Below, one piece after another: positions 1 through 63,029 of a stretch of DNA of 63,029 nt; within the stretch, counting starts at the first letter, position 1, and every line of letters begins with the position of its first letter. The position numbers and the translations under genes were made by a program. Source of the stretch: Candidatus Thorarchaeota archaeon (GTDB lineage Archaea; Asgardarchaeota; Thorarchaeia; Thorarchaeales; Thorarchaeaceae); the NCBI GenBank assembly GCA_048882485.1, contig JBHLRP010000017.1, positions 1-63,029 of the forward strand, read 5' to 3'. The notes under the pieces were generated by a model. That model saw nothing but the letters and a program-made list of their open reading frames with translations, had not been told where the DNA came from and did no database searches.

Positions 1-2
1 CT

Positions 3-302
3 CTACTCACCTTCCATGTGGATGCTGTCAGTCGGGCATTCATTGGCACAGATGCCGCATCCCTTGCAGTAGTCATAATTGTACTCGTAGGAGCGAGTGC
101 CATCTTCATTCTCAATCAGTCGGACTGCCATATCAGGGCAGAATATCCAACAGCGACCACAAGTTCCATTCTTCATCCAGAGACAGTTCGTAGAATCATG
201 TATGGGACGCTCAGCTCTCCATCCACCTGTCAGATATTTCTTTGAGTTCCCTGGCTCAATGATGTTTCCAGCCATTGGTATCTCGTTGAACTTCTCGCTC
301 AT
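3..302 (-). CDS. porD: 2-oxoacid (pyruvate/ketoisovalerate):ferredoxin oxidoreductase delta subunit
   Basis: TGGWRAERP motif; two 4Fe-4S motifs (C..CGRCWIFCP, CKGCGICANECP); overlaps the gamma subunit gene by 4 nt. Confidence 0.9.
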   Translation of the reverse strand: MSEKFNEIPMAGNIIEPGNSKKYLTGGWRAERPIHDSTNCLWMKNGTCGRCWIFCPDMAVRLIENEDGTRSYEYNYDYCKGCGICANECPTDSIHMEGE

Positions 303-874
303 TCTATCTTTGCCTCCTCTATTGCTCTCTCCATCGCAGCCTTGTTCAGATCCCCTATCTTCCCTGGGTATCTCTCTAGAACCTCGCCGATGACCGTTTC
401 AATCTTGACGACTCCTGAGGCCTTCACAGCCGCAGCCATCGTCGGCATGTTGTAGAATGGTCTGCCGAGAATCTCCATTGCAATGGATGTCGCATCAACC
501 GTGGCCACCTTGCCGCCCTTGAAGCCATACTTGTCACGTACCTCATCAGGGCTCAAAGTTGTGTTAAGAACAAGAGTTCCATCCTCCTTCAGTCCCTCTG
601 ATGGGTTCACGACATCTAGCAATGTCGGGTCAATGCACACAACTATGTCTGGAGCATAGACCTGCGCGTAGACCTGGATGGGCTTCTTGCTGATTCTCAG
701 AAACGCCCGCACTGGGGCTCCGGTCCGCTCTGGCCCAAACTCGGGGAACGCCTGTATATAGTTGCCTTCCGCGAGAGCTGCCTTTCCAAGCATCTGATTC
801 GAGGTGACTACACCCTGTCCACCTCTGCCGTGCCAGCGGAACTCGGTGATTCCTTTTGCGAAGTCAAGCGCCAT
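299..874 (-). CDS. porG: 2-oxoacid:ferredoxin oxidoreductase gamma subunit
   Basis: EFRWHGRGGQGVVT and AFPEFGPERTGAPV motifs. Confidence 0.93.
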   Translation of the reverse strand: MALDFAKGITEFRWHGRGGQGVVTSNQMLGKAALAEGNYIQAFPEFGPERTGAPVRAFLRISKKPIQVYAQVYAPDIVVCIDPTLLDVVNPSEGLKEDGTLVLNTTLSPDEVRDKYGFKGGKVATVDATSIAMEILGRPFYNMPTMAAAVKASGVVKIETVIGEVLERYPGKIGDLNKAAMERAIEEAKIE

Positions 875-1027
875 TGTTCATCTTCACCTACGTGGGGAAG
901 GTACGAGGGAGCCTCACTTCGCCCTGCTTAAGTATTTGATGGCCTGACCTCTGTATCTGCCCTCCACTGATTGCGTGACCCTTTGCTGATGGGTCAAGAT
1001 GGTGCAATATGCAGACTTGATTCAGGA

Positions 1028-1759
1028 TTAACCTGTTTGGAGTGCCCTTCTCTGGAAGAAATTGCCTAGGAGTATGATCCACCACCCGATTGCGTGTGTG
1101 CTCACTATCGCTAGACCAATGCCACTGAAGAACGAGTCCCAACCTGGCATACTCAGCAGCTGGCTAGTGCCTAGTAGGAACTCGCCTAAGAACCAGATCA
1201 AGACGCCGATCAAAGTTAGCCATATCCACATTACTCGAGCAGTACCTTTGATTCTGTCTTGGCCAACATATCGAAAAGTGGTGTAGAGTGGAATCAAGGC
1301 CATGTATATTGTCACAAAGATGGCATCTGTGACTAACCACGCATCTCGATATGGACTTGATACAATCGAAAAGGTGCCAATCATGAGCACCTCGTAGACA
1401 ATTGGCAGGATTAGGAGTACGATGACTAGCCATTTGCGGTCATTGATTAAGTCTGGCAATGCCCAGATGAAGCAGTAAACCGCTAATAGGAAAAGCCAGA
1501 TGCCCCTTACCCCGAAGTCGATATATCGAGCAAGAGACCACTCCATTAAGGGCATATTCATTCGTTCCATTGTTACTACAAGCCATCCTATTGCCACGAA
1601 AAGGTATCCTAGAAAGGCTAGAAGTGAGAGGGTCCTAGTTCTACCTGAACCCCCAATGAAACCCCATAGCATGAGGAGAACCAGAAGGAAGATTGGAATC
1701 ATCCCTAGGATTCCCATGCTGTTTACTAGTAGCTCAAATTGCACATTAGCAACCTCCAC
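1028..1759 (-). CDS. Hypothetical integral membrane protein, about 7 TM helices
   Basis: 243 aa with seven hydrophobic segments and short loops. Confidence 0.75.
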   Translation of the reverse strand: MEVANVQFELLVNSMGILGMIPIFLLVLLMLWGFIGGSGRTRTLSLLAFLGYLFVAIGWLVVTMERMNMPLMEWSLARYIDFGVRGIWLFLLAVYCFIWALPDLINDRKWLVIVLLILPIVYEVLMIGTFSIVSSPYRDAWLVTDAIFVTIYMALIPLYTTFRYVGQDRIKGTARVMWIWLTLIGVLIWFLGEFLLGTSQLLSMPGWDSFFSGIGLAIVSTHAIGWWIILLGNFFQRRALQTG

Positions 1760-2084
1760 ACTTAACCTTGCGGCATCGTTGAACTACTATTTAAGTAGTT
1801 TCAAAATTATACCTAGCTCTTCTCATCAGCTCGCATAAACTAGTCCCAGATGCCTTCACTATATTCTCTTGTCTTTTCATACTCCCTTCTTGCAATGTAA
1901 TAACAGATTGCTGCTACAACGGCCATTGGAATGATGAAACCAAGAAATATAGCGGGATGCAATGGAGGGGCTGGATAAGTCATTGGATTTCTGTATTCCT
2001 AGATTTGTACTTCAGTCTACTTATTCAATTAAGCCAATATTTTCTATCAGTTTGCGGGCAAGATTCCTTCAACTGGATGCCTAT

Positions 2085-3293
2085 TCATCTCCTCTTCCGC
2101 ATAAGGATAACCATCGGCATAACAGCAAAAACTGCTATGATCGATGCGTATCCTACTAGGTCAGTACCGATGCCACCTAAGACGTAAAGAATAACGTAAA
2201 CAATTGCGGAGTCGTTGATTGAATTGCCACTGCCATCAATGAACCTGATTGTGATATTATGTGCGCCTTCATCAAGCCCTCCCACATCTACTCTGATACT
2301 CTGAAGATGCCATATGCCTGATTGAAGGATTCTACCCTCCTTAGCAACTTCGTATCTAAATGGATACGCGTCGTGAGCTGTCCAATTGATGAGATGACGG
2401 CTATTGTCGCCAACTTCATAGACCAAGTCCTCCGGTCTGTTCATGAAAAAGGGTGCATGGGAGTCATTGAAGTAGGCGGGATAGCGATCGAACGCTTCCC
2501 CAGTACCTTCAATTGCATGAATGCCGCTGCCCTCATACCCCGCCCAGTAGTTGCCCCGGCTAATGTTGTCATCCCAGATGTTGTTTTCACCATTATCCAT
2601 TGCATTGAATGCTTGGTCTGGCTGCCCATCTGGACCGTTCCAGCCTACTCGATTATAGAAGATGCGGTTGCCTGCTGTCCAATAATCCATCACTATGCCC
2701 AAATTCTCGGCACGATAGATTTTGTTACTTGCCACAGTGCTATTTATTGAGTTATTGAAGGTAATTCCCGTGTCCGTTCCATAGATGCTGTTCGATCGAA
2801 TGAAGCATAATTCTGAATTGGATATCGATATGCCCATGTTTGTGGAATAGATTGTGGAGTTAGCCACTTCAATACTACTTGAAGATGAAATCGATATGCC
2901 ATAACCTCCTCCCGTGATGGTGCAGTTGTCAATCTTGCCATTTCTTGAAATGATGACTTTAATATTAACTGAAAAATCATCACTGGTGGAGAGATAGGAG
3001 TTGCGAATCACAAAATGCGCAGTCACATTGTAAATCAGGATACATGTTTCTGAACTGAGAGAGATATTCAGGTTCTCAATGATATAGGGGTCTGAAGATG
3101 AACCGCTTCCCTCCCAGCCCTGCTGAGGAAAATCCATGTTATTTTGGATGATTATTTGGGAATGTCCAATAATGGATGGTGTGATAGAAGGTTTTGAGAT
3201 GCTTATATTGGATTCACCTGCATTGACTCCCGCGAGTGGAGGGACAGCTATGAGCATCAACATGCACAACGCTATACTCGGCCTAGGGCTCAA
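2085..3293 (-). CDS. Cell-surface parallel beta-helix (NosD/CASH-like) protein with Ig-like domain and C-terminal membrane anchor
   Basis: Signal peptide, GSGSSSDPYIIENLNI, GISISxSxxxxIxxNxI repeats, GNYW motif, C-terminal TM followed by RKRR. Confidence 0.85.
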   Translation of the reverse strand: MSPRPSIALCMLMLIAVPPLAGVNAGESNISISKPSITPSIIGHSQIIIQNNMDFPQQGWEGSGSSSDPYIIENLNISLSSETCILIYNVTAHFVIRNSYLSTSDDFSVNIKVIISRNGKIDNCTITGGGYGISISSSSSIEVANSTIYSTNMGISISNSELCFIRSNSIYGTDTGITFNNSINSTVASNKIYRAENLGIVMDYWTAGNRIFYNRVGWNGPDGQPDQAFNAMDNGENNIWDDNISRGNYWAGYEGSGIHAIEGTGEAFDRYPAYFNDSHAPFFMNRPEDLVYEVGDNSRHLINWTAHDAYPFRYEVAKEGRILQSGIWHLQSIRVDVGGLDEGAHNITIRFIDGSGNSINDSAIVYVILYVLGGIGTDLVGYASIIAVFAVMPMVILMRKRR

Positions 3294-3373
3294 CAGGTCA
3301 TCCGGTCTCCTATGGTAGTCAGAGCGTTGCTTCCAGCTTACTTATGCTTTAAGAACCAAGCATGAATTAGGTT

Positions 3374-4582
3374 TCATGTTCGTCTCTTCAATAGACACAG
3401 AGTAACTAAGAAGAGAACTACACTCAATGCCGATGCGTAGGCAACTAACTCGGTAGCAATATCCTTGAACGGTTCATAGAGGACTGATACTTCCACAATA
3501 TCATCTGTAGTGTTACCCGATCCGTCCTCGACAGATAACATTAGAATGTAATCTCCGACCTCTAAATCACGCAGATCGACCGTGTATTCATTTTCAAGCC
3601 ATACACCTCTACTTATAGTCAAGGCGCCCCTACGGATTGTGTATTCCAGCGGATATGCATCTCTTGGATGCCAAGTGACATTTTTGTTGTCGGCTTCTCC
3701 CATCTTAACATCTTCCGGCGAATTGGTTACGGGCGCTTCTCGATCAAGCAGTAGTGTTGGAAACGAGTCTTGGGAGTTGGACTCTCCACCAACATTGTAG
3801 GGACCAGGGGATGCATAATCGGACCATGCGTTGGCTTGCCACATATTGTTATTGCCATAGTCTTCAGCATTGATAGAGGTAAACGTGCGAATATCATTCC
3901 AACCAACGATGTTTGACAAGAATGCGTTAAGGGAAGAGGCATAATCTACCATGAATCCAGCATGAGTGTTCCCATAAATTCTGTTAGTAGAGAAAACACA
4001 TTGTGATGTATTGCTCAAGACAACTCCTACCGCATTTCGATATACAGAATTGTCTTCAGCCGTGATATTGAATGAATTAATGAATCTCAGCCCATTACCA
4101 CCATCGCATATGGTATTGTTAAGAATCCGCAGATTTTTTGTCCACGTCCCACGAATTCCGTCGAAACCCCCCAGTATGATGTTTTCTTCAATAGTGACAT
4201 TCTCTATATTTGTGAGCCGAATTGTCGGGAACGATGTTCGTTGACTTTGAATTCTGCAGTTTCTAATAGCAAAGCTGACATTGACATCTGAAATCCAAAT
4301 ACATGTCTCATCCAAGGTTGAGATGTTGAGCCTCTCAATGACGTAGGGATTCAACTCTGTCCCATTACCAGGGAATCCATAGCTCGCTAAGTCATCGGCA
4401 TTCTGGATAATTATCGGTTCCCAATCCTCATACTGCGCAAGCTTGAGGTTAGTCACTGCCTCAGAGACCAGCTTTTTTTCTCCGAGGTGAAATGACTGAA
4501 ACGACGAAGCCAGAACTGGGGTGAGCAAAAGCAACACAAGTGTAAGAAGGAGCCCTTGCTTCTTCCTTCCAACACCTAACAC
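3374..4582 (-). CDS. Cell-surface parallel beta-helix (NosD/CASH-like) protein, tandem paralog of 2085-3293
   Basis: GNGTELNPYVIERLNI, beta-helix repeats, NAWSDY, DAYPLEY, C-terminal TM followed by KRR; same length and architecture as its neighbour. Confidence 0.85.
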   Translation of the reverse strand: MLGVGRKKQGLLLTLVLLLLTPVLASSFQSFHLGEKKLVSEAVTNLKLAQYEDWEPIIIQNADDLASYGFPGNGTELNPYVIERLNISTLDETCIWISDVNVSFAIRNCRIQSQRTSFPTIRLTNIENVTIEENIILGGFDGIRGTWTKNLRILNNTICDGGNGLRFINSFNITAEDNSVYRNAVGVVLSNTSQCVFSTNRIYGNTHAGFMVDYASSLNAFLSNIVGWNDIRTFTSINAEDYGNNNMWQANAWSDYASPGPYNVGGESNSQDSFPTLLLDREAPVTNSPEDVKMGEADNKNVTWHPRDAYPLEYTIRRGALTISRGVWLENEYTVDLRDLEVGDYILMLSVEDGSGNTTDDIVEVSVLYEPFKDIATELVAYASALSVVLFLVTLCLLKRRT

Positions 4583-4653
4583 GAAACCACCACTTTTCAG
4601 TAGTTCTCCAATGCAAAAAACCGTTTCCGTGTACCTTGTTTGCTCTCATCCGT

Positions 4654-5028
4654 TCATATTGGCGGCATTATGATGATCTGGACACTCGTTAGGGGTCTAT
4701 CTGTTTCAGGGTCTGAGGCTTCAAAGGTATCGAAGGTCATCTCATAAACGAATCTATTCTCTCTCTTCTTCAGTTCATGAGCAACCCTGACAGAGAGTCC
4801 AACTCCCTTGAACCCATATCCCCTGATTGCCACCATTCTCTTGTCACCCTTTACCAAGTCTCGAATGGTATTGGATATCTTTGGAATGTCCACTCTTCCA
4901 GCGTTGGGTGAAATCTCTAGAAGGATATATTCCGTTGTTGGAAAGACCTCCACATCGTCCTTGACGGTTATGGCAACCCTCTCATCTCTTAGTCTGAGTT
5001 GTTCAGGAATCCGATCCCGGAGTGACAT
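4654..5028 (-). CDS. Divergent Alba/SpoVS-fold nucleic-acid-binding protein
   Basis: VAIRGYGFKGVGLSVRVAHELK and TFDTFEASDPETDRPLTSVQIII align by eye with the Alba/SpoVS core; start placed at MSLRDRIP. Confidence 0.6.
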   Translation of the reverse strand: MSLRDRIPEQLRLRDERVAITVKDDVEVFPTTEYILLEISPNAGRVDIPKISNTIRDLVKGDKRMVAIRGYGFKGVGLSVRVAHELKKRENRFVYEMTFDTFEASDPETDRPLTSVQIIIMPPI

Positions 5029-5148
5029 ATGTGATTTATCTCCAGACTCTTTAATCAACATTCTGAGGATAGAGGGTATAACTCAACGCTCATATGTAAA
5101 CTATAGACAATTTAGCACATGCCCTCTTAAAAGAGGAGACAATTCAAG

Positions 5149-6141
5149 ATGGACAGAAACAAAGCTATAGCAGCAACAGTAGCTATCATTGTGGTTTCGT
5201 CGGCGGCATTGATTGTTTTATGGTATCCAGCAACATTGCCAGATGTGAGAATTGGGTACCTTGAGAAGGATCTTCATCAATTGGCATTTCGTGTGGCACT
5301 TGTAAATGGATGGTATGAAGAAGCCGGCCTCAATGTCGAGCTGAAAGCGTACCAGAATGGGGCTTTAGAAATGGATGCGTTTCTCGGGAACGAGATTGAC
5401 ATGGGCTATTTAGGAGCAGCTCCAGCTTTGACAAAGAGGATAAACCAAGAGATTATGATAACCATTCTAGCATCGGCCAACCTTGAGGGTTCAGCTATAA
5501 TGGGTCGAAAAGCTGACTATGACTCTGGTGCAATTACCCATGTGGCCAATCTCACTGGCAAGTCAGTTTACATACCAGGCCCTTCAACTGTTCAAGCATT
5601 TCTCCTCCGCCTAGCACTGAGCCAAGCGGGACTAAGTTCCTCTGATATTACGACATTATCAACTTCGCCTGCGCTGATGGCAGATTCTCTGTCAGAGAAT
5701 GAGCCTGCGTTTGTAGCTTGGGAACCTTTCAATGCTAGGGCAGAATATGATAATCTTGCAGTTCCCCTTATTCTCTCCGGGGATATCTGGCCGCGACATC
5801 CATGCTGTGTATTGGCATCATCCAACACATTTCTGAGTGCTAAACCAGACATTGTGCAGACTATTGTTGATATCCATGTTCGGGCTGAGGAGTGGATTGT
5901 GGACAATCCAACAGAGGCAATCTCAATCGCAGCTACATGGCTAGAGATGGAGGATGCAGTATCTGCAGTAGAAACTGCATTCAATCGAATCATCTATGAC
6001 TACAATGTGAACCGGACAGGAATCCAGATTTATCTTGATTATCTGATAGACCAGGAACAGCTGCTTCCGGATAAAATACCAACCGACATAAGTGATTTCT
6101 TGGATGCTTTCATTGACACTTCGTTCCTATCTAGCACATAA
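5149..6141 (+). CDS. ABC transporter substrate-binding protein, NitT/TauT/SsuA family
   Basis: N-terminal TM; VRIGYL, IDMGYLGAAPAL, FVAWEPF and HPCCVL motifs. Confidence 0.9.
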   Translation: MDRNKAIAATVAIIVVSSAALIVLWYPATLPDVRIGYLEKDLHQLAFRVALVNGWYEEAGLNVELKAYQNGALEMDAFLGNEIDMGYLGAAPALTKRINQEIMITILASANLEGSAIMGRKADYDSGAITHVANLTGKSVYIPGPSTVQAFLLRLALSQAGLSSSDITTLSTSPALMADSLSENEPAFVAWEPFNARAEYDNLAVPLILSGDIWPRHPCCVLASSNTFLSAKPDIVQTIVDIHVRAEEWIVDNPTEAISIAATWLEMEDAVSAVETAFNRIIYDYNVNRTGIQIYLDYLIDQEQLLPDKIPTDISDFLDAFIDTSFLSST

Positions 6142-6195
6142 CATTGGAAAGCGGTAGAATCAAAAGATAGTCAGGCGGCTGACTCTCCTAGGACA

Positions 6196-7023
6196 ATGAC
6201 ATCAGCCGCTCAGACTTCAAACTTGCCAGACCAGGAAGGGCGTTCTCAATCAATCTACACACGGTTTACTGAATCATCCATCATCAGATGGCTGCTGGCT
6301 GGAATCATCCTGATTATACTCTGGGTATTCATTGCGTTCATCTCTAGAAGCACCATCATGGAAGTAGTCGACGCTTTCTTTAGGTTGGCAACTGAGGGCG
6401 ATAGTCAGGGATTTCTTCTTATAGACCATATTGCTCAGAGTGTCTTTATCGTCACGGTAGGATTCTGTGTAGCTGCAATCACAGCAATACCCCTTGGAAT
6501 TGCAACTGGCAGGTATAAGGTCGTGGATTCCATACTTGGACCCGTCGTTGAAGCGATGAGACCAATTCCACCAATTGCGTGGATTCCACTGTCACTCCTT
6601 ATCTTTGCTAGTCTTTTGTATTCACAGATCTTCATAATCTGGGTCGGCGCTTTCTTCCCAATTCTCATCAATACTACTACAGGAGTTAAACGTACAGAGC
6701 CTGTTCATGTTGATGTTGCTAAGACTTTCGGGGCATCAGAATCAAAGATACTTAGTTCGGTTGTTATTCCATCGGCTGCACCTGAGGTCTTTGCAGGGAT
6801 GCGAATCGGTTTTGGAATTGGATGGATGTGCTTAGTAGCTGCGGAGATGATTGGCAGCAACAAGGGTTTGGGATATCTGATCTGGACAATGCAGCAGGTT
6901 GGTTGGACGGGAGCAGTAATCTCAAGCATGCTAGTAATAGGTCTCATCGGATTTGCAGTTAGCTTCCTGTTGCTAATGATTGAACGAAGACTCCTCAAGT
7001 GGCGGCAGGAGGTTTCTGTGTAG
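6196..7023 (+). CDS. ABC transporter permease, NitT/TauT/SsuC family
   Basis: RPIPPIAWIP, EAA-like loop DVAKTFGAS, WMCLVAAEMIG. Confidence 0.92.
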   Translation: MTSAAQTSNLPDQEGRSQSIYTRFTESSIIRWLLAGIILIILWVFIAFISRSTIMEVVDAFFRLATEGDSQGFLLIDHIAQSVFIVTVGFCVAAITAIPLGIATGRYKVVDSILGPVVEAMRPIPPIAWIPLSLLIFASLLYSQIFIIWVGAFFPILINTTTGVKRTEPVHVDVAKTFGASESKILSSVVIPSAAPEVFAGMRIGFGIGWMCLVAAEMIGSNKGLGYLIWTMQQVGWTGAVISSMLVIGLIGFAVSFLLLMIERRLLKWRQEVSV

Positions 7024-7795
7024 CCCTTCGAGTCATCGCCTTTTCCTGTTCAACCTCAAGCACTTCTAATATCCTAGCTCGATAATCAAGACTCTCATGA
7101 GATGTCCTATTGCGTGGCCTAGGAAGATCAACCTCATAGGCAGCAATTATTCGAGATGGAATATTGCTCATTACAAGAATTCGGTCAGACATGAAGACTG
7201 CTTCATCCACGTTATGCGACACGAAAAGAACAGTCGAACCAGTTTCTTCAGTAATCCTTAGAAATTCTGATTGTATGTAATTTCTGGTCTGAAGATCTAG
7301 ATTTGAGAGAGCCTCGTCAGCTACTAGGATGTCCGGCTTGATTATCAGACTCCTTGCCATCTCAGCCCGTCGTGCTTGCCCTCCAGAAACTTCATGTGGA
7401 AAGCTATCTTCCAGCCCTTCCATTCCTACTATTCTGATTATCTCATCAGCGAGTTTACGCCTGCTGGGTATATCGGAACCAGCAATTTCTAATCCAAATT
7501 CGATATTCTCGCGTATTGTCCTCCAAGGAAAAAGCGACTCCTGCTGGAATATGAAACCCACACGATTGTGACCTGGACCCACTGGAACTCCATCTATCGA
7601 AATATCTCCCTCGTCTGGTTCGAGGAGCCCTGCGATAATCTTAAGGAGTGTTGTTTTGCCGCAACCTGAAGGGCCCAGGATACTCAGAAATTCACCGTCT
7701 TTCACTTCAAACGAAATTCCATCGAGAACTCTAGTCTCTCCGCCTTCGCCATTTGGATAAGCCTTCACAATGTTCCGAACTGAGAGTGTAGGCAA
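6995..7795 (-). CDS. ABC transporter ATP-binding protein, NitT/TauT/SsuB family
   Basis: Walker A GPSGCGKT, signature VSGGQ, Walker B ILVADE, H-loop SHNVDEA. Confidence 0.92.
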   Translation of the reverse strand: MPTLSVRNIVKAYPNGEGGETRVLDGISFEVKDGEFLSILGPSGCGKTTLLKIIAGLLEPDEGDISIDGVPVGPGHNRVGFIFQQESLFPWRTIRENIEFGLEIAGSDIPSRRKLADEIIRIVGMEGLEDSFPHEVSGGQARRAEMARSLIIKPDILVADEALSNLDLQTRNYIQSEFLRITEETGSTVLFVSHNVDEAVFMSDRILVMSNIPSRIIAAYEVDLPRPRNRTSHESLDYRARILEVLEVEQEKAMTRRATQKPPAAT

Positions 7796-7989
7796 GGTGT
7801 CACCAATCTACATCACGACGACTTCGTGTTAAATAATATGCTATTTTGTGCATTCTGCTTATGATAGTTGAGACTGACCCAACAAAGTACAAAAAGGCCG
7901 TTCGCCCTCATGGAACTATTAGAACAACCCACTAGACACTTAGTTGCAGGTCTGAATGGCGTTGTTTTCGCACCGGATGGTATCTCAAA

Positions 7990-10287
7990 TTGACCACGCC
8001 CAGAATTCTCTTCGAGATCGAGGACGACAAAAGCACCACCGCAATAGCCATGGGAGACGTCACTGGATCTGGAACATCGGAACTCTGTACAGGAGACCGG
8101 GATGGTGTCCTTAGATTATATGATGGAAGTACTGCCGAGATTAGGTTCCTCGCTCAGAAGGATCTAGAAGGTAGCATCCTGTCACTCAAAATTGCAGATG
8201 CGAATAATGACGGTCGAATGGAGATTGTTGTAGGACGCAGCCTCGATCCAGGAGAGATTCCAGGCGAATCAGGTACTCTTCAAGTCTATAGATTTGCCCC
8301 AAGTGGCCAGTTTCAACTTCTGGCAGAGTATCCAATTGACAGGTTTATCACAACTGTCATGGTGACTGATGTCACAGGGGATGAGAAGAACGAGATAATC
8401 GTTGCAGGGAGTGACTCGTCTCTTCGAGTGTTCCAGATGGATACTGACGACAAGATTACTGAATATGCTAAGCATCAGCTTGAGAACATGCCAATATCGA
8501 TAGGAATCTGTGATGTCATTGGTGATGAAATCGACGAGTTTGTCACAGGCAATATTGATGGTTCACTCAGAGTATTCAAGGTGAGAGATCATACCATTGA
8601 CGAGATTGAAGTTCTCCAGCTTCCTAGTCCAATCATCTCAGTCAAGGCAGGAGACATCTTGGGTGACAGGAAGATGGAACTGGGTGTTGTCACTCGAGAT
8701 GGTACTGTCAGAGTCTATCGCAACGAGGAGAGCAGGCTGGACCTCTTCACCAAGCTTGAAGGAGTGAATGCACTCTCCGTAGTTATGGAAGAGATCAATG
8801 CAGACCACATGGATGAGATGATAGTTGCTACCTCTGATTACAAGGTCAATTTCTACAATCTGCATATGGCCGAGCTTCAGGAACTGGCCAGCGTGAACAT
8901 TGGCGAGAAGATCCTCTCAATCAGTGTTGGAGACGCAGGAGGAGATGACAGAAAAGAAGTCCTAGTGGGCATATCAAACGGTCCGTTGAGAGTTCTTCAA
9001 GGGCTGTATCAGCTGATTCCCAAATTTGAGATTGATACGCAGGCAAAGACCGGCACTAATCTAGTTGGGAAAGTCACTGTTGCAAATATCACAAGTCAGC
9101 CAATCACTGGAGTCACTGGCAAGGTATACTGGTTCCCCAAGGACAACCTCCAGGTGTCTGACAATCAGCTCAAATTCGATCTGAATCCTGGTGAGACCAA
9201 GACGATTCAGTTGGACCTTGTGCCTACCACTGAAGGAACTGTCATCATTCGTCCAATAGTGTTGATGTGGACAGATGCTTCAGGCCAAGTAAAACAGATC
9301 ACTACGCCTGAGACTGCGATTCTTGTAGAAAAAGGCGCTGCTGTAGCTGCGCCCGCCGCCATGCCATCGGTATCATTACCCGAACCTTCGGCGGCCATCG
9401 TTGATGATTTGATAGACTATGCTCCTGCTGAAGGCACTGGCTTTGCTGAAGTAGAGAAAGCAAAAGCAGCAGAGATTCTCAAAATGACTTCAACTGAGGG
9501 TTCGGATGAGTCCTTGAGAGAGGCTGAAGAGCTACTCGATAAGCTGTTTGGAGTAGAGGAGGCCGGCACAGTCATCTCTGAGGTAGAAGAAGTCTCAGCA
9601 GTGATGGAAGACGTGGCCCCTGCGGCTCCCGCACAAGTGGTAATTGAAGAGGTTGCTGATGAGAGCGCTCTAGTAACAGAGATGCGTGCACGAACTCCAA
9701 AACCACCTCGTCCTGGCGCTCCCAGCGACAGCTACACGTATCTTTTCAAAGTGATGGTCACTGGAGAGGGAGCGGTGGGAAAGACAACCCTCGTGAATCG
9801 CTACGTAACTGGTGTTTTCGAGCGAGATTACAAGACGACGATTGGTTCTCAATTTGCCGTCAAGCTCACTCACATTTCGCCCCCAGAGCCGGAATACGCT
9901 GTGGGGATCAAGCTTCAATGCTGGGACGTAGCAGGCCAAGCCAGATTCAAGGCTGTGCGGAAGATGTACTACAGTGGTGCGGCAGGAATCATCCTCGTCT
10001 ATGACGTGACCAGAAGACGCTCATTCACCGAGCTCTCCAAGTGGGTAAAGGAGGCAGATGAGTCAATTGGCCTACGAGTGCCAATTGTTGTCGTAGGCAA
10101 CAAGACCGACCTTCCTGACAGAGCGGTTCCAGCAGCCGAGGCCAAGCGCTGGGCTGAGGACCAAGGCTTTCTCTACATGGAATCTTCTGCAAAGACTGGT
10201 GATGGCGTAGCAGATATGTTCACTGTTTTGGCTGAACAGATGTGGCGCGATGCAAAGAAAGCCACTGAGGCAAAGAAAAGCAAGTAG
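7990..10287 (+). CDS. FG-GAP-type 7-bladed beta-propeller + Ig-like domain + acidic linker + C-terminal Rab-like small GTPase fusion protein
   Basis: Seven D-x-x-G-D-x-x-x-E repeats; G1 GEGAVGKT, G2 YKTTIGSQF, G3 WDVAGQ, G4 NKTD, G5 SAK; TTG start. Confidence 0.9.
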   Translation: MTTPRILFEIEDDKSTTAIAMGDVTGSGTSELCTGDRDGVLRLYDGSTAEIRFLAQKDLEGSILSLKIADANNDGRMEIVVGRSLDPGEIPGESGTLQVYRFAPSGQFQLLAEYPIDRFITTVMVTDVTGDEKNEIIVAGSDSSLRVFQMDTDDKITEYAKHQLENMPISIGICDVIGDEIDEFVTGNIDGSLRVFKVRDHTIDEIEVLQLPSPIISVKAGDILGDRKMELGVVTRDGTVRVYRNEESRLDLFTKLEGVNALSVVMEEINADHMDEMIVATSDYKVNFYNLHMAELQELASVNIGEKILSISVGDAGGDDRKEVLVGISNGPLRVLQGLYQLIPKFEIDTQAKTGTNLVGKVTVANITSQPITGVTGKVYWFPKDNLQVSDNQLKFDLNPGETKTIQLDLVPTTEGTVIIRPIVLMWTDASGQVKQITTPETAILVEKGAAVAAPAAMPSVSLPEPSAAIVDDLIDYAPAEGTGFAEVEKAKAAEILKMTSTEGSDESLREAEELLDKLFGVEEAGTVISEVEEVSAVMEDVAPAAPAQVVIEEVADESALVTEMRARTPKPPRPGAPSDSYTYLFKVMVTGEGAVGKTTLVNRYVTGVFERDYKTTIGSQFAVKLTHISPPEPEYAVGIKLQCWDVAGQARFKAVRKMYYSGAAGIILVYDVTRRRSFTELSKWVKEADESIGLRVPIVVVGNKTDLPDRAVPAAEAKRWAEDQGFLYMESSAKTGDGVADMFTVLAEQMWRDAKKATEAKKSK

Positions 10288-10453
10288 TCTCAGCGCGGGA
10301 GCAAGAGGATATCGGCAACACTAGCCGACCATCTGGTCAAAATGGGATTCCCACACTTTCAAGTACAATTCTCCTATGGACATGAAAAAGAGATGAGTGA
10401 GAAGTTTGCAAAACGGGTGATGCCAGAAATTTCACATCACTGGGTTGCTATCA

Positions 10454-11188
10454 TCAACGTGTGTGAGCCTTTCGGAAAATCTCTCCTTCCTGCGTGTTCT
10501 CCCATCTTCGCTCTTTTCTTGGGTTTCCTCTATCATAACAGATTCCTCCTAGTACAAAGAACAGACTTCCGAAAACGATGAAAAAACGTAATGCATTCCA
10601 CTGAGTGATTTCAGAAATGAACTCATTGGTGACAGGTTGATTCAGGGTAAAGTCTAGGAACTGAATCTGCTCTGGATTGTCGTCAATGTAGCGAGTCCCA
10701 TTAACGGTTACGTCATAGACTCCTTCCGGTAGATTTGTACTACGTGTCAACCCTCCGTAGTGATCAAAGTCTTCAGCATTTGCGTCAATGACTATCAATC
10801 CGATGATGCTTCCCTCTTGGGAAATAGTAACATTGACCTCCAGCCGTTCATTTGATGCCAAAGAAGCGATTATTCGTATTTGGACATCTGCATCATAGGC
10901 AACTGTTTCATATACTCTGAATGCGCCTTGGAATGGTCCAAGGTTGTTGATCTGATTCAGTCCATGATACGCTTTCATTGGATATGGCGCATAAATCATA
11001 GCTACGAATAATGTGATAGTAAACACAATGCTTGGTAGAAGGAGGGGTTTCCGCCAGGCCATACCTTTTCTGAGATGGCCAGATAGGGCCCCTCTCCAGA
11101 CAGCTATTGCCATTACAGCCGCAGTGGTGGTAAGTGCAATTAGTAGTAAGATTGACAGACTATCCACTGCAGACCCTATTCTCGTCAC
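10454..11188 (-). CDS. Hypothetical membrane protein (2 N-terminal TM, extracellular beta domain, C-terminal TM)
   Basis: 244-aa ORF with three hydrophobic segments. Confidence 0.65.
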   Translation of the reverse strand: MTRIGSAVDSLSILLLIALTTTAAVMAIAVWRGALSGHLRKGMAWRKPLLLPSIVFTITLFVAMIYAPYPMKAYHGLNQINNLGPFQGAFRVYETVAYDADVQIRIIASLASNERLEVNVTISQEGSIIGLIVIDANAEDFDHYGGLTRSTNLPEGVYDVTVNGTRYIDDNPEQIQFLDFTLNQPVTNEFISEITQWNALRFFIVFGSLFFVLGGICYDRGNPRKERRWENTQEGEIFRKAHTR

Positions 11189-11439
11189 CCTCTATCTTAG
11201 GTTAGTATACCTCTGAGTGAATATCAACCTTTGTCAATTCAGCTGAGTGATTAAATGCAAGGAACTCTCTCTCCCTACATATTCTAGAACATAGTTTTCA
11301 TTCAGTTCATCAGAATCTGGTAGACTCTCTAACCTGTTTCTGATTTTGCGTTGTTTTTCTTGACCTACTTGCTTGTATCTCTTGCGAAAGAAACGTCTGT
11401 ATTGTTCGTGCACGTGTGTTTTAACATCCTACAACATCC

Positions 11440-12039
11440 TTAGAATTTGCCTCGTCTGTCAGCAACACCTGCATCATACGCTGCTAGATTCATTTCTGGA
11501 TCACGAAGAATAGTTTCTACTGCTTTCCGAATTTCATCCCCACCCATTGGGATCTCCTTCAATGAAGATATGGCACCGAGCATGTACGAGTTCAGCAGCC
11601 GCAGGCCGCCTGATTTCTCCAAGGACTCTACTGGATTAAGCGCTATGACTTTTCCACAGAGAGACCTGAGTGATTCAACGATCTTGTCTGTTGGTGGATA
11701 TTCCTCAGCCTCAGAGAGGGAGCTCGGCGTTTCGACTATCGCAGTACTGACAACTGCAACGGTCTGTTGGCTCGCATACTCAATGGCTGCTCTCAAGGCC
11801 TCTAGTGGTTCCATTCCCAATAGGAGGTCAGCTTTTCCTTTTGGTATCAGAGGCCCTCTGTCCTGTTTACTGATCCGAAGATGAGTAAGAACTGTGCCAC
11901 CTCTCCTAGAAGCACCAAAGGTCTCTCCGACAACCGGACGAAGCCCATTCTGTAATGCAGCCTCGGATAGAATTCTCCCACACACGAGATTGCCCTGACC
12001 TCCCACACCAGCAATTAGAATGTTGTAGTCATCATTCAT
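11440..12039 (-). CDS. iorB: Indolepyruvate:ferredoxin oxidoreductase beta subunit
   Basis: NILIAGVGGQG, GETFGASRRGGTV, GMEPLEALR. Confidence 0.92.
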   Translation of the reverse strand: MNDDYNILIAGVGGQGNLVCGRILSEAALQNGLRPVVGETFGASRRGGTVLTHLRISKQDRGPLIPKGKADLLLGMEPLEALRAAIEYASQQTVAVVSTAIVETPSSLSEAEEYPPTDKIVESLRSLCGKVIALNPVESLEKSGGLRLLNSYMLGAISSLKEIPMGGDEIRKAVETILRDPEMNLAAYDAGVADRRGKF

Positions 12040-12042
12040 TGG

Positions 12043-13914
12043 TCATCCCTGCTTGATCGCACCATGTGGGCATACCATGACACAGGCTCCGCATCTCACG
12101 CAGACATGGTCATAGATTATTGGTCTAGCTGCTTCATCCTGCCATCCAAGAGCTACACATCCAAACTGAGCTGCACAAATCTTGCAGCTCTCACCACGGC
12201 ATGCATCTGAGTCAATGTGAATTGGGTCCAGTTCAGAATAGGCTTCTCCCATCCTCTGTTCCTCCAGTCTACAGATGCTCTTGAACAGTAGAACATTGAG
12301 GCCATCTTTACGGATGGTGTCATGAATGAGATCTATTGTGCTAGCCAAGTTCGTGGCATCGCCAACGGCATAGAAGTCAGGTTCGATAGCTTGGACTATC
12401 TTCTCAATACTCACCATCCTTTGTCCTTCAGGCTGGTCTTCCTCACCTGGATGTTTCTGGAACCCGGTCATGGCTGTAGTGGAATTGTCAAGAATCATGA
12501 ATGTGACATTCGCATTCTTGTGCCTCGCATTAATCAGAGCAGGTATGCAGGCATGCAGAAAAGTCGAATCTCCTGCCACTGCTGCGACTCTAAATTCGAA
12601 ACCAAGTTCATGAAGTTGGCCTAGACCGCTAGCAATCCCTATTCCTGACCCCATTGAGAACAGCGTACCTATAGCTTCGTCATAGAAGACTCCGAGGGAA
12701 TAGCAACCAATATCCCCTGTCACTGAGAGCTTTCCACCCAACCTCTGCTTCACCTTGCGAACAGCCCAGTACACATTCCTGTGAGTACATCCAGCACAGA
12801 ACGTCAAGGCTCGTCCAATTAGGAGCGAACGTGCAGATTCCCGTAGGCCTTCCTCCTTTTTGTCATGCCTCTTCAATTTGAAACCTAGTGCTTTCTGCAA
12901 TGCTGCGATTGCTAGGTCAGTATTCATTTCTCCGTATGCAGGTGCCGCACCATTCCGTTTACCATGGAATTTGCAGCTGACGGAAGGCAATTCAGTTGAT
13001 AACGCCCGCACTGCATCCTCTACAAAAGGATCTGATTCTTCCAGGAAGAGTACATCAGGTGCCTTCCTGATTGCCTTGTATATCAACTTCCTTGGTAGGG
13101 GATGCGTTGTAACAAGTCCCAAAGTTCCACTGCTTTTTGCACCTGCCGATTCCTTCGCCTCTTCTGCATACCTTTGGCATATTCCAGATGCAATCGTAAG
13201 AAGGTCTACATTCTTCTTCACGTGTAGCTTGTTGAATGGGCTAGTGTCAAATTCCTCTGAGATGCTCTGAATCTTGTTCTGAAGTTCCCGTTTTGCTAGA
13301 TGAGGATTTGGAACATTATAGAGCTTCTCTTTCATCTTTAGGGGTTTGGGGTAATCATAACTATCAATTGGGCTGGGATTAACCAGTCCACGAGAGTGAC
13401 CGAGTCGAGTTGTGCTTCGAATAATCACTGGTACCTTGTATTTTCTTGAGAGGTCAAAGGCATAGAGCACAACATCCTTTGCTTCTTGGTATCCCGAGGG
13501 CTCTAGCAGAGGTAGGAGCGCTGCCTTTGCATAGAATCGAGAGTCTTGCTCAGTACTAGTGGAGTGGCCTTCAGGATCATCACCAAAAATGATGACAAGT
13601 CCCCCGTCTCCACATTCTGATAGATTCATAGTCAGAAGAGAGTCGGAAGCGACATTAAGACCCAGAGACTTCATTGAGCAGAGTGCAGGTATGCCTGCCC
13701 AACTCGCCGCCGCAGCCGCCTCAAGCGCGACTTTCTCATTGACACTCCATTCTGCATGGATTCCAATACTCTCTGCTTTTCTCATGATGTATTCTGTTAT
13801 CTGTGTTGCAGGTGTTCCTGGGTAGGATGTACAGAAGCCCACTCCCGCTTCAAGCGCACCTCTGGCTAGTGCTTCATTACCGCTCATCAATCGAGCAGAG
13901 GTTTCATCATCCAT
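12043..13914 (-). CDS. iorA: Indolepyruvate:ferredoxin oxidoreductase alpha subunit
   Basis: MSGNEALARGA, YPGTP, EWSVNEKVA, FCAGCTHR, GDIGCY, TPP motif GDSTF..DN, C-terminal ferredoxin domain. Confidence 0.93.
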   Translation of the reverse strand: MDDETSARLMSGNEALARGALEAGVGFCTSYPGTPATQITEYIMRKAESIGIHAEWSVNEKVALEAAAAASWAGIPALCSMKSLGLNVASDSLLTMNLSECGDGGLVIIFGDDPEGHSTSTEQDSRFYAKAALLPLLEPSGYQEAKDVVLYAFDLSRKYKVPVIIRSTTRLGHSRGLVNPSPIDSYDYPKPLKMKEKLYNVPNPHLAKRELQNKIQSISEEFDTSPFNKLHVKKNVDLLTIASGICQRYAEEAKESAGAKSSGTLGLVTTHPLPRKLIYKAIRKAPDVLFLEESDPFVEDAVRALSTELPSVSCKFHGKRNGAAPAYGEMNTDLAIAALQKALGFKLKRHDKKEEGLRESARSLLIGRALTFCAGCTHRNVYWAVRKVKQRLGGKLSVTGDIGCYSLGVFYDEAIGTLFSMGSGIGIASGLGQLHELGFEFRVAAVAGDSTFLHACIPALINARHKNANVTFMILDNSTTAMTGFQKHPGEEDQPEGQRMVSIEKIVQAIEPDFYAVGDATNLASTIDLIHDTIRKDGLNVLLFKSICRLEEQRMGEAYSELDPIHIDSDACRGESCKICAAQFGCVALGWQDEAARPIIYDHVCVRCGACVMVCPHGAIKQG

Positions 13915-14035
13915 CTTGGACCATCGGAGTAGGCGTCAGTGGTGATAGAAAACACTTCCGACTTTCACAGCAAGAGCAATTGTACATTAAAGAAAGAAAG
14001 AAAAGGCCCGCGTCAATTTTCCTTCTGAATACACT

Positions 14036-15109
14036 ATGAGCAAAGCTCCAGGTGCCAAGAGTAAACTCACAGGAATACTATCAATCTCCCATGATAAAGA
14101 CGTTGATGGTCTGAATGCAGCGGCGATAGTATGGCGCTACGCCAAGTCAAAAGGTCTTAAGTTTGACATGATATTGACTGATTATGGCTTCTTCGATCAG
14201 GCCTTTTCGAAAGTTGCCAGGCGCAGACATACGCTCATAGTAATTACTGATCTTGGTATTGACGAGAACTCGATGAATCTCGCCATAGATGGTCTGTCAA
14301 AGGCGATTACACAAGGATGTAGAGTTGTTTGGCTTGACCATCACTCATGGAGCAAGCAAGCAATTGACGCAGTCCTCTCTCTAGGGAACAAGCCTGTCCT
14401 CAGGGTGAATCCCGACTATTGTGCAGCTGAGATCGCCCACAAGAGCCTCATGCCAAGGGATGAAACTTGTGCTGAACTCGCTCGCATTGCACATGACACT
14501 GATTTCAATTTAAGGGAGATAGAGGCAGCTGTTGCTCTTGCAGATTTGGTTTCAGTCAGTCGATTTGCTGCTATAAATAAGAAAGAGGACATGAGTGCCG
14601 CAGTGCTGCCAATAGTCACTGGCTTAGCTGAGAATGGTATAGCCGGAATATGGGACGATAAAACGAAGAAATTCAAGGACGCGACAATGGAGAAACAGGT
14701 CCGAGAATATCGGAAAGAGCGCCTCAAAAAGATGAAGAAGTCACTTGCCGGCCATTGTGATCAGCTTATTCATGACAGGCTCGTTCGCATCGTTGAGATA
14801 CCTACAGGAGTCACCACTACCGATCTCGGGACATTTCTCTCTGATGAGAAGAACCTCGAGCTTGAAGGTCAGAGATTGGAAGTGGCTGACTTGCTGATAA
14901 CTGTGAGTCAAGGCGGCCTCCTCGGATTCAGAAGAGGCAATGAGTCCACCTTGTGCAATGTAGCTGCGGGGTTATTCAATGGAGGTGGGCATCCCTATGC
15001 CGCTGGGGGTGAATATGGGATGTATGATGATTTTCAAGCTGTCTGCGATGATATCTTCTTGGCGCTCTCAAAGGGCCAAGACTGGGTCATTCCGTCAAAG
15101 GTTCTATGA
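14036..15109 (+). CDS. DHH/DHHA1 family phosphoesterase
   Basis: HDKDVDG, ITDLG, WLDHH and GGGHPYAAG motifs. Confidence 0.88.
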   Translation: MSKAPGAKSKLTGILSISHDKDVDGLNAAAIVWRYAKSKGLKFDMILTDYGFFDQAFSKVARRRHTLIVITDLGIDENSMNLAIDGLSKAITQGCRVVWLDHHSWSKQAIDAVLSLGNKPVLRVNPDYCAAEIAHKSLMPRDETCAELARIAHDTDFNLREIEAAVALADLVSVSRFAAINKKEDMSAAVLPIVTGLAENGIAGIWDDKTKKFKDATMEKQVREYRKERLKKMKKSLAGHCDQLIHDRLVRIVEIPTGVTTTDLGTFLSDEKNLELEGQRLEVADLLITVSQGGLLGFRRGNESTLCNVAAGLFNGGGHPYAAGGEYGMYDDFQAVCDDIFLALSKGQDWVIPSKVL

Positions 15110-16075
15110 GTTCGAATCCTCCTCGTCCTTTAATTTTGCCAGCCTTGCTACCGTTTCCATAATATCCACTCCCTCTTCCCAGATCTTTCTGAATGTGTTC
15201 AATGCATCATCGACCAATCCCGGATTGTCTTCCCTACGAACTAGCGCCGCCATGTCGGATGCAGGAGAGTGCGTGAGGTAGAGAAGCATCAAGTCAGTGT
15301 TCAGAGCAACCATTCTATAGGTCTTGAGAGGAGTCTTAGGACTTCGAACCACCAGGTTTCCAGTTTTCATGACTTCCTGCAGGAGCTTCCCCAATCCGCC
15401 AATGTATCTAGAGATTAAACTTGGGTCACGTGATGCATCTTCTGTAGGTACTAGAATGCTCCAGACTCTGATGCCCTCTGCCGCCTTCATCAAGAGTTGC
15501 ATTTCGGTGACTCCACTGGTTTCATTATCTCTGTCCATAACCTGTATGGAAGAGATCTGTCTTATTATGTCGCCAGGCTTTGCTTTCTGGAAAATTTCTC
15601 TTATGAGTGTGCTTCTCACATTTTCGATTCCTTCTATTACAGTCGACGTGTCGATAGGTACACTCCCCACAATCGTGTCATATGCCATCATTGTTAGGTC
15701 TCTTACTGTTGTGTCTTTTACTATCTTTAAGTCCGCTTCTACCTCGGCTTGATCGGACTTCAATTCATTCACACGTGAGGACAGCTTCGTCTTCAGAGCC
15801 TCTGCGATGATTCCTTCAGACGTCTTATATCGACGTGGGCTCTCAATTCGTTCAGTGCTGACGAAATCCTCATCCTCCAAACGGGCCAGACATCTGTATA
15901 TCCAGACTTTTGAAAGCTTCATGCCCTTCTCCTGCAGATGATCAAAGAGCTCAGTAAAAGTAACTCCAACTGAGCTCTTCTCCATGCCAATTAGCAATTT
16001 AAGAACCTGCATGTCGCGAGAAGACATGTCCACACCAATTCTCTCAAAGATATCCTTGCCACCTATTCCACTCAT
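15104..16075 (-). CDS. TrmB-like regulator (winged HTH + coiled coil + PLD-like effector domain), paralog 3
   Basis: LSKVWIYRCLARLEDEDFV wHTH, heptad segment, IEGIENV, C-terminal FRKIWEEG. Confidence 0.7.
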   Translation of the reverse strand: MSGIGGKDIFERIGVDMSSRDMQVLKLLIGMEKSSVGVTFTELFDHLQEKGMKLSKVWIYRCLARLEDEDFVSTERIESPRRYKTSEGIIAEALKTKLSSRVNELKSDQAEVEADLKIVKDTTVRDLTMMAYDTIVGSVPIDTSTVIEGIENVRSTLIREIFQKAKPGDIIRQISSIQVMDRDNETSGVTEMQLLMKAAEGIRVWSILVPTEDASRDPSLISRYIGGLGKLLQEVMKTGNLVVRSPKTPLKTYRMVALNTDLMLLYLTHSPASDMAALVRREDNPGLVDDALNTFRKIWEEGVDIMETVARLAKLKDEEDSNS

Positions 16076-16992
16076 TGGTTTCTCGACTCCGTCAGAATCT
16101 CAGCTTTTCCATAGTCCTCTGAGAAGCTCTGAATCGCATCCTCCATAAGCATTGTATTTGTTTCTCTGGAAATCCAAGTGCCAGCTAGTGGTTCTTCAGC
16201 TACGATTAAGACCATCCCCTCTCCGCTTTTTGACGCAAACTGGTACGTGGCATCTTGTCGGATGCATCTCCTCAGCTCAATATTGTGACCCTGATCTTGC
16301 AGTTTCTGAATAACAGCAGCTAGCTCCGCTGTGAAACCATCTTTGTCCACTGAGCGACACAATACTCGAGTTTCTGCGCCACTCCTTCCTAGGCAGTCGA
16401 ACAGGGCAGCAATCCCGCCTTCATGATCCTTTTCTGCCCTCATCCAGTCAATTGTAATTCGAATAATGTCACCACGATTTGCCTGCTTACATATCTCTCG
16501 CTCGATTAAGCCAAAACATGGTCCTAAGCCCTCCACAAATATGGGCTTTGGTCTAATGCGACGACCTGTCATTATTGACAAGAATTGGCTTGCTAGAGTT
16601 CCAGAGTCAAGATATCTTAGCTCCTCGATTTCAGATTCAAGCTGACTTACCCTTTTCTCTAGCTCCTTCACAGCTGTTTCCTTTGCCCTCTTCAAACCGA
16701 CTCGCATCACTTTATGACTCGAACCATATCTGTGACGATACCCTGTACGGTCAACAATAATGAATCCGTCCTTTTCCAATGAGGCTAGGCTTCGATAAAG
16801 AAGTGGATCTGACACGCCTTTCTCTCCCTCCTCTATCATGAACGTATCCTTAATGTCTTCAAAAGTAGCAAATGTTTCATGGTCTCTCTGGGCTTTCATT
16901 AAGGCTCTCAAGACCACCATTCTTCTTTCATCTGGGTCAAAACCGACCAATTCCAGTGCCGCTTCTTCCGTTGGGCGTGTCACTGCCCCCAC
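16072..16992 (-). CDS. TrmB-like regulator, paralog 2
   Basis: VSDPLLYRSLASLEKDGFI wHTH, coiled coil, FVEGLG, GDIIRIT, C-terminal FSEDYGKA. Confidence 0.7.
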   Translation of the reverse strand: MGAVTRPTEEAALELVGFDPDERRMVVLRALMKAQRDHETFATFEDIKDTFMIEEGEKGVSDPLLYRSLASLEKDGFIIVDRTGYRHRYGSSHKVMRVGLKRAKETAVKELEKRVSQLESEIEELRYLDSGTLASQFLSIMTGRRIRPKPIFVEGLGPCFGLIEREICKQANRGDIIRITIDWMRAEKDHEGGIAALFDCLGRSGAETRVLCRSVDKDGFTAELAAVIQKLQDQGHNIELRRCIRQDATYQFASKSGEGMVLIVAEEPLAGTWISRETNTMLMEDAIQSFSEDYGKAEILTESRNQ

Positions 16993-17000
16993 CTCAGTGT

Positions 17001-18044
17001 CTACTCCTTCTTGCTCCCATTACTTAAGTCTGTCCCGCCAACTAGCATTCTCACAAGAGGGCTGTCACTTGCTCCCATCTTTTCGAAATCATCAGCAGTG
17101 AGTTCGAATAATGATTTTGCATTAATCCAGTTCTCGTCAAAAGATGATATTGCGTTATCAATCCAATCAGGATTGAACTCTCTCGTCAGCCATGTTGCAG
17201 TAAGTGGGTTCTCAGTGATTACGAATGCGGTGCTCTGGTCATTCAGACTTACTTGACTGTACGTCCTTCCTGCTGGGAACACACGCACGTCAAACTTGAT
17301 TCCAGCTTCACGCATTTTGATTATGCCTTGAGCTATGCCGCCTATCCTTTGAGGGTCCATATCTCGCTCGACCAACTCACCCGCCGAGAGGATATCCAGT
17401 GTCACGAGATAACGGACATCTGCTCCTCTCTGGGCTGCATCGATGAACTTCATCATACGGTCTTCGCCTCCCTTTAGAAGAGGAGTTAGCCAAAGCACAG
17501 TAGCTCGTATCACGTCGCCTTTCTTTGCCACATCGGTTATGTTGTACTTCAGGACTCTGTCTAGTTCATCAACTCCGCGAACGATTCGCGTCGTTGGAGA
17601 TTCATCTTGACCGGTCAAAGATTTCACTAAACGCTGAGCTAATACTCCGCAATCCAGCTTCGAGATCTGATCTTGGTCGGCCTTCAGCGATTCTAACTCA
17701 TTCTGTATCTGGTTTATTCTGCTAGTCTTGAGCTGTTCTAATCCAGTCATTATTGTGTTAACATCGACAACGTAGCTCTTACGAGACTGACCCTCAACCC
17801 GCACAAGTTGGTTCTCAACTAAGGGCTTTAACACTCTATGCACCCAAGCCTTCGAGAGCTTTCCCTCAGGATTTTCCTGCAGGACAGAGTCATAGACTTC
17901 AGCGAATGTACGCGGTGCAGGAGGGGTTCCTCGAATCTTCAAGATTGCACGAAGAATCCCTATCGTTCTCGACTCCTCTTCAGCAGTACCCACATTGAGG
18001 CCAAGAATTTCTAGAGCCTCTCTAAGAGTTTCATCTTCAATCAT
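17001..18044 (-). CDS. TrmB-like regulator, paralog 1
   Basis: LSKAWVHRVLKPLVENQLV wHTH, coiled coil, IVRGVDEL, AAQRGADVRYL, FDENWINA; start placed at MIEDET. Confidence 0.72.
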   Translation of the reverse strand: MIEDETLREALEILGLNVGTAEEESRTIGILRAILKIRGTPPAPRTFAEVYDSVLQENPEGKLSKAWVHRVLKPLVENQLVRVEGQSRKSYVVDVNTIMTGLEQLKTSRINQIQNELESLKADQDQISKLDCGVLAQRLVKSLTGQDESPTTRIVRGVDELDRVLKYNITDVAKKGDVIRATVLWLTPLLKGGEDRMMKFIDAAQRGADVRYLVTLDILSAGELVERDMDPQRIGGIAQGIIKMREAGIKFDVRVFPAGRTYSQVSLNDQSTAFVITENPLTATWLTREFNPDWIDNAISSFDENWINAKSLFELTADDFEKMGASDSPLVRMLVGGTDLSNGSKKE

Positions 18045-18228
18045 GTTCCTGACCCGCCCATTTCTGAGTATCCTCAAATCTATGCTTAAACTCACAACAT
18101 ACTTACTTGATGAATGTTTACAACCACAATTGCCTTATAATGTGCGCGGATACTCTACTATTGCGGTAATATGCAGGAAATCGGCGTGGATGCGAACGGT
18201 TATCCACGGGCATGTTGCAAGTGAAAAC

Positions 18229-18290
18229 GAAGCAGGGTGAGGGGGGGCGGGCCCTGCTTCAAAGTGTTCTCTTCTCCAGACGCCCCCCTC
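18229..18290 (-). terminator. GC-rich hairpin followed by U-tract, with pseudoknot potential, downstream of the GGR gene
   Basis: GAAGCAGGG (18229-37) pairs CCCTGCTTC (18252-60); GTTTT follows on the minus strand; loop GGGGGGCG is complementary to CGCCCCCC (18281-88). Confidence 0.5.
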
Positions 18291-18299
18291 TCCCGTTTC

Positions 18300-19529
18300 C
18301 TACAATCCACTAAGGGCAATCGACTTCAGATACCCTTTCCCTATTCGCATCACCATAGGCAGGAAGTCTGAGAGAAGTGTCATTATGTCAGAAACCCCTG
18401 CATGCCCCTGAATTAATGCATTGAGAGTCTTTGCATCAAGCTGCGACAGCACTATCTCTGCGGCATCCAATGGATCGTTGTGCATTGAGTACTTGCTGAC
18501 AGCCCACATTCCCTTCCCTGTGTTTTGGATGTTTGACGCGAGTTTGCTCTTTCTATATTCCTTCTCATATTGGTGAATACTCTTCCTAGAGAAGTCGTTG
18601 TCGTCGACCGCTCTCTTGGCGTGTTTCGCAAGGAGTGTACCTGCATGGAAGCATGTTGTGACCCCTCCTCCGACAATGCTGGAAACCTGTCCTGCTGAGT
18701 TACCACAGAGAGAAACACCCGCATCAGTGAATTGAGGAATGATACCAGCACAAGGCACAACTCCTCCATTCTGCATAGCTATTTTCGAGTCCTGCAACTC
18801 AGGAATGTGCTTTCGATACTTCTTCAAGACATCCAAGAGTGAAGGCAGCTTTTCCCAGTTCTCCTTTGAGGATGGCACTCTACCAATTCCTAGATTGACC
18901 TCGGTCTCACTCCTTGGGTACAACCACAAATAGCCAAGCCCGACGTCTCGAGCTACGAAGAAGTATGCGGTATCAGGGTCAACACCTTTGCAGCCTTCGA
19001 GCTTCCATCGGATTCCATATGAGAGGAGCCACTTGGAATGGGTGAATCCTGCTGTTTCAGAGACCCTACTGAACGAGCCGTCAGCACCCACAGTGAGCCC
19101 AGCGCGTTCTTCCAACTCCTCATTATACTTCACCCCAACGACCTGATTCCCTTCTTTTACAACTGACTTTACACGAGCACTATATCTGAATTCGGCACCA
19201 TCTGCCTCAGCTCGTTCTCGCATGAGGTCCTGACATTTATCTTCATCGAGAAGATAGGAGTTGCCGAGGAGTCCTTTCCCCACGACAATCTTTCCCCGAG
19301 TGTCAAGACTCTCACCAATGATCTGGGTATACTTGTTGCCGATATATTCCGAGTCGGGCCTCACTCTTAGGAGCTTCAGTGCGTTGTCGGTCACTAATTC
19401 TCCCATGAGAGAGTCAGTGACTTTCTTTCGTTTTTCAAGAACCAGAGTATTGAGGCCATTTGCTGAAGCTCTGTCTGCTGTCATCAAGCCTGCGGGCCCA
19501 GTTCCCGCTATAATGAGGTCGTAAGGCAT
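18300..19529 (-). CDS. Geranylgeranyl reductase family FAD-dependent oxidoreductase (DGGGPL reductase-like)
   Basis: YDLIIAGTGPAG, VGADG, GYLWLYP, NLGIG, GGVVPC, GNSAGQVSSIVGGG. Confidence 0.88.
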   Translation of the reverse strand: MPYDLIIAGTGPAGLMTADRASANGLNTLVLEKRKKVTDSLMGELVTDNALKLLRVRPDSEYIGNKYTQIIGESLDTRGKIVVGKGLLGNSYLLDEDKCQDLMRERAEADGAEFRYSARVKSVVKEGNQVVGVKYNEELEERAGLTVGADGSFSRVSETAGFTHSKWLLSYGIRWKLEGCKGVDPDTAYFFVARDVGLGYLWLYPRSETEVNLGIGRVPSSKENWEKLPSLLDVLKKYRKHIPELQDSKIAMQNGGVVPCAGIIPQFTDAGVSLCGNSAGQVSSIVGGGVTTCFHAGTLLAKHAKRAVDDNDFSRKSIHQYEKEYRKSKLASNIQNTGKGMWAVSKYSMHNDPLDAAEIVLSQLDAKTLNALIQGHAGVSDIMTLLSDFLPMVMRIGKGYLKSIALSGL

Positions 19530-19679
19530 TCATATACACCCACACTGGATGGTTACAGCCCTCGTCTTCATAGCCTCTATATCTGTTTCCCATGCGGATA
19601 TTCCTGCATTGTCTATATTGCTATCTTTAAAATAGGATGCAATATCCAACTCGACTGTCAAAATCAATGAGATAGAGCG

Positions 19680-20618
19680 ATGAAGATAAGAACCATCCTA
19701 TATGGCATCTACATGGCTGTTTCCATCCTCGTCAGCATCACAGTGGCAATTGTTCCTGCAATCGCATCCATATTGATCGCATACGAGCATCTAGATCGGA
19801 TAATTACCTCCTTCGGAGGAATCTTTGCAGCCTATGAGCAGTGGGTCCTTGATGTTTTTGGATGGTTTCTCCCTCAGATTGTCTTTGACAAGTTCTGGTT
19901 CATCCTACTATTTCCCACTATGATTTTCCTTTGCTATGGAATCTTCTTGGGAATCCTTGCTGTCATGTTTCGGCTATCTCAGATGGTCATTCCCAAGCTA
20001 GAGGACGGCTTCTATGAACTAGAAACCGACGCCTGGCTACTCTATGAGTATCGCGAGGTCTACTATCTTCTTTTCCCGTATTTTGCATGGTTCTTCTCGG
20101 TGTTCTTTGATGTGAAAGGTAGACACATCTGGTTTGGAGCCAAGCTTGGCAGAGGGACCATTGTTGGCAATGGGCGTCTAATGACTCCCGATCGCATCAT
20201 TGTCGGGAACAATTGCCTTGTTGGATTTGGCTCAATACTCACTGGCCACATGTATGAAGGCGAAGGAATCTATCTCAAGACTGTGAAGGTTGGCAATAAT
20301 GTGACAATTGGAGGCTATGCCATTGTCTTTCCAGGCGCAGAGATTGGGGACAATGTCATCATTGCAGCGAACTCTGTAGTACCAAAGGATAGGAAAATTC
20401 CTTCAAACACAATATGGGTCCGTGGAAAGGCAGTTCCACGTATGGTAAGAAAAGAGGACATCAAGGATGAGCCTGTATTAGGTGGACCCGTTTCGCTGCA
20501 TAAGGAAGAGCTTGTCGAGAAAGCGAATGATGTCAAAAACTCCGTTAAAAGGCATAAACAAACGCGCAAGCATAAGGATGAAACGGAGCAAGACGATGAG
20601 GAAGAGAATGAAGAATAG
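19680..20618 (+). CDS. Membrane-anchored hexapeptide-repeat (left-handed beta-helix) acyltransferase
   Basis: N-terminal TM segments, then GAKLGRG, IVGNNCLVG, VKVGNNVTIGG, GAEIGDNVIIAANSVV; acidic C-tail. Confidence 0.8.
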   Translation: MKIRTILYGIYMAVSILVSITVAIVPAIASILIAYEHLDRIITSFGGIFAAYEQWVLDVFGWFLPQIVFDKFWFILLFPTMIFLCYGIFLGILAVMFRLSQMVIPKLEDGFYELETDAWLLYEYREVYYLLFPYFAWFFSVFFDVKGRHIWFGAKLGRGTIVGNGRLMTPDRIIVGNNCLVGFGSILTGHMYEGEGIYLKTVKVGNNVTIGGYAIVFPGAEIGDNVIIAANSVVPKDRKIPSNTIWVRGKAVPRMVRKEDIKDEPVLGGPVSLHKEELVEKANDVKNSVKRHKQTRKHKDETEQDDEEENEE

Positions 20619-20680
20619 TAACTCGTAACTCAGTGTGAGGACTTATCACCGAGTGACTCAGTAATGGAAGAGATTCAACA

Positions 20681-21073
20681 ATGAGGCTGCTCATGTTCCA
20701 TGTGGAGCATTTCTGGTTCAGACCTAATGAAACCTCAGAGGAATCTTCAGATGATTTCATTGATGCACTCCTCGTCTGGATACAGTCTGAGGAAAGGGAT
20801 GAAGCCGATAAGGCCGCAGTTTTGCGGAAAATGGTGAAGAACATCCGATGGTTAGCACAAAAGGTTGGAACCCGCAAAGTGATCCTTCACTCTTTTGCAC
20901 ATCTTGGCGAGAGTAAGTCCAAACCAGGATTCGCAGATGCTCTTATCGATGAGGCTGCGTCCCGTCTACGGGATCGAGAATATGTAGTTGACATCGTTCC
21001 CTTCGGTGCTTTCCATGAGTTCAAAATGCATGTGAAAGGGCCTTCCTTAGCTAAGGTCTTCAAGAGTTTCTAG
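20681..21073 (+). CDS. Stand-alone archaeal threonyl-tRNA synthetase editing domain
   Basis: MRLLMFH, VILHSFAHL, PFGAFHEFKMHVKG. Confidence 0.88.
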   Translation: MRLLMFHVEHFWFRPNETSEESSDDFIDALLVWIQSEERDEADKAAVLRKMVKNIRWLAQKVGTRKVILHSFAHLGESKSKPGFADALIDEAASRLRDREYVVDIVPFGAFHEFKMHVKGPSLAKVFKSF

Positions 21074-21327
21074 GGCTTTTCTTGAACAAAAGAGAGTAGA
21101 TCCGGATGCATCCTCACTTCGCAATCCGAGATATTTGGGATAAACCCTGGGAAGGGGATCTTTCTCCTATAATACCATGAACCAACACCTTCACATCGCG
21201 AATTCTTGGCATCGTAATGCCTGCAGTCCATACAGGGCATTGTGTTATCAGGCGGATTTTCCACCACGACCTCCACGTAGTTTCCTTTGAATCTGTCCCA
21301 GATGCGAAGGACTCGAGTTGCTCTCAT
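21070..21327 (-). CDS. Small Cys-rich putative metal-binding protein
   Basis: CMDCRHY..C..C pattern; ATG start with an upstream TATA-like element. Confidence 0.55.
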   Translation of the reverse strand: MRATRVLRIWDRFKGNYVEVVVENPPDNTMPCMDCRHYDAKNSRCEGVGSWYYRRKIPFPGFIPNISDCEVRMHPDLLSFVQEKP

Positions 21328-21426
21328 ACAATTCTGTACTTGTCAAACATTATAAGACACCCAAAAATGTGGTATCGCGCATAATTGAGATGAGTACTTA
21401 ACTACTGAAACGGACGAGCAAGCAAG

Positions 21427-22851
21427 ATGCAAGAGAGGCCAAAATACACTCCCAGAGGTTACCAGACGTACATCCTTGATAAAATCAGTGAGCTCAGGGA
21501 TTCCAATCTTCTCCTTGAGCTTGATTGTGGTCTAGGGAAACGTTTCGTCACGCATCAGCTTGTGGCAAAGCAATTCCCAGAACTCAAGTTCATCATTGTT
21601 GTGCATTCATCATCGTCCCTTGCTGAAACCATGGACTATCTACGTGGAGAGTACGGAGGACTTGATGAGGACCTCGGTGAACTGTCTTCTCGAGTGCCTT
21701 CACCAAAACGACCCTATATCCTCAAAGAGAAGCGTATTGTTGTAGCAACCCCTCAGGTATTAGCAGGAATGGCAAAGAAAGACTTGAGCCTGTTTGAAAC
21801 GTTTGATGCAATACTGATTAACGAGGTTGACACAATAATTAGGAGATCCGGAGGACGTACCGCTTTAGTCTTCCCATGGCCAACGATTCTCTCACTGCTG
21901 GGCGATAAGTGGCTCATCGGCATGAGTGGGACTCTTCGCGATGATCATGCAGTCTTCACAAAGGAGCAGCTTGAGATTCGTGATGAATTGAACACGCTGA
22001 GGGAACAAATTCCTGAGGCCGAATTGATCTCGATGGAGGACCTGTATGGTACTGATGTTGAGAGCTATCTGGAACCAACATTCCTCACAGTTGGAACCGT
22101 GACAGATGTGAAGATCAGATCAATTTCGTCTGTTTTGGATGAGCTCATTGGGAACACAAGGGCCGAGATTATGGCAGAACTTGCTGCAGGAGATAACTTG
22201 GACCTGATAGAGGGAGACGCTAGACGAGTGCATATGCTTCTAGAACGACTGCCTGTCACAGAGGAGTTGAAGGGACAATATTCGGCGCTACTGATGCTGC
22301 GCAAATATGTCTATGCAATGCCTCCTAAGCAGTTCCTCAGAATGTTTCACTCTGACTACATCAAGCAGCACTTCAATGTGAGTCAGCTCCGCAGAACTCT
22401 TCCCACTGTGCCTGCAAAAGTCACAAGAGTGCTTCAAATTGCTCTGAACTACAAGAAAACGCTTGTCCTCACTTCCTATCTTGAAATGGTGTCTCAGATT
22501 CAGAAGGTGCTTGAAAAAGCTGGCCTTAATGTGCTTGTAATCACTGGACAGACCCGCGACAAGGGTGAGGTCCTACGCCAATTCAGAGAGAATCCCGACA
22601 CACATGCTCTTGTAATGTCTCCAGTTGGTGAACGTGACCTTGATATTCCTCAGGCTGAAGTCATGATAATCTGTGACACAATCAACACTTCGAAGACAAT
22701 GTATCAGAAAATGAAAAGGACAAGGGGCGGGCTAGTGGTCCTGCTCGCCTACAGCGGCACATCTGAGGAACGAAAGGTGAGACGACTGATGCAGCGAGTT
22801 CTTGAACGCTATCCTTGGTCTACAGCTGTTGTGGAGCATGAATCTCTATGA
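21427..22851 (+). CDS. SF2 (Hef/FANCM/XPF-like) helicase-fold protein with degenerate catalytic motifs
   Basis: Q motif TPRGYQ, motif I LDCGLGKR, Ib VATPQ, II LINEVD, III GMSGT, V PVGERDLDIP, VI YQKMKRTRG. Confidence 0.8.
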   Translation: MQERPKYTPRGYQTYILDKISELRDSNLLLELDCGLGKRFVTHQLVAKQFPELKFIIVVHSSSSLAETMDYLRGEYGGLDEDLGELSSRVPSPKRPYILKEKRIVVATPQVLAGMAKKDLSLFETFDAILINEVDTIIRRSGGRTALVFPWPTILSLLGDKWLIGMSGTLRDDHAVFTKEQLEIRDELNTLREQIPEAELISMEDLYGTDVESYLEPTFLTVGTVTDVKIRSISSVLDELIGNTRAEIMAELAAGDNLDLIEGDARRVHMLLERLPVTEELKGQYSALLMLRKYVYAMPPKQFLRMFHSDYIKQHFNVSQLRRTLPTVPAKVTRVLQIALNYKKTLVLTSYLEMVSQIQKVLEKAGLNVLVITGQTRDKGEVLRQFRENPDTHALVMSPVGERDLDIPQAEVMIICDTINTSKTMYQKMKRTRGGLVVLLAYSGTSEERKVRRLMQRVLERYPWSTAVVEHESL

Positions 22852-23775
22852 CTACTTGCCTGTAAAGGTATCAGAGATGAGATTCAAGAGTGGCTCTTTA
22901 TATGTAGGGTCGACCTTTGACTGCACATAGCGGCAAATCTGAATGAAACGATTCGTTCTAGCATCTGCATCCTCTTTTGTGCCGATGATCTTCCTGGCAC
23001 TCTTTGTGATCTCTCCCACTATTGACCTTGCTTTCTTATACTCACCAAGAATCTTAGCAGAATCCTGCTCAATTCTCTGGATTTGGCTCTTAACGCGAAT
23101 ATCAGCAAGGTCATCACTTCCAAGGGCTTTGACCATGTCCATAATCACATCGAGCATTCCATTATGGAGCCCAGCAATCAACGCCTCTACTTCGTAGGCA
23201 GTAAACTTGACATCCGTAGACTCATCACTGAGCTTCCACTTGAGATCGCTACTTCTGTTGACAGTCAGTTCTCTATCTCCAATGACTATCTTCTCATCAT
23301 AGAATCTGCTGTCTAGACTACCCTGCACAGCAGTCTTCATTAGGGCGGCTTCTGCTAGCTTTAGGCTAATCGTTTGACCTCCGTTCATTACAGCAATGCA
23401 GTACCCTTGCTTTGGTGTTGTCTTCTTAACATAGTCCGAAGCAGGAGCAACCTCCACAGGAGGAAGACGTTTTAGCTTCTCAGCCAGTTCCCGGATTTCA
23501 GTTTCAGTGCAAACGTATTTCTGTCTGTCACCAGCGACAGTTATTGTACCATCCTCTGAGCGCTCGAAGTCTATTTTGTTTCCTCCCCCAACATCTGTTG
23601 TCTTATGATATGTCTGTTTATAGCTCCTTGCTGTCTGAGCGAGTTTTTCGAGCGCAGCAGCAATCATATGAGCCTCTCCATATCCAAGGGTGATTTCAGC
23701 AGCGCCATCAGTGCCGCGTCCAATTCCAACGGCTCCATCGGTTCTTATCTTGACGTACATCTCACCGACCACCAA
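22852..23775 (-). CDS. Hypothetical protein with four beta-meander/helix repeats (PC4/Whirly/PUR-like) and helical C-terminus
   Basis: Repeated helix-start motif: ITLGYGEAHMI, YVCTETEIREL, ISLKLAEAALM, VKFTAYEVEAL. Confidence 0.7.
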   Translation of the reverse strand: MVVGEMYVKIRTDGAVGIGRGTDGAAEITLGYGEAHMIAAALEKLAQTARSYKQTYHKTTDVGGGNKIDFERSEDGTITVAGDRQKYVCTETEIRELAEKLKRLPPVEVAPASDYVKKTTPKQGYCIAVMNGGQTISLKLAEAALMKTAVQGSLDSRFYDEKIVIGDRELTVNRSSDLKWKLSDESTDVKFTAYEVEALIAGLHNGMLDVIMDMVKALGSDDLADIRVKSQIQRIEQDSAKILGEYKKARSIVGEITKSARKIIGTKEDADARTNRFIQICRYVQSKVDPTYKEPLLNLISDTFTGK

Positions 23776-23876
23776 TGCTTCTAGAAGCGGAAATGCAGAA
23801 AACTATTCCGGCATTATACTCCTCTAGAGGCCATGACTATAACTCAAATGTAATAATCTATCAATGTTAGTGAGAT

Positions 23877-24044
23877 ATGGTTGTCATGGACCAAGAGAAT
23901 ACTCAATTAAACCGTGAACTTCCGGAGTCGGCGTATCTATGCCCCTTTTGCAGCGAACAGGGGACTCGAAGAGGCAAAGCTCTTCGACTTCTTCTGTCGG
24001 CACCAGTCTTGCTTCTATTACTCGCACTCCTCTCAATTGGGTAA
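23877..24044 (+). CDS. Small ORF (55 aa) with CPFC knuckle and C-terminal TM helix, not in the ORF track
   Basis: MVVMDQENTQLNRELPESAYLCPFCSEQGTRRGKALRLLLSAPVLLLLLALLSIG*. Confidence 0.4.
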   Translation: MVVMDQENTQLNRELPESAYLCPFCSEQGTRRGKALRLLLSAPVLLLLLALLSIG

Positions 24045-24138
24045 TTTGATTTATGATTGGAGTCCTCTCCAACATAATGGCTGTTAAGAATTAGTAGAAC
24101 AGAAACGCAGAAGGTATTCATCCTTCTGCCTTCATATC

Positions 24139-24498
24139 CTAAATCTCGTCATCTACTTCGAAGGCGATTCCGCCTATTTCCTTTGTTTCGAAACCAATCC
24201 CAATCGTGTGTGATCCTTCTGAGAGTGGATCTCCCTTCACATGAATCTCGACTTCAACACCGACCTTGATTAGGAAGGTGTTCGCTTCTGTGACTTCTGC
24301 TGCTGCAACTTCTCCATCGGGGGTCTTGATTAGCATCGCATCAAGTGGATACTCATTGCCATCAACAGTGACAGGTGACAATGAGGTCGCAGTCCCATTC
24401 GATAATGAGTTCTTAATCTTGAAGCTGAAGCCATCATTTTGGTTAGCGAGGCTATTTTTTACATATAATCTCTTCAGGATACTTGCAGGTATCTTCAT
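24139..24498 (-). CDS. Conserved hypothetical beta-sandwich protein (DUF6379-like)
   Basis: IPASILKRLYVKNSL..GFSFKIKN..VTVDG..GSHTIGI pattern, recalled from small archaeal beta-sandwich proteins. Confidence 0.65.
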   Translation of the reverse strand: MKIPASILKRLYVKNSLANQNDGFSFKIKNSLSNGTATSLSPVTVDGNEYPLDAMLIKTPDGEVAAAEVTEANTFLIKVGVEVEIHVKGDPLSEGSHTIGIGFETKEIGGIAFEVDDEI

Positions 24499-24702
24499 TT
24501 TTTCTTCGTGCCTCCACTGAGGTTCTTGGGTCTGGCTCTTGGCTCAATCTTTTATAGGTTCCGAACCGTATCTAAATCGACAAAACCCGCGGTAAATGTA
24601 ACTTGACCTTCTGTGGGACACTCGTTTCGTTTGAGAGAGTGATTCCACATGCCACCTCCTCGACTCTGCGGGAGAAAAGCATGCCAATGGATTGTTGTGA
24701 TT

Positions 24703-25773
24703 ATGACGACTGCAGAAGATTCTCAGAGTTTGGTCCAATATCGTTGCGAAGTCTGTAATGCACCGTATCCGCTAGGAGCTGATGATGTCATCTCAACTTG
24801 TCCGTATTGTGGACATACGTTCATAGTTGATGGAGGAGAGTTAAAGACACACTTGCTTCTAAGCAATAAGCTCGATAAAGAAGGAGTGAATAAGACGGTT
24901 TCAGATTGGTTGCAGTTTGCAGCATCAAAGTCAGTAGGAAAGGGTGTCACCAAGGACATAGAGCTTGGTGAGCCAACTCTTCAGTGGATTCCTATGTTCC
25001 AAGTAAATGCATCGACTGAAACATACCACTTTGGCGCAGAGCAAGAAGGGTCTGGCGACAAGAAGCGTTGGGTCAAAGTCGAGGGGCGTGATTCAGCCAA
25101 AATCACTGAATGGGTGTTGGCAAGGCGATATGCTGCCACATTTGGCATCCAAGAGTTCATAGATACTCTAGAGGACACAGAGTCAACGAATTTCGATATC
25201 AGACTCACTGGCAAGGCGCCAGTACTCAATGCCGAGATTGCTGATACTGATGCACCAGTTCGCGCAAAATATCAAAAGTCGGAAAGAGACCGTGCTGAAT
25301 TGAAAGAGAGAATGGACAAGCTGTTCGATTATAGACTTGATATGGAACTTGAGGATTGCACCTACGTACATGCTCCATATTGGCTAATCAGATATGAATA
25401 TCGAGGGGGCACTTTCCGAGTTGCGGTGTCCGGAGCAAGTGGGAAAGTCGTTCTTGGAGAGTTACCAGTCACGAAGACTTATCGAGTGAAGAAATGGTTC
25501 ACAAGCGTATTCATGCTAATTGCAGCCGCGCTTCTTATTCAGGGAACCCCATACGTCACCCTCATAATTCTGTCGTCCGACTCATCTGATGGAGATGTCT
25601 TTCTTATTCCAATTGCGATGTTCATCTTGGGGCTTATCCTATGGGCGGGATCTATCCAGATTGTTGGCGGTGTTTTGAAGTATGAGATAGAGCTGACTGC
25701 AGAAGGAGAGGAACGTGAGGAAGGATTCTCTTTTGGCGATTCCATCAAGGATCTGGGAGGTAGGTTTTCATGA
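24703..25773 (+). CDS. Zinc-ribbon membrane protein (paralog A)
   Basis: CEVC-x13-CPYC, YVHAPYWLIRYEY, VSGASGKV, two C-terminal TM helices. Confidence 0.8.
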   Translation: MTTAEDSQSLVQYRCEVCNAPYPLGADDVISTCPYCGHTFIVDGGELKTHLLLSNKLDKEGVNKTVSDWLQFAASKSVGKGVTKDIELGEPTLQWIPMFQVNASTETYHFGAEQEGSGDKKRWVKVEGRDSAKITEWVLARRYAATFGIQEFIDTLEDTESTNFDIRLTGKAPVLNAEIADTDAPVRAKYQKSERDRAELKERMDKLFDYRLDMELEDCTYVHAPYWLIRYEYRGGTFRVAVSGASGKVVLGELPVTKTYRVKKWFTSVFMLIAAALLIQGTPYVTLIILSSDSSDGDVFLIPIAMFILGLILWAGSIQIVGGVLKYEIELTAEGEEREEGFSFGDSIKDLGGRFS

Positions 25774-26747
25774 GCAAGATCCAATGCCCGAACTGTGATG
25801 GTCCAATTCAAATTCCGCCTCATTCTAGTACAGTCGTCTGTCCCTATTGTAGCACAACTGTTCAAGTGAAGACAGGTGAGATCCTCAAAGAGAGTTATGT
25901 CATGAGAGTGCAGTATAGTCTTGATGATGCATGGGGCAAGCTGCTGAATTGGGCTACGAAGCAGCTTGGTGCTCCGCAAGACCTAGAGCAGAAATCCAAA
26001 GTTGTCGAGAGTGAACTGGTATACTATCCATTCTGGGTCGTTGAGGTTGAGGCTGACGGCAATTTTGTAGGGACACAGAAGAAGCCAACCTGGGGAGGTG
26101 GAGGTCGCTTCTCAAGCTTAAGTTGGGAGTCGGTAGAAGAAACAGGCCATCTTGACTTGGAGAAGGACATCTTTATTCCTGCTACAATGGATGTTCCCAA
26201 GGCCCTTATTGACTACATCATCCCTACAAAGAGAAAGGAGTTCTTCAGCAAGGAAATGATTGATGATGTTGCTGGGAAGCTAAGACCTGTTCAAGTAGAT
26301 CGTGAGGCTGCAATCGATTCTGCAAGGAAAGGAATGAGTCGAGTTCTGCACGAAGAGGCAATGAAAGAGGTTGATCACGTCAATAGGATGGAAACAACCC
26401 TCAATGTTCCTGCAGTCTTCTTGGTCTACGTTCCTGTGTGGCATATCAAGTATGACTTCTCAATCAGGAAATACAATGCCATGGTGGATGGAGCATCTGG
26501 CCGGGTAATCTCATTGAAATTCCCCAGAAAGATGGCCTTTAGAGCTATGACATTCATGGGAGGGCTGCTGCATCTTGGTGTTGGAGGAGGCATAGGATTG
26601 CTTCTCGTTTACCTGGGTCTAACTCAGTTCGATGGAGTTTCCCCCACTGTAATAGGAATTGTGTTTGGTCTAGGAATGCTTGGATTTGCACTTCGCTTTC
26701 TGAGAACGGCGTTTACACTTGATGCGGAGGAGGAAGTAGCTGGATAA
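25770..26747 (+). CDS. Zinc-ribbon membrane protein (paralog B)
   Basis: CPNC-x13-CPYC, YYPFW, VYVPVWHIKY, VDGASGRV, two C-terminal TM helices; ATGA overlap with paralog A. Confidence 0.82.
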   Translation: MSKIQCPNCDGPIQIPPHSSTVVCPYCSTTVQVKTGEILKESYVMRVQYSLDDAWGKLLNWATKQLGAPQDLEQKSKVVESELVYYPFWVVEVEADGNFVGTQKKPTWGGGGRFSSLSWESVEETGHLDLEKDIFIPATMDVPKALIDYIIPTKRKEFFSKEMIDDVAGKLRPVQVDREAAIDSARKGMSRVLHEEAMKEVDHVNRMETTLNVPAVFLVYVPVWHIKYDFSIRKYNAMVDGASGRVISLKFPRKMAFRAMTFMGGLLHLGVGGGIGLLLVYLGLTQFDGVSPTVIGIVFGLGMLGFALRFLRTAFTLDAEEEVAG

Positions 26748-26856
26748 GGACTAGTGGGTTCCCCTTTGTGCCCCCTCTCCAATTCCTCTCGACAAAGATA
26801 ATAAGCAGGCTCATCTCGACCTAGCATGAACCAATCTCTATCAGAGGAGAAGTATA

Positions 26857-27225
26857 TTGCAATTTGGAATCTTTGATTCAATCTTCGGAATGTTTTGGGA
26901 ACTCTTCGGTGCCCTCACCTTGGTCTTCATCTTAGTTCCAGTCATATTCTGCATAATAATGGTGTCTGTTATGAGAAATGCATGCAGAACAAGCTCACAG
27001 ATAACAAGAGGTTGGACAACAGAAGCGCCATCATTTGTAATTCCTGATAGACACAGGGGCAGGAGAAGAAGCGACGGTACTGAGATTCGTACAGTGCGCT
27101 TACCTGAGAGGTGTCCTTCCTGCAACGCATCACTAAGTCATGAGGACATTGATTGGACCGGCCCTCTAGAAGCAAGGTGCAACTACTGCGGCGGGACGGT
27201 CCGAGCTAACTTCGAAAGCGTCTGA
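26857..27225 (+). CDS. Membrane-anchored protein with C-terminal zinc ribbon
   Basis: N-terminal TM; CPSC-x18-CNYC. Confidence 0.7.
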   Translation: MQFGIFDSIFGMFWELFGALTLVFILVPVIFCIIMVSVMRNACRTSSQITRGWTTEAPSFVIPDRHRGRRRSDGTEIRTVRLPERCPSCNASLSHEDIDWTGPLEARCNYCGGTVRANFESV

Positions 27226-27277
27226 GCTTTTCTTAAGTATTGAATCATCGAACGTGTATACAATGAGGCATGCAACT

Positions 27278-27568
27278 ATGGTCAATGGGTTTCAAGTGCA
27301 GGATGATGGCACATCCATTGAAGTCGAAGTTACAAAAGACTCACTTGAATCCGAGAATGTGTACTGCATCATCGATGATGTTAGCAAGAGCATATTCATC
27401 TGGAAAGGGCGTCGTTCGGGAGTCAGAAAGAAGTTCATCGGGGCTCAGACTGCAAATCGAATGCGGTCAGAGCATGGTACAACATTCAAAGTTCACTCTC
27501 TTGATGAGGGGGAGGAACCAGCCATTTTCTTTACTGCCATAAGCAACAACTCCGAATCAGAAACCTGA
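27278..27568 (+). CDS. Single-domain gelsolin-like actin-regulating protein (Asgard ProGel type)
   Basis: SLESENVYCII, IFIWKGRRS, KKFIGAQTA and DEGEEP..FF match the gelsolin repeat consensus. Confidence 0.85.
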   Translation: MVNGFQVQDDGTSIEVEVTKDSLESENVYCIIDDVSKSIFIWKGRRSGVRKKFIGAQTANRMRSEHGTTFKVHSLDEGEEPAIFFTAISNNSESET

Positions 27569-27625
27569 CGCCGTTACCTTGCCACAAGATTCTATAGTTC
27601 TGCTGGATAGTCGCCCCTGAGGTCT

Positions 27626-28675
27626 ATGAAGATGAGAGGACTCATGAAGACTGCCCGGGGCGTAGGAAATCTCGAGATCAGAGAAATTGAGGATCCCAAG
27701 CCAGGACGAGATGAAGTCCTTATTGAAGTAGCCGCTGCAGGTATATGTGGCTCTGACATTCACATAAAACATGATCAATCATTCTACAATCCGCCTGTGA
27801 TACTAGGCCACGAATACTCCGGTACTGTGGTTGATGTTGGTCCTGATGTATCGGGTGTCAAAGTGGGCGACAAAGTCGTTTCACCAGCGACAGCATATTG
27901 CGGCAGATGCTATCAATGCAAGACGGGGCACATGAACCGTTGTACCGCTGAAGGAAAGCGCATCCTTGGCGTTTCTCTGGCAAACGGGGCATTTGCAAAA
28001 TATCTGGCAGTGCCTGAGTACATAATCCATGGTGTGCCAGAAGGTGTTTCACTAGAAGAGGCAGCACTGGCCGAGCCTACTGCGTGTGTTGTTCATGCAG
28101 TGGCTGAAACCACAAGTATCTGTCCTGGTGACACAGTTGTTGTTCAAGGCCCCGGTACGATGGGATTGCTTGCAGTGCAAGTTGCTAAAGCCATGGGTGC
28201 TGGCAAGGTAATCGTAACGGGTGTGACGGCAGACAAATGGCGATTCGACATTGCACGCAAGACCGGTGCTGATCTAACCATCGATGTTCAGTCTGATACA
28301 GACCCTGTTGAAATTGTAAGAGATCATACAAACGGTTTAGGTGCGGATGTCGTGATAGAGGCATCCGGAGCGTGTATTGCATGCACTCAGTCTCTTGATT
28401 TCGTCAAAATCGCAGGACATGTTTCATTAGTGGGGGTTAGGGGCAAGCCCATGGAGATCGACCTTGATCCCATGATTGAGAAAGAGCTTACTATGACAGG
28501 TACTTGGGGGACACTTCCGTCATCTTGGGTCAAAACATTGCGGCTAATGGGGTCGAGGAAGATAGATGTTAGTTCACTCATTACACACAGGATTGCACTT
28601 GATGATTGGGAAGATGGTTTCAACCTCATGGAAACACAACAGGCTATCAAGGTGCTCTTCACAGAACTCGAATAG
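27626..28675 (+). CDS. Zn-dependent medium-chain alcohol/polyol dehydrogenase (threonine/sorbitol DH-like)
   Basis: GICGSD, GHEYSG, CGRCYQCKTGHMNRC, GPGTMG. Confidence 0.92.
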   Translation: MKMRGLMKTARGVGNLEIREIEDPKPGRDEVLIEVAAAGICGSDIHIKHDQSFYNPPVILGHEYSGTVVDVGPDVSGVKVGDKVVSPATAYCGRCYQCKTGHMNRCTAEGKRILGVSLANGAFAKYLAVPEYIIHGVPEGVSLEEAALAEPTACVVHAVAETTSICPGDTVVVQGPGTMGLLAVQVAKAMGAGKVIVTGVTADKWRFDIARKTGADLTIDVQSDTDPVEIVRDHTNGLGADVVIEASGACIACTQSLDFVKIAGHVSLVGVRGKPMEIDLDPMIEKELTMTGTWGTLPSSWVKTLRLMGSRKIDVSSLITHRIALDDWEDGFNLMETQQAIKVLFTELE

Positions 28676-28701
28676 TCAGCATAAAGGAGCTGTTTCATTC
28701 G

Positions 28702-29055
28702 ATGTACTTGACAAAGGATGTGCCGCCAGAGGACTATGAGGAATATTCCAAAGAGGGTGTGAAAGGATTCCGGAACAAGCCTCTTCTTGGACCTGAGAAT
28801 TCAGCAACGAGATTCGCTTTGAGGACGTACATCATAGAATCGGGCGGTCATTCGGCCCCTGATAATCATAAGCACGAACATGGGGTCTATGTCTTTAGCG
28901 GGGTTTTGCAGGTGAAAGTTGGCGAACAACTACTAGAGCTAAATCCCGGTGATGTGATTCATATCGCAGCCAACGAGCCTCATCAATTCCTTAACCCTTC
29001 GCCTCAGCCAGCCAAGTTCCTTTGCGTTCGAGATTTTCCCGAGTCTACTTTCTAG
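28702..29055 (+). CDS. Cupin domain protein
   Basis: HKHEHGVYVFSG and PGDVIHIAANEPH motifs. Confidence 0.85.
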   Translation: MYLTKDVPPEDYEEYSKEGVKGFRNKPLLGPENSATRFALRTYIIESGGHSAPDNHKHEHGVYVFSGVLQVKVGEQLLELNPGDVIHIAANEPHQFLNPSPQPAKFLCVRDFPESTF

Positions 29056-29398
29056 GAGCCCACTTATCCAGAGCATCCTGCACAGTTGCAATGTGAGCCG
29101 CTGCAGGACCTCCTCCCATAACAATAGCCACAGCTGCGGCTTCCATTATCTCATCTCTAGTTGCTCCAGCTGATATTGCCTGCTTGGTATGATACACCAT
29201 ACATGACTCACACGGAGAAAGGATGGCTGCCACAATACAGATGATCTCTTTGAATTTCGCAGGCAATGCGCCATCCTTGTGAACGGTCTTTAGAAGGTCA
29301 GTATATGCGTTCCTGGTTTCTGGAATATCCCTGTTCAGAGCTCCAAAGTGTCTCTGAAAGGACTTGAGGGTGTTTTCGACATTTTCCATTTCTTTCAT
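29045..29398 (-). CDS. Carboxymuconolactone decarboxylase/AhpD family protein
   Basis: GALPAKFKEII, CESCMVYH, GATRDEIMEA; ATGA overlap with lplA. Confidence 0.88.
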   Translation of the reverse strand: MKEMENVENTLKSFQRHFGALNRDIPETRNAYTDLLKTVHKDGALPAKFKEIICIVAAILSPCESCMVYHTKQAISAGATRDEIMEAAAVAIVMGGGPAAAHIATVQDALDKWAPRK

Positions 29399-30204
29399 CT
29401 CGAATTGTACTCTGGGTATAACCTCCCCAGGTTCCACTCCGACTGGCTGTAGCGGCTCTGATATAAAGCATGCGCAGTGGCCTGCTCCTCTTCAGACAGA
29501 CTACCAGGGACAATGCGTGCCCTTGTGAATCCTTGAATACTCTCTATGATTGAGTTGATTATCTCTCTATAAGAAGGAGGCTTGGATAGGGCTTCTGTGA
29601 TCGAAGTCACCGCATCCCGTTTACTCTCCATACATCTTATTCTCCTCTTATCACGGATGTATTGAGGCTGGTCTGAAGGGGCATTGAGGCTTTTTCTAAG
29701 ATGATCTAGATTTGAGTTGATGAGTAACGTACCATGAATGAATGAAATGCCCCGCTTTATCCATCCTGCTGTACCAGTAATCTTCTTCTTGCCGATTCGA
29801 ATGCAGGATCCTTCTTTGTCAAATTGGGCTGGTACTCCAATATCAACCAATCCTTCTGCAATTGCACCTACGAAGTTGCGATAGAGAGTTGGGAGCGTCT
29901 TTGCCACATAGGCCTCCTTTTGATTCATACAGAGGGTGAAATTCAGGTTACCCATATCGTGAAACACTGCACCTCCCCCAGTGAATCGTCGAGCAATGAC
30001 AATGCCATTGTGCTTACAGTAGTTGATGTCAGCTTCCTTATGGACACACTGAAACCTGCCAATTACAACTGCATCCGCCGCTCGCCATAACCGTAGTGTG
30101 TTCATTTTTGCTTGTGATTCGGAATTCACAACTGCGAGTGCTTCTTCGAGAGCGAGATTACGATGTATGTCTACCTCGCCAACCTCAAGAAGCCTCCATG
30201 ACAT
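29395..30204 (-). CDS. lplA: Lipoate-protein ligase A family
   Basis: NLALEEAL, RRFTGGGAVFHD, KKITGTA, HGTLL; next to the E2 gene. Confidence 0.9.
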   Translation of the reverse strand: MSWRLLEVGEVDIHRNLALEEALAVVNSESQAKMNTLRLWRAADAVVIGRFQCVHKEADINYCKHNGIVIARRFTGGGAVFHDMGNLNFTLCMNQKEAYVAKTLPTLYRNFVGAIAEGLVDIGVPAQFDKEGSCIRIGKKKITGTAGWIKRGISFIHGTLLINSNLDHLRKSLNAPSDQPQYIRDKRRIRCMESKRDAVTSITEALSKPPSYREIINSIIESIQGFTRARIVPGSLSEEEQATAHALYQSRYSQSEWNLGRLYPEYNSR

Positions 30205-30308
30205 TGAAAAATCTCCTAAATGGCACGAAATTCAATCGGATTAGGTATGGCCTTCACATTAAACCTTAAGGTACAAGAAATGTGCGATGAGAAAGTGCGA
30301 GGGGGAAT

Positions 30309-30438
30309 GCTGGTGACAGAATCAGGTCCATCACCAGCTGATAACCTCGGAGCAGATTCGAGGTTATAGAGCAGATGTCGTATTTTCGAGGCATGACGCA
30401 GGAGGGAATTCTGCGTCAATATAGACCTCAGGTGGGTC
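30309..30438. other. Cluster of intergenic inverted repeats (putative structured RNA)
   Basis: GCTGGTGA/TCACCAGC, ATAACCTCG/CGAGGTTAT, TGACGCAG/CTGCGTCA and GACC/GGTC stems within 130 nt. Confidence 0.4.
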
Positions 30439-30474
30439 AATTTAAGCCCGTACATATTTTCCAGCTGGAATCCT

Positions 30475-30783
30475 CTATCCGAGGGAAGTTCCGCATTCTA
30501 GACAATAGCTATCTCCTGGTCTTATGTATGCACCACATCGCCTGCAACGAGCAGCAGGCTGGCTAGGCCTGTTTAGAACAAACCGACCGGCATTGCGTAT
30601 ATTCCTGAGACCCATGGCATCACTATACAGTTCAGTGTAGCCACAGTCTGCACAGGTGAAAGCTTCTAGAGTCGCAGTATAAAGCCCTGGCAAGTCAATT
30701 CTTACGTGGTGTTGGCCATAGATTCTGTGAGGTCCTGCTATCCTGTTGTTTCCACATTTGGGGCATCGCTTTGTTTGAATCAT
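30475..30783 (-). CDS. Double zinc-ribbon protein
   Basis: CPKCG..CADCGYTELY and CRRCG..CLECG. Confidence 0.8.
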   Translation of the reverse strand: MIQTKRCPKCGNNRIAGPHRIYGQHHVRIDLPGLYTATLEAFTCADCGYTELYSDAMGLRNIRNAGRFVLNRPSQPAARCRRCGAYIRPGDSYCLECGTSLG

Positions 30784-30861
30784 CCCTTCTCCACTATTCT
30801 GTACTCGGAAGAATGTGCACATAATCCTTTGTTCCAGCGCTTAGTTCTTTGGACAAAGATT

Positions 30862-32085
30862 TCAGACTTTCATGAAGAATGGGCTTTCAAGGTACTCCTT
30901 CAATGCTAGGAGAAACTGTCCCGCAGGAGCACCATCAATAACTCTATGGTCGACTGCACAACTCGCCATCATCGTGGAACGGATGACTATCTGGTCATCG
31001 ATAACCACCGGCTTCTTCTTTATCTGTCCGAGTGCAAGGATTGCTGTTTCCGGCGGATTAATCACAGGAATGAACAAGTCGACTTGGAATGGACCCAAGT
31101 TTGAAACAGTGAATGTGCTGCCCGTTAGCTCTTCAGGCGTTAGGTCATTTGTCTTCGCTCTCCTACCCATGTCCTTGGTTTCTTGAGCAATCTCTGTGAT
31201 CGATTTCTTGTTGGCTCCTCTCACGGTTGGAACAATCAGGCCTGTTTCTGTAGCCATTGCCACCCCAATGTTCACATCCTCGAACATATGGAGTTCATTC
31301 CCTGAGAGTGTAGCGTTGAACTTTGGGAACCTCTCAAGGATGTCCGCCACCGCCTTCACGATGATATCATTGAAGGACACCCTGAATCCCAGCCTCTTCT
31401 CATTACGTTTATTGATATCATTCCTCAGCTCGACTGCTTCCGTCATATCAATCTCGGTGATCATGGTGATATGGGGTCTTTGATAGCTCTCTGTCATCCG
31501 ACGGGCTATTGTTCTTCTCAAGGGTGAGAGTGGTTCTACCTTTCTCACCTTGCGGTCATCTCCAACCGCAAAGGGGACGCTCTTGTATTCTAGGACGTCC
31601 TTCTCGACTATCCGGCCTTCAGGACCACTTCCCACAATCAATGCGAGGTCTAGCCCTTTTTCCATTGCCAGCTTCTTGGCTCTCGGTGATGCCTTGATCT
31701 TTCCGCTTGGAAGTGTACTTGGTTGACCCGGCTTTGTGCTCGTGGCTGTCTGGACTGAAGTTGCAACAGCTGGAGCTGGTGCAGGAGTAGAAGCAGTTGC
31801 AATAGTCTCTGTCAGTTTCTTTGGTTTGACATCGGGAATATCTTCTCCTTTCTCACCAATGATTGCTATTGGCTCACTGATTGGTATCTCATCATTCACT
31901 TCGCAGAGTATTTTCAGTAGAAGGCCATCAGTAGGGCTCTCTAGTTCAAACTCGTTCTTCTCACCGAATATTTCGACAACAGGTTCACCTTTCTTGACAT
32001 TGTCGCCCTCGTTCTTCAACCACTTGAGTATCACACCGTACTCCATTGCGACACTCATTCTCTGCATTATCATGATCGTGGCCAA
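30862..32085 (-). CDS. pdhC: 2-oxoacid dehydrogenase E2, dihydrolipoamide acyltransferase
   Basis: Lipoyl domain, E3-binding ASPRAKKLA..GSGPEGRI, catalytic DHRVIDG. Confidence 0.92.
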   Translation of the reverse strand: MATIMIMQRMSVAMEYGVILKWLKNEGDNVKKGEPVVEIFGEKNEFELESPTDGLLLKILCEVNDEIPISEPIAIIGEKGEDIPDVKPKKLTETIATASTPAPAPAVATSVQTATSTKPGQPSTLPSGKIKASPRAKKLAMEKGLDLALIVGSGPEGRIVEKDVLEYKSVPFAVGDDRKVRKVEPLSPLRRTIARRMTESYQRPHITMITEIDMTEAVELRNDINKRNEKRLGFRVSFNDIIVKAVADILERFPKFNATLSGNELHMFEDVNIGVAMATETGLIVPTVRGANKKSITEIAQETKDMGRRAKTNDLTPEELTGSTFTVSNLGPFQVDLFIPVINPPETAILALGQIKKKPVVIDDQIVIRSTMMASCAVDHRVIDGAPAGQFLLALKEYLESPFFMKV

Positions 32086-32095
32086 AGGTCACACC

Positions 32096-33070
32096 TCATA
32101 CTATTGCGCGAATTGCTTCTGCAATACGCTTGTTATCAGGAATGAAATACTGCTCCAATGTAGGACTGAATGGCACAGGAGTGTCCGGTGCATTCACCCT
32201 TATAATAGGTGCATCCAGCCAGTCGAATGCTTCTTCTTGCACCATTGCAGAAATCTCAGCTGTGGTGGCTCCAGTCTTGGTTTCCTCTGTGACTAGCACT
32301 AGCCTACCCGTCTTCTTCACCGAATCAATCAACGTCTTCTTGTCGAGGGGTACAAGAGTTCTTGGGTCGATTACTTCCACACTAATGCCGTCTTTCGCAA
32401 GTCCCTCAGCGACTTCTAGAGCTTTATGCAGCATGAAGAATGTCCCCCAGACAGTTACATCTGCGCCTTCTCGACGAACCTTTGCTTCGCCAAATGGAAC
32501 CAAATATTCCTCTTCAGGCACCTCTTCTTTCCTATCATAGACAAGTTTGTGCTCAAAGAACATGACAGGATCGGGGTCTCTTATTGCTGTCTTGATGAGT
32601 CCTTTTGCATCGTAAGCGAAAGCTGGTACTGCAATCTTCAGACCTGGAGTGTGCATGAACCACGCCTCAAGGCTCTGAGAGTGATGGGATGCTATATTCT
32701 TCCCGCCTCCAAATACAGAGCGCAAAACCAGAGGAACGGAGGTCTGTCCTCCAAACATGTATCTCATCTTGGCAGCCTGATTGCATACCTGATCCATCGC
32801 TAGGGAGATGAGGTCACCAAACATGATCTCAGCCACAGGACGCATCCCTGTAATAGCAGCACCAACAGCTGCACCAGCAATAGCATTTTCAGAGATTGGT
32901 GTATCTCTTACACGGTCATCTCCAAACTCTTCAGCCAATCCCTTTGTAACTTTGAAAGCTCCTCCCCAGTTGCGGCCAACATCTTCTCCCATTATGAAGA
33001 CGCTGTCATCTCGGAGCATCTCTTCTCGAATACCCTGTTTGAGTGCATCCCTGTAGGTCATCTCCGCCAT
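32096..33070 (-). CDS. pdhB: 2-oxoacid (pyruvate/acetoin) dehydrogenase E1 beta subunit
   Basis: GEDVG, DTPISE, HSQSLEAW, FFEHK. Confidence 0.93.
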   Translation of the reverse strand: MAEMTYRDALKQGIREEMLRDDSVFIMGEDVGRNWGGAFKVTKGLAEEFGDDRVRDTPISENAIAGAAVGAAITGMRPVAEIMFGDLISLAMDQVCNQAAKMRYMFGGQTSVPLVLRSVFGGGKNIASHHSQSLEAWFMHTPGLKIAVPAFAYDAKGLIKTAIRDPDPVMFFEHKLVYDRKEEVPEEEYLVPFGEAKVRREGADVTVWGTFFMLHKALEVAEGLAKDGISVEVIDPRTLVPLDKKTLIDSVKKTGRLVLVTEETKTGATTAEISAMVQEEAFDWLDAPIIRVNAPDTPVPFSPTLEQYFIPDNKRIAEAIRAIV

Positions 33071-34051
33071 CTAAATCGCCTCCAAAAAGACATCATCGAG
33101 AGCTTCTTCAGGTGCTGGATGCTCTGACTGAATCGCAAAATTTGCAGCCTTGTCGATAGCCTTTTGCAGTTTCTTTCGTATGCTCTCTGCCTTCTTCTCT
33201 GTGAGTGCTTTCTTTTCAAGCGCAATTTTCTTAATTATCTCTACAGCGTCTCGGCCCATCCAATGGTCGACCTCATCTTGAGGACGATACTTCGCTTGAT
33301 CGAATCGTGAATGACCTCTCATTCTGTATGTCTTGCATTCGATCAGACTAGGCCCTCCTCCCTCTCTGGCTCTCTTCACCGCTTGAACGGCAGCTTCATA
33401 CACCTCTAGTGCATTGTTGCCATCTACAACAACTGATGGTGTGCAATAGGCATCACCTCGGTCAGCAATATTCTGGCTTGGACAGGTCAGTTCTATTGGT
33501 GTGCCCATGGCATAGAGGTTGTTCTCAACGACCCACACTAGTGGCAACTGCCAGATTGCAGCCATATTGAGGGATTCCCCAAAGGTTCCATTGTTCGATG
33601 CTCCATCGCCGAAGAAACATGCAACAACCTCATCGGTCTTCCTCATCTGAGCTGATAGCGCTGCTCCCACTGCTATCGGAAGTCCTGATGCGACGACGCC
33701 AGTTGCTCCTAACACTCCTACATCGAACTGAGTGATGTGCATTGAGCCTCCCTTGCCCTTACAAGAGCCTGTCTTCTTTCCTAGGAGTTCGGCCAGTGCA
33801 GCGTTCATGTCAGCCCCCTTCGCCACAACATGTCCATGACCACGATGTGTGCTTTGAATCCAATCTGTTTCCTTGAGGGCAGCAGTGACACCAGCAGCCA
33901 CAGCTTCCTGCCCTAGATACAAATGAAGCGTGCCTGGAACCAGGTTCTGTCCGAAAAGATCCCAGACTTTTTCTTCGAAGAGGCGCACTTTGAGCGTGCG
34001 CGTATAGAGATCAACGAGGGTCTCCTTTTTGACTGTCATTTTCCGTCCCAT
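33071..34051 (-). CDS. pdhA: 2-oxoacid (pyruvate/acetoin) dehydrogenase E1 alpha subunit
   Basis: HLYLGQEA, STHRGHGH, GKGGSMH, TPP motif GDGA..ENN, TYRMRGHS. Confidence 0.93.
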   Translation of the reverse strand: MGRKMTVKKETLVDLYTRTLKVRLFEEKVWDLFGQNLVPGTLHLYLGQEAVAAGVTAALKETDWIQSTHRGHGHVVAKGADMNAALAELLGKKTGSCKGKGGSMHITQFDVGVLGATGVVASGLPIAVGAALSAQMRKTDEVVACFFGDGASNNGTFGESLNMAAIWQLPLVWVVENNLYAMGTPIELTCPSQNIADRGDAYCTPSVVVDGNNALEVYEAAVQAVKRAREGGGPSLIECKTYRMRGHSRFDQAKYRPQDEVDHWMGRDAVEIIKKIALEKKALTEKKAESIRKKLQKAIDKAANFAIQSEHPAPEEALDDVFLEAI

Positions 34052-34263
34052 CCATTTGCCGCGTGAGGGATTACGGCCGAATCCGCGAACTATAGTTGAT
34101 AAAGGCTTCGAACTAGCAGTGTCTGCTTTTCATAATGTGCAGGCGGATACACAGCAATCATCATATTATCGTATTCTCTCTGATGTGTCGGTTAGGAACG
34201 TGGATAGCTCCTATTGCGTTTGGAAATTCACGATATGGTTCCAGTCTGCGTTTCTATTCACTT

Positions 34264-34300
34264 TGTGACCGCTGCTTAACCGGGGGTTGCGGCGGTCACA
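34264..34300 (+). promoter_or_regulatory. Strong stem-loop in the fwdDBA leader
   Basis: TGTGACCGCTGC pairs GCGGCGGTCACA (12 bp, one G-U), plus inner AACC/GGTT. Confidence 0.4.
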
Positions 34301-34430
34301 GGCCAAAAACATTGATTTCCAATAAGGAATCGATTATGAAGGGCTTTTTCTTCGTGATGGACAGATGACCATGACACTCATATCTTGGTTTTGAAAAGAA
34401 ACTCGTCATTCCAGACTGGTGTTGTCAGCC

Positions 34431-34829
34431 ATGAACGATGTAGGTGTCGAAGTTGTCCTAACTTCGGGTCGGACACTCAAGCAGGGTCAGACCATGGAAT
34501 TGGGAAAACTCAATCAGGAGTACTTTGAAGCCGTCGCTATTTGCGAGGTCGATAAGTCCACCCTCGAGGCATTAGGACTTGAGGAGGGTGATCCGGTCAA
34601 GGTGAAGACTGCGACAGGAAGTGTTGTTGTGGCCTGTAGAGTAGACAGAAGGGCAGAGCCTGGTGTTGCATTTATGCCGTGCGGCCCGTGGGCGAACGCA
34701 GTTCTGGACTCGGATACCATTGAGAGTGGCATGCCTAGATACAAGGACATTGAAGCCAAGCTCATTGCTGCTAAAGGAGCGAAGATACCGAGTGCAGAAG
34801 ACCTGCTGAAAGCCATTATGGAGGGATAA
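34431..34829 (+). CDS. fwdD: Formylmethanofuran dehydrogenase subunit D
   Basis: LTSGRTLKQG, FMPCGPWAN, GMPRYK; alternative GTG start at 34419. Confidence 0.9.
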   Translation: MNDVGVEVVLTSGRTLKQGQTMELGKLNQEYFEAVAICEVDKSTLEALGLEEGDPVKVKTATGSVVVACRVDRRAEPGVAFMPCGPWANAVLDSDTIESGMPRYKDIEAKLIAAKGAKIPSAEDLLKAIMEG

Positions 34830-34832
34830 GAA

Positions 34833-36119
34833 ATGACTGAAGTTTTCGAGGACCAAGTCTGTCCGTTCTGTGGTTGTCTGTGTGACGACATTAGGATAGA
34901 GGTTGAGAATGGTAAGGTCGTCAAGAATGACAATGGCTGTGCAATCAGCAAGGCGAAATATCTGAACCATCATGATGACCGGATTGAATCGCCAATGGTC
35001 AAGAATTCCGCTGTTAAACTTGATGCGGCCATCGATAAGGCGGTTGAGATACTAGCTTCTGCAAAAAGGCCTCTCATCTATGGTCTCAGTTCTACAGAAA
35101 ACGATGCTCATAGAGAGGCCTACAAGATTGCTGAAACAATAGGTGGAGTTGTCGACAATACCTCATCTGTCTGTCACGGACCCACAATTCTCGGTGCACA
35201 GGAATCTGGGGAGGCAGCAGGGTCTCTTGCTGAGGTCAAAAATCGTGCTGATACTATCATCTACTGGGGTTCTAATCCGCAATTCGCTCACCCTCGTCAC
35301 TTGAGAAGATATGTTCGAGCTGAAGGCGAATATATCAATGATCCAAAGGCTGACCGGAAAATCTGGGTCTTTGATATTCGAAAAACAATTTCTGCCAATG
35401 TAGCTGATGAGTTTGTCAAGCTGGCTCCCCGTGGAGACCTCGAGTTCATCGGAGCTCTCCGTGCAGTAGTGCGAGGTCATCCGCTTGATGTTGATGAGGT
35501 AGCAGGAGTTTCAATGGAGCGGATAACTGAGATTGCTGAAGCGCTCAAGGGCGCTAAATATGGAATCCTGTTCTTTGGACTTGGACTCACCCAATCGAAA
35601 GGTCGGCATAGGAACATAGATGCCGCGATACGGTTGGTGCAAGACCTCAATTCGTACACAAAATGGAATATGATGCCCATGAGAGGCCACTTCAATGTAG
35701 CTGGAGCAAACAAGACATCTACATGGCAGACCGGCTATCCGTTCGCAGTCGACTACGCTAGGGGCTACCCCCGATATCAGCCTGGAGAATACACAGCAGT
35801 TGACATGCTAGTAAACAAGGAAGCAGATGCAATGCTGAACATCGCCGCTGATCCTGCAGCACACTTTCCGAAAGCTGCAATCAGGCACATGTCAACAATA
35901 CCTGTCATCAACATTGATCCCAAGCGGAACATGACATCCCTCATGGCAGAAGTGAATATTCCCGTTGCGCTTTCAGGCATAGAGTGTGATGGCGCTGCAG
36001 TTCGAATGGACGGTCTCCCATTATATCTCAAAAAGGTGGTAGAACCACCCGAAGGTGTTCTTCCAGACAGGGATGTGCTGAAAATGATACATGACAAGTT
36101 GGAGAAGGTGGTGAGCTAA
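34833..36119 (+). CDS. fwdB: Formylmethanofuran dehydrogenase subunit B (Mo/W-pterin, Cys ligand)
   Basis: CPFCGCLCDD, DNTSSVCHGP, EVKNRAD, HPRH, MRGHFNV. Confidence 0.95.
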   Translation: MTEVFEDQVCPFCGCLCDDIRIEVENGKVVKNDNGCAISKAKYLNHHDDRIESPMVKNSAVKLDAAIDKAVEILASAKRPLIYGLSSTENDAHREAYKIAETIGGVVDNTSSVCHGPTILGAQESGEAAGSLAEVKNRADTIIYWGSNPQFAHPRHLRRYVRAEGEYINDPKADRKIWVFDIRKTISANVADEFVKLAPRGDLEFIGALRAVVRGHPLDVDEVAGVSMERITEIAEALKGAKYGILFFGLGLTQSKGRHRNIDAAIRLVQDLNSYTKWNMMPMRGHFNVAGANKTSTWQTGYPFAVDYARGYPRYQPGEYTAVDMLVNKEADAMLNIAADPAAHFPKAAIRHMSTIPVINIDPKRNMTSLMAEVNIPVALSGIECDGAAVRMDGLPLYLKKVVEPPEGVLPDRDVLKMIHDKLEKVVS

Positions 36120-37864
36120 TGGCGCGCGATATTATTCTCAAGAATGGTCGAGTATACGATCCAAAGAACAAGATTGACGGAGAGATCATGGACATTTCCG
36201 TTTCAGATGGTAAGATTGTTGAAAAGGTCAATGGCAAAGCAAAAGAAATCGATCTGAAAGGCCGAATGGTCATGGCTGGAGGAGTGGACATGCACGCTCA
36301 CATAGTTGGAAGCAAACTTGGCTTCGGTCGAGCAATGTGTCCCGAGGACCACAGGGGTGACCCAGTGCCAAAGACCAAGGTCACTCGTGGCGGTGTGGGA
36401 TACACCATGCCAAACTCATATGTCATTGGTTACAGATACTCTGCAATGGGCTACACGACGGCAATCGAGCCAGCTCTGCCTGCACTCAAGGGTCTAGGCA
36501 GCTGGGAGGAGCTCGAAGACCTGCCGAACCTCGACTCGGGTCTCCTACCTTTGTTCTGCAATAGCATGATCACTTTTCATTATGTCAAAGAGAAAGACCT
36601 CAGCGGTCTAGCTGGTTATATTGCGTGGATTCTAAGGAATGTGGGTGGTCTTGGAGTCAAGGTTGTCTGCCCAGGAGGGACCTATGCATGGGCTCATGGC
36701 AGTAATGTTAGAGAGCTTGACACCGAGGTGCCGGATTGGGGCATCACCCCCCGAGAAATCATCCGTGGACTCTGTCAGGCAACTGAATCGCTGGGACTGC
36801 CTCATATGATGCATCTGCATCCACTGAACCTTGGCCGTGTAGGCAACATTGACACAACAATTGAACACCTAGAAGCGGTTAAGGATATAAAGGGCCACAA
36901 TGGGCGAAAGCGAATCCTTCACTTAACACACATGTCATTTGAGAGCCTGGCTATGCATGAGGATGAAAAGGCAAAGCCAGAGTGGAAATGGGTTTCATCA
37001 GGAGGACTCAAGCTCGCTGAGTATATGAACAAGAATGACCACTTTACAGTGGACTTGGGTCAGATTACCTTCGGGCCAGCAACGACCATGACAGGAGATG
37101 GACCTTTCCAGTTCAGTCTATACCAGATGACCAAGAACAAATGGGCCAACATCTGCGTGGATGTAGAGATGCCTGGCGGCGCCGGGGTAGTCCCCTACTT
37201 CTTCGATCCTAAATCTCCTGCCAATGCTGTACAGTGGGCCATACCCCTAGAGTTCGCTCTAAGTGCAGACGATGTCTGGAGAGTCATTATGACCACAGAC
37301 CATCCGAATGCAGGTCCGTTCACTAAATATCCTCTTGTCTTGTCATGGCTTATGAGCAAGAAGCAGCGTGACATCTGGCTGGAGAAGGTGCATAAGTTTG
37401 CAGCTGAACGATCAACACTAGCTGAGATTGACCGGGAATGGAGCTTGTACGAGATCGCAATCTCGACTCGCGCTGCGCCTGCGAAAATCATGGGCTTGGA
37501 TACAAAGGGCCATGTCGGTGTTGGCGCTGATGCCGATATCACCGTCTATGACTTCGACCCAACAAAGGGCAATCTAGCAGATGATCCAGAGAAGATAATC
37601 AAGGTGTTCGGTGAATCGTATCTCACCTTTCTCGCAGGAGAACAGGTTGCAAAGAAAGGTAAGGTTGGTAAGACACCCCATGGAAGGATATGGACTGTCC
37701 ATCCAGAGCTTGATGATGCACTATGGGCAAGGACTACCAAGGAACTTGAGAAGCTGATCAATAAATGGTACGCTCATTCGTTCAACAATTATCCTGTTCC
37801 AGATAGATACCGTGAGCACATGGAACAAAAAATCAAGGTGGACTCGACTAGTATCCCCGCCTAG
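36119..37864 (+). CDS. fwdA: Formylmethanofuran dehydrogenase subunit A
   Basis: GGVDMHAH, MCPEDH, TTDHPNAGPF, amidohydrolase fold. Confidence 0.95.
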   Translation: MARDIILKNGRVYDPKNKIDGEIMDISVSDGKIVEKVNGKAKEIDLKGRMVMAGGVDMHAHIVGSKLGFGRAMCPEDHRGDPVPKTKVTRGGVGYTMPNSYVIGYRYSAMGYTTAIEPALPALKGLGSWEELEDLPNLDSGLLPLFCNSMITFHYVKEKDLSGLAGYIAWILRNVGGLGVKVVCPGGTYAWAHGSNVRELDTEVPDWGITPREIIRGLCQATESLGLPHMMHLHPLNLGRVGNIDTTIEHLEAVKDIKGHNGRKRILHLTHMSFESLAMHEDEKAKPEWKWVSSGGLKLAEYMNKNDHFTVDLGQITFGPATTMTGDGPFQFSLYQMTKNKWANICVDVEMPGGAGVVPYFFDPKSPANAVQWAIPLEFALSADDVWRVIMTTDHPNAGPFTKYPLVLSWLMSKKQRDIWLEKVHKFAAERSTLAEIDREWSLYEIAISTRAAPAKIMGLDTKGHVGVGADADITVYDFDPTKGNLADDPEKIIKVFGESYLTFLAGEQVAKKGKVGKTPHGRIWTVHPELDDALWARTTKELEKLINKWYAHSFNNYPVPDRYREHMEQKIKVDSTSIPA

Positions 37865-37877
37865 TGGGGAACTCGGG

Positions 37878-38648
37878 ATGGAACGAACTCCGGACTCAAT
37901 CAAAGACTATGAATGCGGTTATGAAGGAGTCGCGGAGTTCTACGATCTATTTGCCAGCAATGTTGACCTGCGCTTCTACTTGGAGTATGCTAAAAAGCAA
38001 GGTTCTCCTGTTCTAGACATTGCAGCTGGTACTGGAAGAGTAGCTATAGCACTTGCAGAAGCTGGTTTCTCTGTTCATGCCCTCGAGAAATCGCCGTCCA
38101 TGCTCTCTGTATTCAAGGAGAAGATTGCGGACCATGAGATTGCAGACCTCATTACCATTCATGAAGCAGACATGACAAACTTCAGACTAGACATCAAATT
38201 CCCATTGATTATAATTCCAGCATCTTTTGGACATGCTTTGACAAGGGCACACCAACTGTCAGCTCTTCATGCGATTAAGAACCATCTAAGACAGGATGCA
38301 ATCTTCATCCTCGACCTGTATGTTGGTGAGCATCTAGATGAGCACTCAAGCTTTCAGGACGGTCCAGTGACCTTGCCCGATGGAAGAGTGGTGAAGCGAT
38401 ATGGTGAGATGAGGGTTGACAAGAAACGAACGCGGATGACTCTGAATCTTAGGTTTGAGATATTTCATGATAGTCACACCTTAGCTGAGGAAAGGCTGGT
38501 CCATTCTGGAACAGCTGTAATCAACCGAGATGATGCAAATAGTCTGATACAAGATGCAGGATTCAGAATCCAGGAAGAGTTCGGTGATTTCGAAAAGAAC
38601 TCATTTACGGAGGAGTCAGGACGAAGAATAATGATTCTGACTCACTAG
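37878..38648 (+). CDS. Class I SAM-dependent methyltransferase
   Basis: AEFYD, VLDIAAGTGRV, ADMTNF. Confidence 0.88.
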   Translation: MERTPDSIKDYECGYEGVAEFYDLFASNVDLRFYLEYAKKQGSPVLDIAAGTGRVAIALAEAGFSVHALEKSPSMLSVFKEKIADHEIADLITIHEADMTNFRLDIKFPLIIIPASFGHALTRAHQLSALHAIKNHLRQDAIFILDLYVGEHLDEHSSFQDGPVTLPDGRVVKRYGEMRVDKKRTRMTLNLRFEIFHDSHTLAEERLVHSGTAVINRDDANSLIQDAGFRIQEEFGDFEKNSFTEESGRRIMILTH

Positions 38649-38705
38649 AGTTTTGAACACAAACGTTTCATTGAAACGGAGATGACATTGTATCAGACAT
38701 CTATT

Positions 38706-39959
38706 CTAGAATAAGGCAGATTGCGGGTCTGGGAGCGAATCGACTTTTCTAGGTTCTTCTCTGAACTCGACACCGCTTTCGGCATCGAGTTTCTCAGTAT
38801 ACAGTGTTTCTCCCTCGACAACCGTATCTCGCTCTATGTAGACCTCACGTCCGTAAACACTGCCGACACGAGATCTCTCTTCGATACGGATTTCGTCGCC
38901 GTAGAGTGACCTTGTTCTTGCACGTTCTCTCACAAGAATTTCTCGTGCCTCTACTGGGCAAGTGACTTCTGAACGCCGACCGATTCTAAAGCCGTCTGCC
39001 TTGACGTATTTGGCGTCAATCAATCCACCTACAATAATCCTGTAAGTGTCGATACGGCCATCTACCATGATTTTGCCACCTATCTTGATTTTGGCTTCGC
39101 ATTTGAAGTCGCCACCGATGTCCGCCTTTCCTCCAACTTCCATATTCCCTGACAATGTCAATGGGCCCTCAGTTGTTATTTTTCCACCAACGTCGACTGT
39201 TCGACCTATTCCTGCACCACCAATGCGAATAGAGCCTCCTACATCGATGTCCTCGAAGGTAAGATCACCTTCAGAAGAAAACGTGCCACCAACATCTATG
39301 GAATGGACTTTGGAGTCCGGTCCAACCTTAATGGAGCCCCCTACATCTATTTCCTCAATCTCAATAGCTCCAGTAGACTTGAAGCTCCCCCCAATATTGA
39401 TCTTTACTATTTTACCATCGTGGGCTTTGCCTGAGCCGCCAGCTGAGAACTCTTCTATTTCTGATCGGCCATCAACTGTGACTGATCCCCCAGCTGAAAC
39501 CCTCTCTACTTCTGCGTCGCCTTCAATAGAAACTGAGCCTCCAGCAGAAACTTTTCGTCCCTTTGCATTGCCTGATATTTTCACAGAGCCTCCACCACTT
39601 GCAGAGGTGCATGTTAGGTTTCTTCCAATTCTAAGCGAGCTTCCAGCTCTGAAGCTTTCACCCATAGCTGAACCTGTGACTTCAAGTCCACCTCTTCTGT
39701 TTTCAGCAGTGGTTTTTACTGTTAGGTCACCATCAATAGTGATTGTATCTCTCGCCTTTGCATCTAGAGAATGTGCCTTTAGGGATCCCTCGAAGTAGGT
39801 TTCGCCCTTGACCCTTACTCTGCCAGTCACAACAATCTCGTTGCCGGACGCTGGCCGCACGGATCTGCAGTTATCAAGCTCGAGATCCCCTTCGACGGTG
39901 CCAAGCTCGACAACGTTTTCGTTTCTATATTTCTGGACATCTGACATTTTACTTGTCAT
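38706..39959 (-). CDS. Long bactofilin-like polymer-forming cytoskeletal beta-solenoid protein
   Basis: About 20 consecutive 16-18-aa repeats of [VIA]GG[SK]hxhxGxhxhxxhx; GGAG before the ATG at 39959. Confidence 0.8.
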   Translation of the reverse strand: MTSKMSDVQKYRNENVVELGTVEGDLELDNCRSVRPASGNEIVVTGRVRVKGETYFEGSLKAHSLDAKARDTITIDGDLTVKTTAENRRGGLEVTGSAMGESFRAGSSLRIGRNLTCTSASGGGSVKISGNAKGRKVSAGGSVSIEGDAEVERVSAGGSVTVDGRSEIEEFSAGGSGKAHDGKIVKINIGGSFKSTGAIEIEEIDVGGSIKVGPDSKVHSIDVGGTFSSEGDLTFEDIDVGGSIRIGGAGIGRTVDVGGKITTEGPLTLSGNMEVGGKADIGGDFKCEAKIKIGGKIMVDGRIDTYRIIVGGLIDAKYVKADGFRIGRRSEVTCPVEAREILVRERARTRSLYGDEIRIEERSRVGSVYGREVYIERDTVVEGETLYTEKLDAESGVEFREEPRKVDSLPDPQSALF

Positions 39960-39995
39960 CTCCGTTTTGTTACATGTAAATTCGCTCAAATTTCG

Positions 39996-40036
39996 TATAT
40001 AAAGCGGAACCACATTTTGGGGTCACAATTTGTGAC
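39996..40036 (-). promoter_or_regulatory. TATA box plus palindromic operator upstream of the bactofilin-like gene
   Basis: TTTATATA on the minus strand (39996-40003); perfect palindrome GTCACAA-T-TTGTGAC (40022-36) and a related imperfect site ACCACA-TTT-TGGGGT (40009-23). Confidence 0.55.
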
Positions 40037-40074
40037 TACATACTGTATTAACTTACAGGGGGAAATCAAGCCAA

Positions 40075-40383
40075 TCACATCCCAATTATAGGGTCTGGTA
40101 CAGGGATACCGACTAGAGCAGCCATCCTCTTGTAAAGTTCAAGATACTGATGACCTCGAACAGTCACTGAATAGACCCTCTGCCCTTCGTCGTCATCCTC
40201 CTCCAAAAGACCCCTCTCCATAAGCTCAGTGATTGTTTCTTTTGCCCGATCGACTGGCATATTGGTGGACCTCGCGGCGCGCGTGAGTGGGCAGTATCCA
40301 TAGATGTAGATAACACGAATGAGTTCGGCGTAGATGTCGTATCTCGTTCTCTTGATACGCTCAGCCTTCTTCTTCTTCGCCAT
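40075..40383 (-). CDS. Winged helix-turn-helix transcriptional regulator (HTH_45-like)
   Basis: KRTRYDIYAELI, LTRAARSTNM, YSVTVRGHQYL. Confidence 0.85.
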   Translation of the reverse strand: MAKKKKAERIKRTRYDIYAELIRVIYIYGYCPLTRAARSTNMPVDRAKETITELMERGLLEEDDDEGQRVYSVTVRGHQYLELYKRMAALVGIPVPDPIIGM

Positions 40384-40517
40384 CGAGTCGCACCTACAAA
40401 AGTTGGATAAGAGCAATCATAAAAAGGCATGCAAAAGCGCGTAACTTGGCGAGCAACAAACTATCTACAGACAATCCTTATGACCCCGCCAGACACCTGT
40501 TTTGCATCTGTCGGGAT

Positions 40518-41270
40518 ATGAAAATGATACTCAGAGTATATATTATGAAGAGCCCATCAGGCGAACCTATCTATGGTCGTTCATACGATGATAGCGATCC
40601 CATTGGTGAAAACAGTCTGCCAGCACATGTACGAGCCTGTGCGACACTCTTCCACACTAGTATTGGCACCTCAAGAGACCGCGTGTATACTCTGGAACAG
40701 GCTGGGGCAATCTGGTCCTATGTGTTCTTTGAGAACTTTGCGGTGATTCTGTTCACAACCTTCGATGAGAATGAGGTCGGCCTGAAGAAGATGATGATGT
40801 CACTTGGTCGAGCTATCAGCAATCAGTTTGGTGGCCTTATCTCGTCTTGGAGTGGCAACATTGGCGAGTTTGAGGGCATGGACACGCTAGTGGACAGATA
40901 TGTCACTATTGACCTTGAGCATCCCCCAGATGTAATTCTCGACAAGGCAGAGAAACTGATGAATGCAGTGCTTGAGGACCATGAAATAGCATATGTCGGG
41001 CTTCTAGATGCACAAGGTGAGCTACTTCGCGGAAACATCCCTGAGAATCATCTTTCTGGAATTGAAGCCGAGATGATGGCAAATGGCGAGATTAGGCCAG
41101 TAGCGGACATGGTTCCGACAGGAGTAGAGATCATGGGCTATAGTGTCCAACTGCTGAAAGTGCGGTCTCTGACAGTTGCAGTGGCCGCTCATCGGGATGA
41201 GAGCAAGCTAGCTGCTATCAAAGCCGCCAGTGAGATAGCTGATGACCTAAACAGGGCCTTATCGAATTGA
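40518..41270 (+). CDS. Longin-like domain + roadblock/LC7-like domain fusion protein
   Basis: N-half MILRVYIM..SGEPIYGRSY..WSGNIGEFEGMDTLVD (Asgard longin pattern); C-half IAYVGLLDAQGELL..LTVAVAA..helix (roadblock/profilin-like). Confidence 0.65.
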   Translation: MKMILRVYIMKSPSGEPIYGRSYDDSDPIGENSLPAHVRACATLFHTSIGTSRDRVYTLEQAGAIWSYVFFENFAVILFTTFDENEVGLKKMMMSLGRAISNQFGGLISSWSGNIGEFEGMDTLVDRYVTIDLEHPPDVILDKAEKLMNAVLEDHEIAYVGLLDAQGELLRGNIPENHLSGIEAEMMANGEIRPVADMVPTGVEIMGYSVQLLKVRSLTVAVAAHRDESKLAAIKAASEIADDLNRALSN

Positions 41271-41321
41271 GCACAAGTTCTAAATGATGCTTCAATCCCC
41301 AAGCAGGTCTGGTGACCAGAG

Positions 41322-41939
41322 TTGATTGTGGGTATCAACGGCTCTCCCAAAGGCGAACGGTCTAATTCCCGATTCTTGCTCGCTAAGGCACTTGAGGCGG
41401 CTTCTAAAGTTCTCTCTAATGACACTACCGAGATTCTTGACATTGTGGACTACGAAATCCGATACTGTACTGGCTGTGATGCATGCGTGAGGAAGAAACC
41501 CTGCCCAGAGAGTGAACATGATGACATGCCAAAGATTGAGGAGAATCTCGCTAAAGCCGAAGGAATCATTATCGCAGCTCCATCTTACTTCACATCTGTC
41601 CCCGGAATCCTAAAGGACTTCATAGATCGGTCGAGAACCCTGAAGATGCTTGATCATCAGCTCAAGGACAAGGTTTTTGGTGCGATCACATATGCAGGTC
41701 TTCGTTATGGTGGCCAAGAGCACGTTATTGATGTTCTAAACAGATATGCCTTGGGACAAGGCATGATCGTTGTGGGTTCCGTGGGAAGTCCCGTAAAACA
41801 TGGCACATTTGGATCAGGCAGCATGCAGACAGATGAGGGCAAGTGGCGAAAGGCGGACACAGACACACTTGCAATAGATGCGAGTGAGGAACTTGGTCGC
41901 AGAGTAGCGAAGCTTGTGAAGCACATCAAAGGGATCTGA
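41322..41939 (+). CDS. Flavodoxin family iron-sulfur flavoprotein (Isf-like)
   Basis: GINGSPK, CTGCDAC..C, APSYF, GGQE. Confidence 0.9.
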   Translation: MIVGINGSPKGERSNSRFLLAKALEAASKVLSNDTTEILDIVDYEIRYCTGCDACVRKKPCPESEHDDMPKIEENLAKAEGIIIAAPSYFTSVPGILKDFIDRSRTLKMLDHQLKDKVFGAITYAGLRYGGQEHVIDVLNRYALGQGMIVVGSVGSPVKHGTFGSGSMQTDEGKWRKADTDTLAIDASEELGRRVAKLVKHIKGI

Positions 41940-41948
41940 GGCCTTGGA

Positions 41949-42509
41949 ATGGATCTCAAGAAACCTGGGCAAGTCCAGGTGTATACTGGTGATGGCAAAG
42001 GAAAGACGACTTGTGCCCTTGGAGCTGGGCTACGAGCGGCAGGTCATGGTCTAAAAGTTTTGATGATCTGTTTCATGAAGGCGAAAATAGCTGAACGAGA
42101 TGGAGAGACAGAGATCAACTATGGTGAGTTTGGATCAGTGGAACAGATTTCGAACTTCGAGATTGTGCCGGTTGGAAGACTTGACTGGGTTGACAAAGAG
42201 AATCCGGATCCGATTGATGTGAAGCTTGCTCAAGACGGATTGCAACTAGCTCGTAATGCGCTCCGGAACCACACTTATGATGTCCTCATCCTTGACGAAA
42301 TCAATGTCGCTGTAGAATGGAATCTTATTGCTCTTGAGGATCAGTTGGACCTCATCAAAGTAAAACCTCCCGATGTTGAATTGATAATGACAGGGCGTTA
42401 CGCTCGTGCAGAGCTACTTGAAGCTGCAGACCTTGTCACGGAGATGAAAGAGCTCAAGCACTACTACTCATCAAAAGACATTCAAGCCAGAAAGGGATTT
42501 GAGTTCTGA
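41949..42509 (+). CDS. cobO: Cob(I)alamin adenosyltransferase (CobA/CobO/BtuR)
   Basis: VYTGDGKGKTT, ILDEINVA, MTGR, ADLVTEM..KH. Confidence 0.92.
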   Translation: MDLKKPGQVQVYTGDGKGKTTCALGAGLRAAGHGLKVLMICFMKAKIAERDGETEINYGEFGSVEQISNFEIVPVGRLDWVDKENPDPIDVKLAQDGLQLARNALRNHTYDVLILDEINVAVEWNLIALEDQLDLIKVKPPDVELIMTGRYARAELLEAADLVTEMKELKHYYSSKDIQARKGFEF

Positions 42510-42514
42510 ATAGA

Positions 42515-42548
42515 GCCCGCACCCGGCTTATGCGGCCGGGTCAGGGGC
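42515..42548. terminator. GC-rich hairpin between convergent genes
   Basis: ACCCGGC/GCCGGGT stem extended by GCCC/GGGC, between the cobO stop and the stop at 42565. Confidence 0.45.
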
Positions 42549-42564
42549 AAAATACTGGGAGCGC

Positions 42565-42966
42565 CTAGTCGCCATATCCAGGGGTAAAGGTTGCCAGAAC
42601 ATCGCAGGCCCCTACAGTATTGTCAATCAGAGTCCTAAGTTCCTCGCCAGTGAGATCTGTGTCATTTGTTTCTGCCGTCACTGAGATGTAGTCATCACTA
42701 GTGATTACAAACTTGACACCATTCACCTTCCATGAGGAAACAAGCATGTCGTACATAAGCTTGTGCTGTTCTTCTTGGGGAATGCTGCTGAACTTTGTAA
42801 AGAGCGCAGTAATGAAGAGCCAGCTCTCATCAGGGCTTGTGAGAATTAGAACCTTGAGATCATCAAACTGGGCAGTGTCCCAAACCATAAGAAGGCCTGC
42901 CTCTTCTCGAGAATAGACAATATCGATCTCATCGAGCAGCGCCGCAATTTCATCTAGTTTCGACAT
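42565..42966 (-). CDS. YbjN/type-III-chaperone-fold hypothetical protein
   Basis: Small acidic alpha/beta protein; LMYDML..GVKFVI pattern. Confidence 0.6.
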   Translation of the reverse strand: MSKLDEIAALLDEIDIVYSREEAGLLMVWDTAQFDDLKVLILTSPDESWLFITALFTKFSSIPQEEQHKLMYDMLVSSWKVNGVKFVITSDDYISVTAETNDTDLTGEELRTLIDNTVGACDVLATFTPGYGD

Positions 42967-43122
42967 TCGAATACCTCGAATTGAGGAGTTTCAGTTCTAT
43001 CACATAAAGATGTCTAGGATGCAATTGCATCAGCAATCAACAAGCTGGTAAGCCAAGAAACAAACAGTTAATATCGAGACACTGGACAATCTCTCTTGTT
43101 TCACTGAGAAGGAGAGTCGTCT

Positions 43123-44841
43123 ATGGGCGCTGACAAGGCAAAGAAGGAAGATACTCCCGAAACACTTGATCCTGATCTGAGTGAGATTCAAGCTGCAAAG
43201 GAACGTTGGGAAGCAGGCACTCTTTCCCGCCACACCGAGAAGCATCCCGAACGTCGTGAGGAGTTTATCAGCACGTCTAGTCGGCCTGTTAGGAGGATCT
43301 ATACGCCTTTGGACATTCCTAAGTTTGACTACTTGCGAGACTTAGGATTTCCAAGTGAATACCCCTATACCCGTGCTGTGCAACCCACCCTCTATCGCGG
43401 TAAGTTCTGGACCATGCGCCAATTCGCAGGGATGGGCTCCGCAGAAGAAACAAATGAGCGATTCAAATACCTTCTCAAGATTGGCCAGACAGGGCTCAGC
43501 GTTGCATTTCATCTGCCAACAATCTATGGCCATGATTCTGATCATGAGTTTTCCTATGGAGAGGTTGGCAAGCTGGGAGTTGCAGTCGATACACTCAAGG
43601 ACATGGAGATTCTATTTGATGGGATTCCGCTTGATAAGGTCACAACTTCGATGACCATCAATGCTCCTGCGTCAGTCCTGCTTTCGATGTATATGGTTGC
43701 TGCTGAGAAGCAAGGTGTGAGCTCTCATCAAATCGGAGGTACGATACAAGACGACATCTTGAAGGAGTATATGGCGCAAAAGAGCTGGATATACCCGCCT
43801 GAGCCTTCGCTTCGCATCATTGTAGACATAATGGAATATTGCGCCAAGAACATTCCCAGATGGAATACAATAAGCATCTCAGGCTATCACATCAGAGAGG
43901 CTGGCTCTACGGCAGCTCAAGAACTTGCTTTCACTCTGCTCAATGGCATGGAGTATGTGAAGGCAGGCATAGCCCGGGGTCTTGATGTGGACACCTTTGC
44001 CCCACGCCTTTCGTTCTTCTTCAACTCTCACAATGACATCTTTGAGGAGGCTGCAAAATTCAGAGCTGCTCGAAGAATCTGGGCGCGTGAGATGAAGGAG
44101 AGGTTCAATGCCAAGAAGGAGAGGTCTCTGTGGATGCGATTCCATACTCAAACCGCTGGATGCTCATTGACAGCCCAACAACCAATGGTGAACGTTGTTC
44201 GTACAGCCTACCAAGCACTGGCCGCTGTGATGGGAGGCACACAGTCACTCCATACAAATTCAATGGATGAAGCCTTAGCGCTTCCAACTGAGGATGCAGT
44301 TAGAGTGGCTCTCAGAACTCAACAGGTGTTGGCACACGAGAGTGGTGTGCCTAATACAATTGACCCCCTTGCAGGATCATACTATGTGGAGGCTTTGACC
44401 AACGAACTTGAGGAGGAGGCATACAAATACTTCGACCATGTCGACTCGCTTGGCGGTGTTATACCAGCGATAGAGAAGGGATTCTTTCAGAAGGAGATTT
44501 CAGAGGCGGCATACCGCTACGAACGAGAGATTGAAACCAAGAAGCGAATTATCGTTGGAGTGAATGACTTCATTCTCGAAGATGAGGAGATAGCAATCCC
44601 CGTCCTGAAGATTGACCCAGAAGTTGAGAAAAGACAGATTGAGCGATTAAACAAGATACGCAAAGAACGTAACAACAAGAAGGTGCTGGAAGCCCTAGAT
44701 GGTTTGAGAAAGGCGTCTGAGGGTACAGAGAATGTGCTCCCTCATGTTGTTAAGGCAGTTCGAGCCTATGCAAGCGTTGGAGAGATCTGCGACGTCTGGC
44801 GTGATGTGTTTGGGGAATGGGAAGAGCCAAAGGTATTCTGA
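43123..44841 (+). CDS. AdoCbl-dependent acyl-CoA mutase large subunit (methylmalonyl-CoA mutase family, isobutyryl-CoA mutase-type residues)
   Basis: WTMRQFAG, TSMTINA, QDDILKEYMAQ, ISGYHIREAG, HTQTAG, SLHTNSMDEA; no B12-binding domain. Confidence 0.93.
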   Translation: MGADKAKKEDTPETLDPDLSEIQAAKERWEAGTLSRHTEKHPERREEFISTSSRPVRRIYTPLDIPKFDYLRDLGFPSEYPYTRAVQPTLYRGKFWTMRQFAGMGSAEETNERFKYLLKIGQTGLSVAFHLPTIYGHDSDHEFSYGEVGKLGVAVDTLKDMEILFDGIPLDKVTTSMTINAPASVLLSMYMVAAEKQGVSSHQIGGTIQDDILKEYMAQKSWIYPPEPSLRIIVDIMEYCAKNIPRWNTISISGYHIREAGSTAAQELAFTLLNGMEYVKAGIARGLDVDTFAPRLSFFFNSHNDIFEEAAKFRAARRIWAREMKERFNAKKERSLWMRFHTQTAGCSLTAQQPMVNVVRTAYQALAAVMGGTQSLHTNSMDEALALPTEDAVRVALRTQQVLAHESGVPNTIDPLAGSYYVEALTNELEEEAYKYFDHVDSLGGVIPAIEKGFFQKEISEAAYRYEREIETKKRIIVGVNDFILEDEEIAIPVLKIDPEVEKRQIERLNKIRKERNNKKVLEALDGLRKASEGTENVLPHVVKAVRAYASVGEICDVWRDVFGEWEEPKVF

Positions 44842-44844
44842 TGG

Positions 44845-45522
44845 CTAGAGTACAATCTCCGTTATCTTTCCAACAGCAGGAAATGCCACATTAACGATTC
44901 GAGTCTTACCGATTTTCGTTTCGAGTCTGTCAGACATATGCAGGTGTCCATGAATCACAATATCAGGCTGTACATCCTCAATTATCTTGGACATCCACCA
45001 AGAATACTCGCTGATGTCATTGTCATTCACTCGTTCGGAAAGTGGACTGTAATGCATCAGTAAAATGGTGCAATCAACTTCAGCTGCAGTTTCCTTTACT
45101 TTATTGGCCAAGCTTTCGGCACGTGACTCATAAAATTCTCTCAGCCCCATCTTGTTGAGCCTCTTTCTTCCTCCCCTGATGTCAACTGGTGCAGTAGCAC
45201 CAATAACTCCAATCCTAGATCCTGCAATCTCCAGAGATGTCGACTCTCCATCAAGAAACAGTATTCTTCCTTCTGTCAGGCTCAATATTTCCTTTCTGGC
45301 AGCTTCAAATTCCTCATTTCCAAAACAAGCTATTACCGGAACATCTCTCGCTTCTGAAGAATCAATGGCTTGAATGATGTTCAAGTACTGGGATGCTCTT
45401 CCGAAATTTACCATATCGCCCGCGAATAGAAATATGTCTGGTGCATCCACAAAGGTGAGTGATTCTACAAAATCCTCAAGAAATTTCGGGCTATGAACAT
45501 CTGCAACTGCTGCGAGCTTCAT
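44845..45522 (-). CDS. Calcineurin-like metallophosphoesterase
   Basis: ADVH, AGD, FGNEE, MHYSP, HGHLH. Confidence 0.88.
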   Translation of the reverse strand: MKLAAVADVHSPKFLEDFVESLTFVDAPDIFLFAGDMVNFGRASQYLNIIQAIDSSEARDVPVIACFGNEEFEAARKEILSLTEGRILFLDGESTSLEIAGSRIGVIGATAPVDIRGGRKRLNKMGLREFYESRAESLANKVKETAAEVDCTILLMHYSPLSERVNDNDISEYSWWMSKIIEDVQPDIVIHGHLHMSDRLETKIGKTRIVNVAFPAVGKITEIVL

Positions 45523-45597
45523 ATTTCACACACTCAACCTCAGGGCGCCGGAGCAATCAGATTTATGACAAGTAGATGTCCTATTTACCTGATTATT

Positions 45598-46263
45598 ATG
45601 ACAATATCTATTCGGTGGCTAGGTCATGCAAGCTTCCAGATTAATGTTGATGAGAAGGTCATCTATCTTGATCTCTATCGTTCGAAGCAGCTAAGGGAGA
45701 GAGTTCCTGACGAATTAGATCCTGCAACATTGGTTTTGGCTACTCACTCTCACAATGATCATTGCTTCCCTGAAGCAATTAATGAAGTACGCAATTCTGC
45801 AACTACGATTATCGCCCCTGAAGACTGCGGTACTAAGCTAGGTGCTGCGATAACCTCGCTGGCACCGGGCGAAGAGGCCGAGGTTGAGGGGATAAGAATC
45901 AAAGCTGTTCATGCATACAACGTGAAGCGGTTTCGATCACCAGGCAATCCCTATCACCCCAAGGGATTTGGAGTCGGATATCTCATCAGTGCTGAGAACA
46001 AGACAATCTACTTCGCTGGGGATACCGATGTGATTCCCGAGATGAATGAGTTGGGCCAGATTGACGTCGCTCTGCTCCCCTGTGGCGATACCTATACCAT
46101 GGATAACAAGGATGCCGCTGAGGCTACATCAATCATAAAGCCCAAGGTAGTAGTGCCCATGCACACCTGGGACAAGAGCGTTGATGCCTTCAAGAAACAG
46201 GTTGAGAAAGAGACTGACACAGAGTTCAGATATTTGAAGGAAGGCGAGTCGTTTTCAATTTGA
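45598..46263 (+). CDS. MBL-fold metal-dependent hydrolase (UPF0173-like)
   Basis: WLGHASF, THSHNDH, YFAGDT, PMH. Confidence 0.9.
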   Translation: MTISIRWLGHASFQINVDEKVIYLDLYRSKQLRERVPDELDPATLVLATHSHNDHCFPEAINEVRNSATTIIAPEDCGTKLGAAITSLAPGEEAEVEGIRIKAVHAYNVKRFRSPGNPYHPKGFGVGYLISAENKTIYFAGDTDVIPEMNELGQIDVALLPCGDTYTMDNKDAAEATSIIKPKVVVPMHTWDKSVDAFKKQVEKETDTEFRYLKEGESFSI

Positions 46264-46318
46264 AGCGTTTCTGGAAGTAACATATGTATCTATATATCAC
46301 ATTTAATGCCGAAATACC

Positions 46319-46969
46319 ATGTCAATCGCTGAGAAGATTCGAGGTTTGCCTAGAGCAGCTCTGATAGGATACATAGCACCCTTGATAGCTCTCGCCTGCA
46401 TAGCGCTAGCCATCGCAATATCCCCGAGCTTTGACTGGGTGACAAATGCGCTCAGTGACCTTGGACACTACACAAGAACCGATATTGGCCCCAATCCTCT
46501 CGCTAGGGCGATCATCTTCAACTTTGGCTTGGTTACTACGGGCGTTCTTTTGTTCATTATCACATTTGCCTTTATCAAGCAGATCAATGATTGGCCCACG
46601 CGGATTGCGATGTTCCCATTTCTCATCGCTTGTGGCTTTCTCACTGCAATTGGCGTCTTCTCAGAGAACTTCAACCCAACCCACTATATGGTTTCAGTGG
46701 GCCTTTTCACAACTTTCCCATTTGCGATGTGGTTTGTTGGTCTATCTTGGCTTAGATACAGGCATCTGTGGTGGTTCTGTGTGCTATCGTTGTTGCTGCC
46801 TTTCTTCTCAGTCTACATCTGGTGGGGTACGTTCGAAGGTACTGTACCATGGACTGGTATGGCTATACCTGAAATCCTCACTGCCATGAGCGCAATCCTC
46901 TGGGTCTGGGTCTTCCTTTCACTTGAAGTGAAGGGCCAGCTATCTCATCTCGTCACACATTCGCAATGA
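46319..46969 (+). CDS. DUF998 family membrane protein
   Basis: FDWVTNALSDLG, IGVFSE, AIPE motifs; multiple TM helices. Confidence 0.8.
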   Translation: MSIAEKIRGLPRAALIGYIAPLIALACIALAIAISPSFDWVTNALSDLGHYTRTDIGPNPLARAIIFNFGLVTTGVLLFIITFAFIKQINDWPTRIAMFPFLIACGFLTAIGVFSENFNPTHYMVSVGLFTTFPFAMWFVGLSWLRYRHLWWFCVLSLLLPFFSVYIWWGTFEGTVPWTGMAIPEILTAMSAILWVWVFLSLEVKGQLSHLVTHSQ

Positions 46970-47906
46970 CCTTTTCTGCGAATATCTCACTTGTTTCGCG
47001 TTCACGTTTGTAGGGAAACAATACTTGGAAGTGAGAGAAGCCCAAGACTGCCAAATGCTGGAACTGTGCTGTTATTTCCTCAACAGACCCAGCCCATGCA
47101 CCAGGCAAGCTTGATTGTTTCTCCAGATACTCATCTAGTGTTATACTCTGCTCCCTAGCTCGCTTGGTGTTGAAGTCACAAATCTCATCCTCATTGTCAG
47201 TAATCAGGCAGTAGCCAAGGAATGTCTTCGTTATAGATTCGTAGTCACGTCCTTCATCTGCACAGTGATTTTTTAGGGCCTTTAGGAGTCTTTCAAGCCT
47301 ATCTGTTCCCCATGGAGAAAAATTGCTCATATCACCATATTTGGCCACAAGCTTCAGCGTGCGCTTCTCGCCATGTCCCCCGATTAGGATTGGAGGATAG
47401 GGTCTCTGAATGGGTTTGGGCGCAAAGACAGCATCGTTCAGCCCATAGTATTTACCGTCAAAGGTTGCTCTGTCTTCTGTCCATAGTTTGATGATGACTT
47501 GAAGGGCTTCCTCTAGGCGATCAAATCTCTCTCGGAGTGAGGGGAAACGGTACCCGTATGCGTTGTACTCGACCTCTTTCCACCCGGCTCCAATACCAAG
47601 TATGAGTCGCCCATTTGAAATCATATCAAGTGTGGCTGCAATCTTGGCAAGGAGTGAGGGGGGTCGATACGAATTGCATGTGGCAAGGACACCAAGCTTC
47701 ATTCGTGAGGTCTTTACAGCAAGCGCCGTGAGAAGAGTCCAAGCCTCAAGACTGTTCACCGCCACGGAATCCATATCTTTGAAGAAATGATCGCACGTCC
47801 AAACCGAATGATATCCTAGTCGTTCTGCATTAAGCGTGATATCCTCAATCGTTTCATAATCAAAGCCAAATAGCGGCTCAAAGTGGATTCCGAACTCAAT
47901 AGTCAT
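46953..47906 (-). CDS. LLM-class F420-dependent oxidoreductase
   Basis: WTCDHF, EAWTLLTALA, YRPPSLLAK, GIGAGW, PPILIGG. Confidence 0.9.
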   Translation of the reverse strand: MTIEFGIHFEPLFGFDYETIEDITLNAERLGYHSVWTCDHFFKDMDSVAVNSLEAWTLLTALAVKTSRMKLGVLATCNSYRPPSLLAKIAATLDMISNGRLILGIGAGWKEVEYNAYGYRFPSLRERFDRLEEALQVIIKLWTEDRATFDGKYYGLNDAVFAPKPIQRPYPPILIGGHGEKRTLKLVAKYGDMSNFSPWGTDRLERLLKALKNHCADEGRDYESITKTFLGYCLITDNEDEICDFNTKRAREQSITLDEYLEKQSSLPGAWAGSVEEITAQFQHLAVLGFSHFQVLFPYKRERETSEIFAEKVIANV

Positions 47907-48053
47907 GATTTGGCACCACAGAATTCAGATTCAGAGCAGTGGAAATATCTTACTCTGCACCTGCATCGGTTCGAAAAGACTAGCCCCAAGAGAAGACACA
48001 CTTTTTACTTGGAACTTAGTCCTAGGATAAATCGCATTCAGGTGGCTTGGGTC

Positions 48054-49250
48054 TTGGAGAATGAGAATAGCGTTTCAAAAAGCCCTTACAGATGGGTCAT
48101 TCTCAGCCTCGCTTGGCTTGTTTATCTTGCCTTTGGCCTCATCCTTTCCTCAATTCCCCCTCTCGCAACCACAATTGCCACTGATCTCTCATTGACCTTC
48201 TCACAAATGGGCGCGATACTTGGTTCTGTAATTCTAATGTACGTTCCCTTTGCCATCCCAACTGGTGCTATCATTGACCGAATTGGGCATAGAAAGATGA
48301 TAACCGCCGGTCTAGTTCTGATATCCTCCTCCGCTATTCTTCGTGTATTTGCTGCAAACTTTGAAACGCTATTTCTTACTGTGCTCATCTTCGGTATGGG
48401 CGGGCCAACCATTTCGGTTGGGCTTCCCAAAGTGGTCGCTTCTGCTTTTCATGGTCGAGAGCGTGGATTAGCAACCGGGATATACATGACCGGCTTCATC
48501 ATCGGGTCCACAATAGCACTTGCACTAACAAATGCAATCATTATTCCTCTTGTTGGAACTTGGCGTAATGTCTTCTTAGTCTATGGGCTCGTGGGGCTGC
48601 TAATTGCTTGCGCTTGGATTCTTCTAGTCAAAGAGCCAACTCCAAGCGGGGTTGAGAGTATTGCACTTCCGACATTGGACAAAATATTGCGAAACCTACA
48701 TCATTCCAAGTCTGTTTGGAAGGTTGCCATTATTGGAACCTCCGGATTTCTCATTTATTACGGATTTGGCAACTGGCTTCCAGCTCTCTTAGAGTCGAAG
48801 GGATTCAGCACAGTTGAAGCAGGATTGGTCGCTTCCTTCCCGACGTGGATTGGTCTTATTGGTAGTGTCTTCATCCCTAGCCTCGCTAAAGCAGGTTCAA
48901 GAAGGCCTATCATCATTGCAATCCTGATATTTCAAGGCATCTCCATAATCGTTGCAGCAATGTCTGTTGGATTGCTTCTCTTGGGATCACTTGCTATTTA
49001 TGGGATACTTAGTGGTGCAATGATGCCAATTCTACTGGTCGTCCTGATGGACCTTCCTGATATTGGAGCTGAATATACTGGAGTCGCAAGTGGAGCATAC
49101 TTCTCATTCGGCGCAGTCTTTGGATTTATGGGCCCAGCTATTGTAGGCTATCTCACTGACCTCACCGGATCCTTCTTCCCTCCAATTCTCTGTTTGGGCT
49201 TGGTAATGGAGGCAATGATTGTAGTGGCTTTTCAATTGAAAGAAGGCTAA
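48054..49250 (+). CDS. MFS transporter (CynX/cyanate permease-like)
   Basis: About 12 TM; motif A GAIIDRIGHRK; WLPALL; TTG start inferred. Confidence 0.88.
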   Translation: MENENSVSKSPYRWVILSLAWLVYLAFGLILSSIPPLATTIATDLSLTFSQMGAILGSVILMYVPFAIPTGAIIDRIGHRKMITAGLVLISSSAILRVFAANFETLFLTVLIFGMGGPTISVGLPKVVASAFHGRERGLATGIYMTGFIIGSTIALALTNAIIIPLVGTWRNVFLVYGLVGLLIACAWILLVKEPTPSGVESIALPTLDKILRNLHHSKSVWKVAIIGTSGFLIYYGFGNWLPALLESKGFSTVEAGLVASFPTWIGLIGSVFIPSLAKAGSRRPIIIAILIFQGISIIVAAMSVGLLLLGSLAIYGILSGAMMPILLVVLMDLPDIGAEYTGVASGAYFSFGAVFGFMGPAIVGYLTDLTGSFFPPILCLGLVMEAMIVVAFQLKEG

Positions 49251-49352
49251 TCTTCCAAACTTCCTGACACCATTGCCAAAATGCAAGAGGGGTTTCCAAT
49301 GCGCTGAACCTATTGATTATAATCACACTGAAACGATACCACTGCAAGCTAG

Positions 49353-50354
49353 GTGAGTATCATGTCCCAATCGGTGCTGGCTTCGCTCAGATCTATAATG
49401 TTCCTTTATGTTGTTGCGCTACTGATTTCGATTTCGTTAATGTCAGGCCATCCTGAAGTTTTGGGTCAGTCCTATTCTGAAACCATCAGAACGGATTTGA
49501 CAGGGATTAATGTTGCAGTCTATAACGACAGCAGTGCTCTCGACACTAGCGCCACCGCGCTCAAGGGGATGTTCGATTGGATGGGTGGCTCAACAGCCTA
49601 TGTTGATAGAGATGATATCAGAAATACTACTGTTCTTGATAACTACGATTTGCTGGTATTTCCTGGCGGCTCAACGTATGGATATTACTATGAGCTTGGG
49701 GAAGAAGGACGTCAGAAGGTCAGGGAGTTCGTAGCTAATGGCGGTTCATATTTTGGTATTTGCGGTGGTGCAATGTTCGGGACGAATTCAGGTCTTGGGC
49801 TTTTCGATGGCATTTACGGCAGTGCAGTAGGGGGTACTGGCACATACTTGATGGAATTAAATGTGAACCGAAGCTCAACTGGGCCGGATTTGTCAGATGA
49901 ACCAGCAAACTACACAACTCTATATTGGGGCTCTTCATACTTCTCCGGTCCCGGCATGGCTGATGCAATACCAATTATGACCTATCCCAGTGGCGGGCAA
50001 GCTGCAATGATTGTGTGCAGGTACCAGCTGGGCACTGTATTTCTCTCAAGCCCGCATCCCGAATATGAGGAGGGCGATCCTAGGGATGGCACTGATGCCT
50101 TTGATGACCTTAATGACCCTGAATCCGAATGGGGGCTGATGCTCAAGATCTCAATCTGGCTTGTTGAAATAGCGGGCACTGAATTGCCAGGCGGCACAGC
50201 CACCACCACTACGACAACGACTCCCGAATCTCCTTCAGTATCAACCAGTCCTCCACCTCCGGAATTTCCTTTGGGATATCCTTTGGTAATCGCTGCATTA
50301 GTAGGGGGACTTGGTGCAGTTGCCATAGTAGTTGTCTTGCTTCGCAGGCAATGA
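49353..50354 (+). CDS. Surface-anchored BPL_N (class I glutamine amidotransferase-like) protein
   Basis: Signal peptide, LLVFPGG, YFGICGGA, SPHPE triad, Thr/Pro linker, C-terminal TM. Confidence 0.85.
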   Translation: MSIMSQSVLASLRSIMFLYVVALLISISLMSGHPEVLGQSYSETIRTDLTGINVAVYNDSSALDTSATALKGMFDWMGGSTAYVDRDDIRNTTVLDNYDLLVFPGGSTYGYYYELGEEGRQKVREFVANGGSYFGICGGAMFGTNSGLGLFDGIYGSAVGGTGTYLMELNVNRSSTGPDLSDEPANYTTLYWGSSYFSGPGMADAIPIMTYPSGGQAAMIVCRYQLGTVFLSSPHPEYEEGDPRDGTDAFDDLNDPESEWGLMLKISIWLVEIAGTELPGGTATTTTTTTPESPSVSTSPPPPEFPLGYPLVIAALVGGLGAVAIVVVLLRRQ

Positions 50355-50433
50355 TATGCCTCCCTAGAGAATGGACAGGGTCGAGCATTATGCGAATCAC
50401 TGTTAAATGCGATTCTCCAATGAGCAATACCCC

Positions 50434-50610
50434 ATGGCTCTGAATACCTGGTTTCATGTCACGTTTGGTGAGGATTTCATTGACATCCATATTCATCCAC
50501 TTGGACGCGAAGAGCAACGTAGCAGAATACGGTGGGGCTCAATTGTAAGAGTATTCTTCGAGCCTGCAGACTTTTTGGGAACTGATGAGATACTCATTTT
50601 CGTTGAAGGT
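50434..50610 (+). pseudogene. 3'-truncated duplicate of the gene at 53049-53381
   Basis: 59 codons colinear with 53049-53225 (WFHV..FID.HIHP..REE.R.RIRW..PADFLGTDEILIFVEG); homology stops at 50610. Confidence 0.8.
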
Positions 50611-52944
50611 TCAGGTCCTTCTCCTTTGGATTAAGACTATCACAAACACTACAACTGCCGTTCCTACTCCAGCCGCAATCATCAGAATTTGCTCTATGCC
50701 TAGTAAGCCGTCAGTCTGACTCGTTCTTGGCGTAGTTGTTGTGGTTGGAGTAAATTCACTGGCGTTTACTATGTTCAGATAAAACGTGTGATTGGCTGAG
50801 TTCCCTACTATATCATAGACTATGACGAAGACTGTATAGTTATCTATCTCAAGGTATTGTGTGTCAATCAACACGTCACCCCCAAGCCATGGATAGCCAA
50901 ATGGACCATAATTCAGGCCATATATCAAGTATTCAACCGACAATGGATTACTATCTGAAGCTGGAAGCCTCACATAATGCTCGACATTGTAGGGGGCGGT
51001 CGCATTGACAGGACCACTGAGTGTTGGCAAATCTTTGTCCTCGGGTATGTCCTTGTATATTTCATAGAAGTATTCCCTCTGCATAGGATTGAAGGCGAGT
51101 CCATCTCCTTGCAGCCACTGTCGCCAGGTTCGAAACTCTCTCTCTTGATACATCCACAAGTAACATGCATCTTCAGCAATCTTCTCCTGTATGAGACTGA
51201 ACAACCGGTTTCGCTCATCCGAAACCGCTTCGACTTCTCCTGCTTCGAACCATAAGTTCACCTCAGTATTATTGTAGCCTATACTCCGAGGGGCTCCATA
51301 TTGATATGCTAGGGCGTAGAGCGAATCACTGATGTCTGCATAAGCCGGGCGGAAGCTCCATGTCCATACCATCTTCCATCTGTTTATGCCAAGCAAAGCG
51401 TAGTCATTTGTGCTAAGCTCATCGATCACACAAGACATTCCTGAATCCAAACCTTCTGTTGATGCCTCAGGATGACTCCAGATGGCTTCCAAACTTTCTT
51501 TCAACAATAAGAGCAAATCGTATCTAATGTCTGAATCATCAGCATAGGAGAATCTGATTTCATTATTCATATCATTGAGTGTCGTAACAAAAGTTGTATT
51601 TGCCATAGCAAGATTCCATTCTTCAACAGCCCTTGTTATGTTCAATTCCATTTGATATGCCGTTCCGTTATGACCCGCCATTCCTTGTGGAACTGGACCC
51701 TTTCCCTGAACTCCAAATCCGTGTAGAATAGAATCAATGAATCCCTCATAATCAACAGCCCAAGAAACCGCCCTTCGGAAATTGATATTATGAAATGGGC
51801 TTATATACAAGGCGCCGTCTGGATCAAACTTGATTTCATCTTGATCAAACCCGACAAAGAACATGTCGTAGTGCAGTCCTGAGGTTGAAACATTGGTTCC
51901 TGGATAAATAGGTTCTCTAGTAGTGGGATTGATGACATTGTAATGATAGATCGGTGTCATGTCGCATCCATCAGTCCTGCCTAGTGCAAGATTATCGATT
52001 CTACCAAGTTCCCATTCCTCAAGTCTAATGATTATCTCTTCGAAATATCCCGCATAAGATGGCGCAGTGACAGAAGGATCAGTGACTGTATCTCTCCAAT
52101 AATCTATGTTCTTTCCCAAACGTGTAAAGTATGGGTAGTCGTACTCAAGAAATACATAGGGTCCAGTACCACACATATGTTTCTCCATATAGGTGTGAGT
52201 TTCTCCGAAGTCGATTCCATATTCGTCCCATGATGTAAATCCGCTTTCAGCATGGGCGAGAACATATGTTGGACTCATGATTACGCTAATTGGGTGTGCA
52301 AGGAGCGATAGAAAATAGGGATATGGTTCTCTAAGTGTGAATCGGATTGTGTAGGTATCGAGTACAAAGATCGCTCCAGTATCAAGCCACTCGTCAAATG
52401 CTGCTACATGCTCATCCGATCCCCACCCGTACTTATAAGCCGCATCATAGACTGCCTCTGTGCCATCAAGATGATAGGTCAATACCCAATAGTCAGAATC
52501 GTAGGATGACATCTTGAACGACCTTGCAAAGTTCCACTTCACACAGCTTGCATTGAATGGTGTTCCATCATGAAATCGGATGTCTTGTCTTAGTGGAATC
52601 GTATAGTTCAGCTCGTCACCAGAGATTGTTGGGCTATCAGATGCTAAGAGTGGGACCAATGGTTCTGTAGCGTTTGTGCCTCTGGGGTATGTATAGAGCC
52701 CCTCATACACATTGCATTGAATCCGTTCCGCTACGGGTTCAGTAAAGGCATGTGGATCAAAAGATGCCGGATGACTGTCAATTTCCCATATCAGGGTGTT
52801 TATCGGAGGTGGGCCTCTAAAATAATCTGGCATTAGTACTGACGAAGTAAAATTCGCACCATGGCCTGCCGTGCTCAAAGAAACACTGCTCGTCAGGATG
52901 ATGATCAATACAAAAGAAAATGCAGCATGTGAGAGATTCTTCAT
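50611..52944 (-). CDS. ABC peptide/nickel-type solute-binding protein (family 5) with C-terminal Ig-like domain, Thr linker and TM anchor
   Basis: SFDPH, NVYEGL, LRQDIRFHDGTPFNA, GTGPY, FRRAVSWAVD; alternative start at 52974. Confidence 0.9.
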   Translation of the reverse strand: MKNLSHAAFSFVLIIILTSSVSLSTAGHGANFTSSVLMPDYFRGPPPINTLIWEIDSHPASFDPHAFTEPVAERIQCNVYEGLYTYPRGTNATEPLVPLLASDSPTISGDELNYTIPLRQDIRFHDGTPFNASCVKWNFARSFKMSSYDSDYWVLTYHLDGTEAVYDAAYKYGWGSDEHVAAFDEWLDTGAIFVLDTYTIRFTLREPYPYFLSLLAHPISVIMSPTYVLAHAESGFTSWDEYGIDFGETHTYMEKHMCGTGPYVFLEYDYPYFTRLGKNIDYWRDTVTDPSVTAPSYAGYFEEIIIRLEEWELGRIDNLALGRTDGCDMTPIYHYNVINPTTREPIYPGTNVSTSGLHYDMFFVGFDQDEIKFDPDGALYISPFHNINFRRAVSWAVDYEGFIDSILHGFGVQGKGPVPQGMAGHNGTAYQMELNITRAVEEWNLAMANTTFVTTLNDMNNEIRFSYADDSDIRYDLLLLLKESLEAIWSHPEASTEGLDSGMSCVIDELSTNDYALLGINRWKMVWTWSFRPAYADISDSLYALAYQYGAPRSIGYNNTEVNLWFEAGEVEAVSDERNRLFSLIQEKIAEDACYLWMYQEREFRTWRQWLQGDGLAFNPMQREYFYEIYKDIPEDKDLPTLSGPVNATAPYNVEHYVRLPASDSNPLSVEYLIYGLNYGPFGYPWLGGDVLIDTQYLEIDNYTVFVIVYDIVGNSANHTFYLNIVNASEFTPTTTTTPRTSQTDGLLGIEQILMIAAGVGTAVVVFVIVLIQRRRT

Positions 52945-53048
52945 AACTCTGCCCCATTTGACAATACGCATCAATGTAAAGTATTTTCCTACTAGAATTC
53001 ATTGGCATCCATCAACGTTAAATGTCCTCTCACATGTAATGGAGAATT

Positions 53049-53381
53049 ATGGCTCTTAGCACTTGGTTTCACGTGAAGTTCAATGAAGAATTCATTGATG
53101 TTCATATCCACCCTCCTGAGAGAGAAGAGAGCCGTGCAAGAATAAGGTGGGATGAGATAATTCGAGTATGTTTCCGACCTGCAGACTTCTTGGGAACTGA
53201 CGAGATACTCATCTTTGTTGAAGGGCAAGAACCAAGCTATCTGATACCTATGGAAGCGGATGGAGGGTTGGCTCTGTGGTCGCAGATACTTGATCGTGAG
53301 CTTTTCGATGCAAAACTGGCAATCAATCTCGCGTCCTCCTCAGATGAGCAATATCACTGCTGGCCTAGTTTGGAAGATTAG
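53049..53381 (+). CDS. Hypothetical protein (PH-like fold suspected)
   Basis: 110-aa ORF with IRWDEI strand pattern; upstream GGAG; partial paralog at 50434. Confidence 0.75.
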   Translation: MALSTWFHVKFNEEFIDVHIHPPEREESRARIRWDEIIRVCFRPADFLGTDEILIFVEGQEPSYLIPMEADGGLALWSQILDRELFDAKLAINLASSSDEQYHCWPSLED

Positions 53382-53384
53382 CCT

Positions 53385-54350
53385 TCACAATTTATGAAAT
53401 TCGATATCAGTGTAGGTGTCTTCTCCTAAGATTCTCCTTCTGAATCTTCCCCTCACTTCTTCTGGCACACTTGGTGGCAGATACATGAAGAGAATTGCAT
53501 CCCTGACCTGCATGAACATCTTTAGTTGTTCAAGCCACATCGAGTCTAGAGTGTTCTCACTTTTGTACCCTTCAAGAAAAGCCGGTAGGAATCTCGATGC
53601 AAATTCCCTTTGCTCATCAGCATCGTTCCTTAGCATTGATACATAGAGTGGATAGTAGAGAGCGACTGCAATCTCAGATACGAACCACTTGTAGCATGCA
53701 CGATCGAAGTCTAGGATAGCTGATAGCTTGTTATCCTTTACAAAGAAATTTCCCACATGGATATCCGAATGCACGAGACCATGTTCCTCTCTTCCCTTAG
53801 GCAATTCATGCATGCTCTGAAAGAGATTGCTGACCTTCTCCCTGACTTTCATGTCTTCTCTCTTGATGAGAGAGAGGTCCAACTCAGGCCGGAACTCATA
53901 CCTTCTAGCTGATTTGGGTTTGTAGTCTTTGGTGACTGAGTGCATCCTTCCAATGGTCCTACCCCAGTCCCTTACAACAGAGTAATTCCAGCTCTTGGGA
54001 TCTCCAAAATCGAGCTGTTCTCCCTCCGCTTCCTCAAAGGCAACCACATTGTAGGAGTCCTTTCCCTTTCCTATCCTCTCAACATAAATTCCATTCTCTG
54101 ATTTTACGGGTTTTACTACTGGCACATTCTTCTCAAGAAGATAAACCACCCAATCAATCTCCGCACTCACAAGGTCGAGAGTCATGTGCGAGCTATGACC
54201 AAATCGGAGGAAGACTGTCTTTCCATCTTTTTGATAGGAATAGACGGCGTTCTCCATTCCCCCTGCAAAGTTCAGTTGCTCCGAAGCCACGCCATATCGC
54301 TCACGGGCCAGCTCCTGATGCGCCTTTGAAATGGTATCTCCCCTACTCAT
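53385..54350 (-). CDS. Aminoglycoside phosphotransferase/type II homoserine kinase-like kinase
   Basis: ENAVY, GRMH, HSDIHVGNF, ILDFD. Confidence 0.88.
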   Translation of the reverse strand: MSRGDTISKAHQELARERYGVASEQLNFAGGMENAVYSYQKDGKTVFLRFGHSSHMTLDLVSAEIDWVVYLLEKNVPVVKPVKSENGIYVERIGKGKDSYNVVAFEEAEGEQLDFGDPKSWNYSVVRDWGRTIGRMHSVTKDYKPKSARRYEFRPELDLSLIKREDMKVREKVSNLFQSMHELPKGREEHGLVHSDIHVGNFFVKDNKLSAILDFDRACYKWFVSEIAVALYYPLYVSMLRNDADEQREFASRFLPAFLEGYKSENTLDSMWLEQLKMFMQVRDAILFMYLPPSVPEEVRGRFRRRILGEDTYTDIEFHKL

Positions 54351-54463
54351 AGACTCAGCGTGCCCAATTGCAATATTATGCCTTGCCACCAACGCAGAAT
54401 TTCTGAATTCTCGGCATCAAAAAGAAGTAAGTAGAGAACCCCAAGAGGGGCTCTCAAATTATG

Positions 54464-55780
54464 CTACTCAATTAGCTGGTCAAGAACTTCAAGAAGCTCG
54501 ACGACCTTCAGCTTCGACCCCTCAGCAGAAAGGTCTTTGCCGGTCTCTTCTTCCTCCTTCTTCATGGCCTTTACGGCATCAGAGAAATTCGTGATGCAGA
54601 ATGGACATGAGGTCATGATGACATCTGCACCAGTAGAAGCCGCTTCTTTCATCCGTTCCCTAGCAGTGGCATTCGCCATATCAGGAAACTGTGCCTTCAC
54701 ACCGCCTCCGGCCCCACAGCAGAAGCTGTCGCCCTTGATGCGATACATCTCATGGAGTTCAAGGCCGGGAATTGCTCTCAAGACCTCACGGGGCATCTCA
54801 TAGTACTCAGCCTCGGCTCTCTTGGCCTTTCGCTCATCGAGAAGCCAGTTCTCTGAGTTCTCAAGGATGTCCTTCTTGATAGCTAGACCAACATGGCGAA
54901 TGCTATGGCAGGGATCATGCCAAGTGACCTTCTCAGCGTACTCCTTGCTAATTTTGAGCTTGCTTTCCTTCAGAAGCTCATATACTAGGTCCACGGTGTG
55001 CTTCACCTTGAATGGCAAAGGCTTTCCGCTCATGGTGGGATAGTCGTTGCGGAATGTCTTGTAGCAGCCAGCGCATGAATAAACAAGCAGGTCAAAGTCC
55101 TTGAAGATCTCTAGGTTCTTCTCCATGACTTCTCTAAACACATCTCTCTGTCCGGTCCTCAGCAGTGGTGAACCACAGCAGACCTCCTCACTCATCACAG
55201 TGAAGTCGAAACCAAGTTTCTTCAGGATTGATGCAGTGTGGTCTGCGACATGCTGTTGGCGATATGCTCCAGTACAGCCCACAAAATACGCCACTTTCAC
55301 GTTCTTGTTGTCAACCTCGCCACTAAACCACTTGGTACGTTCCTCAAATGGCTCAGCATAGGGATTCTTCATGTTGGGATCTCTGACCCTAGTCCCGAAG
55401 CCTTTGTGCTTGTCAAGCGGTTCCACACCTGCTTCGAGGACAGCTGCCCTGAGCGCCTCAGTGACATGTACTGTGTCAATATAGTTTGGGCACTGAGTTT
55501 CGCACATGCCACATGTCGTGCACGCTTCAGCTACCTCGAGTAGTTCCCTGCTGGCTGGCAGTTCGCCGTTCAAAAACGCCCGGGCCATCCATTGCTTACC
55601 GGAGTTGAAATAGCCCTCCCATCCGAAGTATATCCCTGCGGGGCAACCCTGAAGCATCCCGGTATATTCCTCAGTTTCCCCCTCTTTGTCAGGCTCGCCG
55701 CTGTATGCATACTGACAGGCTCGGCAGTGAATACATCGTGCGTTGATCTTGCGAAGTTCCTCTAGTGTTACCATGTCCAT
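54464..55780 (-). CDS. Fe-S oxidoreductase, HdrD/GlcF-like (2x4Fe-4S + two CCG domains)
   Basis: CIHCRAC..CP, CTTCGMCETQCP, YFVGC, EVCCG, WHDPC, FCCGAGGG, SCPFC. Confidence 0.9.
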   Translation of the reverse strand: MDMVTLEELRKINARCIHCRACQYAYSGEPDKEGETEEYTGMLQGCPAGIYFGWEGYFNSGKQWMARAFLNGELPASRELLEVAEACTTCGMCETQCPNYIDTVHVTEALRAAVLEAGVEPLDKHKGFGTRVRDPNMKNPYAEPFEERTKWFSGEVDNKNVKVAYFVGCTGAYRQQHVADHTASILKKLGFDFTVMSEEVCCGSPLLRTGQRDVFREVMEKNLEIFKDFDLLVYSCAGCYKTFRNDYPTMSGKPLPFKVKHTVDLVYELLKESKLKISKEYAEKVTWHDPCHSIRHVGLAIKKDILENSENWLLDERKAKRAEAEYYEMPREVLRAIPGLELHEMYRIKGDSFCCGAGGGVKAQFPDMANATARERMKEAASTGADVIMTSCPFCITNFSDAVKAMKKEEEETGKDLSAEGSKLKVVELLEVLDQLIE

Positions 55781-55846
55781 CTTCCTCCTGTTTCTCTTCT
55801 TACATTAAAGATGTTACGTTGCGTAACTTTTTCCGCCCCCTGGATT

Positions 55847-57367
55847 TCACTCCTCAAAGGGGTTCGGCAGGTCAGTTACAGTTTCCCATGGGATTGCCAG
55901 CCGGCCTGGATGCAGGATGAGATTCGGGTCCAGGACCTTCCTGAACTTAACCAGCATCTTGTAGTATTCTTTCGCCTTACTGAAGGTTTCAGGAGCATGA
56001 ACGAATGGGTCTGGACGATAATTGAGCCAGCCATGCTTTAGGAAACTCTTCGTTGTTTCGAGGTTGAACTCTCGAATCTTCTCCATGATGCCGTCCTCGG
56101 TGCTGTCAAAGCAAAGGATGGGCATGACAATTGCCTGTCGAGCATGGTCAATGGATGCGACCCACATGGTCGGCGGAAAGCCGTAGTTCTCCATAGCAGC
56201 GCAGTACTCTTCCATCATCTTGCTACTCTCTAGCCATGGACAGTACCAGGTGATGAATAGGAATCCAGCTTGCCAGAGCGAATATGGGATTGCAATCTTG
56301 TTGGGCTTTTTGAGCCGCGATGCCACCTGCTTCGGGTGCAGGTCTTGTTGTGGAGTCTTCCTTGAGTATTTCACCTCGTAGTCTTTGTAGACTTCGTCTA
56401 TTTTCTTCAGTGTGAAGTCCAGCTCCTCCTTGGTCCATGCCCAGCACTCGTAGTTCATCCACTTCTTGTCGATTCCAATACTCTTGTAGAAATCATAATC
56501 TGTTGGCACATTGGTCTTTGGCCAGCGAGTCATGACCAATTCATAATTTCCGCCTTGCACCATGACCGTGCGTTCACCAACACCCATCTCGTGCTTAGAT
56601 ATCTCCCATGCAGGCTTGATGATATCATCCCAAGTTTCTCCTCCGTAGGCGACGACTGTCTTGTAATGAGGATGAGGTACCATCTTGATGGCACATTTCG
56701 TGATAATTCCCATTGATCCCTGCGATCCAAGAAAGAGTCCATCTGGGTTAGGACCTACGCCCCAGCGATAGAATGGCTTTGCGCCTGGGAGTGCCCACGA
56801 TCCAGTGTGGAATATCTCCCCAGTTGGCAAGACAATTTCCATTCCCATGATCATGTCTGCTTGTGGACCATATACTCCGGTCACAAGCGAGAACCCTCTC
56901 TCAATGGCATCGCCCAAGACTGTTGCAGCAGGCGGAGCCCCATCTGGAATCGGTGGCGCCCAATCAGGGTACTTTGTCTTGAAAATTCTCCATGCATCGC
57001 CTGACTTTACGCCCGGTTCTACGATCATGACTCGGTTTTCAGTATCAACCTCCATTTTGTCCATCCGGGTCATATCCATTAGAATTCCGCCTGGCTCAAT
57101 CGCAGGCAATGCGAATCCTCCACTGAGTCCTCCTGCAGCAGGCGTAACAGGACTAAGATTCTCGTTCGCAACCACGAGCACCTTTGAGACCTCTTCCGGG
57201 TTTGCAGGTCGGACAACAGCCTCGGGTACCACAGCCTCAAGTCCCATGATACCCCGGGCCATATAGCTATGACGAAGTGGTTCGCTCGTCGTGACGTACT
57301 CATCGCCACATATAGCTACGAGCTTCTTGACCACCTCATCGGTGACCTTGTGATAAAAATCTGACAT
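55847..57367 (-). CDS. FAD-binding oxidoreductase (GlcD/Dld/VAO family)
   Basis: PEAVVRP, AGGLSGG, VEPGV, FLGSQGSMGIIT, LDPNLILHPG. Confidence 0.9.
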   Translation of the reverse strand: MSDFYHKVTDEVVKKLVAICGDEYVTTSEPLRHSYMARGIMGLEAVVPEAVVRPANPEEVSKVLVVANENLSPVTPAAGGLSGGFALPAIEPGGILMDMTRMDKMEVDTENRVMIVEPGVKSGDAWRIFKTKYPDWAPPIPDGAPPAATVLGDAIERGFSLVTGVYGPQADMIMGMEIVLPTGEIFHTGSWALPGAKPFYRWGVGPNPDGLFLGSQGSMGIITKCAIKMVPHPHYKTVVAYGGETWDDIIKPAWEISKHEMGVGERTVMVQGGNYELVMTRWPKTNVPTDYDFYKSIGIDKKWMNYECWAWTKEELDFTLKKIDEVYKDYEVKYSRKTPQQDLHPKQVASRLKKPNKIAIPYSLWQAGFLFITWYCPWLESSKMMEEYCAAMENYGFPPTMWVASIDHARQAIVMPILCFDSTEDGIMEKIREFNLETTKSFLKHGWLNYRPDPFVHAPETFSKAKEYYKMLVKFRKVLDPNLILHPGRLAIPWETVTDLPNPFEE

Positions 57368-57436
57368 TGTACATCATCTCTATTTGAATGTCTGACGGCG
57401 TCAGGACAAAAGAAACCTGTTAATAAAGATAGATGA

Positions 57437-57997
57437 CTAACTCTTGCAGGCGAAGCGGAAAAACTCTGGAACCAACCATCCAAGGCTCAGATGAGGGAAC
57501 CCGCCAACTTCAACATATTAATCCACTCATCCATTTGTGCCTTCGAGAATGATGACTTCTTGGGACAGATGAAGAGGGCTGGTGAAACCCATCTACAATA
57601 CGGTGGCCACTGGATCTAACTGGCCGTCATCTCACACTTCGATGACATCACAGAGGAGGGTGAGAGGCTCTGAGACCGACAGGACTTCTTGATGAGTGGG
57701 GATTTCGGGGCCACCTATGACAGGAAACCGCTCGTCCTTCAGACTCCCACTCGATACATGAAAGGAGAGATGCAGCGCAATCCAATCCTGGACTACGTTC
57801 CTGACTGGGCTCTCTTCAAGGCTCCTACCACAAGTGACCACAGATTCAGCACGTACAACCACAACTGGACCTTGGGAGATGTCTACGGAGGCAAGTATCC
57901 AATTTGCTACTCGGGCTGTAGACAATGTGCAGTGTCATGTCGGAACAGTGAGGCGAGCAGAGAAGCAAGGACTACTAAGATACATGGAATGAGGTGA
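57437..57997 (+). pseudogene. Decayed gene with two in-frame stops and Cys-rich C-terminus
   Basis: One frame reads as protein-like across TAA 57617 and TGA 57671, ending ..YPICYSGCRQCAVSC..; no start codon at the 5' end of the frame. Confidence 0.45.
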
Positions 57998-58001
57998 AGG
58001 G

Positions 58002-58423
58002 ATGGTTAGACTGACAAGACTTGAGATACAAGAACTCAACTATCTTAAAAGGGTGAACAAGATCCAGATTGGAAACTGGAACCACAATATGAACGTGGTA
58101 CGACATAATCCCGGAAGGGAAACCATGAAACACTTCTTGGTGAAGGCAGCGATCGCCAAGATGATTCTTGATGCTGAGGGCAACTAAGTCACCGAGGCCA
58201 GATTCCAAGGTGGAAGGCTGACGTCATCGATCTGATTGATGGTAGAATCTATGAGATTGATACAATGCCTAAGGCTGTAACCGTTGACAACAAGATTGCG
58301 AAATATGGGAGGAGCAATCCTGGCTTCTCATTAGAGGTTGAGATGGTGGAGCTTCCCGAGGTGCCTGACAATCTGACTAAGATTGAGGAGTATCTGAAGT
58401 CTAGACATAATGGTCTGTGGTGA
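58002..58423 (+). pseudogene. Pseudogenised PD-(D/E)xK-like nuclease
   Basis: Repairing TAA 58185 and a 1-nt deletion near 58217 gives ETMKHFLVKAAIAKMILDAEGN*VTEARFQGGRADVIDLIDGRIYEIDT..GLW; GAGGTG RBS upstream. Confidence 0.65.
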
Positions 58424-58631
58424 ATGTCGGAAGAGTAATCTGTTGAACAGTTTGTTAATCTGAGGAGAGTCATTGACGTCACACAGTTTCATCAATCCGG
58501 AGGAAGGATTGGAATACGAGATACATCGAGCCCGTGAAGACTTGGGCTACATTCTGATTGATTATGACTTCTCAGGACTAATCGATAGCCAATTTGCCGT
58601 GGAAATACACGTACGATGCTTTTCAAAGGAG

Positions 58632-59180
58632 CTACGATGGAATTATACTTGTATACCCGTCCCATCTAGTGACAGTACGATCAGGGTCAATCGTAAGGAC
58701 AGCAAGGACACCTACGTATACATGTGACAGATCATGAAGGCCAAAAGAGGTTTGAAACGTCAAGCTGACTTTTTCATTTGCACTTAGAGAAAAATCACCA
58801 TCGACCACAGGTATCTCACTCGTAGTTTTTATCTCACCAAGTGACGAATTGAAGTCTATCAGTCTGTCCTCAACACATATGATTACCTTTTCGATATGAA
58901 AGAGATCACCTTGTGGGATTGGATAGTTCTTGAAGCTCTCAACCATGCAAATAACAGTAAATGATACATTTCCATTACTGTACACCACTTTGTCAGTGAT
59001 CTTGAGGTATAAACTAAGTCGGGGAGGCTCACCATCATCAGGCGAAGGACTGACTAGATAGAGAGTGAGCCCTCCACTGACTATGCAAGCGATAATTATG
59101 CAACCAGCAAGCATCTTTCTAGATCTTAAAGATTGTTTCCATGTGTTCCGCAATTTCAAGGACACACTGGGTGAATTCAC
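58632..59180 (-). CDS. Hypothetical membrane-anchored protein
   Basis: Single N-terminal TM followed by a beta-rich domain; true start uncertain. Confidence 0.55.
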   Translation of the reverse strand: MNSPSVSLKLRNTWKQSLRSRKMLAGCIIIACIVSGGLTLYLVSPSPDDGEPPRLSLYLKITDKVVYSNGNVSFTVICMVESFKNYPIPQGDLFHIEKVIICVEDRLIDFNSSLGEIKTTSEIPVVDGDFSLSANEKVSLTFQTSFGLHDLSHVYVGVLAVLTIDPDRTVTRWDGYTSIIPS

Positions 59181-59194
59181 TTATGAGGCCTTCC

Positions 59195-59470
59195 TTACCC
59201 TAGCAATCCAGCCGCGGGGACTTGAGACACCCGAATATCATCCCAATAGGCATACCCGTAGTTTCCTGATGCCCATCCGCCTCTGAAAGCGAGTACTAAG
59301 GGCCCTTGCATGTATACTGTGTCATGATCTAATGAGGAAGCCAAGGTAATAGAATCGGAAATATAGGTCTGTCCGTCAGCATGCCGCGCAATCCGAAACC
59401 ACAGGACATCTCCCCAAGCGTAGTGGACATTAAAAATGTGAATCTCGACGTGTTGCCTTATAAGGGCACA
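59195..59470 (-). pseudogene. 5'-truncated remnant of a beta-sandwich (ConA/LamG/CBM-like) extracellular domain
   Basis: 91 open codons with no start codon in the first half, ending GPLVLAFRGGWASGNYGYAYWDDIRVSQVPAAGLLG*. Confidence 0.45.
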
Positions 59471-59645
59471 CTAACTCTATGTGATTTACTTTATGTTCAT
59501 TTTAAGACCGGTTAGTTTCGAATAAAGATTCTGATGCTTCATAGTGTCAAGTATCCAGATAAATTGCCTGCGTGCTCCTTTGCAAATTCTAAGCAAAGCA
59601 CTTAACATCTGTATTCACTAATTCCACTGCCTTAGGAGAATTCCA

Positions 59646-60200
59646 ATGTCGAAACAAGAAGATGTCGTACCTTGGTGGCGAGGACAGCTCGATAAAAAAC
59701 AGCTAGTTTCTGCTTTCTTCTCCAAGGTATTGAGCAAGCTCACAAATAGAATTGCCGAGATGTTTCCAGAACATGTTCGTGACATCTACTACTCTGCTGG
59801 TCGAATGGCAGGAGTGGAAGCACAAAAGGAATACTTCCAGATTGGAAGACGAAAGCCTTTCGGTCATCTCAAGGGCCTCATCGAGTTCATAAAGATGGCT
59901 CTTGAACGGCTCATCATTCCATTTGGCGACATCAAGATTGCCAAGCTGCAAATAAAGTGGCAAGACGAAGAGGCGATATTGGAGGTTAAGGATAACCCGT
60001 ATACAGCCATGCATGAGAGTGAGGAGCCATTCTGCTGCTACTTCCTGAGAGGATTCATTGAGGCTGTTCTCGAGTACGCTACAGAACTCGACAATACCGA
60101 GTACGAGAAGCTGGCGGTAGAAGAGGAAACATGTATGTCAATGGGTGATAAAAGCTGTACATTCAAGATCAGCCGTGTTTCCTCGCGCATGTATGCTTGA
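59646..60200 (+). CDS. V4R domain protein (Bet3/TRAPP-related fold)
   Basis: YYSAGRMAG, PFGDIKI, PFCCYFLRGFIEAV, EETCMSMGDKSCTF; AGGAG RBS. Confidence 0.85.
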   Translation: MSKQEDVVPWWRGQLDKKQLVSAFFSKVLSKLTNRIAEMFPEHVRDIYYSAGRMAGVEAQKEYFQIGRRKPFGHLKGLIEFIKMALERLIIPFGDIKIAKLQIKWQDEEAILEVKDNPYTAMHESEEPFCCYFLRGFIEAVLEYATELDNTEYEKLAVEEETCMSMGDKSCTFKISRVSSRMYA

Positions 60201-60236
60201 TTCTGTTTATCTCTGATAAAGAATGAAGGAAGAAAA

Positions 60237-60713
60237 TCAGAATTCCTCTTCAAATGGAGGAAGATAATCTGGTAGATCCGAACCGAGTGGACCGCCCAAT
60301 AGTTTCCGAAGCAGTTTTTCGTGTTCCATAGCTTCTTTCTCTCTTCCTGTCCATCTTAGCACTAGAACTAATCCGTATCGGGAACGCGCTGTAATGGGAT
60401 TGAGTTCAATACATGCCCGATAGAGTTCTTCCGCATCTTCAAAATTATGCTGAAGTAATAGTGCGTCTGCGAGACCCATAACGGCTAAGTAGTTGTCGTC
60501 TTTGTATTTTTCAGCGATGGCTTTGAGAACTCTTTCTGCTTCAGTATAGTGACCCCGCTTGATCAGATCAAATCCGCGCCTAGTTTCGGTAAGTAGGTCC
60601 CCTGATATTGTTTTTGATATACCGATGCCAGGCGCTTCCTCGAATGGTGCAAAAGCTGGTCTTGGAAGTTTCTTCTTTCTCCGAAATGGACTCATAACGT
60701 ATGCGGCTCCCAA
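60237..60713 (-). CDS. Tetratricopeptide repeat protein
   Basis: GHYTEAERVL, LADAL..FEDAEELYRACIELNP, YGLVLVL..GREKEA; start uncertain. Confidence 0.78.
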   Translation of the reverse strand: MGAAYVMSPFRRKKKLPRPAFAPFEEAPGIGISKTISGDLLTETRRGFDLIKRGHYTEAERVLKAIAEKYKDDNYLAVMGLADALLLQHNFEDAEELYRACIELNPITARSRYGLVLVLRWTGREKEAMEHEKLLRKLLGGPLGSDLPDYLPPFEEEF

Positions 60714-60774
60714 ATAGAAACAGAAACCGATTGGATTTGTATCTGTCGCTCCAACGCCTGCTTCATTTGGATCT

Positions 60775-61122
60775 TCAGGAACTAAACCACATGGTAGAGG
60801 TTTCTAGGACTTTGGCCCATTTTGAAAAGAGTGACACGGTCTTCAGGGTATCAAGATAGACCCTGGATGCAGTGACGGTATCGCAATCATCTAGGCGTAC
60901 AATGGCATTGTCGATGACTTCCATGATGTCCCTTAGTCTTCTCTTTCCCTCATTTCGTCTATAGTCCGAGAAGACCATGTATTCGAGATTTGACTTTTCC
61001 CATGCGTTAAGAAATCGTCTCTGTTCGTCGACAGCAGTGCTCATATCGTACGAACTTGCCAGTGAGGTCTTCATGGCAATTAGGGATTCCTTCCAAACCT
61101 CATGTCTGCTTGCTGAAATCAT
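60775..61122 (-). CDS. Hypothetical helical protein
   Basis: Amphipathic helical ORF; start placed at MISASRHE. Confidence 0.55.
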   Translation of the reverse strand: MISASRHEVWKESLIAMKTSLASSYDMSTAVDEQRRFLNAWEKSNLEYMVFSDYRRNEGKRRLRDIMEVIDNAIVRLDDCDTVTASRVYLDTLKTVSLFSKWAKVLETSTMWFSS

Positions 61123-61242
61123 TTGCTTTCCTCTCGGCGGTAGACAAACAAGAAGCGGATTTGGAGTCAAATAAACCTGAGGAATACGATAATATTCCGA
61201 GTCCGGAAAAGCGCCATTGGACTGATGAACGATTTACTGGGA

Positions 61243-61812
61243 CTAGAGGAGCTGCGTCATGACTTGATTTGCTGTGACTACTGTGGTGTTGTGGATGTCC
61301 TTCATATGCTGCAAAGCAAACAGATGGTTTTCCCTGACAGTACTACCAGTGCCATCGGCTACTACATAGACATTGTATCCTCTTGCTGAGGCATCAGCTG
61401 AAGTATACATTACACAGATATCAGTCAGGACTCCCATCAGTATAATGTCGGCTATACCAGCCTCTCTGAGAGTCAGGTCAAGGTCTGTTCCAAAAAAACC
61501 AGAGTACCTGCGTTTGGGGATGACCTTTTCTCTCTCACCGGGAGCCAATTTGTCTACAATTTGTGCCCCTCGTGTGCCTGCTACCGAATGCTTTGGCCAG
61601 ACCTTGAACTCCTCATCATCTGGCATATGATTGTCAGCCAAATAGACAACTGTCGCTGATTTCTGTCGAGCATGAGCAAGTAGCTTCGCCTGAATGGGGA
61701 CCAAGTCCTTGGCGCCAGGCACCACCAGTGCTCCCTTCTCATCAACAAAATCAACAAGCATGTCAATGACTATCAGTGCAGTCTTGTCCGGATCCAACTT
61801 GCTTAATGTCAT
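61243..61812 (-). CDS. pncA: Nicotinamidase/isochorismatase family cysteine hydrolase
   Basis: ALIVIDM..DF, WPKH, KRRYSGF, GVLTDICV; ATGA overlap with pncB. Confidence 0.88.
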   Translation of the reverse strand: MTLSKLDPDKTALIVIDMLVDFVDEKGALVVPGAKDLVPIQAKLLAHARQKSATVVYLADNHMPDDEEFKVWPKHSVAGTRGAQIVDKLAPGEREKVIPKRRYSGFFGTDLDLTLREAGIADIILMGVLTDICVMYTSADASARGYNVYVVADGTGSTVRENHLFALQHMKDIHNTTVVTANQVMTQLL

Positions 61813-63029
61813 TTCTCTACCCTCTCGATTTGCGTCAATACTTTCTTTCTGATTGCATTTGGACTCACTGTTCGGTGCAGAATCTTTCCCTTTTCCATCA
61901 ATTGGTTGGTCAGCTTCTCCATTTTATTGCCGCAGTCACAAGTCGGCGAGGTGGCCTCTGAGAGAGTGACTCGATCCTTGAAGCATGAGGTGCATCTCCA
62001 GACAGACTTTCTTCCTGAGAACTTGCCACGTTTCGCACTAGGAATCCATTTTCCACTCTCCTGCTTCATGACAATGTCCATTGCGAAATCAATTGCAGGC
62101 GAATTCGAAATCGCGCCACCAACTCCAAAACCATCAACTGGTGCTTCATGCAGCGCCTCAATTGAGTCCACATCAAGTCCACCGCTGATGTATATCTTGA
62201 CATCTTCATGCCCTCGGATATCAAGCTCCCACCTCACTTCTTGGATGATTCGTGCAAAGTTTCCTCTTCTACTGCTAGTTGTGTCTAGTCTGACTCCCAC
62301 TAGGTTGTCAATCGTATCTGCAGCCATCACAGATTCTACAACTTCATCGAGATAGGTGTCAGTGAGAGCAATTCTTGGAATATCTTTTGAGAGATATCTA
62401 TCGTAGGCCTGCCACGCTCTGATGTGATCACCTGCAGCAATTATGAGTGCATGCGGCATTGTTCCCTGAGGATCGACTCCTAACATCTCTGCGCCTAGGA
62501 TGCATGAAATGCCATCACAGCCGCCAATGAAGGCTGCATACTCGACCTGCGGGGTGATTGCTGGATGAGTTCTCCTCGCTCCAAATGAAAGGAGACTCTT
62601 TTCACCAGCAGCAATTCGAACGTGCGCAGTCTGTGTCGTCATGCCCGATGTATGACAGAGAAAGCCAAGCAGTGGTGTTTCAAGAGTGGCGAACTCTTGG
62701 TATGGGCCTTCTATTGCGAATACTGGCGTCTTCACGCCGCTAGGATCTCTTGGCTTAAAGAAAGTCCCCTCCTCCAATCCGAAGATGTCAACCGCTTTTC
62801 CTTCGAATAACTTAAGCGAGTCATTCACGCCGGCAACTATCCCCCAACCGAACTCCTTAGGCATTCCTGATACGGTAACTTCTGCGTGGACGGTTGGATT
62901 CAGACCCTCCGCTTTGAGGATTTGAACTGCTCTCTCAAAGTAGATATCGGTTGTTTTTCCCGAGATGATTTCCTCTTCAGAAGCTATTCGCCATTTTCTA
63001 TCCATTTGAAGATGCCTCGCTGAATCCAT
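61809..63029 (-). CDS. pncB: Nicotinate phosphoribosyltransferase
   Basis: TDIYF, SFGARR, GTMPHA, VRLDT..RRG, ISGGL, GFGVG, KRGK; alternative start at 63005. Confidence 0.93.
   Translation of the reverse strand: MDSARHLQMDRKWRIASEEEIISGKTTDIYFERAVQILKAEGLNPTVHAEVTVSGMPKEFGWGIVAGVNDSLKLFEGKAVDIFGLEEGTFFKPRDPSGVKTPVFAIEGPYQEFATLETPLLGFLCHTSGMTTQTAHVRIAAGEKSLLSFGARRTHPAITPQVEYAAFIGGCDGISCILGAEMLGVDPQGTMPHALIIAAGDHIRAWQAYDRYLSKDIPRIALTDTYLDEVVESVMAADTIDNLVGVRLDTTSSRRGNFARIIQEVRWELDIRGHEDVKIYISGGLDVDSIEALHEAPVDGFGVGGAISNSPAIDFAMDIVMKQESGKWIPSAKRGKFSGRKSVWRCTSCFKDRVTLSEATSPTCDCGNKMEKLTNQLMEKGKILHRTVSPNAIRKKVLTQIERVEK

Follow-up and report, generated by a model that had tools for sequence, protein, structure and literature searches.

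The gene at 7990..10287 (+ strand) of the window, the whole 63,029-nt stretch of DNA that was analysed (contig JBHLRP010000017.1, GCA_048882485.1, Candidatus Thorarchaeota archaeon) and to which all positions and strands refer, encodes a single 765-aa chain in which a propeller, an Ig-like domain and a linker precede a Rab-like small GTPase. The protein is probably a cytoplasmic "scaffold plus switch" molecule specific to Thorarchaeia-type Asgard archaea, which arose in the ancestor of the order and in which the nucleotide state would control the platform. Small GTPases are numerous in Asgard archaea, and what they switch is almost unstudied ground. Here a Rab-like switch is covalently tied to its probable working partner, the propeller/Ig platform, and the fusion has been retained across the whole order with a nearly unchanged G domain. 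It offers a tractable pair of domains for studying the binding targets of archaeal Rab-like proteins, their dependence on the nucleotide state and the involvement of membranes or actin. A literature search found no paper on the propeller-Ig-Rab combination, in line with the novelty suggested for it in the initial annotation; the combination is apparently undescribed, and its parts are of already known kinds.

Conservation and distribution of the fusion gene

The reading frame extends from a TTG start to a TAA stop (10285-10287) and opens only from 7936, after a TAG. In the alignment the orthologues share this start residue, encoded by ATG, TTG or GTG. The seven blade motifs quoted earlier for this gene, as well as IGSQF, KLQCW, RFKAV, YYSGA and LVYDVT, are all found in the translation. 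The highest Kyte-Doolittle hydrophobicity in a 19-residue window is only 1.24, and therefore the fusion protein contains neither a transmembrane segment nor a signal-peptide h-region by this criterion, which agrees with the cytoplasmic location originally proposed.

In a genome survey, the full-length fusion was present as a single ORF in 79 of the 86 genomes of the source family, including the closed 3.16-Mb chromosome CP070761.1; the seven MAGs of the family that lack it are 52-93% complete. The only other genome of the order also carries the fusion, with 45% identity and split across contig ends, and no full-length copy was found in 314 genomes from other Asgard families, so that the architecture is restricted to one order. 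Two orthologues (63-68% identity) bear the NCBI labels "Sifarchaeia" and "Lokiarchaeota"; these were treated as labelling or binning issues, and in the survey all full-length copies came from within the order. More than 120 full-length protein clusters share 62-96% identity with the fusion, which places its occurrence far beyond chance. Mean identity among orthologues is highest in the GTPase (86%), followed by the propeller (70%), the Ig domain (62%) and the linker (42%), with two conserved islands inside the linker reaching 62-65%. To judge from the sequences, every domain of the fusion is under purifying selection.

This distribution also decides whether the domains truly belong to one chain. 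If the gene were an assembly chimera, or a GTPase gene wrongly joined to that of a secreted FG-GAP adhesin, this would fit the fact that the propeller has large FG-GAP repeat proteins as its nearest non-orthologous relatives. However, the ORF is uninterrupted on long contigs in about 80 independent assemblies including the closed chromosome, the protein has no signal peptide or transmembrane segment, and selection acts on all of its domains. As the fusion recurs across the family and in the sister genome, it is not a chimeric join. This explanation, to which virtually no probability was assigned, is already refuted by the orthologue survey, and the one-chain fusion described in the initial annotation is genuine.

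The gene is divergent from an upstream ABC ATPase gene and convergent with the downstream genes, and is apparently monocistronic. Neighbours kept across genomes encode NosD-like β-helix proteins, an NMT1-type ABC transporter, a 2-oxoacid:ferredoxin oxidoreductase, a DHH phosphoesterase and three TrmB-like proteins; in this gene order the fusion stands between the ABC transporter and the oxidoreductase. Gene context was considered as a clue to function and set aside: these neighbours look like inherited synteny, and the conserved neighbourhood yielded no functional partner for the fusion. The neighbouring 244-aa ORF at 10454-11188 (- strand) has no Pfam match and is not kept at that position in other Thorarchaeota.

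Domain architecture

The seven-bladed FG-GAP-type β-propeller occupies aa 1-340 (7990..9009, + strand) and was assigned from an AlphaFold2 model, Pfam, Foldseek and VIA. In the model of aa 1-450 (pLDDT 92.3), 28 strands, four to each of the seven blades, extend to about aa 340 and are followed by a β-sandwich at 342-447, the same succession of folds that had been read from the sequence at the outset. Each blade carries a D-x-x-x-D-x-x-x-E loop, with the full Ca-site-like form D-x-N-x-D-G-x-x-E occurring in blade 2 only and partly in blade 6. Among Pfam families, FG-GAP_3 scores 69.5 bits, Beta-prop_BBS7 56.3, BBS2_Mid 52.4 and Itfg2 36; FG-GAP_3 matches the fusion in four stretches (3.8e-19). 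Adhesion, dockerin or Big modules were not found in the fusion by Pfam.

The Ig-like β-sandwich at aa 341-448 (9010..9333, + strand; model pLDDT 92.5) is of a generic MG/transglutaminase-C/CARDB/GAE-like type. Pfam applied to this domain and the linker alone gave sub-threshold matches only (ASH at 0.0022, BatD, Transglut_C, TRAPPC13_C). By VIA it matches macroglobulin (MG) domains with Z scores of 12.2-12.5 and the GAE domain of BBS1 with a Z score of 11.6 (rmsd 2.6 over 104 residues), while the Foldseek matches include a TRAP subunit as well as CARDB and MG domains, and BBS9 comes only at rank 40. A sandwich following the propeller as in BBS1/2/7/9 is thus indeed present, as the initial annotation had it, but the match to BBS1 GAE is tied with that to MG domains.

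The acidic disordered linker at aa 449-577 (9334..9720, + strand), defined by composition and orthologue alignment, agrees with the Ala/Glu/Pro-rich segment of about 130 aa noted earlier: Ala, Glu, Pro, Val and Ser make up 61% of its residues, and its net charge is -18. It contains a conserved amphipathic helix motif, S-L-x-x-A-E-x-L-L-D-x-L-F-G, at aa 503-522 (9496..9555, + strand), which in an alignment of 20 orthologues has 65% identity as compared to 42% for the entire linker, with L509, A512, E513, L515, L516, D517, L519, F520 and G521 invariant. A further conserved, Pro/Arg/Lys-rich segment, E-S-x-L-V-T-E-I-R-x-R-x-P-K-P-P-R-P-G, directly precedes the GTPase in the alignment (aa 556-577; 9655..9720, + strand). 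By inspection, LLDxLFG does not appear to fit the clathrin-box consensus, nor F-G-x-x that of GAE-binding motifs.

The Rab-like small GTPase domain spans aa 578-752 (9721..10245, + strand), with a match to Pfam Ras on aa 587-751 (3.6e-46) and sequence matches in the PDB led by Thor-Rab (7EZB, 4.7e-43) and then Rab14, Sec4, Rab4 and Rab11; the best 60 PDB matches are all Rabs or Ypt/Sec4. All G boxes are present (G1 GEGAVGKT 592-599, G2 T616/T617, G3 DVAGQ 646-650, G4 NKTD 704-707 and G5 SSAK 732-735), as are the catalytic Gln650 of switch II and the Rab hydrophobic triad F622/W645/Y660, and these elements are invariant in 18-20 orthologues. Together with the RabF motifs this bears out the intact Rab-like GTPase of the initial annotation. 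The basic C-terminal tail (aa 753-765; 10246..10284, + strand), RDAKKATEAKKSK, has a net charge of +4 and an invariant KK at 762-763, as seen from alignment and composition. It contains no Cys and thus no prenylation site; as the C-terminal Cys motif for geranylgeranylation is missing, the domain is called Rab-like and not a canonical Rab.

The genome also encodes a stand-alone Rab-like protein of 194 aa with a match to 7EZB at 2e-54; it has 55% identity with the fused domain, and the unusual WDVAGQ G3 box is common to both. The fused GTPase is, on this evidence, a paralogue of Thor-Rab. The likeness to Thor-Rab (PDB 7EZB/7EZD/7EZE) includes all G motifs, the Rab-family motifs and the C-terminus, which likewise lacks Cys in Thor-Rab (Tran et al. 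2024, PMC10933270). Proteins of the Thor-Rab type, however, stand alone with about 182-194 aa, whereas the fused domain is the C-terminal part of a chain of 765 aa, in which the propeller, the Ig domain and a linker of 130 aa come before it; the Thor-Rab paper reports GTPase fusions with longin and roadblock domains only (Tran et al. 2024, PMC10933270).

Relatives of the propeller

In both Foldseek and VIA, the propeller finds its two best structural matches in BBS2 and ITFG2, as would follow from the resemblance claimed in the initial annotation. BBS2 leads in Foldseek (1.2e-18) and in VIA (Z 35.7, 18% identity), while ITFG2 reaches a Z score of 34.5 over 324 aligned residues and, by Foldseek, a TM score of 0.69 on the target; unrelated WD40 propellers attain Z scores of up to 33.5 against the 35.7 of BBS2. 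Among PDB sequences, a propeller profile built from orthologues only matched ITFG2 (1.7e-8), BBS7 (1.8e-4) and BBS2 (3e-3), and no integrin alpha appeared in the list up to E = 1. Generic prokaryotic FG-GAP proteins were used as controls. The Pfam models BBS2_Mid, Itfg2, BBS1 and BBS7 are likewise passed by such proteins carrying dockerin, Big or DUF11 domains. In the PDB, one of these controls, P0142, reaches 8.5e-11 against ITFG2 and 6e-5 against BBS2, which is stronger than the Thor propeller profile. The closest non-orthologues in a library of 1.8 billion proteins are large multi-repeat FG-GAP proteins (E 1e-30 to 1e-11). Pfam and PDB-sequence matches were therefore ruled out as a sign of specific kinship. 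Since generic FG-GAP proteins match the same models and PDB entries equally well, the likeness to BBS proteins and ITFG2 is one of class; all propellers of the class have it in common and it does not establish ancestry, and the "special" similarity initially implied was not supported, with the controls matching as well or better (8.5e-11 versus 1.7e-8 for ITFG2). This also has a wider meaning: as ordinary secreted-type FG-GAP proteins pass BBS2_Mid, Itfg2, BBS1 and Beta-prop_BBS7, prokaryotic matches to these models should not be taken for "BBSome-like" eukaryotic signature proteins.

In its overall plan the fusion resembles several known systems in part. With the BBSome (PDB 6VBU, 6VOA, 4V0M) it shares a cytoplasmic seven-bladed FG-GAP-like propeller followed by a β-sandwich, but BBS subunits also have coiled-coil, platform and helical C-terminal domains. 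No such domain and no α-solenoid was found in the fusion by Pfam, and aa 1-450 are all-β in the model. The small GTPase ARL6 recruits the BBSome by binding to the BBS1 propeller; the GTPase of the fusion, by contrast, is covalently attached and is Rab-like, not Arl. ITFG2 of KICSTOR (PDB 9V6E, 9O5A), where it forms a complex with KPTN, SZT2 and KICS2, is likewise a single cytoplasmic propeller of similar size, but lacks the Ig domain, the linker and the GTPase. In protocoatomer proteins the propeller leads into an α-solenoid, whereas here the all-β part is followed only by linker and GTPase. FG-GAP_3 repeats are shared with FG-GAP/VCBS proteins, and in the integrin alpha headpiece, too, an Ig-like (thigh) domain comes after a propeller (Foldseek 1.5e-13). 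These proteins, however, are secreted or exposed on the surface and have many repeats and adhesion modules, in contrast to a single cytoplasmic propeller with a GTPase, and the Ca-site loops of the fusion are mostly degenerate.

Closer to home, a stand-alone propeller paralogue of 337 aa aligns collinearly with the fusion propeller along the full set of seven blades (hhalign probability 99.7, E 3e-25), and it exists beside the fusion as KPTN does beside ITFG2. It was found in 84 of 85 genomes of the family, in the order's single remaining genome and, at 1e-10, in none of 314 other Asgard genomes, which is the same phyletic pattern as that of the fusion; identical patterns of two paralogues can stem from one ancestral duplication without physical interaction. 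In other Asgard families, propellers of the same class are fused to winged-helix-like repeats or to DDRGK/E3-UFM1-ligase/PCI domains with a Zn ribbon. Beta-prop_BBS7 and Itfg2 are among their top matches, Pfam detected no secretion-type or surface module in them, and none has a GTPase, in which they differ from the Thor fusion.

Proposed switch function and competing readings

In the scaffold-plus-switch reading, the free-standing GTPase of the Thor-Rab type would have given rise to a paralogue that became joined, in the ancestor of the order, to a cytoplasmic FG-GAP propeller with its Ig domain via the acidic, flexible linker of about 130 aa. The Rab-like domain would alternate between GTP and GDP states, as suggested by the very strong constraint that preserves every catalytic and switch motif as well as the effector-binding triad, and its nucleotide state would set the activity of the tethered platform. 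This could occur in cis, with the GTPase or the conserved linker helix docking onto the platform, or by recruitment, in which the GTPase and the basic tail would deliver the platform to partners or onto an acidic membrane. Against this reading, the tail is short (+4) and has no lipid anchor. The co-conserved propeller paralogue is a candidate partner. A three-chain complex prediction with the propeller and Ig domain (aa 1-450), the GTPase (570-765) and the stand-alone paralogue as the scored partner, run without controls, yielded a median score of 0.30 where the mark was 0.32 (single runs 0.01, 0.46 and 0.30), which speaks neither for nor against binding.

The logic of a Rosetta-stone fusion, in which propeller and GTPase act together, is reasonable, but the "proto-coat" and the link to BBSome-ARL6 that the initial annotation attached to it go further than the evidence. 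Behind them stands the idea of a true homologue of BBS1/2/7/9 or ITFG2/KPTN that survives as a relative of their ancestor, a proto-coat fused to its recruiting GTPase and prefiguring BBSome-ARL6. The lead of BBS2 and ITFG2 in two independent structure aligners, the matches of the orthologue profile without integrin alpha up to E = 1, the alignment of the sandwich to BBS1 GAE (Z 11.6) and a pair of paralogous propellers recalling ITFG2-KPTN and BBS2-BBS7 would all fit such a descent, as would a 2026 preprint that gives one structural cluster, labelled BBS7/ITFG2, as limited to Asgard archaea and eukaryotes. It is nevertheless quite improbable. The likeness is class-wide in the generic controls, the propeller's nearest non-orthologues are found among large FG-GAP proteins with many repeats, the structural margin over WD40 propellers is small, and the Ig domain is matched equally or better by MG, transglutaminase-C and CARDB domains; the fusion has no coiled coil, platform or α-solenoid, its GTPase is Rab-like instead of Arf/Arl-like, and it occurs in one order only. 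There is an outside chance that the fusion and its paralogue form a GTPase-regulated two-propeller complex sharing ancestry with the ITFG2-KPTN or BBS2-BBS7 pairs, with Asgard cytoplasmic FG-GAP propellers as the source; the fusion would then be a Rosetta-stone record of an ancient link between this propeller class and switches of the Rab/Arf type.

Signalling without any relation to membranes or coats offers another way of reading the same parts, in which a sensor-type GTPase would follow a ROCO- or STAND-like logic with the propeller/Ig part binding a ligand or target and the GTPase as the output. Prokaryotes commonly have multidomain GTPases that contain repeat domains, and the G domain is matched by Pfam Roc (4.2e-30). 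Other Asgard families, moreover, join this type of propeller to winged-helix or UFM1-system-like domains, which suggests a general protein-binding module reused across pathways. This is unlikely, however: the Roc match is a generic Ras-fold match, neither a COR domain nor another ROCO hallmark was found by Pfam, the G domain is C-terminal with only 13 residues after it, and it is specifically Rab-like with the Rab triad. A cytoskeleton-linked regulator, in which the fusion and its paralogue act on or with Asgard actin and the Rab-like domain is the switch, has a low probability as well. The fusion gene is not close to actin, the analysis identified neither a motif nor a domain for actin binding, and as Thorarchaeal genomes are highly syntenic the linkage of actin to the paralogue may be inherited order. 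Kaptin, an actin-associated propeller protein, provides a loose analogy for it, and putative genes of the gelsolin type lie within the same window. The proximity of paralogue and actin is kept in both families: the actin gene lies about 4 kb from the paralogue within the source family, and in the sister family, represented by a single genome, the distance is 0.9 kb with one wHTH gene between them, while almost nothing else of the neighbourhood is kept there.

Architecture and distribution of the fusion gene

The fusion gene (window 7990-10287, + strand) is a single open frame of 765 codons with a TTG start. This start codon is sound, as the frame opens just 54 nt upstream of it, after a TAG, and the orthologues align at the same first residue with ATG, TTG or GTG as start codon. 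All blade and Rab motifs quoted in the initial annotation are present in the translation, and the seven-bladed propeller and beta-sandwich read from them were recovered in an AlphaFold2 model of residues 1-450 (26 sequences, mean pLDDT 92.3), in which 28 strands make up seven blades of four strands each, ending at about residue 340. The beta-sandwich comes next, at 342-447, and reaches a pLDDT of 92.5 when modelled by itself. Residues 449-577 form a linker with a net charge of -18 and 61% Ala/Glu/Pro/Val/Ser. The highest 19-residue hydropathy anywhere in the protein is 1.24, and it therefore has neither a signal peptide nor a membrane helix, as had been claimed. The sequence observation made in the initial annotation is thus confirmed, while its interpretation is supported in part.

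The fusion protein is covered over 95-100% of its length by more than 120 protein clusters (741-826 aa, 62-96% identity), and nearly all of the named clusters are labelled Thorarchaeota. A survey across Asgard archaea, covering 400 genomes of the phylum, confines the fusion to one order. One uninterrupted ORF matching residues 1-765 is found throughout the family of the window genome, with fragments at contig ends only, and a closed 3.16-Mb chromosome carries one orthologue. In the sister family of the same order, represented by one genome, the gene is present at 45% identity and is interrupted by two contig ends. In seven of the 85 other genomes of the window genome's own family, targeted searches turned up no copy, which is compatible with universal presence because those assemblies are 52-93% complete. 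Among the 314 genomes of the 31 remaining families, the matches listed outside the order span the GTPase region alone (best E-values 1e-31 to 1e-47), and a propeller-only profile search found no orthologous propeller. The fusion is real and lineage-specific. A chimeric join of propeller and GTPase is excluded by the intact ORF across the family and by the closed chromosome.

No description of this architecture was found in full-text searches on Asgard archaea combined with BBSome, ITFG2, KICSTOR, FG-GAP, propeller or Rab-like. The paper on Thor-Rab, a stand-alone Asgard Rab-like GTPase, reports GTPase fusions to longin and roadblock domains only and never mentions a propeller (PMC10933270). 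A preprint of 2020 on Asgard diversity and asCOGs describes multidomain ESP architectures as mostly lineage-specific and does not mention a propeller-Ig-Rab fusion; an October 2026 preprint annotates an Asgard-eukaryote structural cluster as 'BBS7/ITFG2' in one phrase. The fusion is apparently an undescribed combination of known kinds of parts. For the study of Asgard GTPases it offers a useful entry point.

Likeness to BBSome and KICSTOR proteins

The initial annotation had called the propeller BBSome/ITFG2-like and the whole protein a candidate single-chain proto-coat/GTPase. In Foldseek, BBS2, BBS9, BBS7, BBS1 and ITFG2 do rank first for the propeller (1.2e-18 to 1e-13), with integrin alpha headpieces behind them (1.5e-13 and weaker). 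A second, independent structure aligner has BBS2 as its top match, at Z 35.7 over 295 residues with 18% identity, and ITFG2 as the next, at Z 34.5 over 324 residues, but the margin of BBS2 is small, as unrelated WD40 propellers reach Z 33.5. When a profile of orthologous propellers only was compared with all PDB sequences, it matched ITFG2 (1.7e-8), BBS7 (1.8e-4) and BBS2 (3e-3), with no integrin alpha up to E = 1. The profile of the stand-alone 337-aa propeller paralogue of the same genome behaves similarly.

The decisive controls were generic FG-GAP proteins with dockerin, Big or DUF11 modules. These also pass the Pfam BBS2_Mid, BBS1, Itfg2 and BBS7 models (1e-9 to 1e-18), and one of them matches ITFG2 (8.5e-11) and BBS2 (6e-5) in the PDB search more strongly than the Thorarchaeal profile does. 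Searched against 1.8 billion library proteins, the propeller has large multi-repeat FG-GAP proteins as its nearest non-orthologues. The likeness to BBS proteins and ITFG2 is therefore real, but a property of the whole FG-GAP_3 propeller class. The fusion has no alpha-solenoid and, in contrast to BBS proteins, nothing like their coiled-coil, platform or helical parts. It does not amount to evidence for an archaeal proto-coat. Four library proteins (P0128, P0129, P0142 and P0144), prokaryotic FG-GAP repeat proteins with dockerin/Big/DUF11 modules, exceed the gathering thresholds of Pfam BBS2_Mid, BBS1, Itfg2 and Beta-prop_BBS7, so that in prokaryotes a match to these models does not single out BBSome or KICSTOR proteins.

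A similar picture emerges for the Ig domain, which had been compared to the GAE-type sandwich. The BBS1 GAE domain does align (Z 11.6), but macroglobulin MG domains score best (Z 12.2-12.5) in a statistical tie with it and with transglutaminase C-terminal domains (Z 11.5), and Foldseek lists a TRAP subunit, an archaeal CARDB domain and MG domains first, with BBS9 at rank 40. The term "GAE-like" is compatible with these matches but not specific.

The GTPase domain and a proposed tethered switch

The GTPase is complete, as had been noted: Pfam Ras matches residues 578-752 (E 3.6e-46), with G1 at 592-599, G2 at T616/T617, G3 DVAGQ including Gln650, G4 NKTD and G5 SSAK, together with Rab-family motifs and the triad F622/W645/Y660. 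Its closest solved relative is Thor-Rab (PDB 7EZB, 4.7e-43), after which only eukaryotic Rabs follow. The window genome also has a stand-alone Rab-like protein of 194 aa, with a 7EZB match at 2e-54, 55% identity to the fused domain and the same unusual WDVAGQ G3 box; such a copy (50-56% identity) is present in every Thorarchaeal genome of the 400-genome survey. By sequence, these findings identify the fused domain as a paralogue of the Thor-Rab lineage.

On average, the fusion protein shares 86% identity with its orthologues in the G domain, 70% in the propeller, 62% in the Ig domain and 42% in the linker. Two islands in the linker are conserved, an amphipathic helix at 503-522 (invariant L509, A512, E513, L515, L516, D517, L519, F520 and G521) and a Pro/Arg/Lys-rich segment at 556-577 directly before the G domain. 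The last 13 residues form a basic tail (+4) with an invariant KK and no Cys. As the whole G-domain surface is near-invariant and the linker motifs are conserved, these patterns point to several putative binding interfaces. In the favoured reading, the fusion would be a scaffold that carries its Rab-like switch on a tether. The nucleotide state would control either how the G domain or linker helix docks in cis onto the propeller/Ig platform, or how that platform is recruited to partners or an anionic membrane.

Gene neighbourhood and related propellers

The fusion gene is apparently monocistronic and lies inside a syntenic block without functional clue. This strongly conserved Thorarchaeal block (window 299-19529) holds POR gamma, two or three NosD-like beta-helix proteins, a small Alba-like ORF, an NMT1-type ABC transporter, the fusion gene, a fused 2-oxoacid:ferredoxin oxidoreductase, a DHH phosphoesterase and three tandem TrmB-like genes. 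Beside the orthologue P0124 (locus L004, 41% identity), all that is kept of this block is the small ORF, the POR genes and DHH. Just downstream of the fusion and DHH gene, that divergent genome encodes an Arf-family protein of 319 aa and a protein of 886 aa without Pfam match (L004:11794-15486, - strand). Convergent with the fusion gene is a 244-aa ORF (window 10454-11188, - strand) without Pfam match, which may be a lineage-specific insertion or no gene, as other Thorarchaeota lack it at this site or have it replaced.

This class of propeller recurs in other Asgard families, in different architectures that look cytoplasmic and contain no GTPase: propellers with several winged-helix-like repeats (744 aa and about 552 aa), a propeller with DDRGK, E3-UFM1-ligase/PCI and Zn ribbon (1021 aa), and stand-alone propellers (359-383 aa). 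These BBS7/ITFG2-type propeller genes lie at the loci L048:1080-3314 (-), L049:655-2886 (-), L050:1048-2706 (-), L054:1032-2699 (+), L051:408-3473 (-) and L053:1130-2281 (+). The top Pfam match of the ~552-aa family is Beta-prop_BBS7 (1e-21). Asgard archaea thus seem to reuse the FG-GAP-class propeller as a cytoplasmic interaction module, with the Thorarchaeal Ig-Rab version as one lineage-specific combination. The winged-helix-like units carry '..YSRSAPRGY..'.

The one close relative of the fusion propeller in its genome, the stand-alone 337-aa cytoplasmic paralogue, is encoded on a different contig (C4:23001-24011, equal to L025:8002-9015, + strand) and is collinear with it across the seven blades (hhalign probability 99.7, E 3e-25). 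Its distribution is identical to that of the fusion (84 of 85 family genomes and the sister-family genome, with none among 314 genomes outside the order at 1e-10), and it is a candidate partner of the fusion. An actin connection is a possibility: an actin gene (L025:2715-3854, - strand) lies about 4 kb from the paralogue in the family, and in the sister family (L028:5964-9000) the distance is 0.9 kb, with one wHTH gene between them and little else of the neighbourhood conserved.
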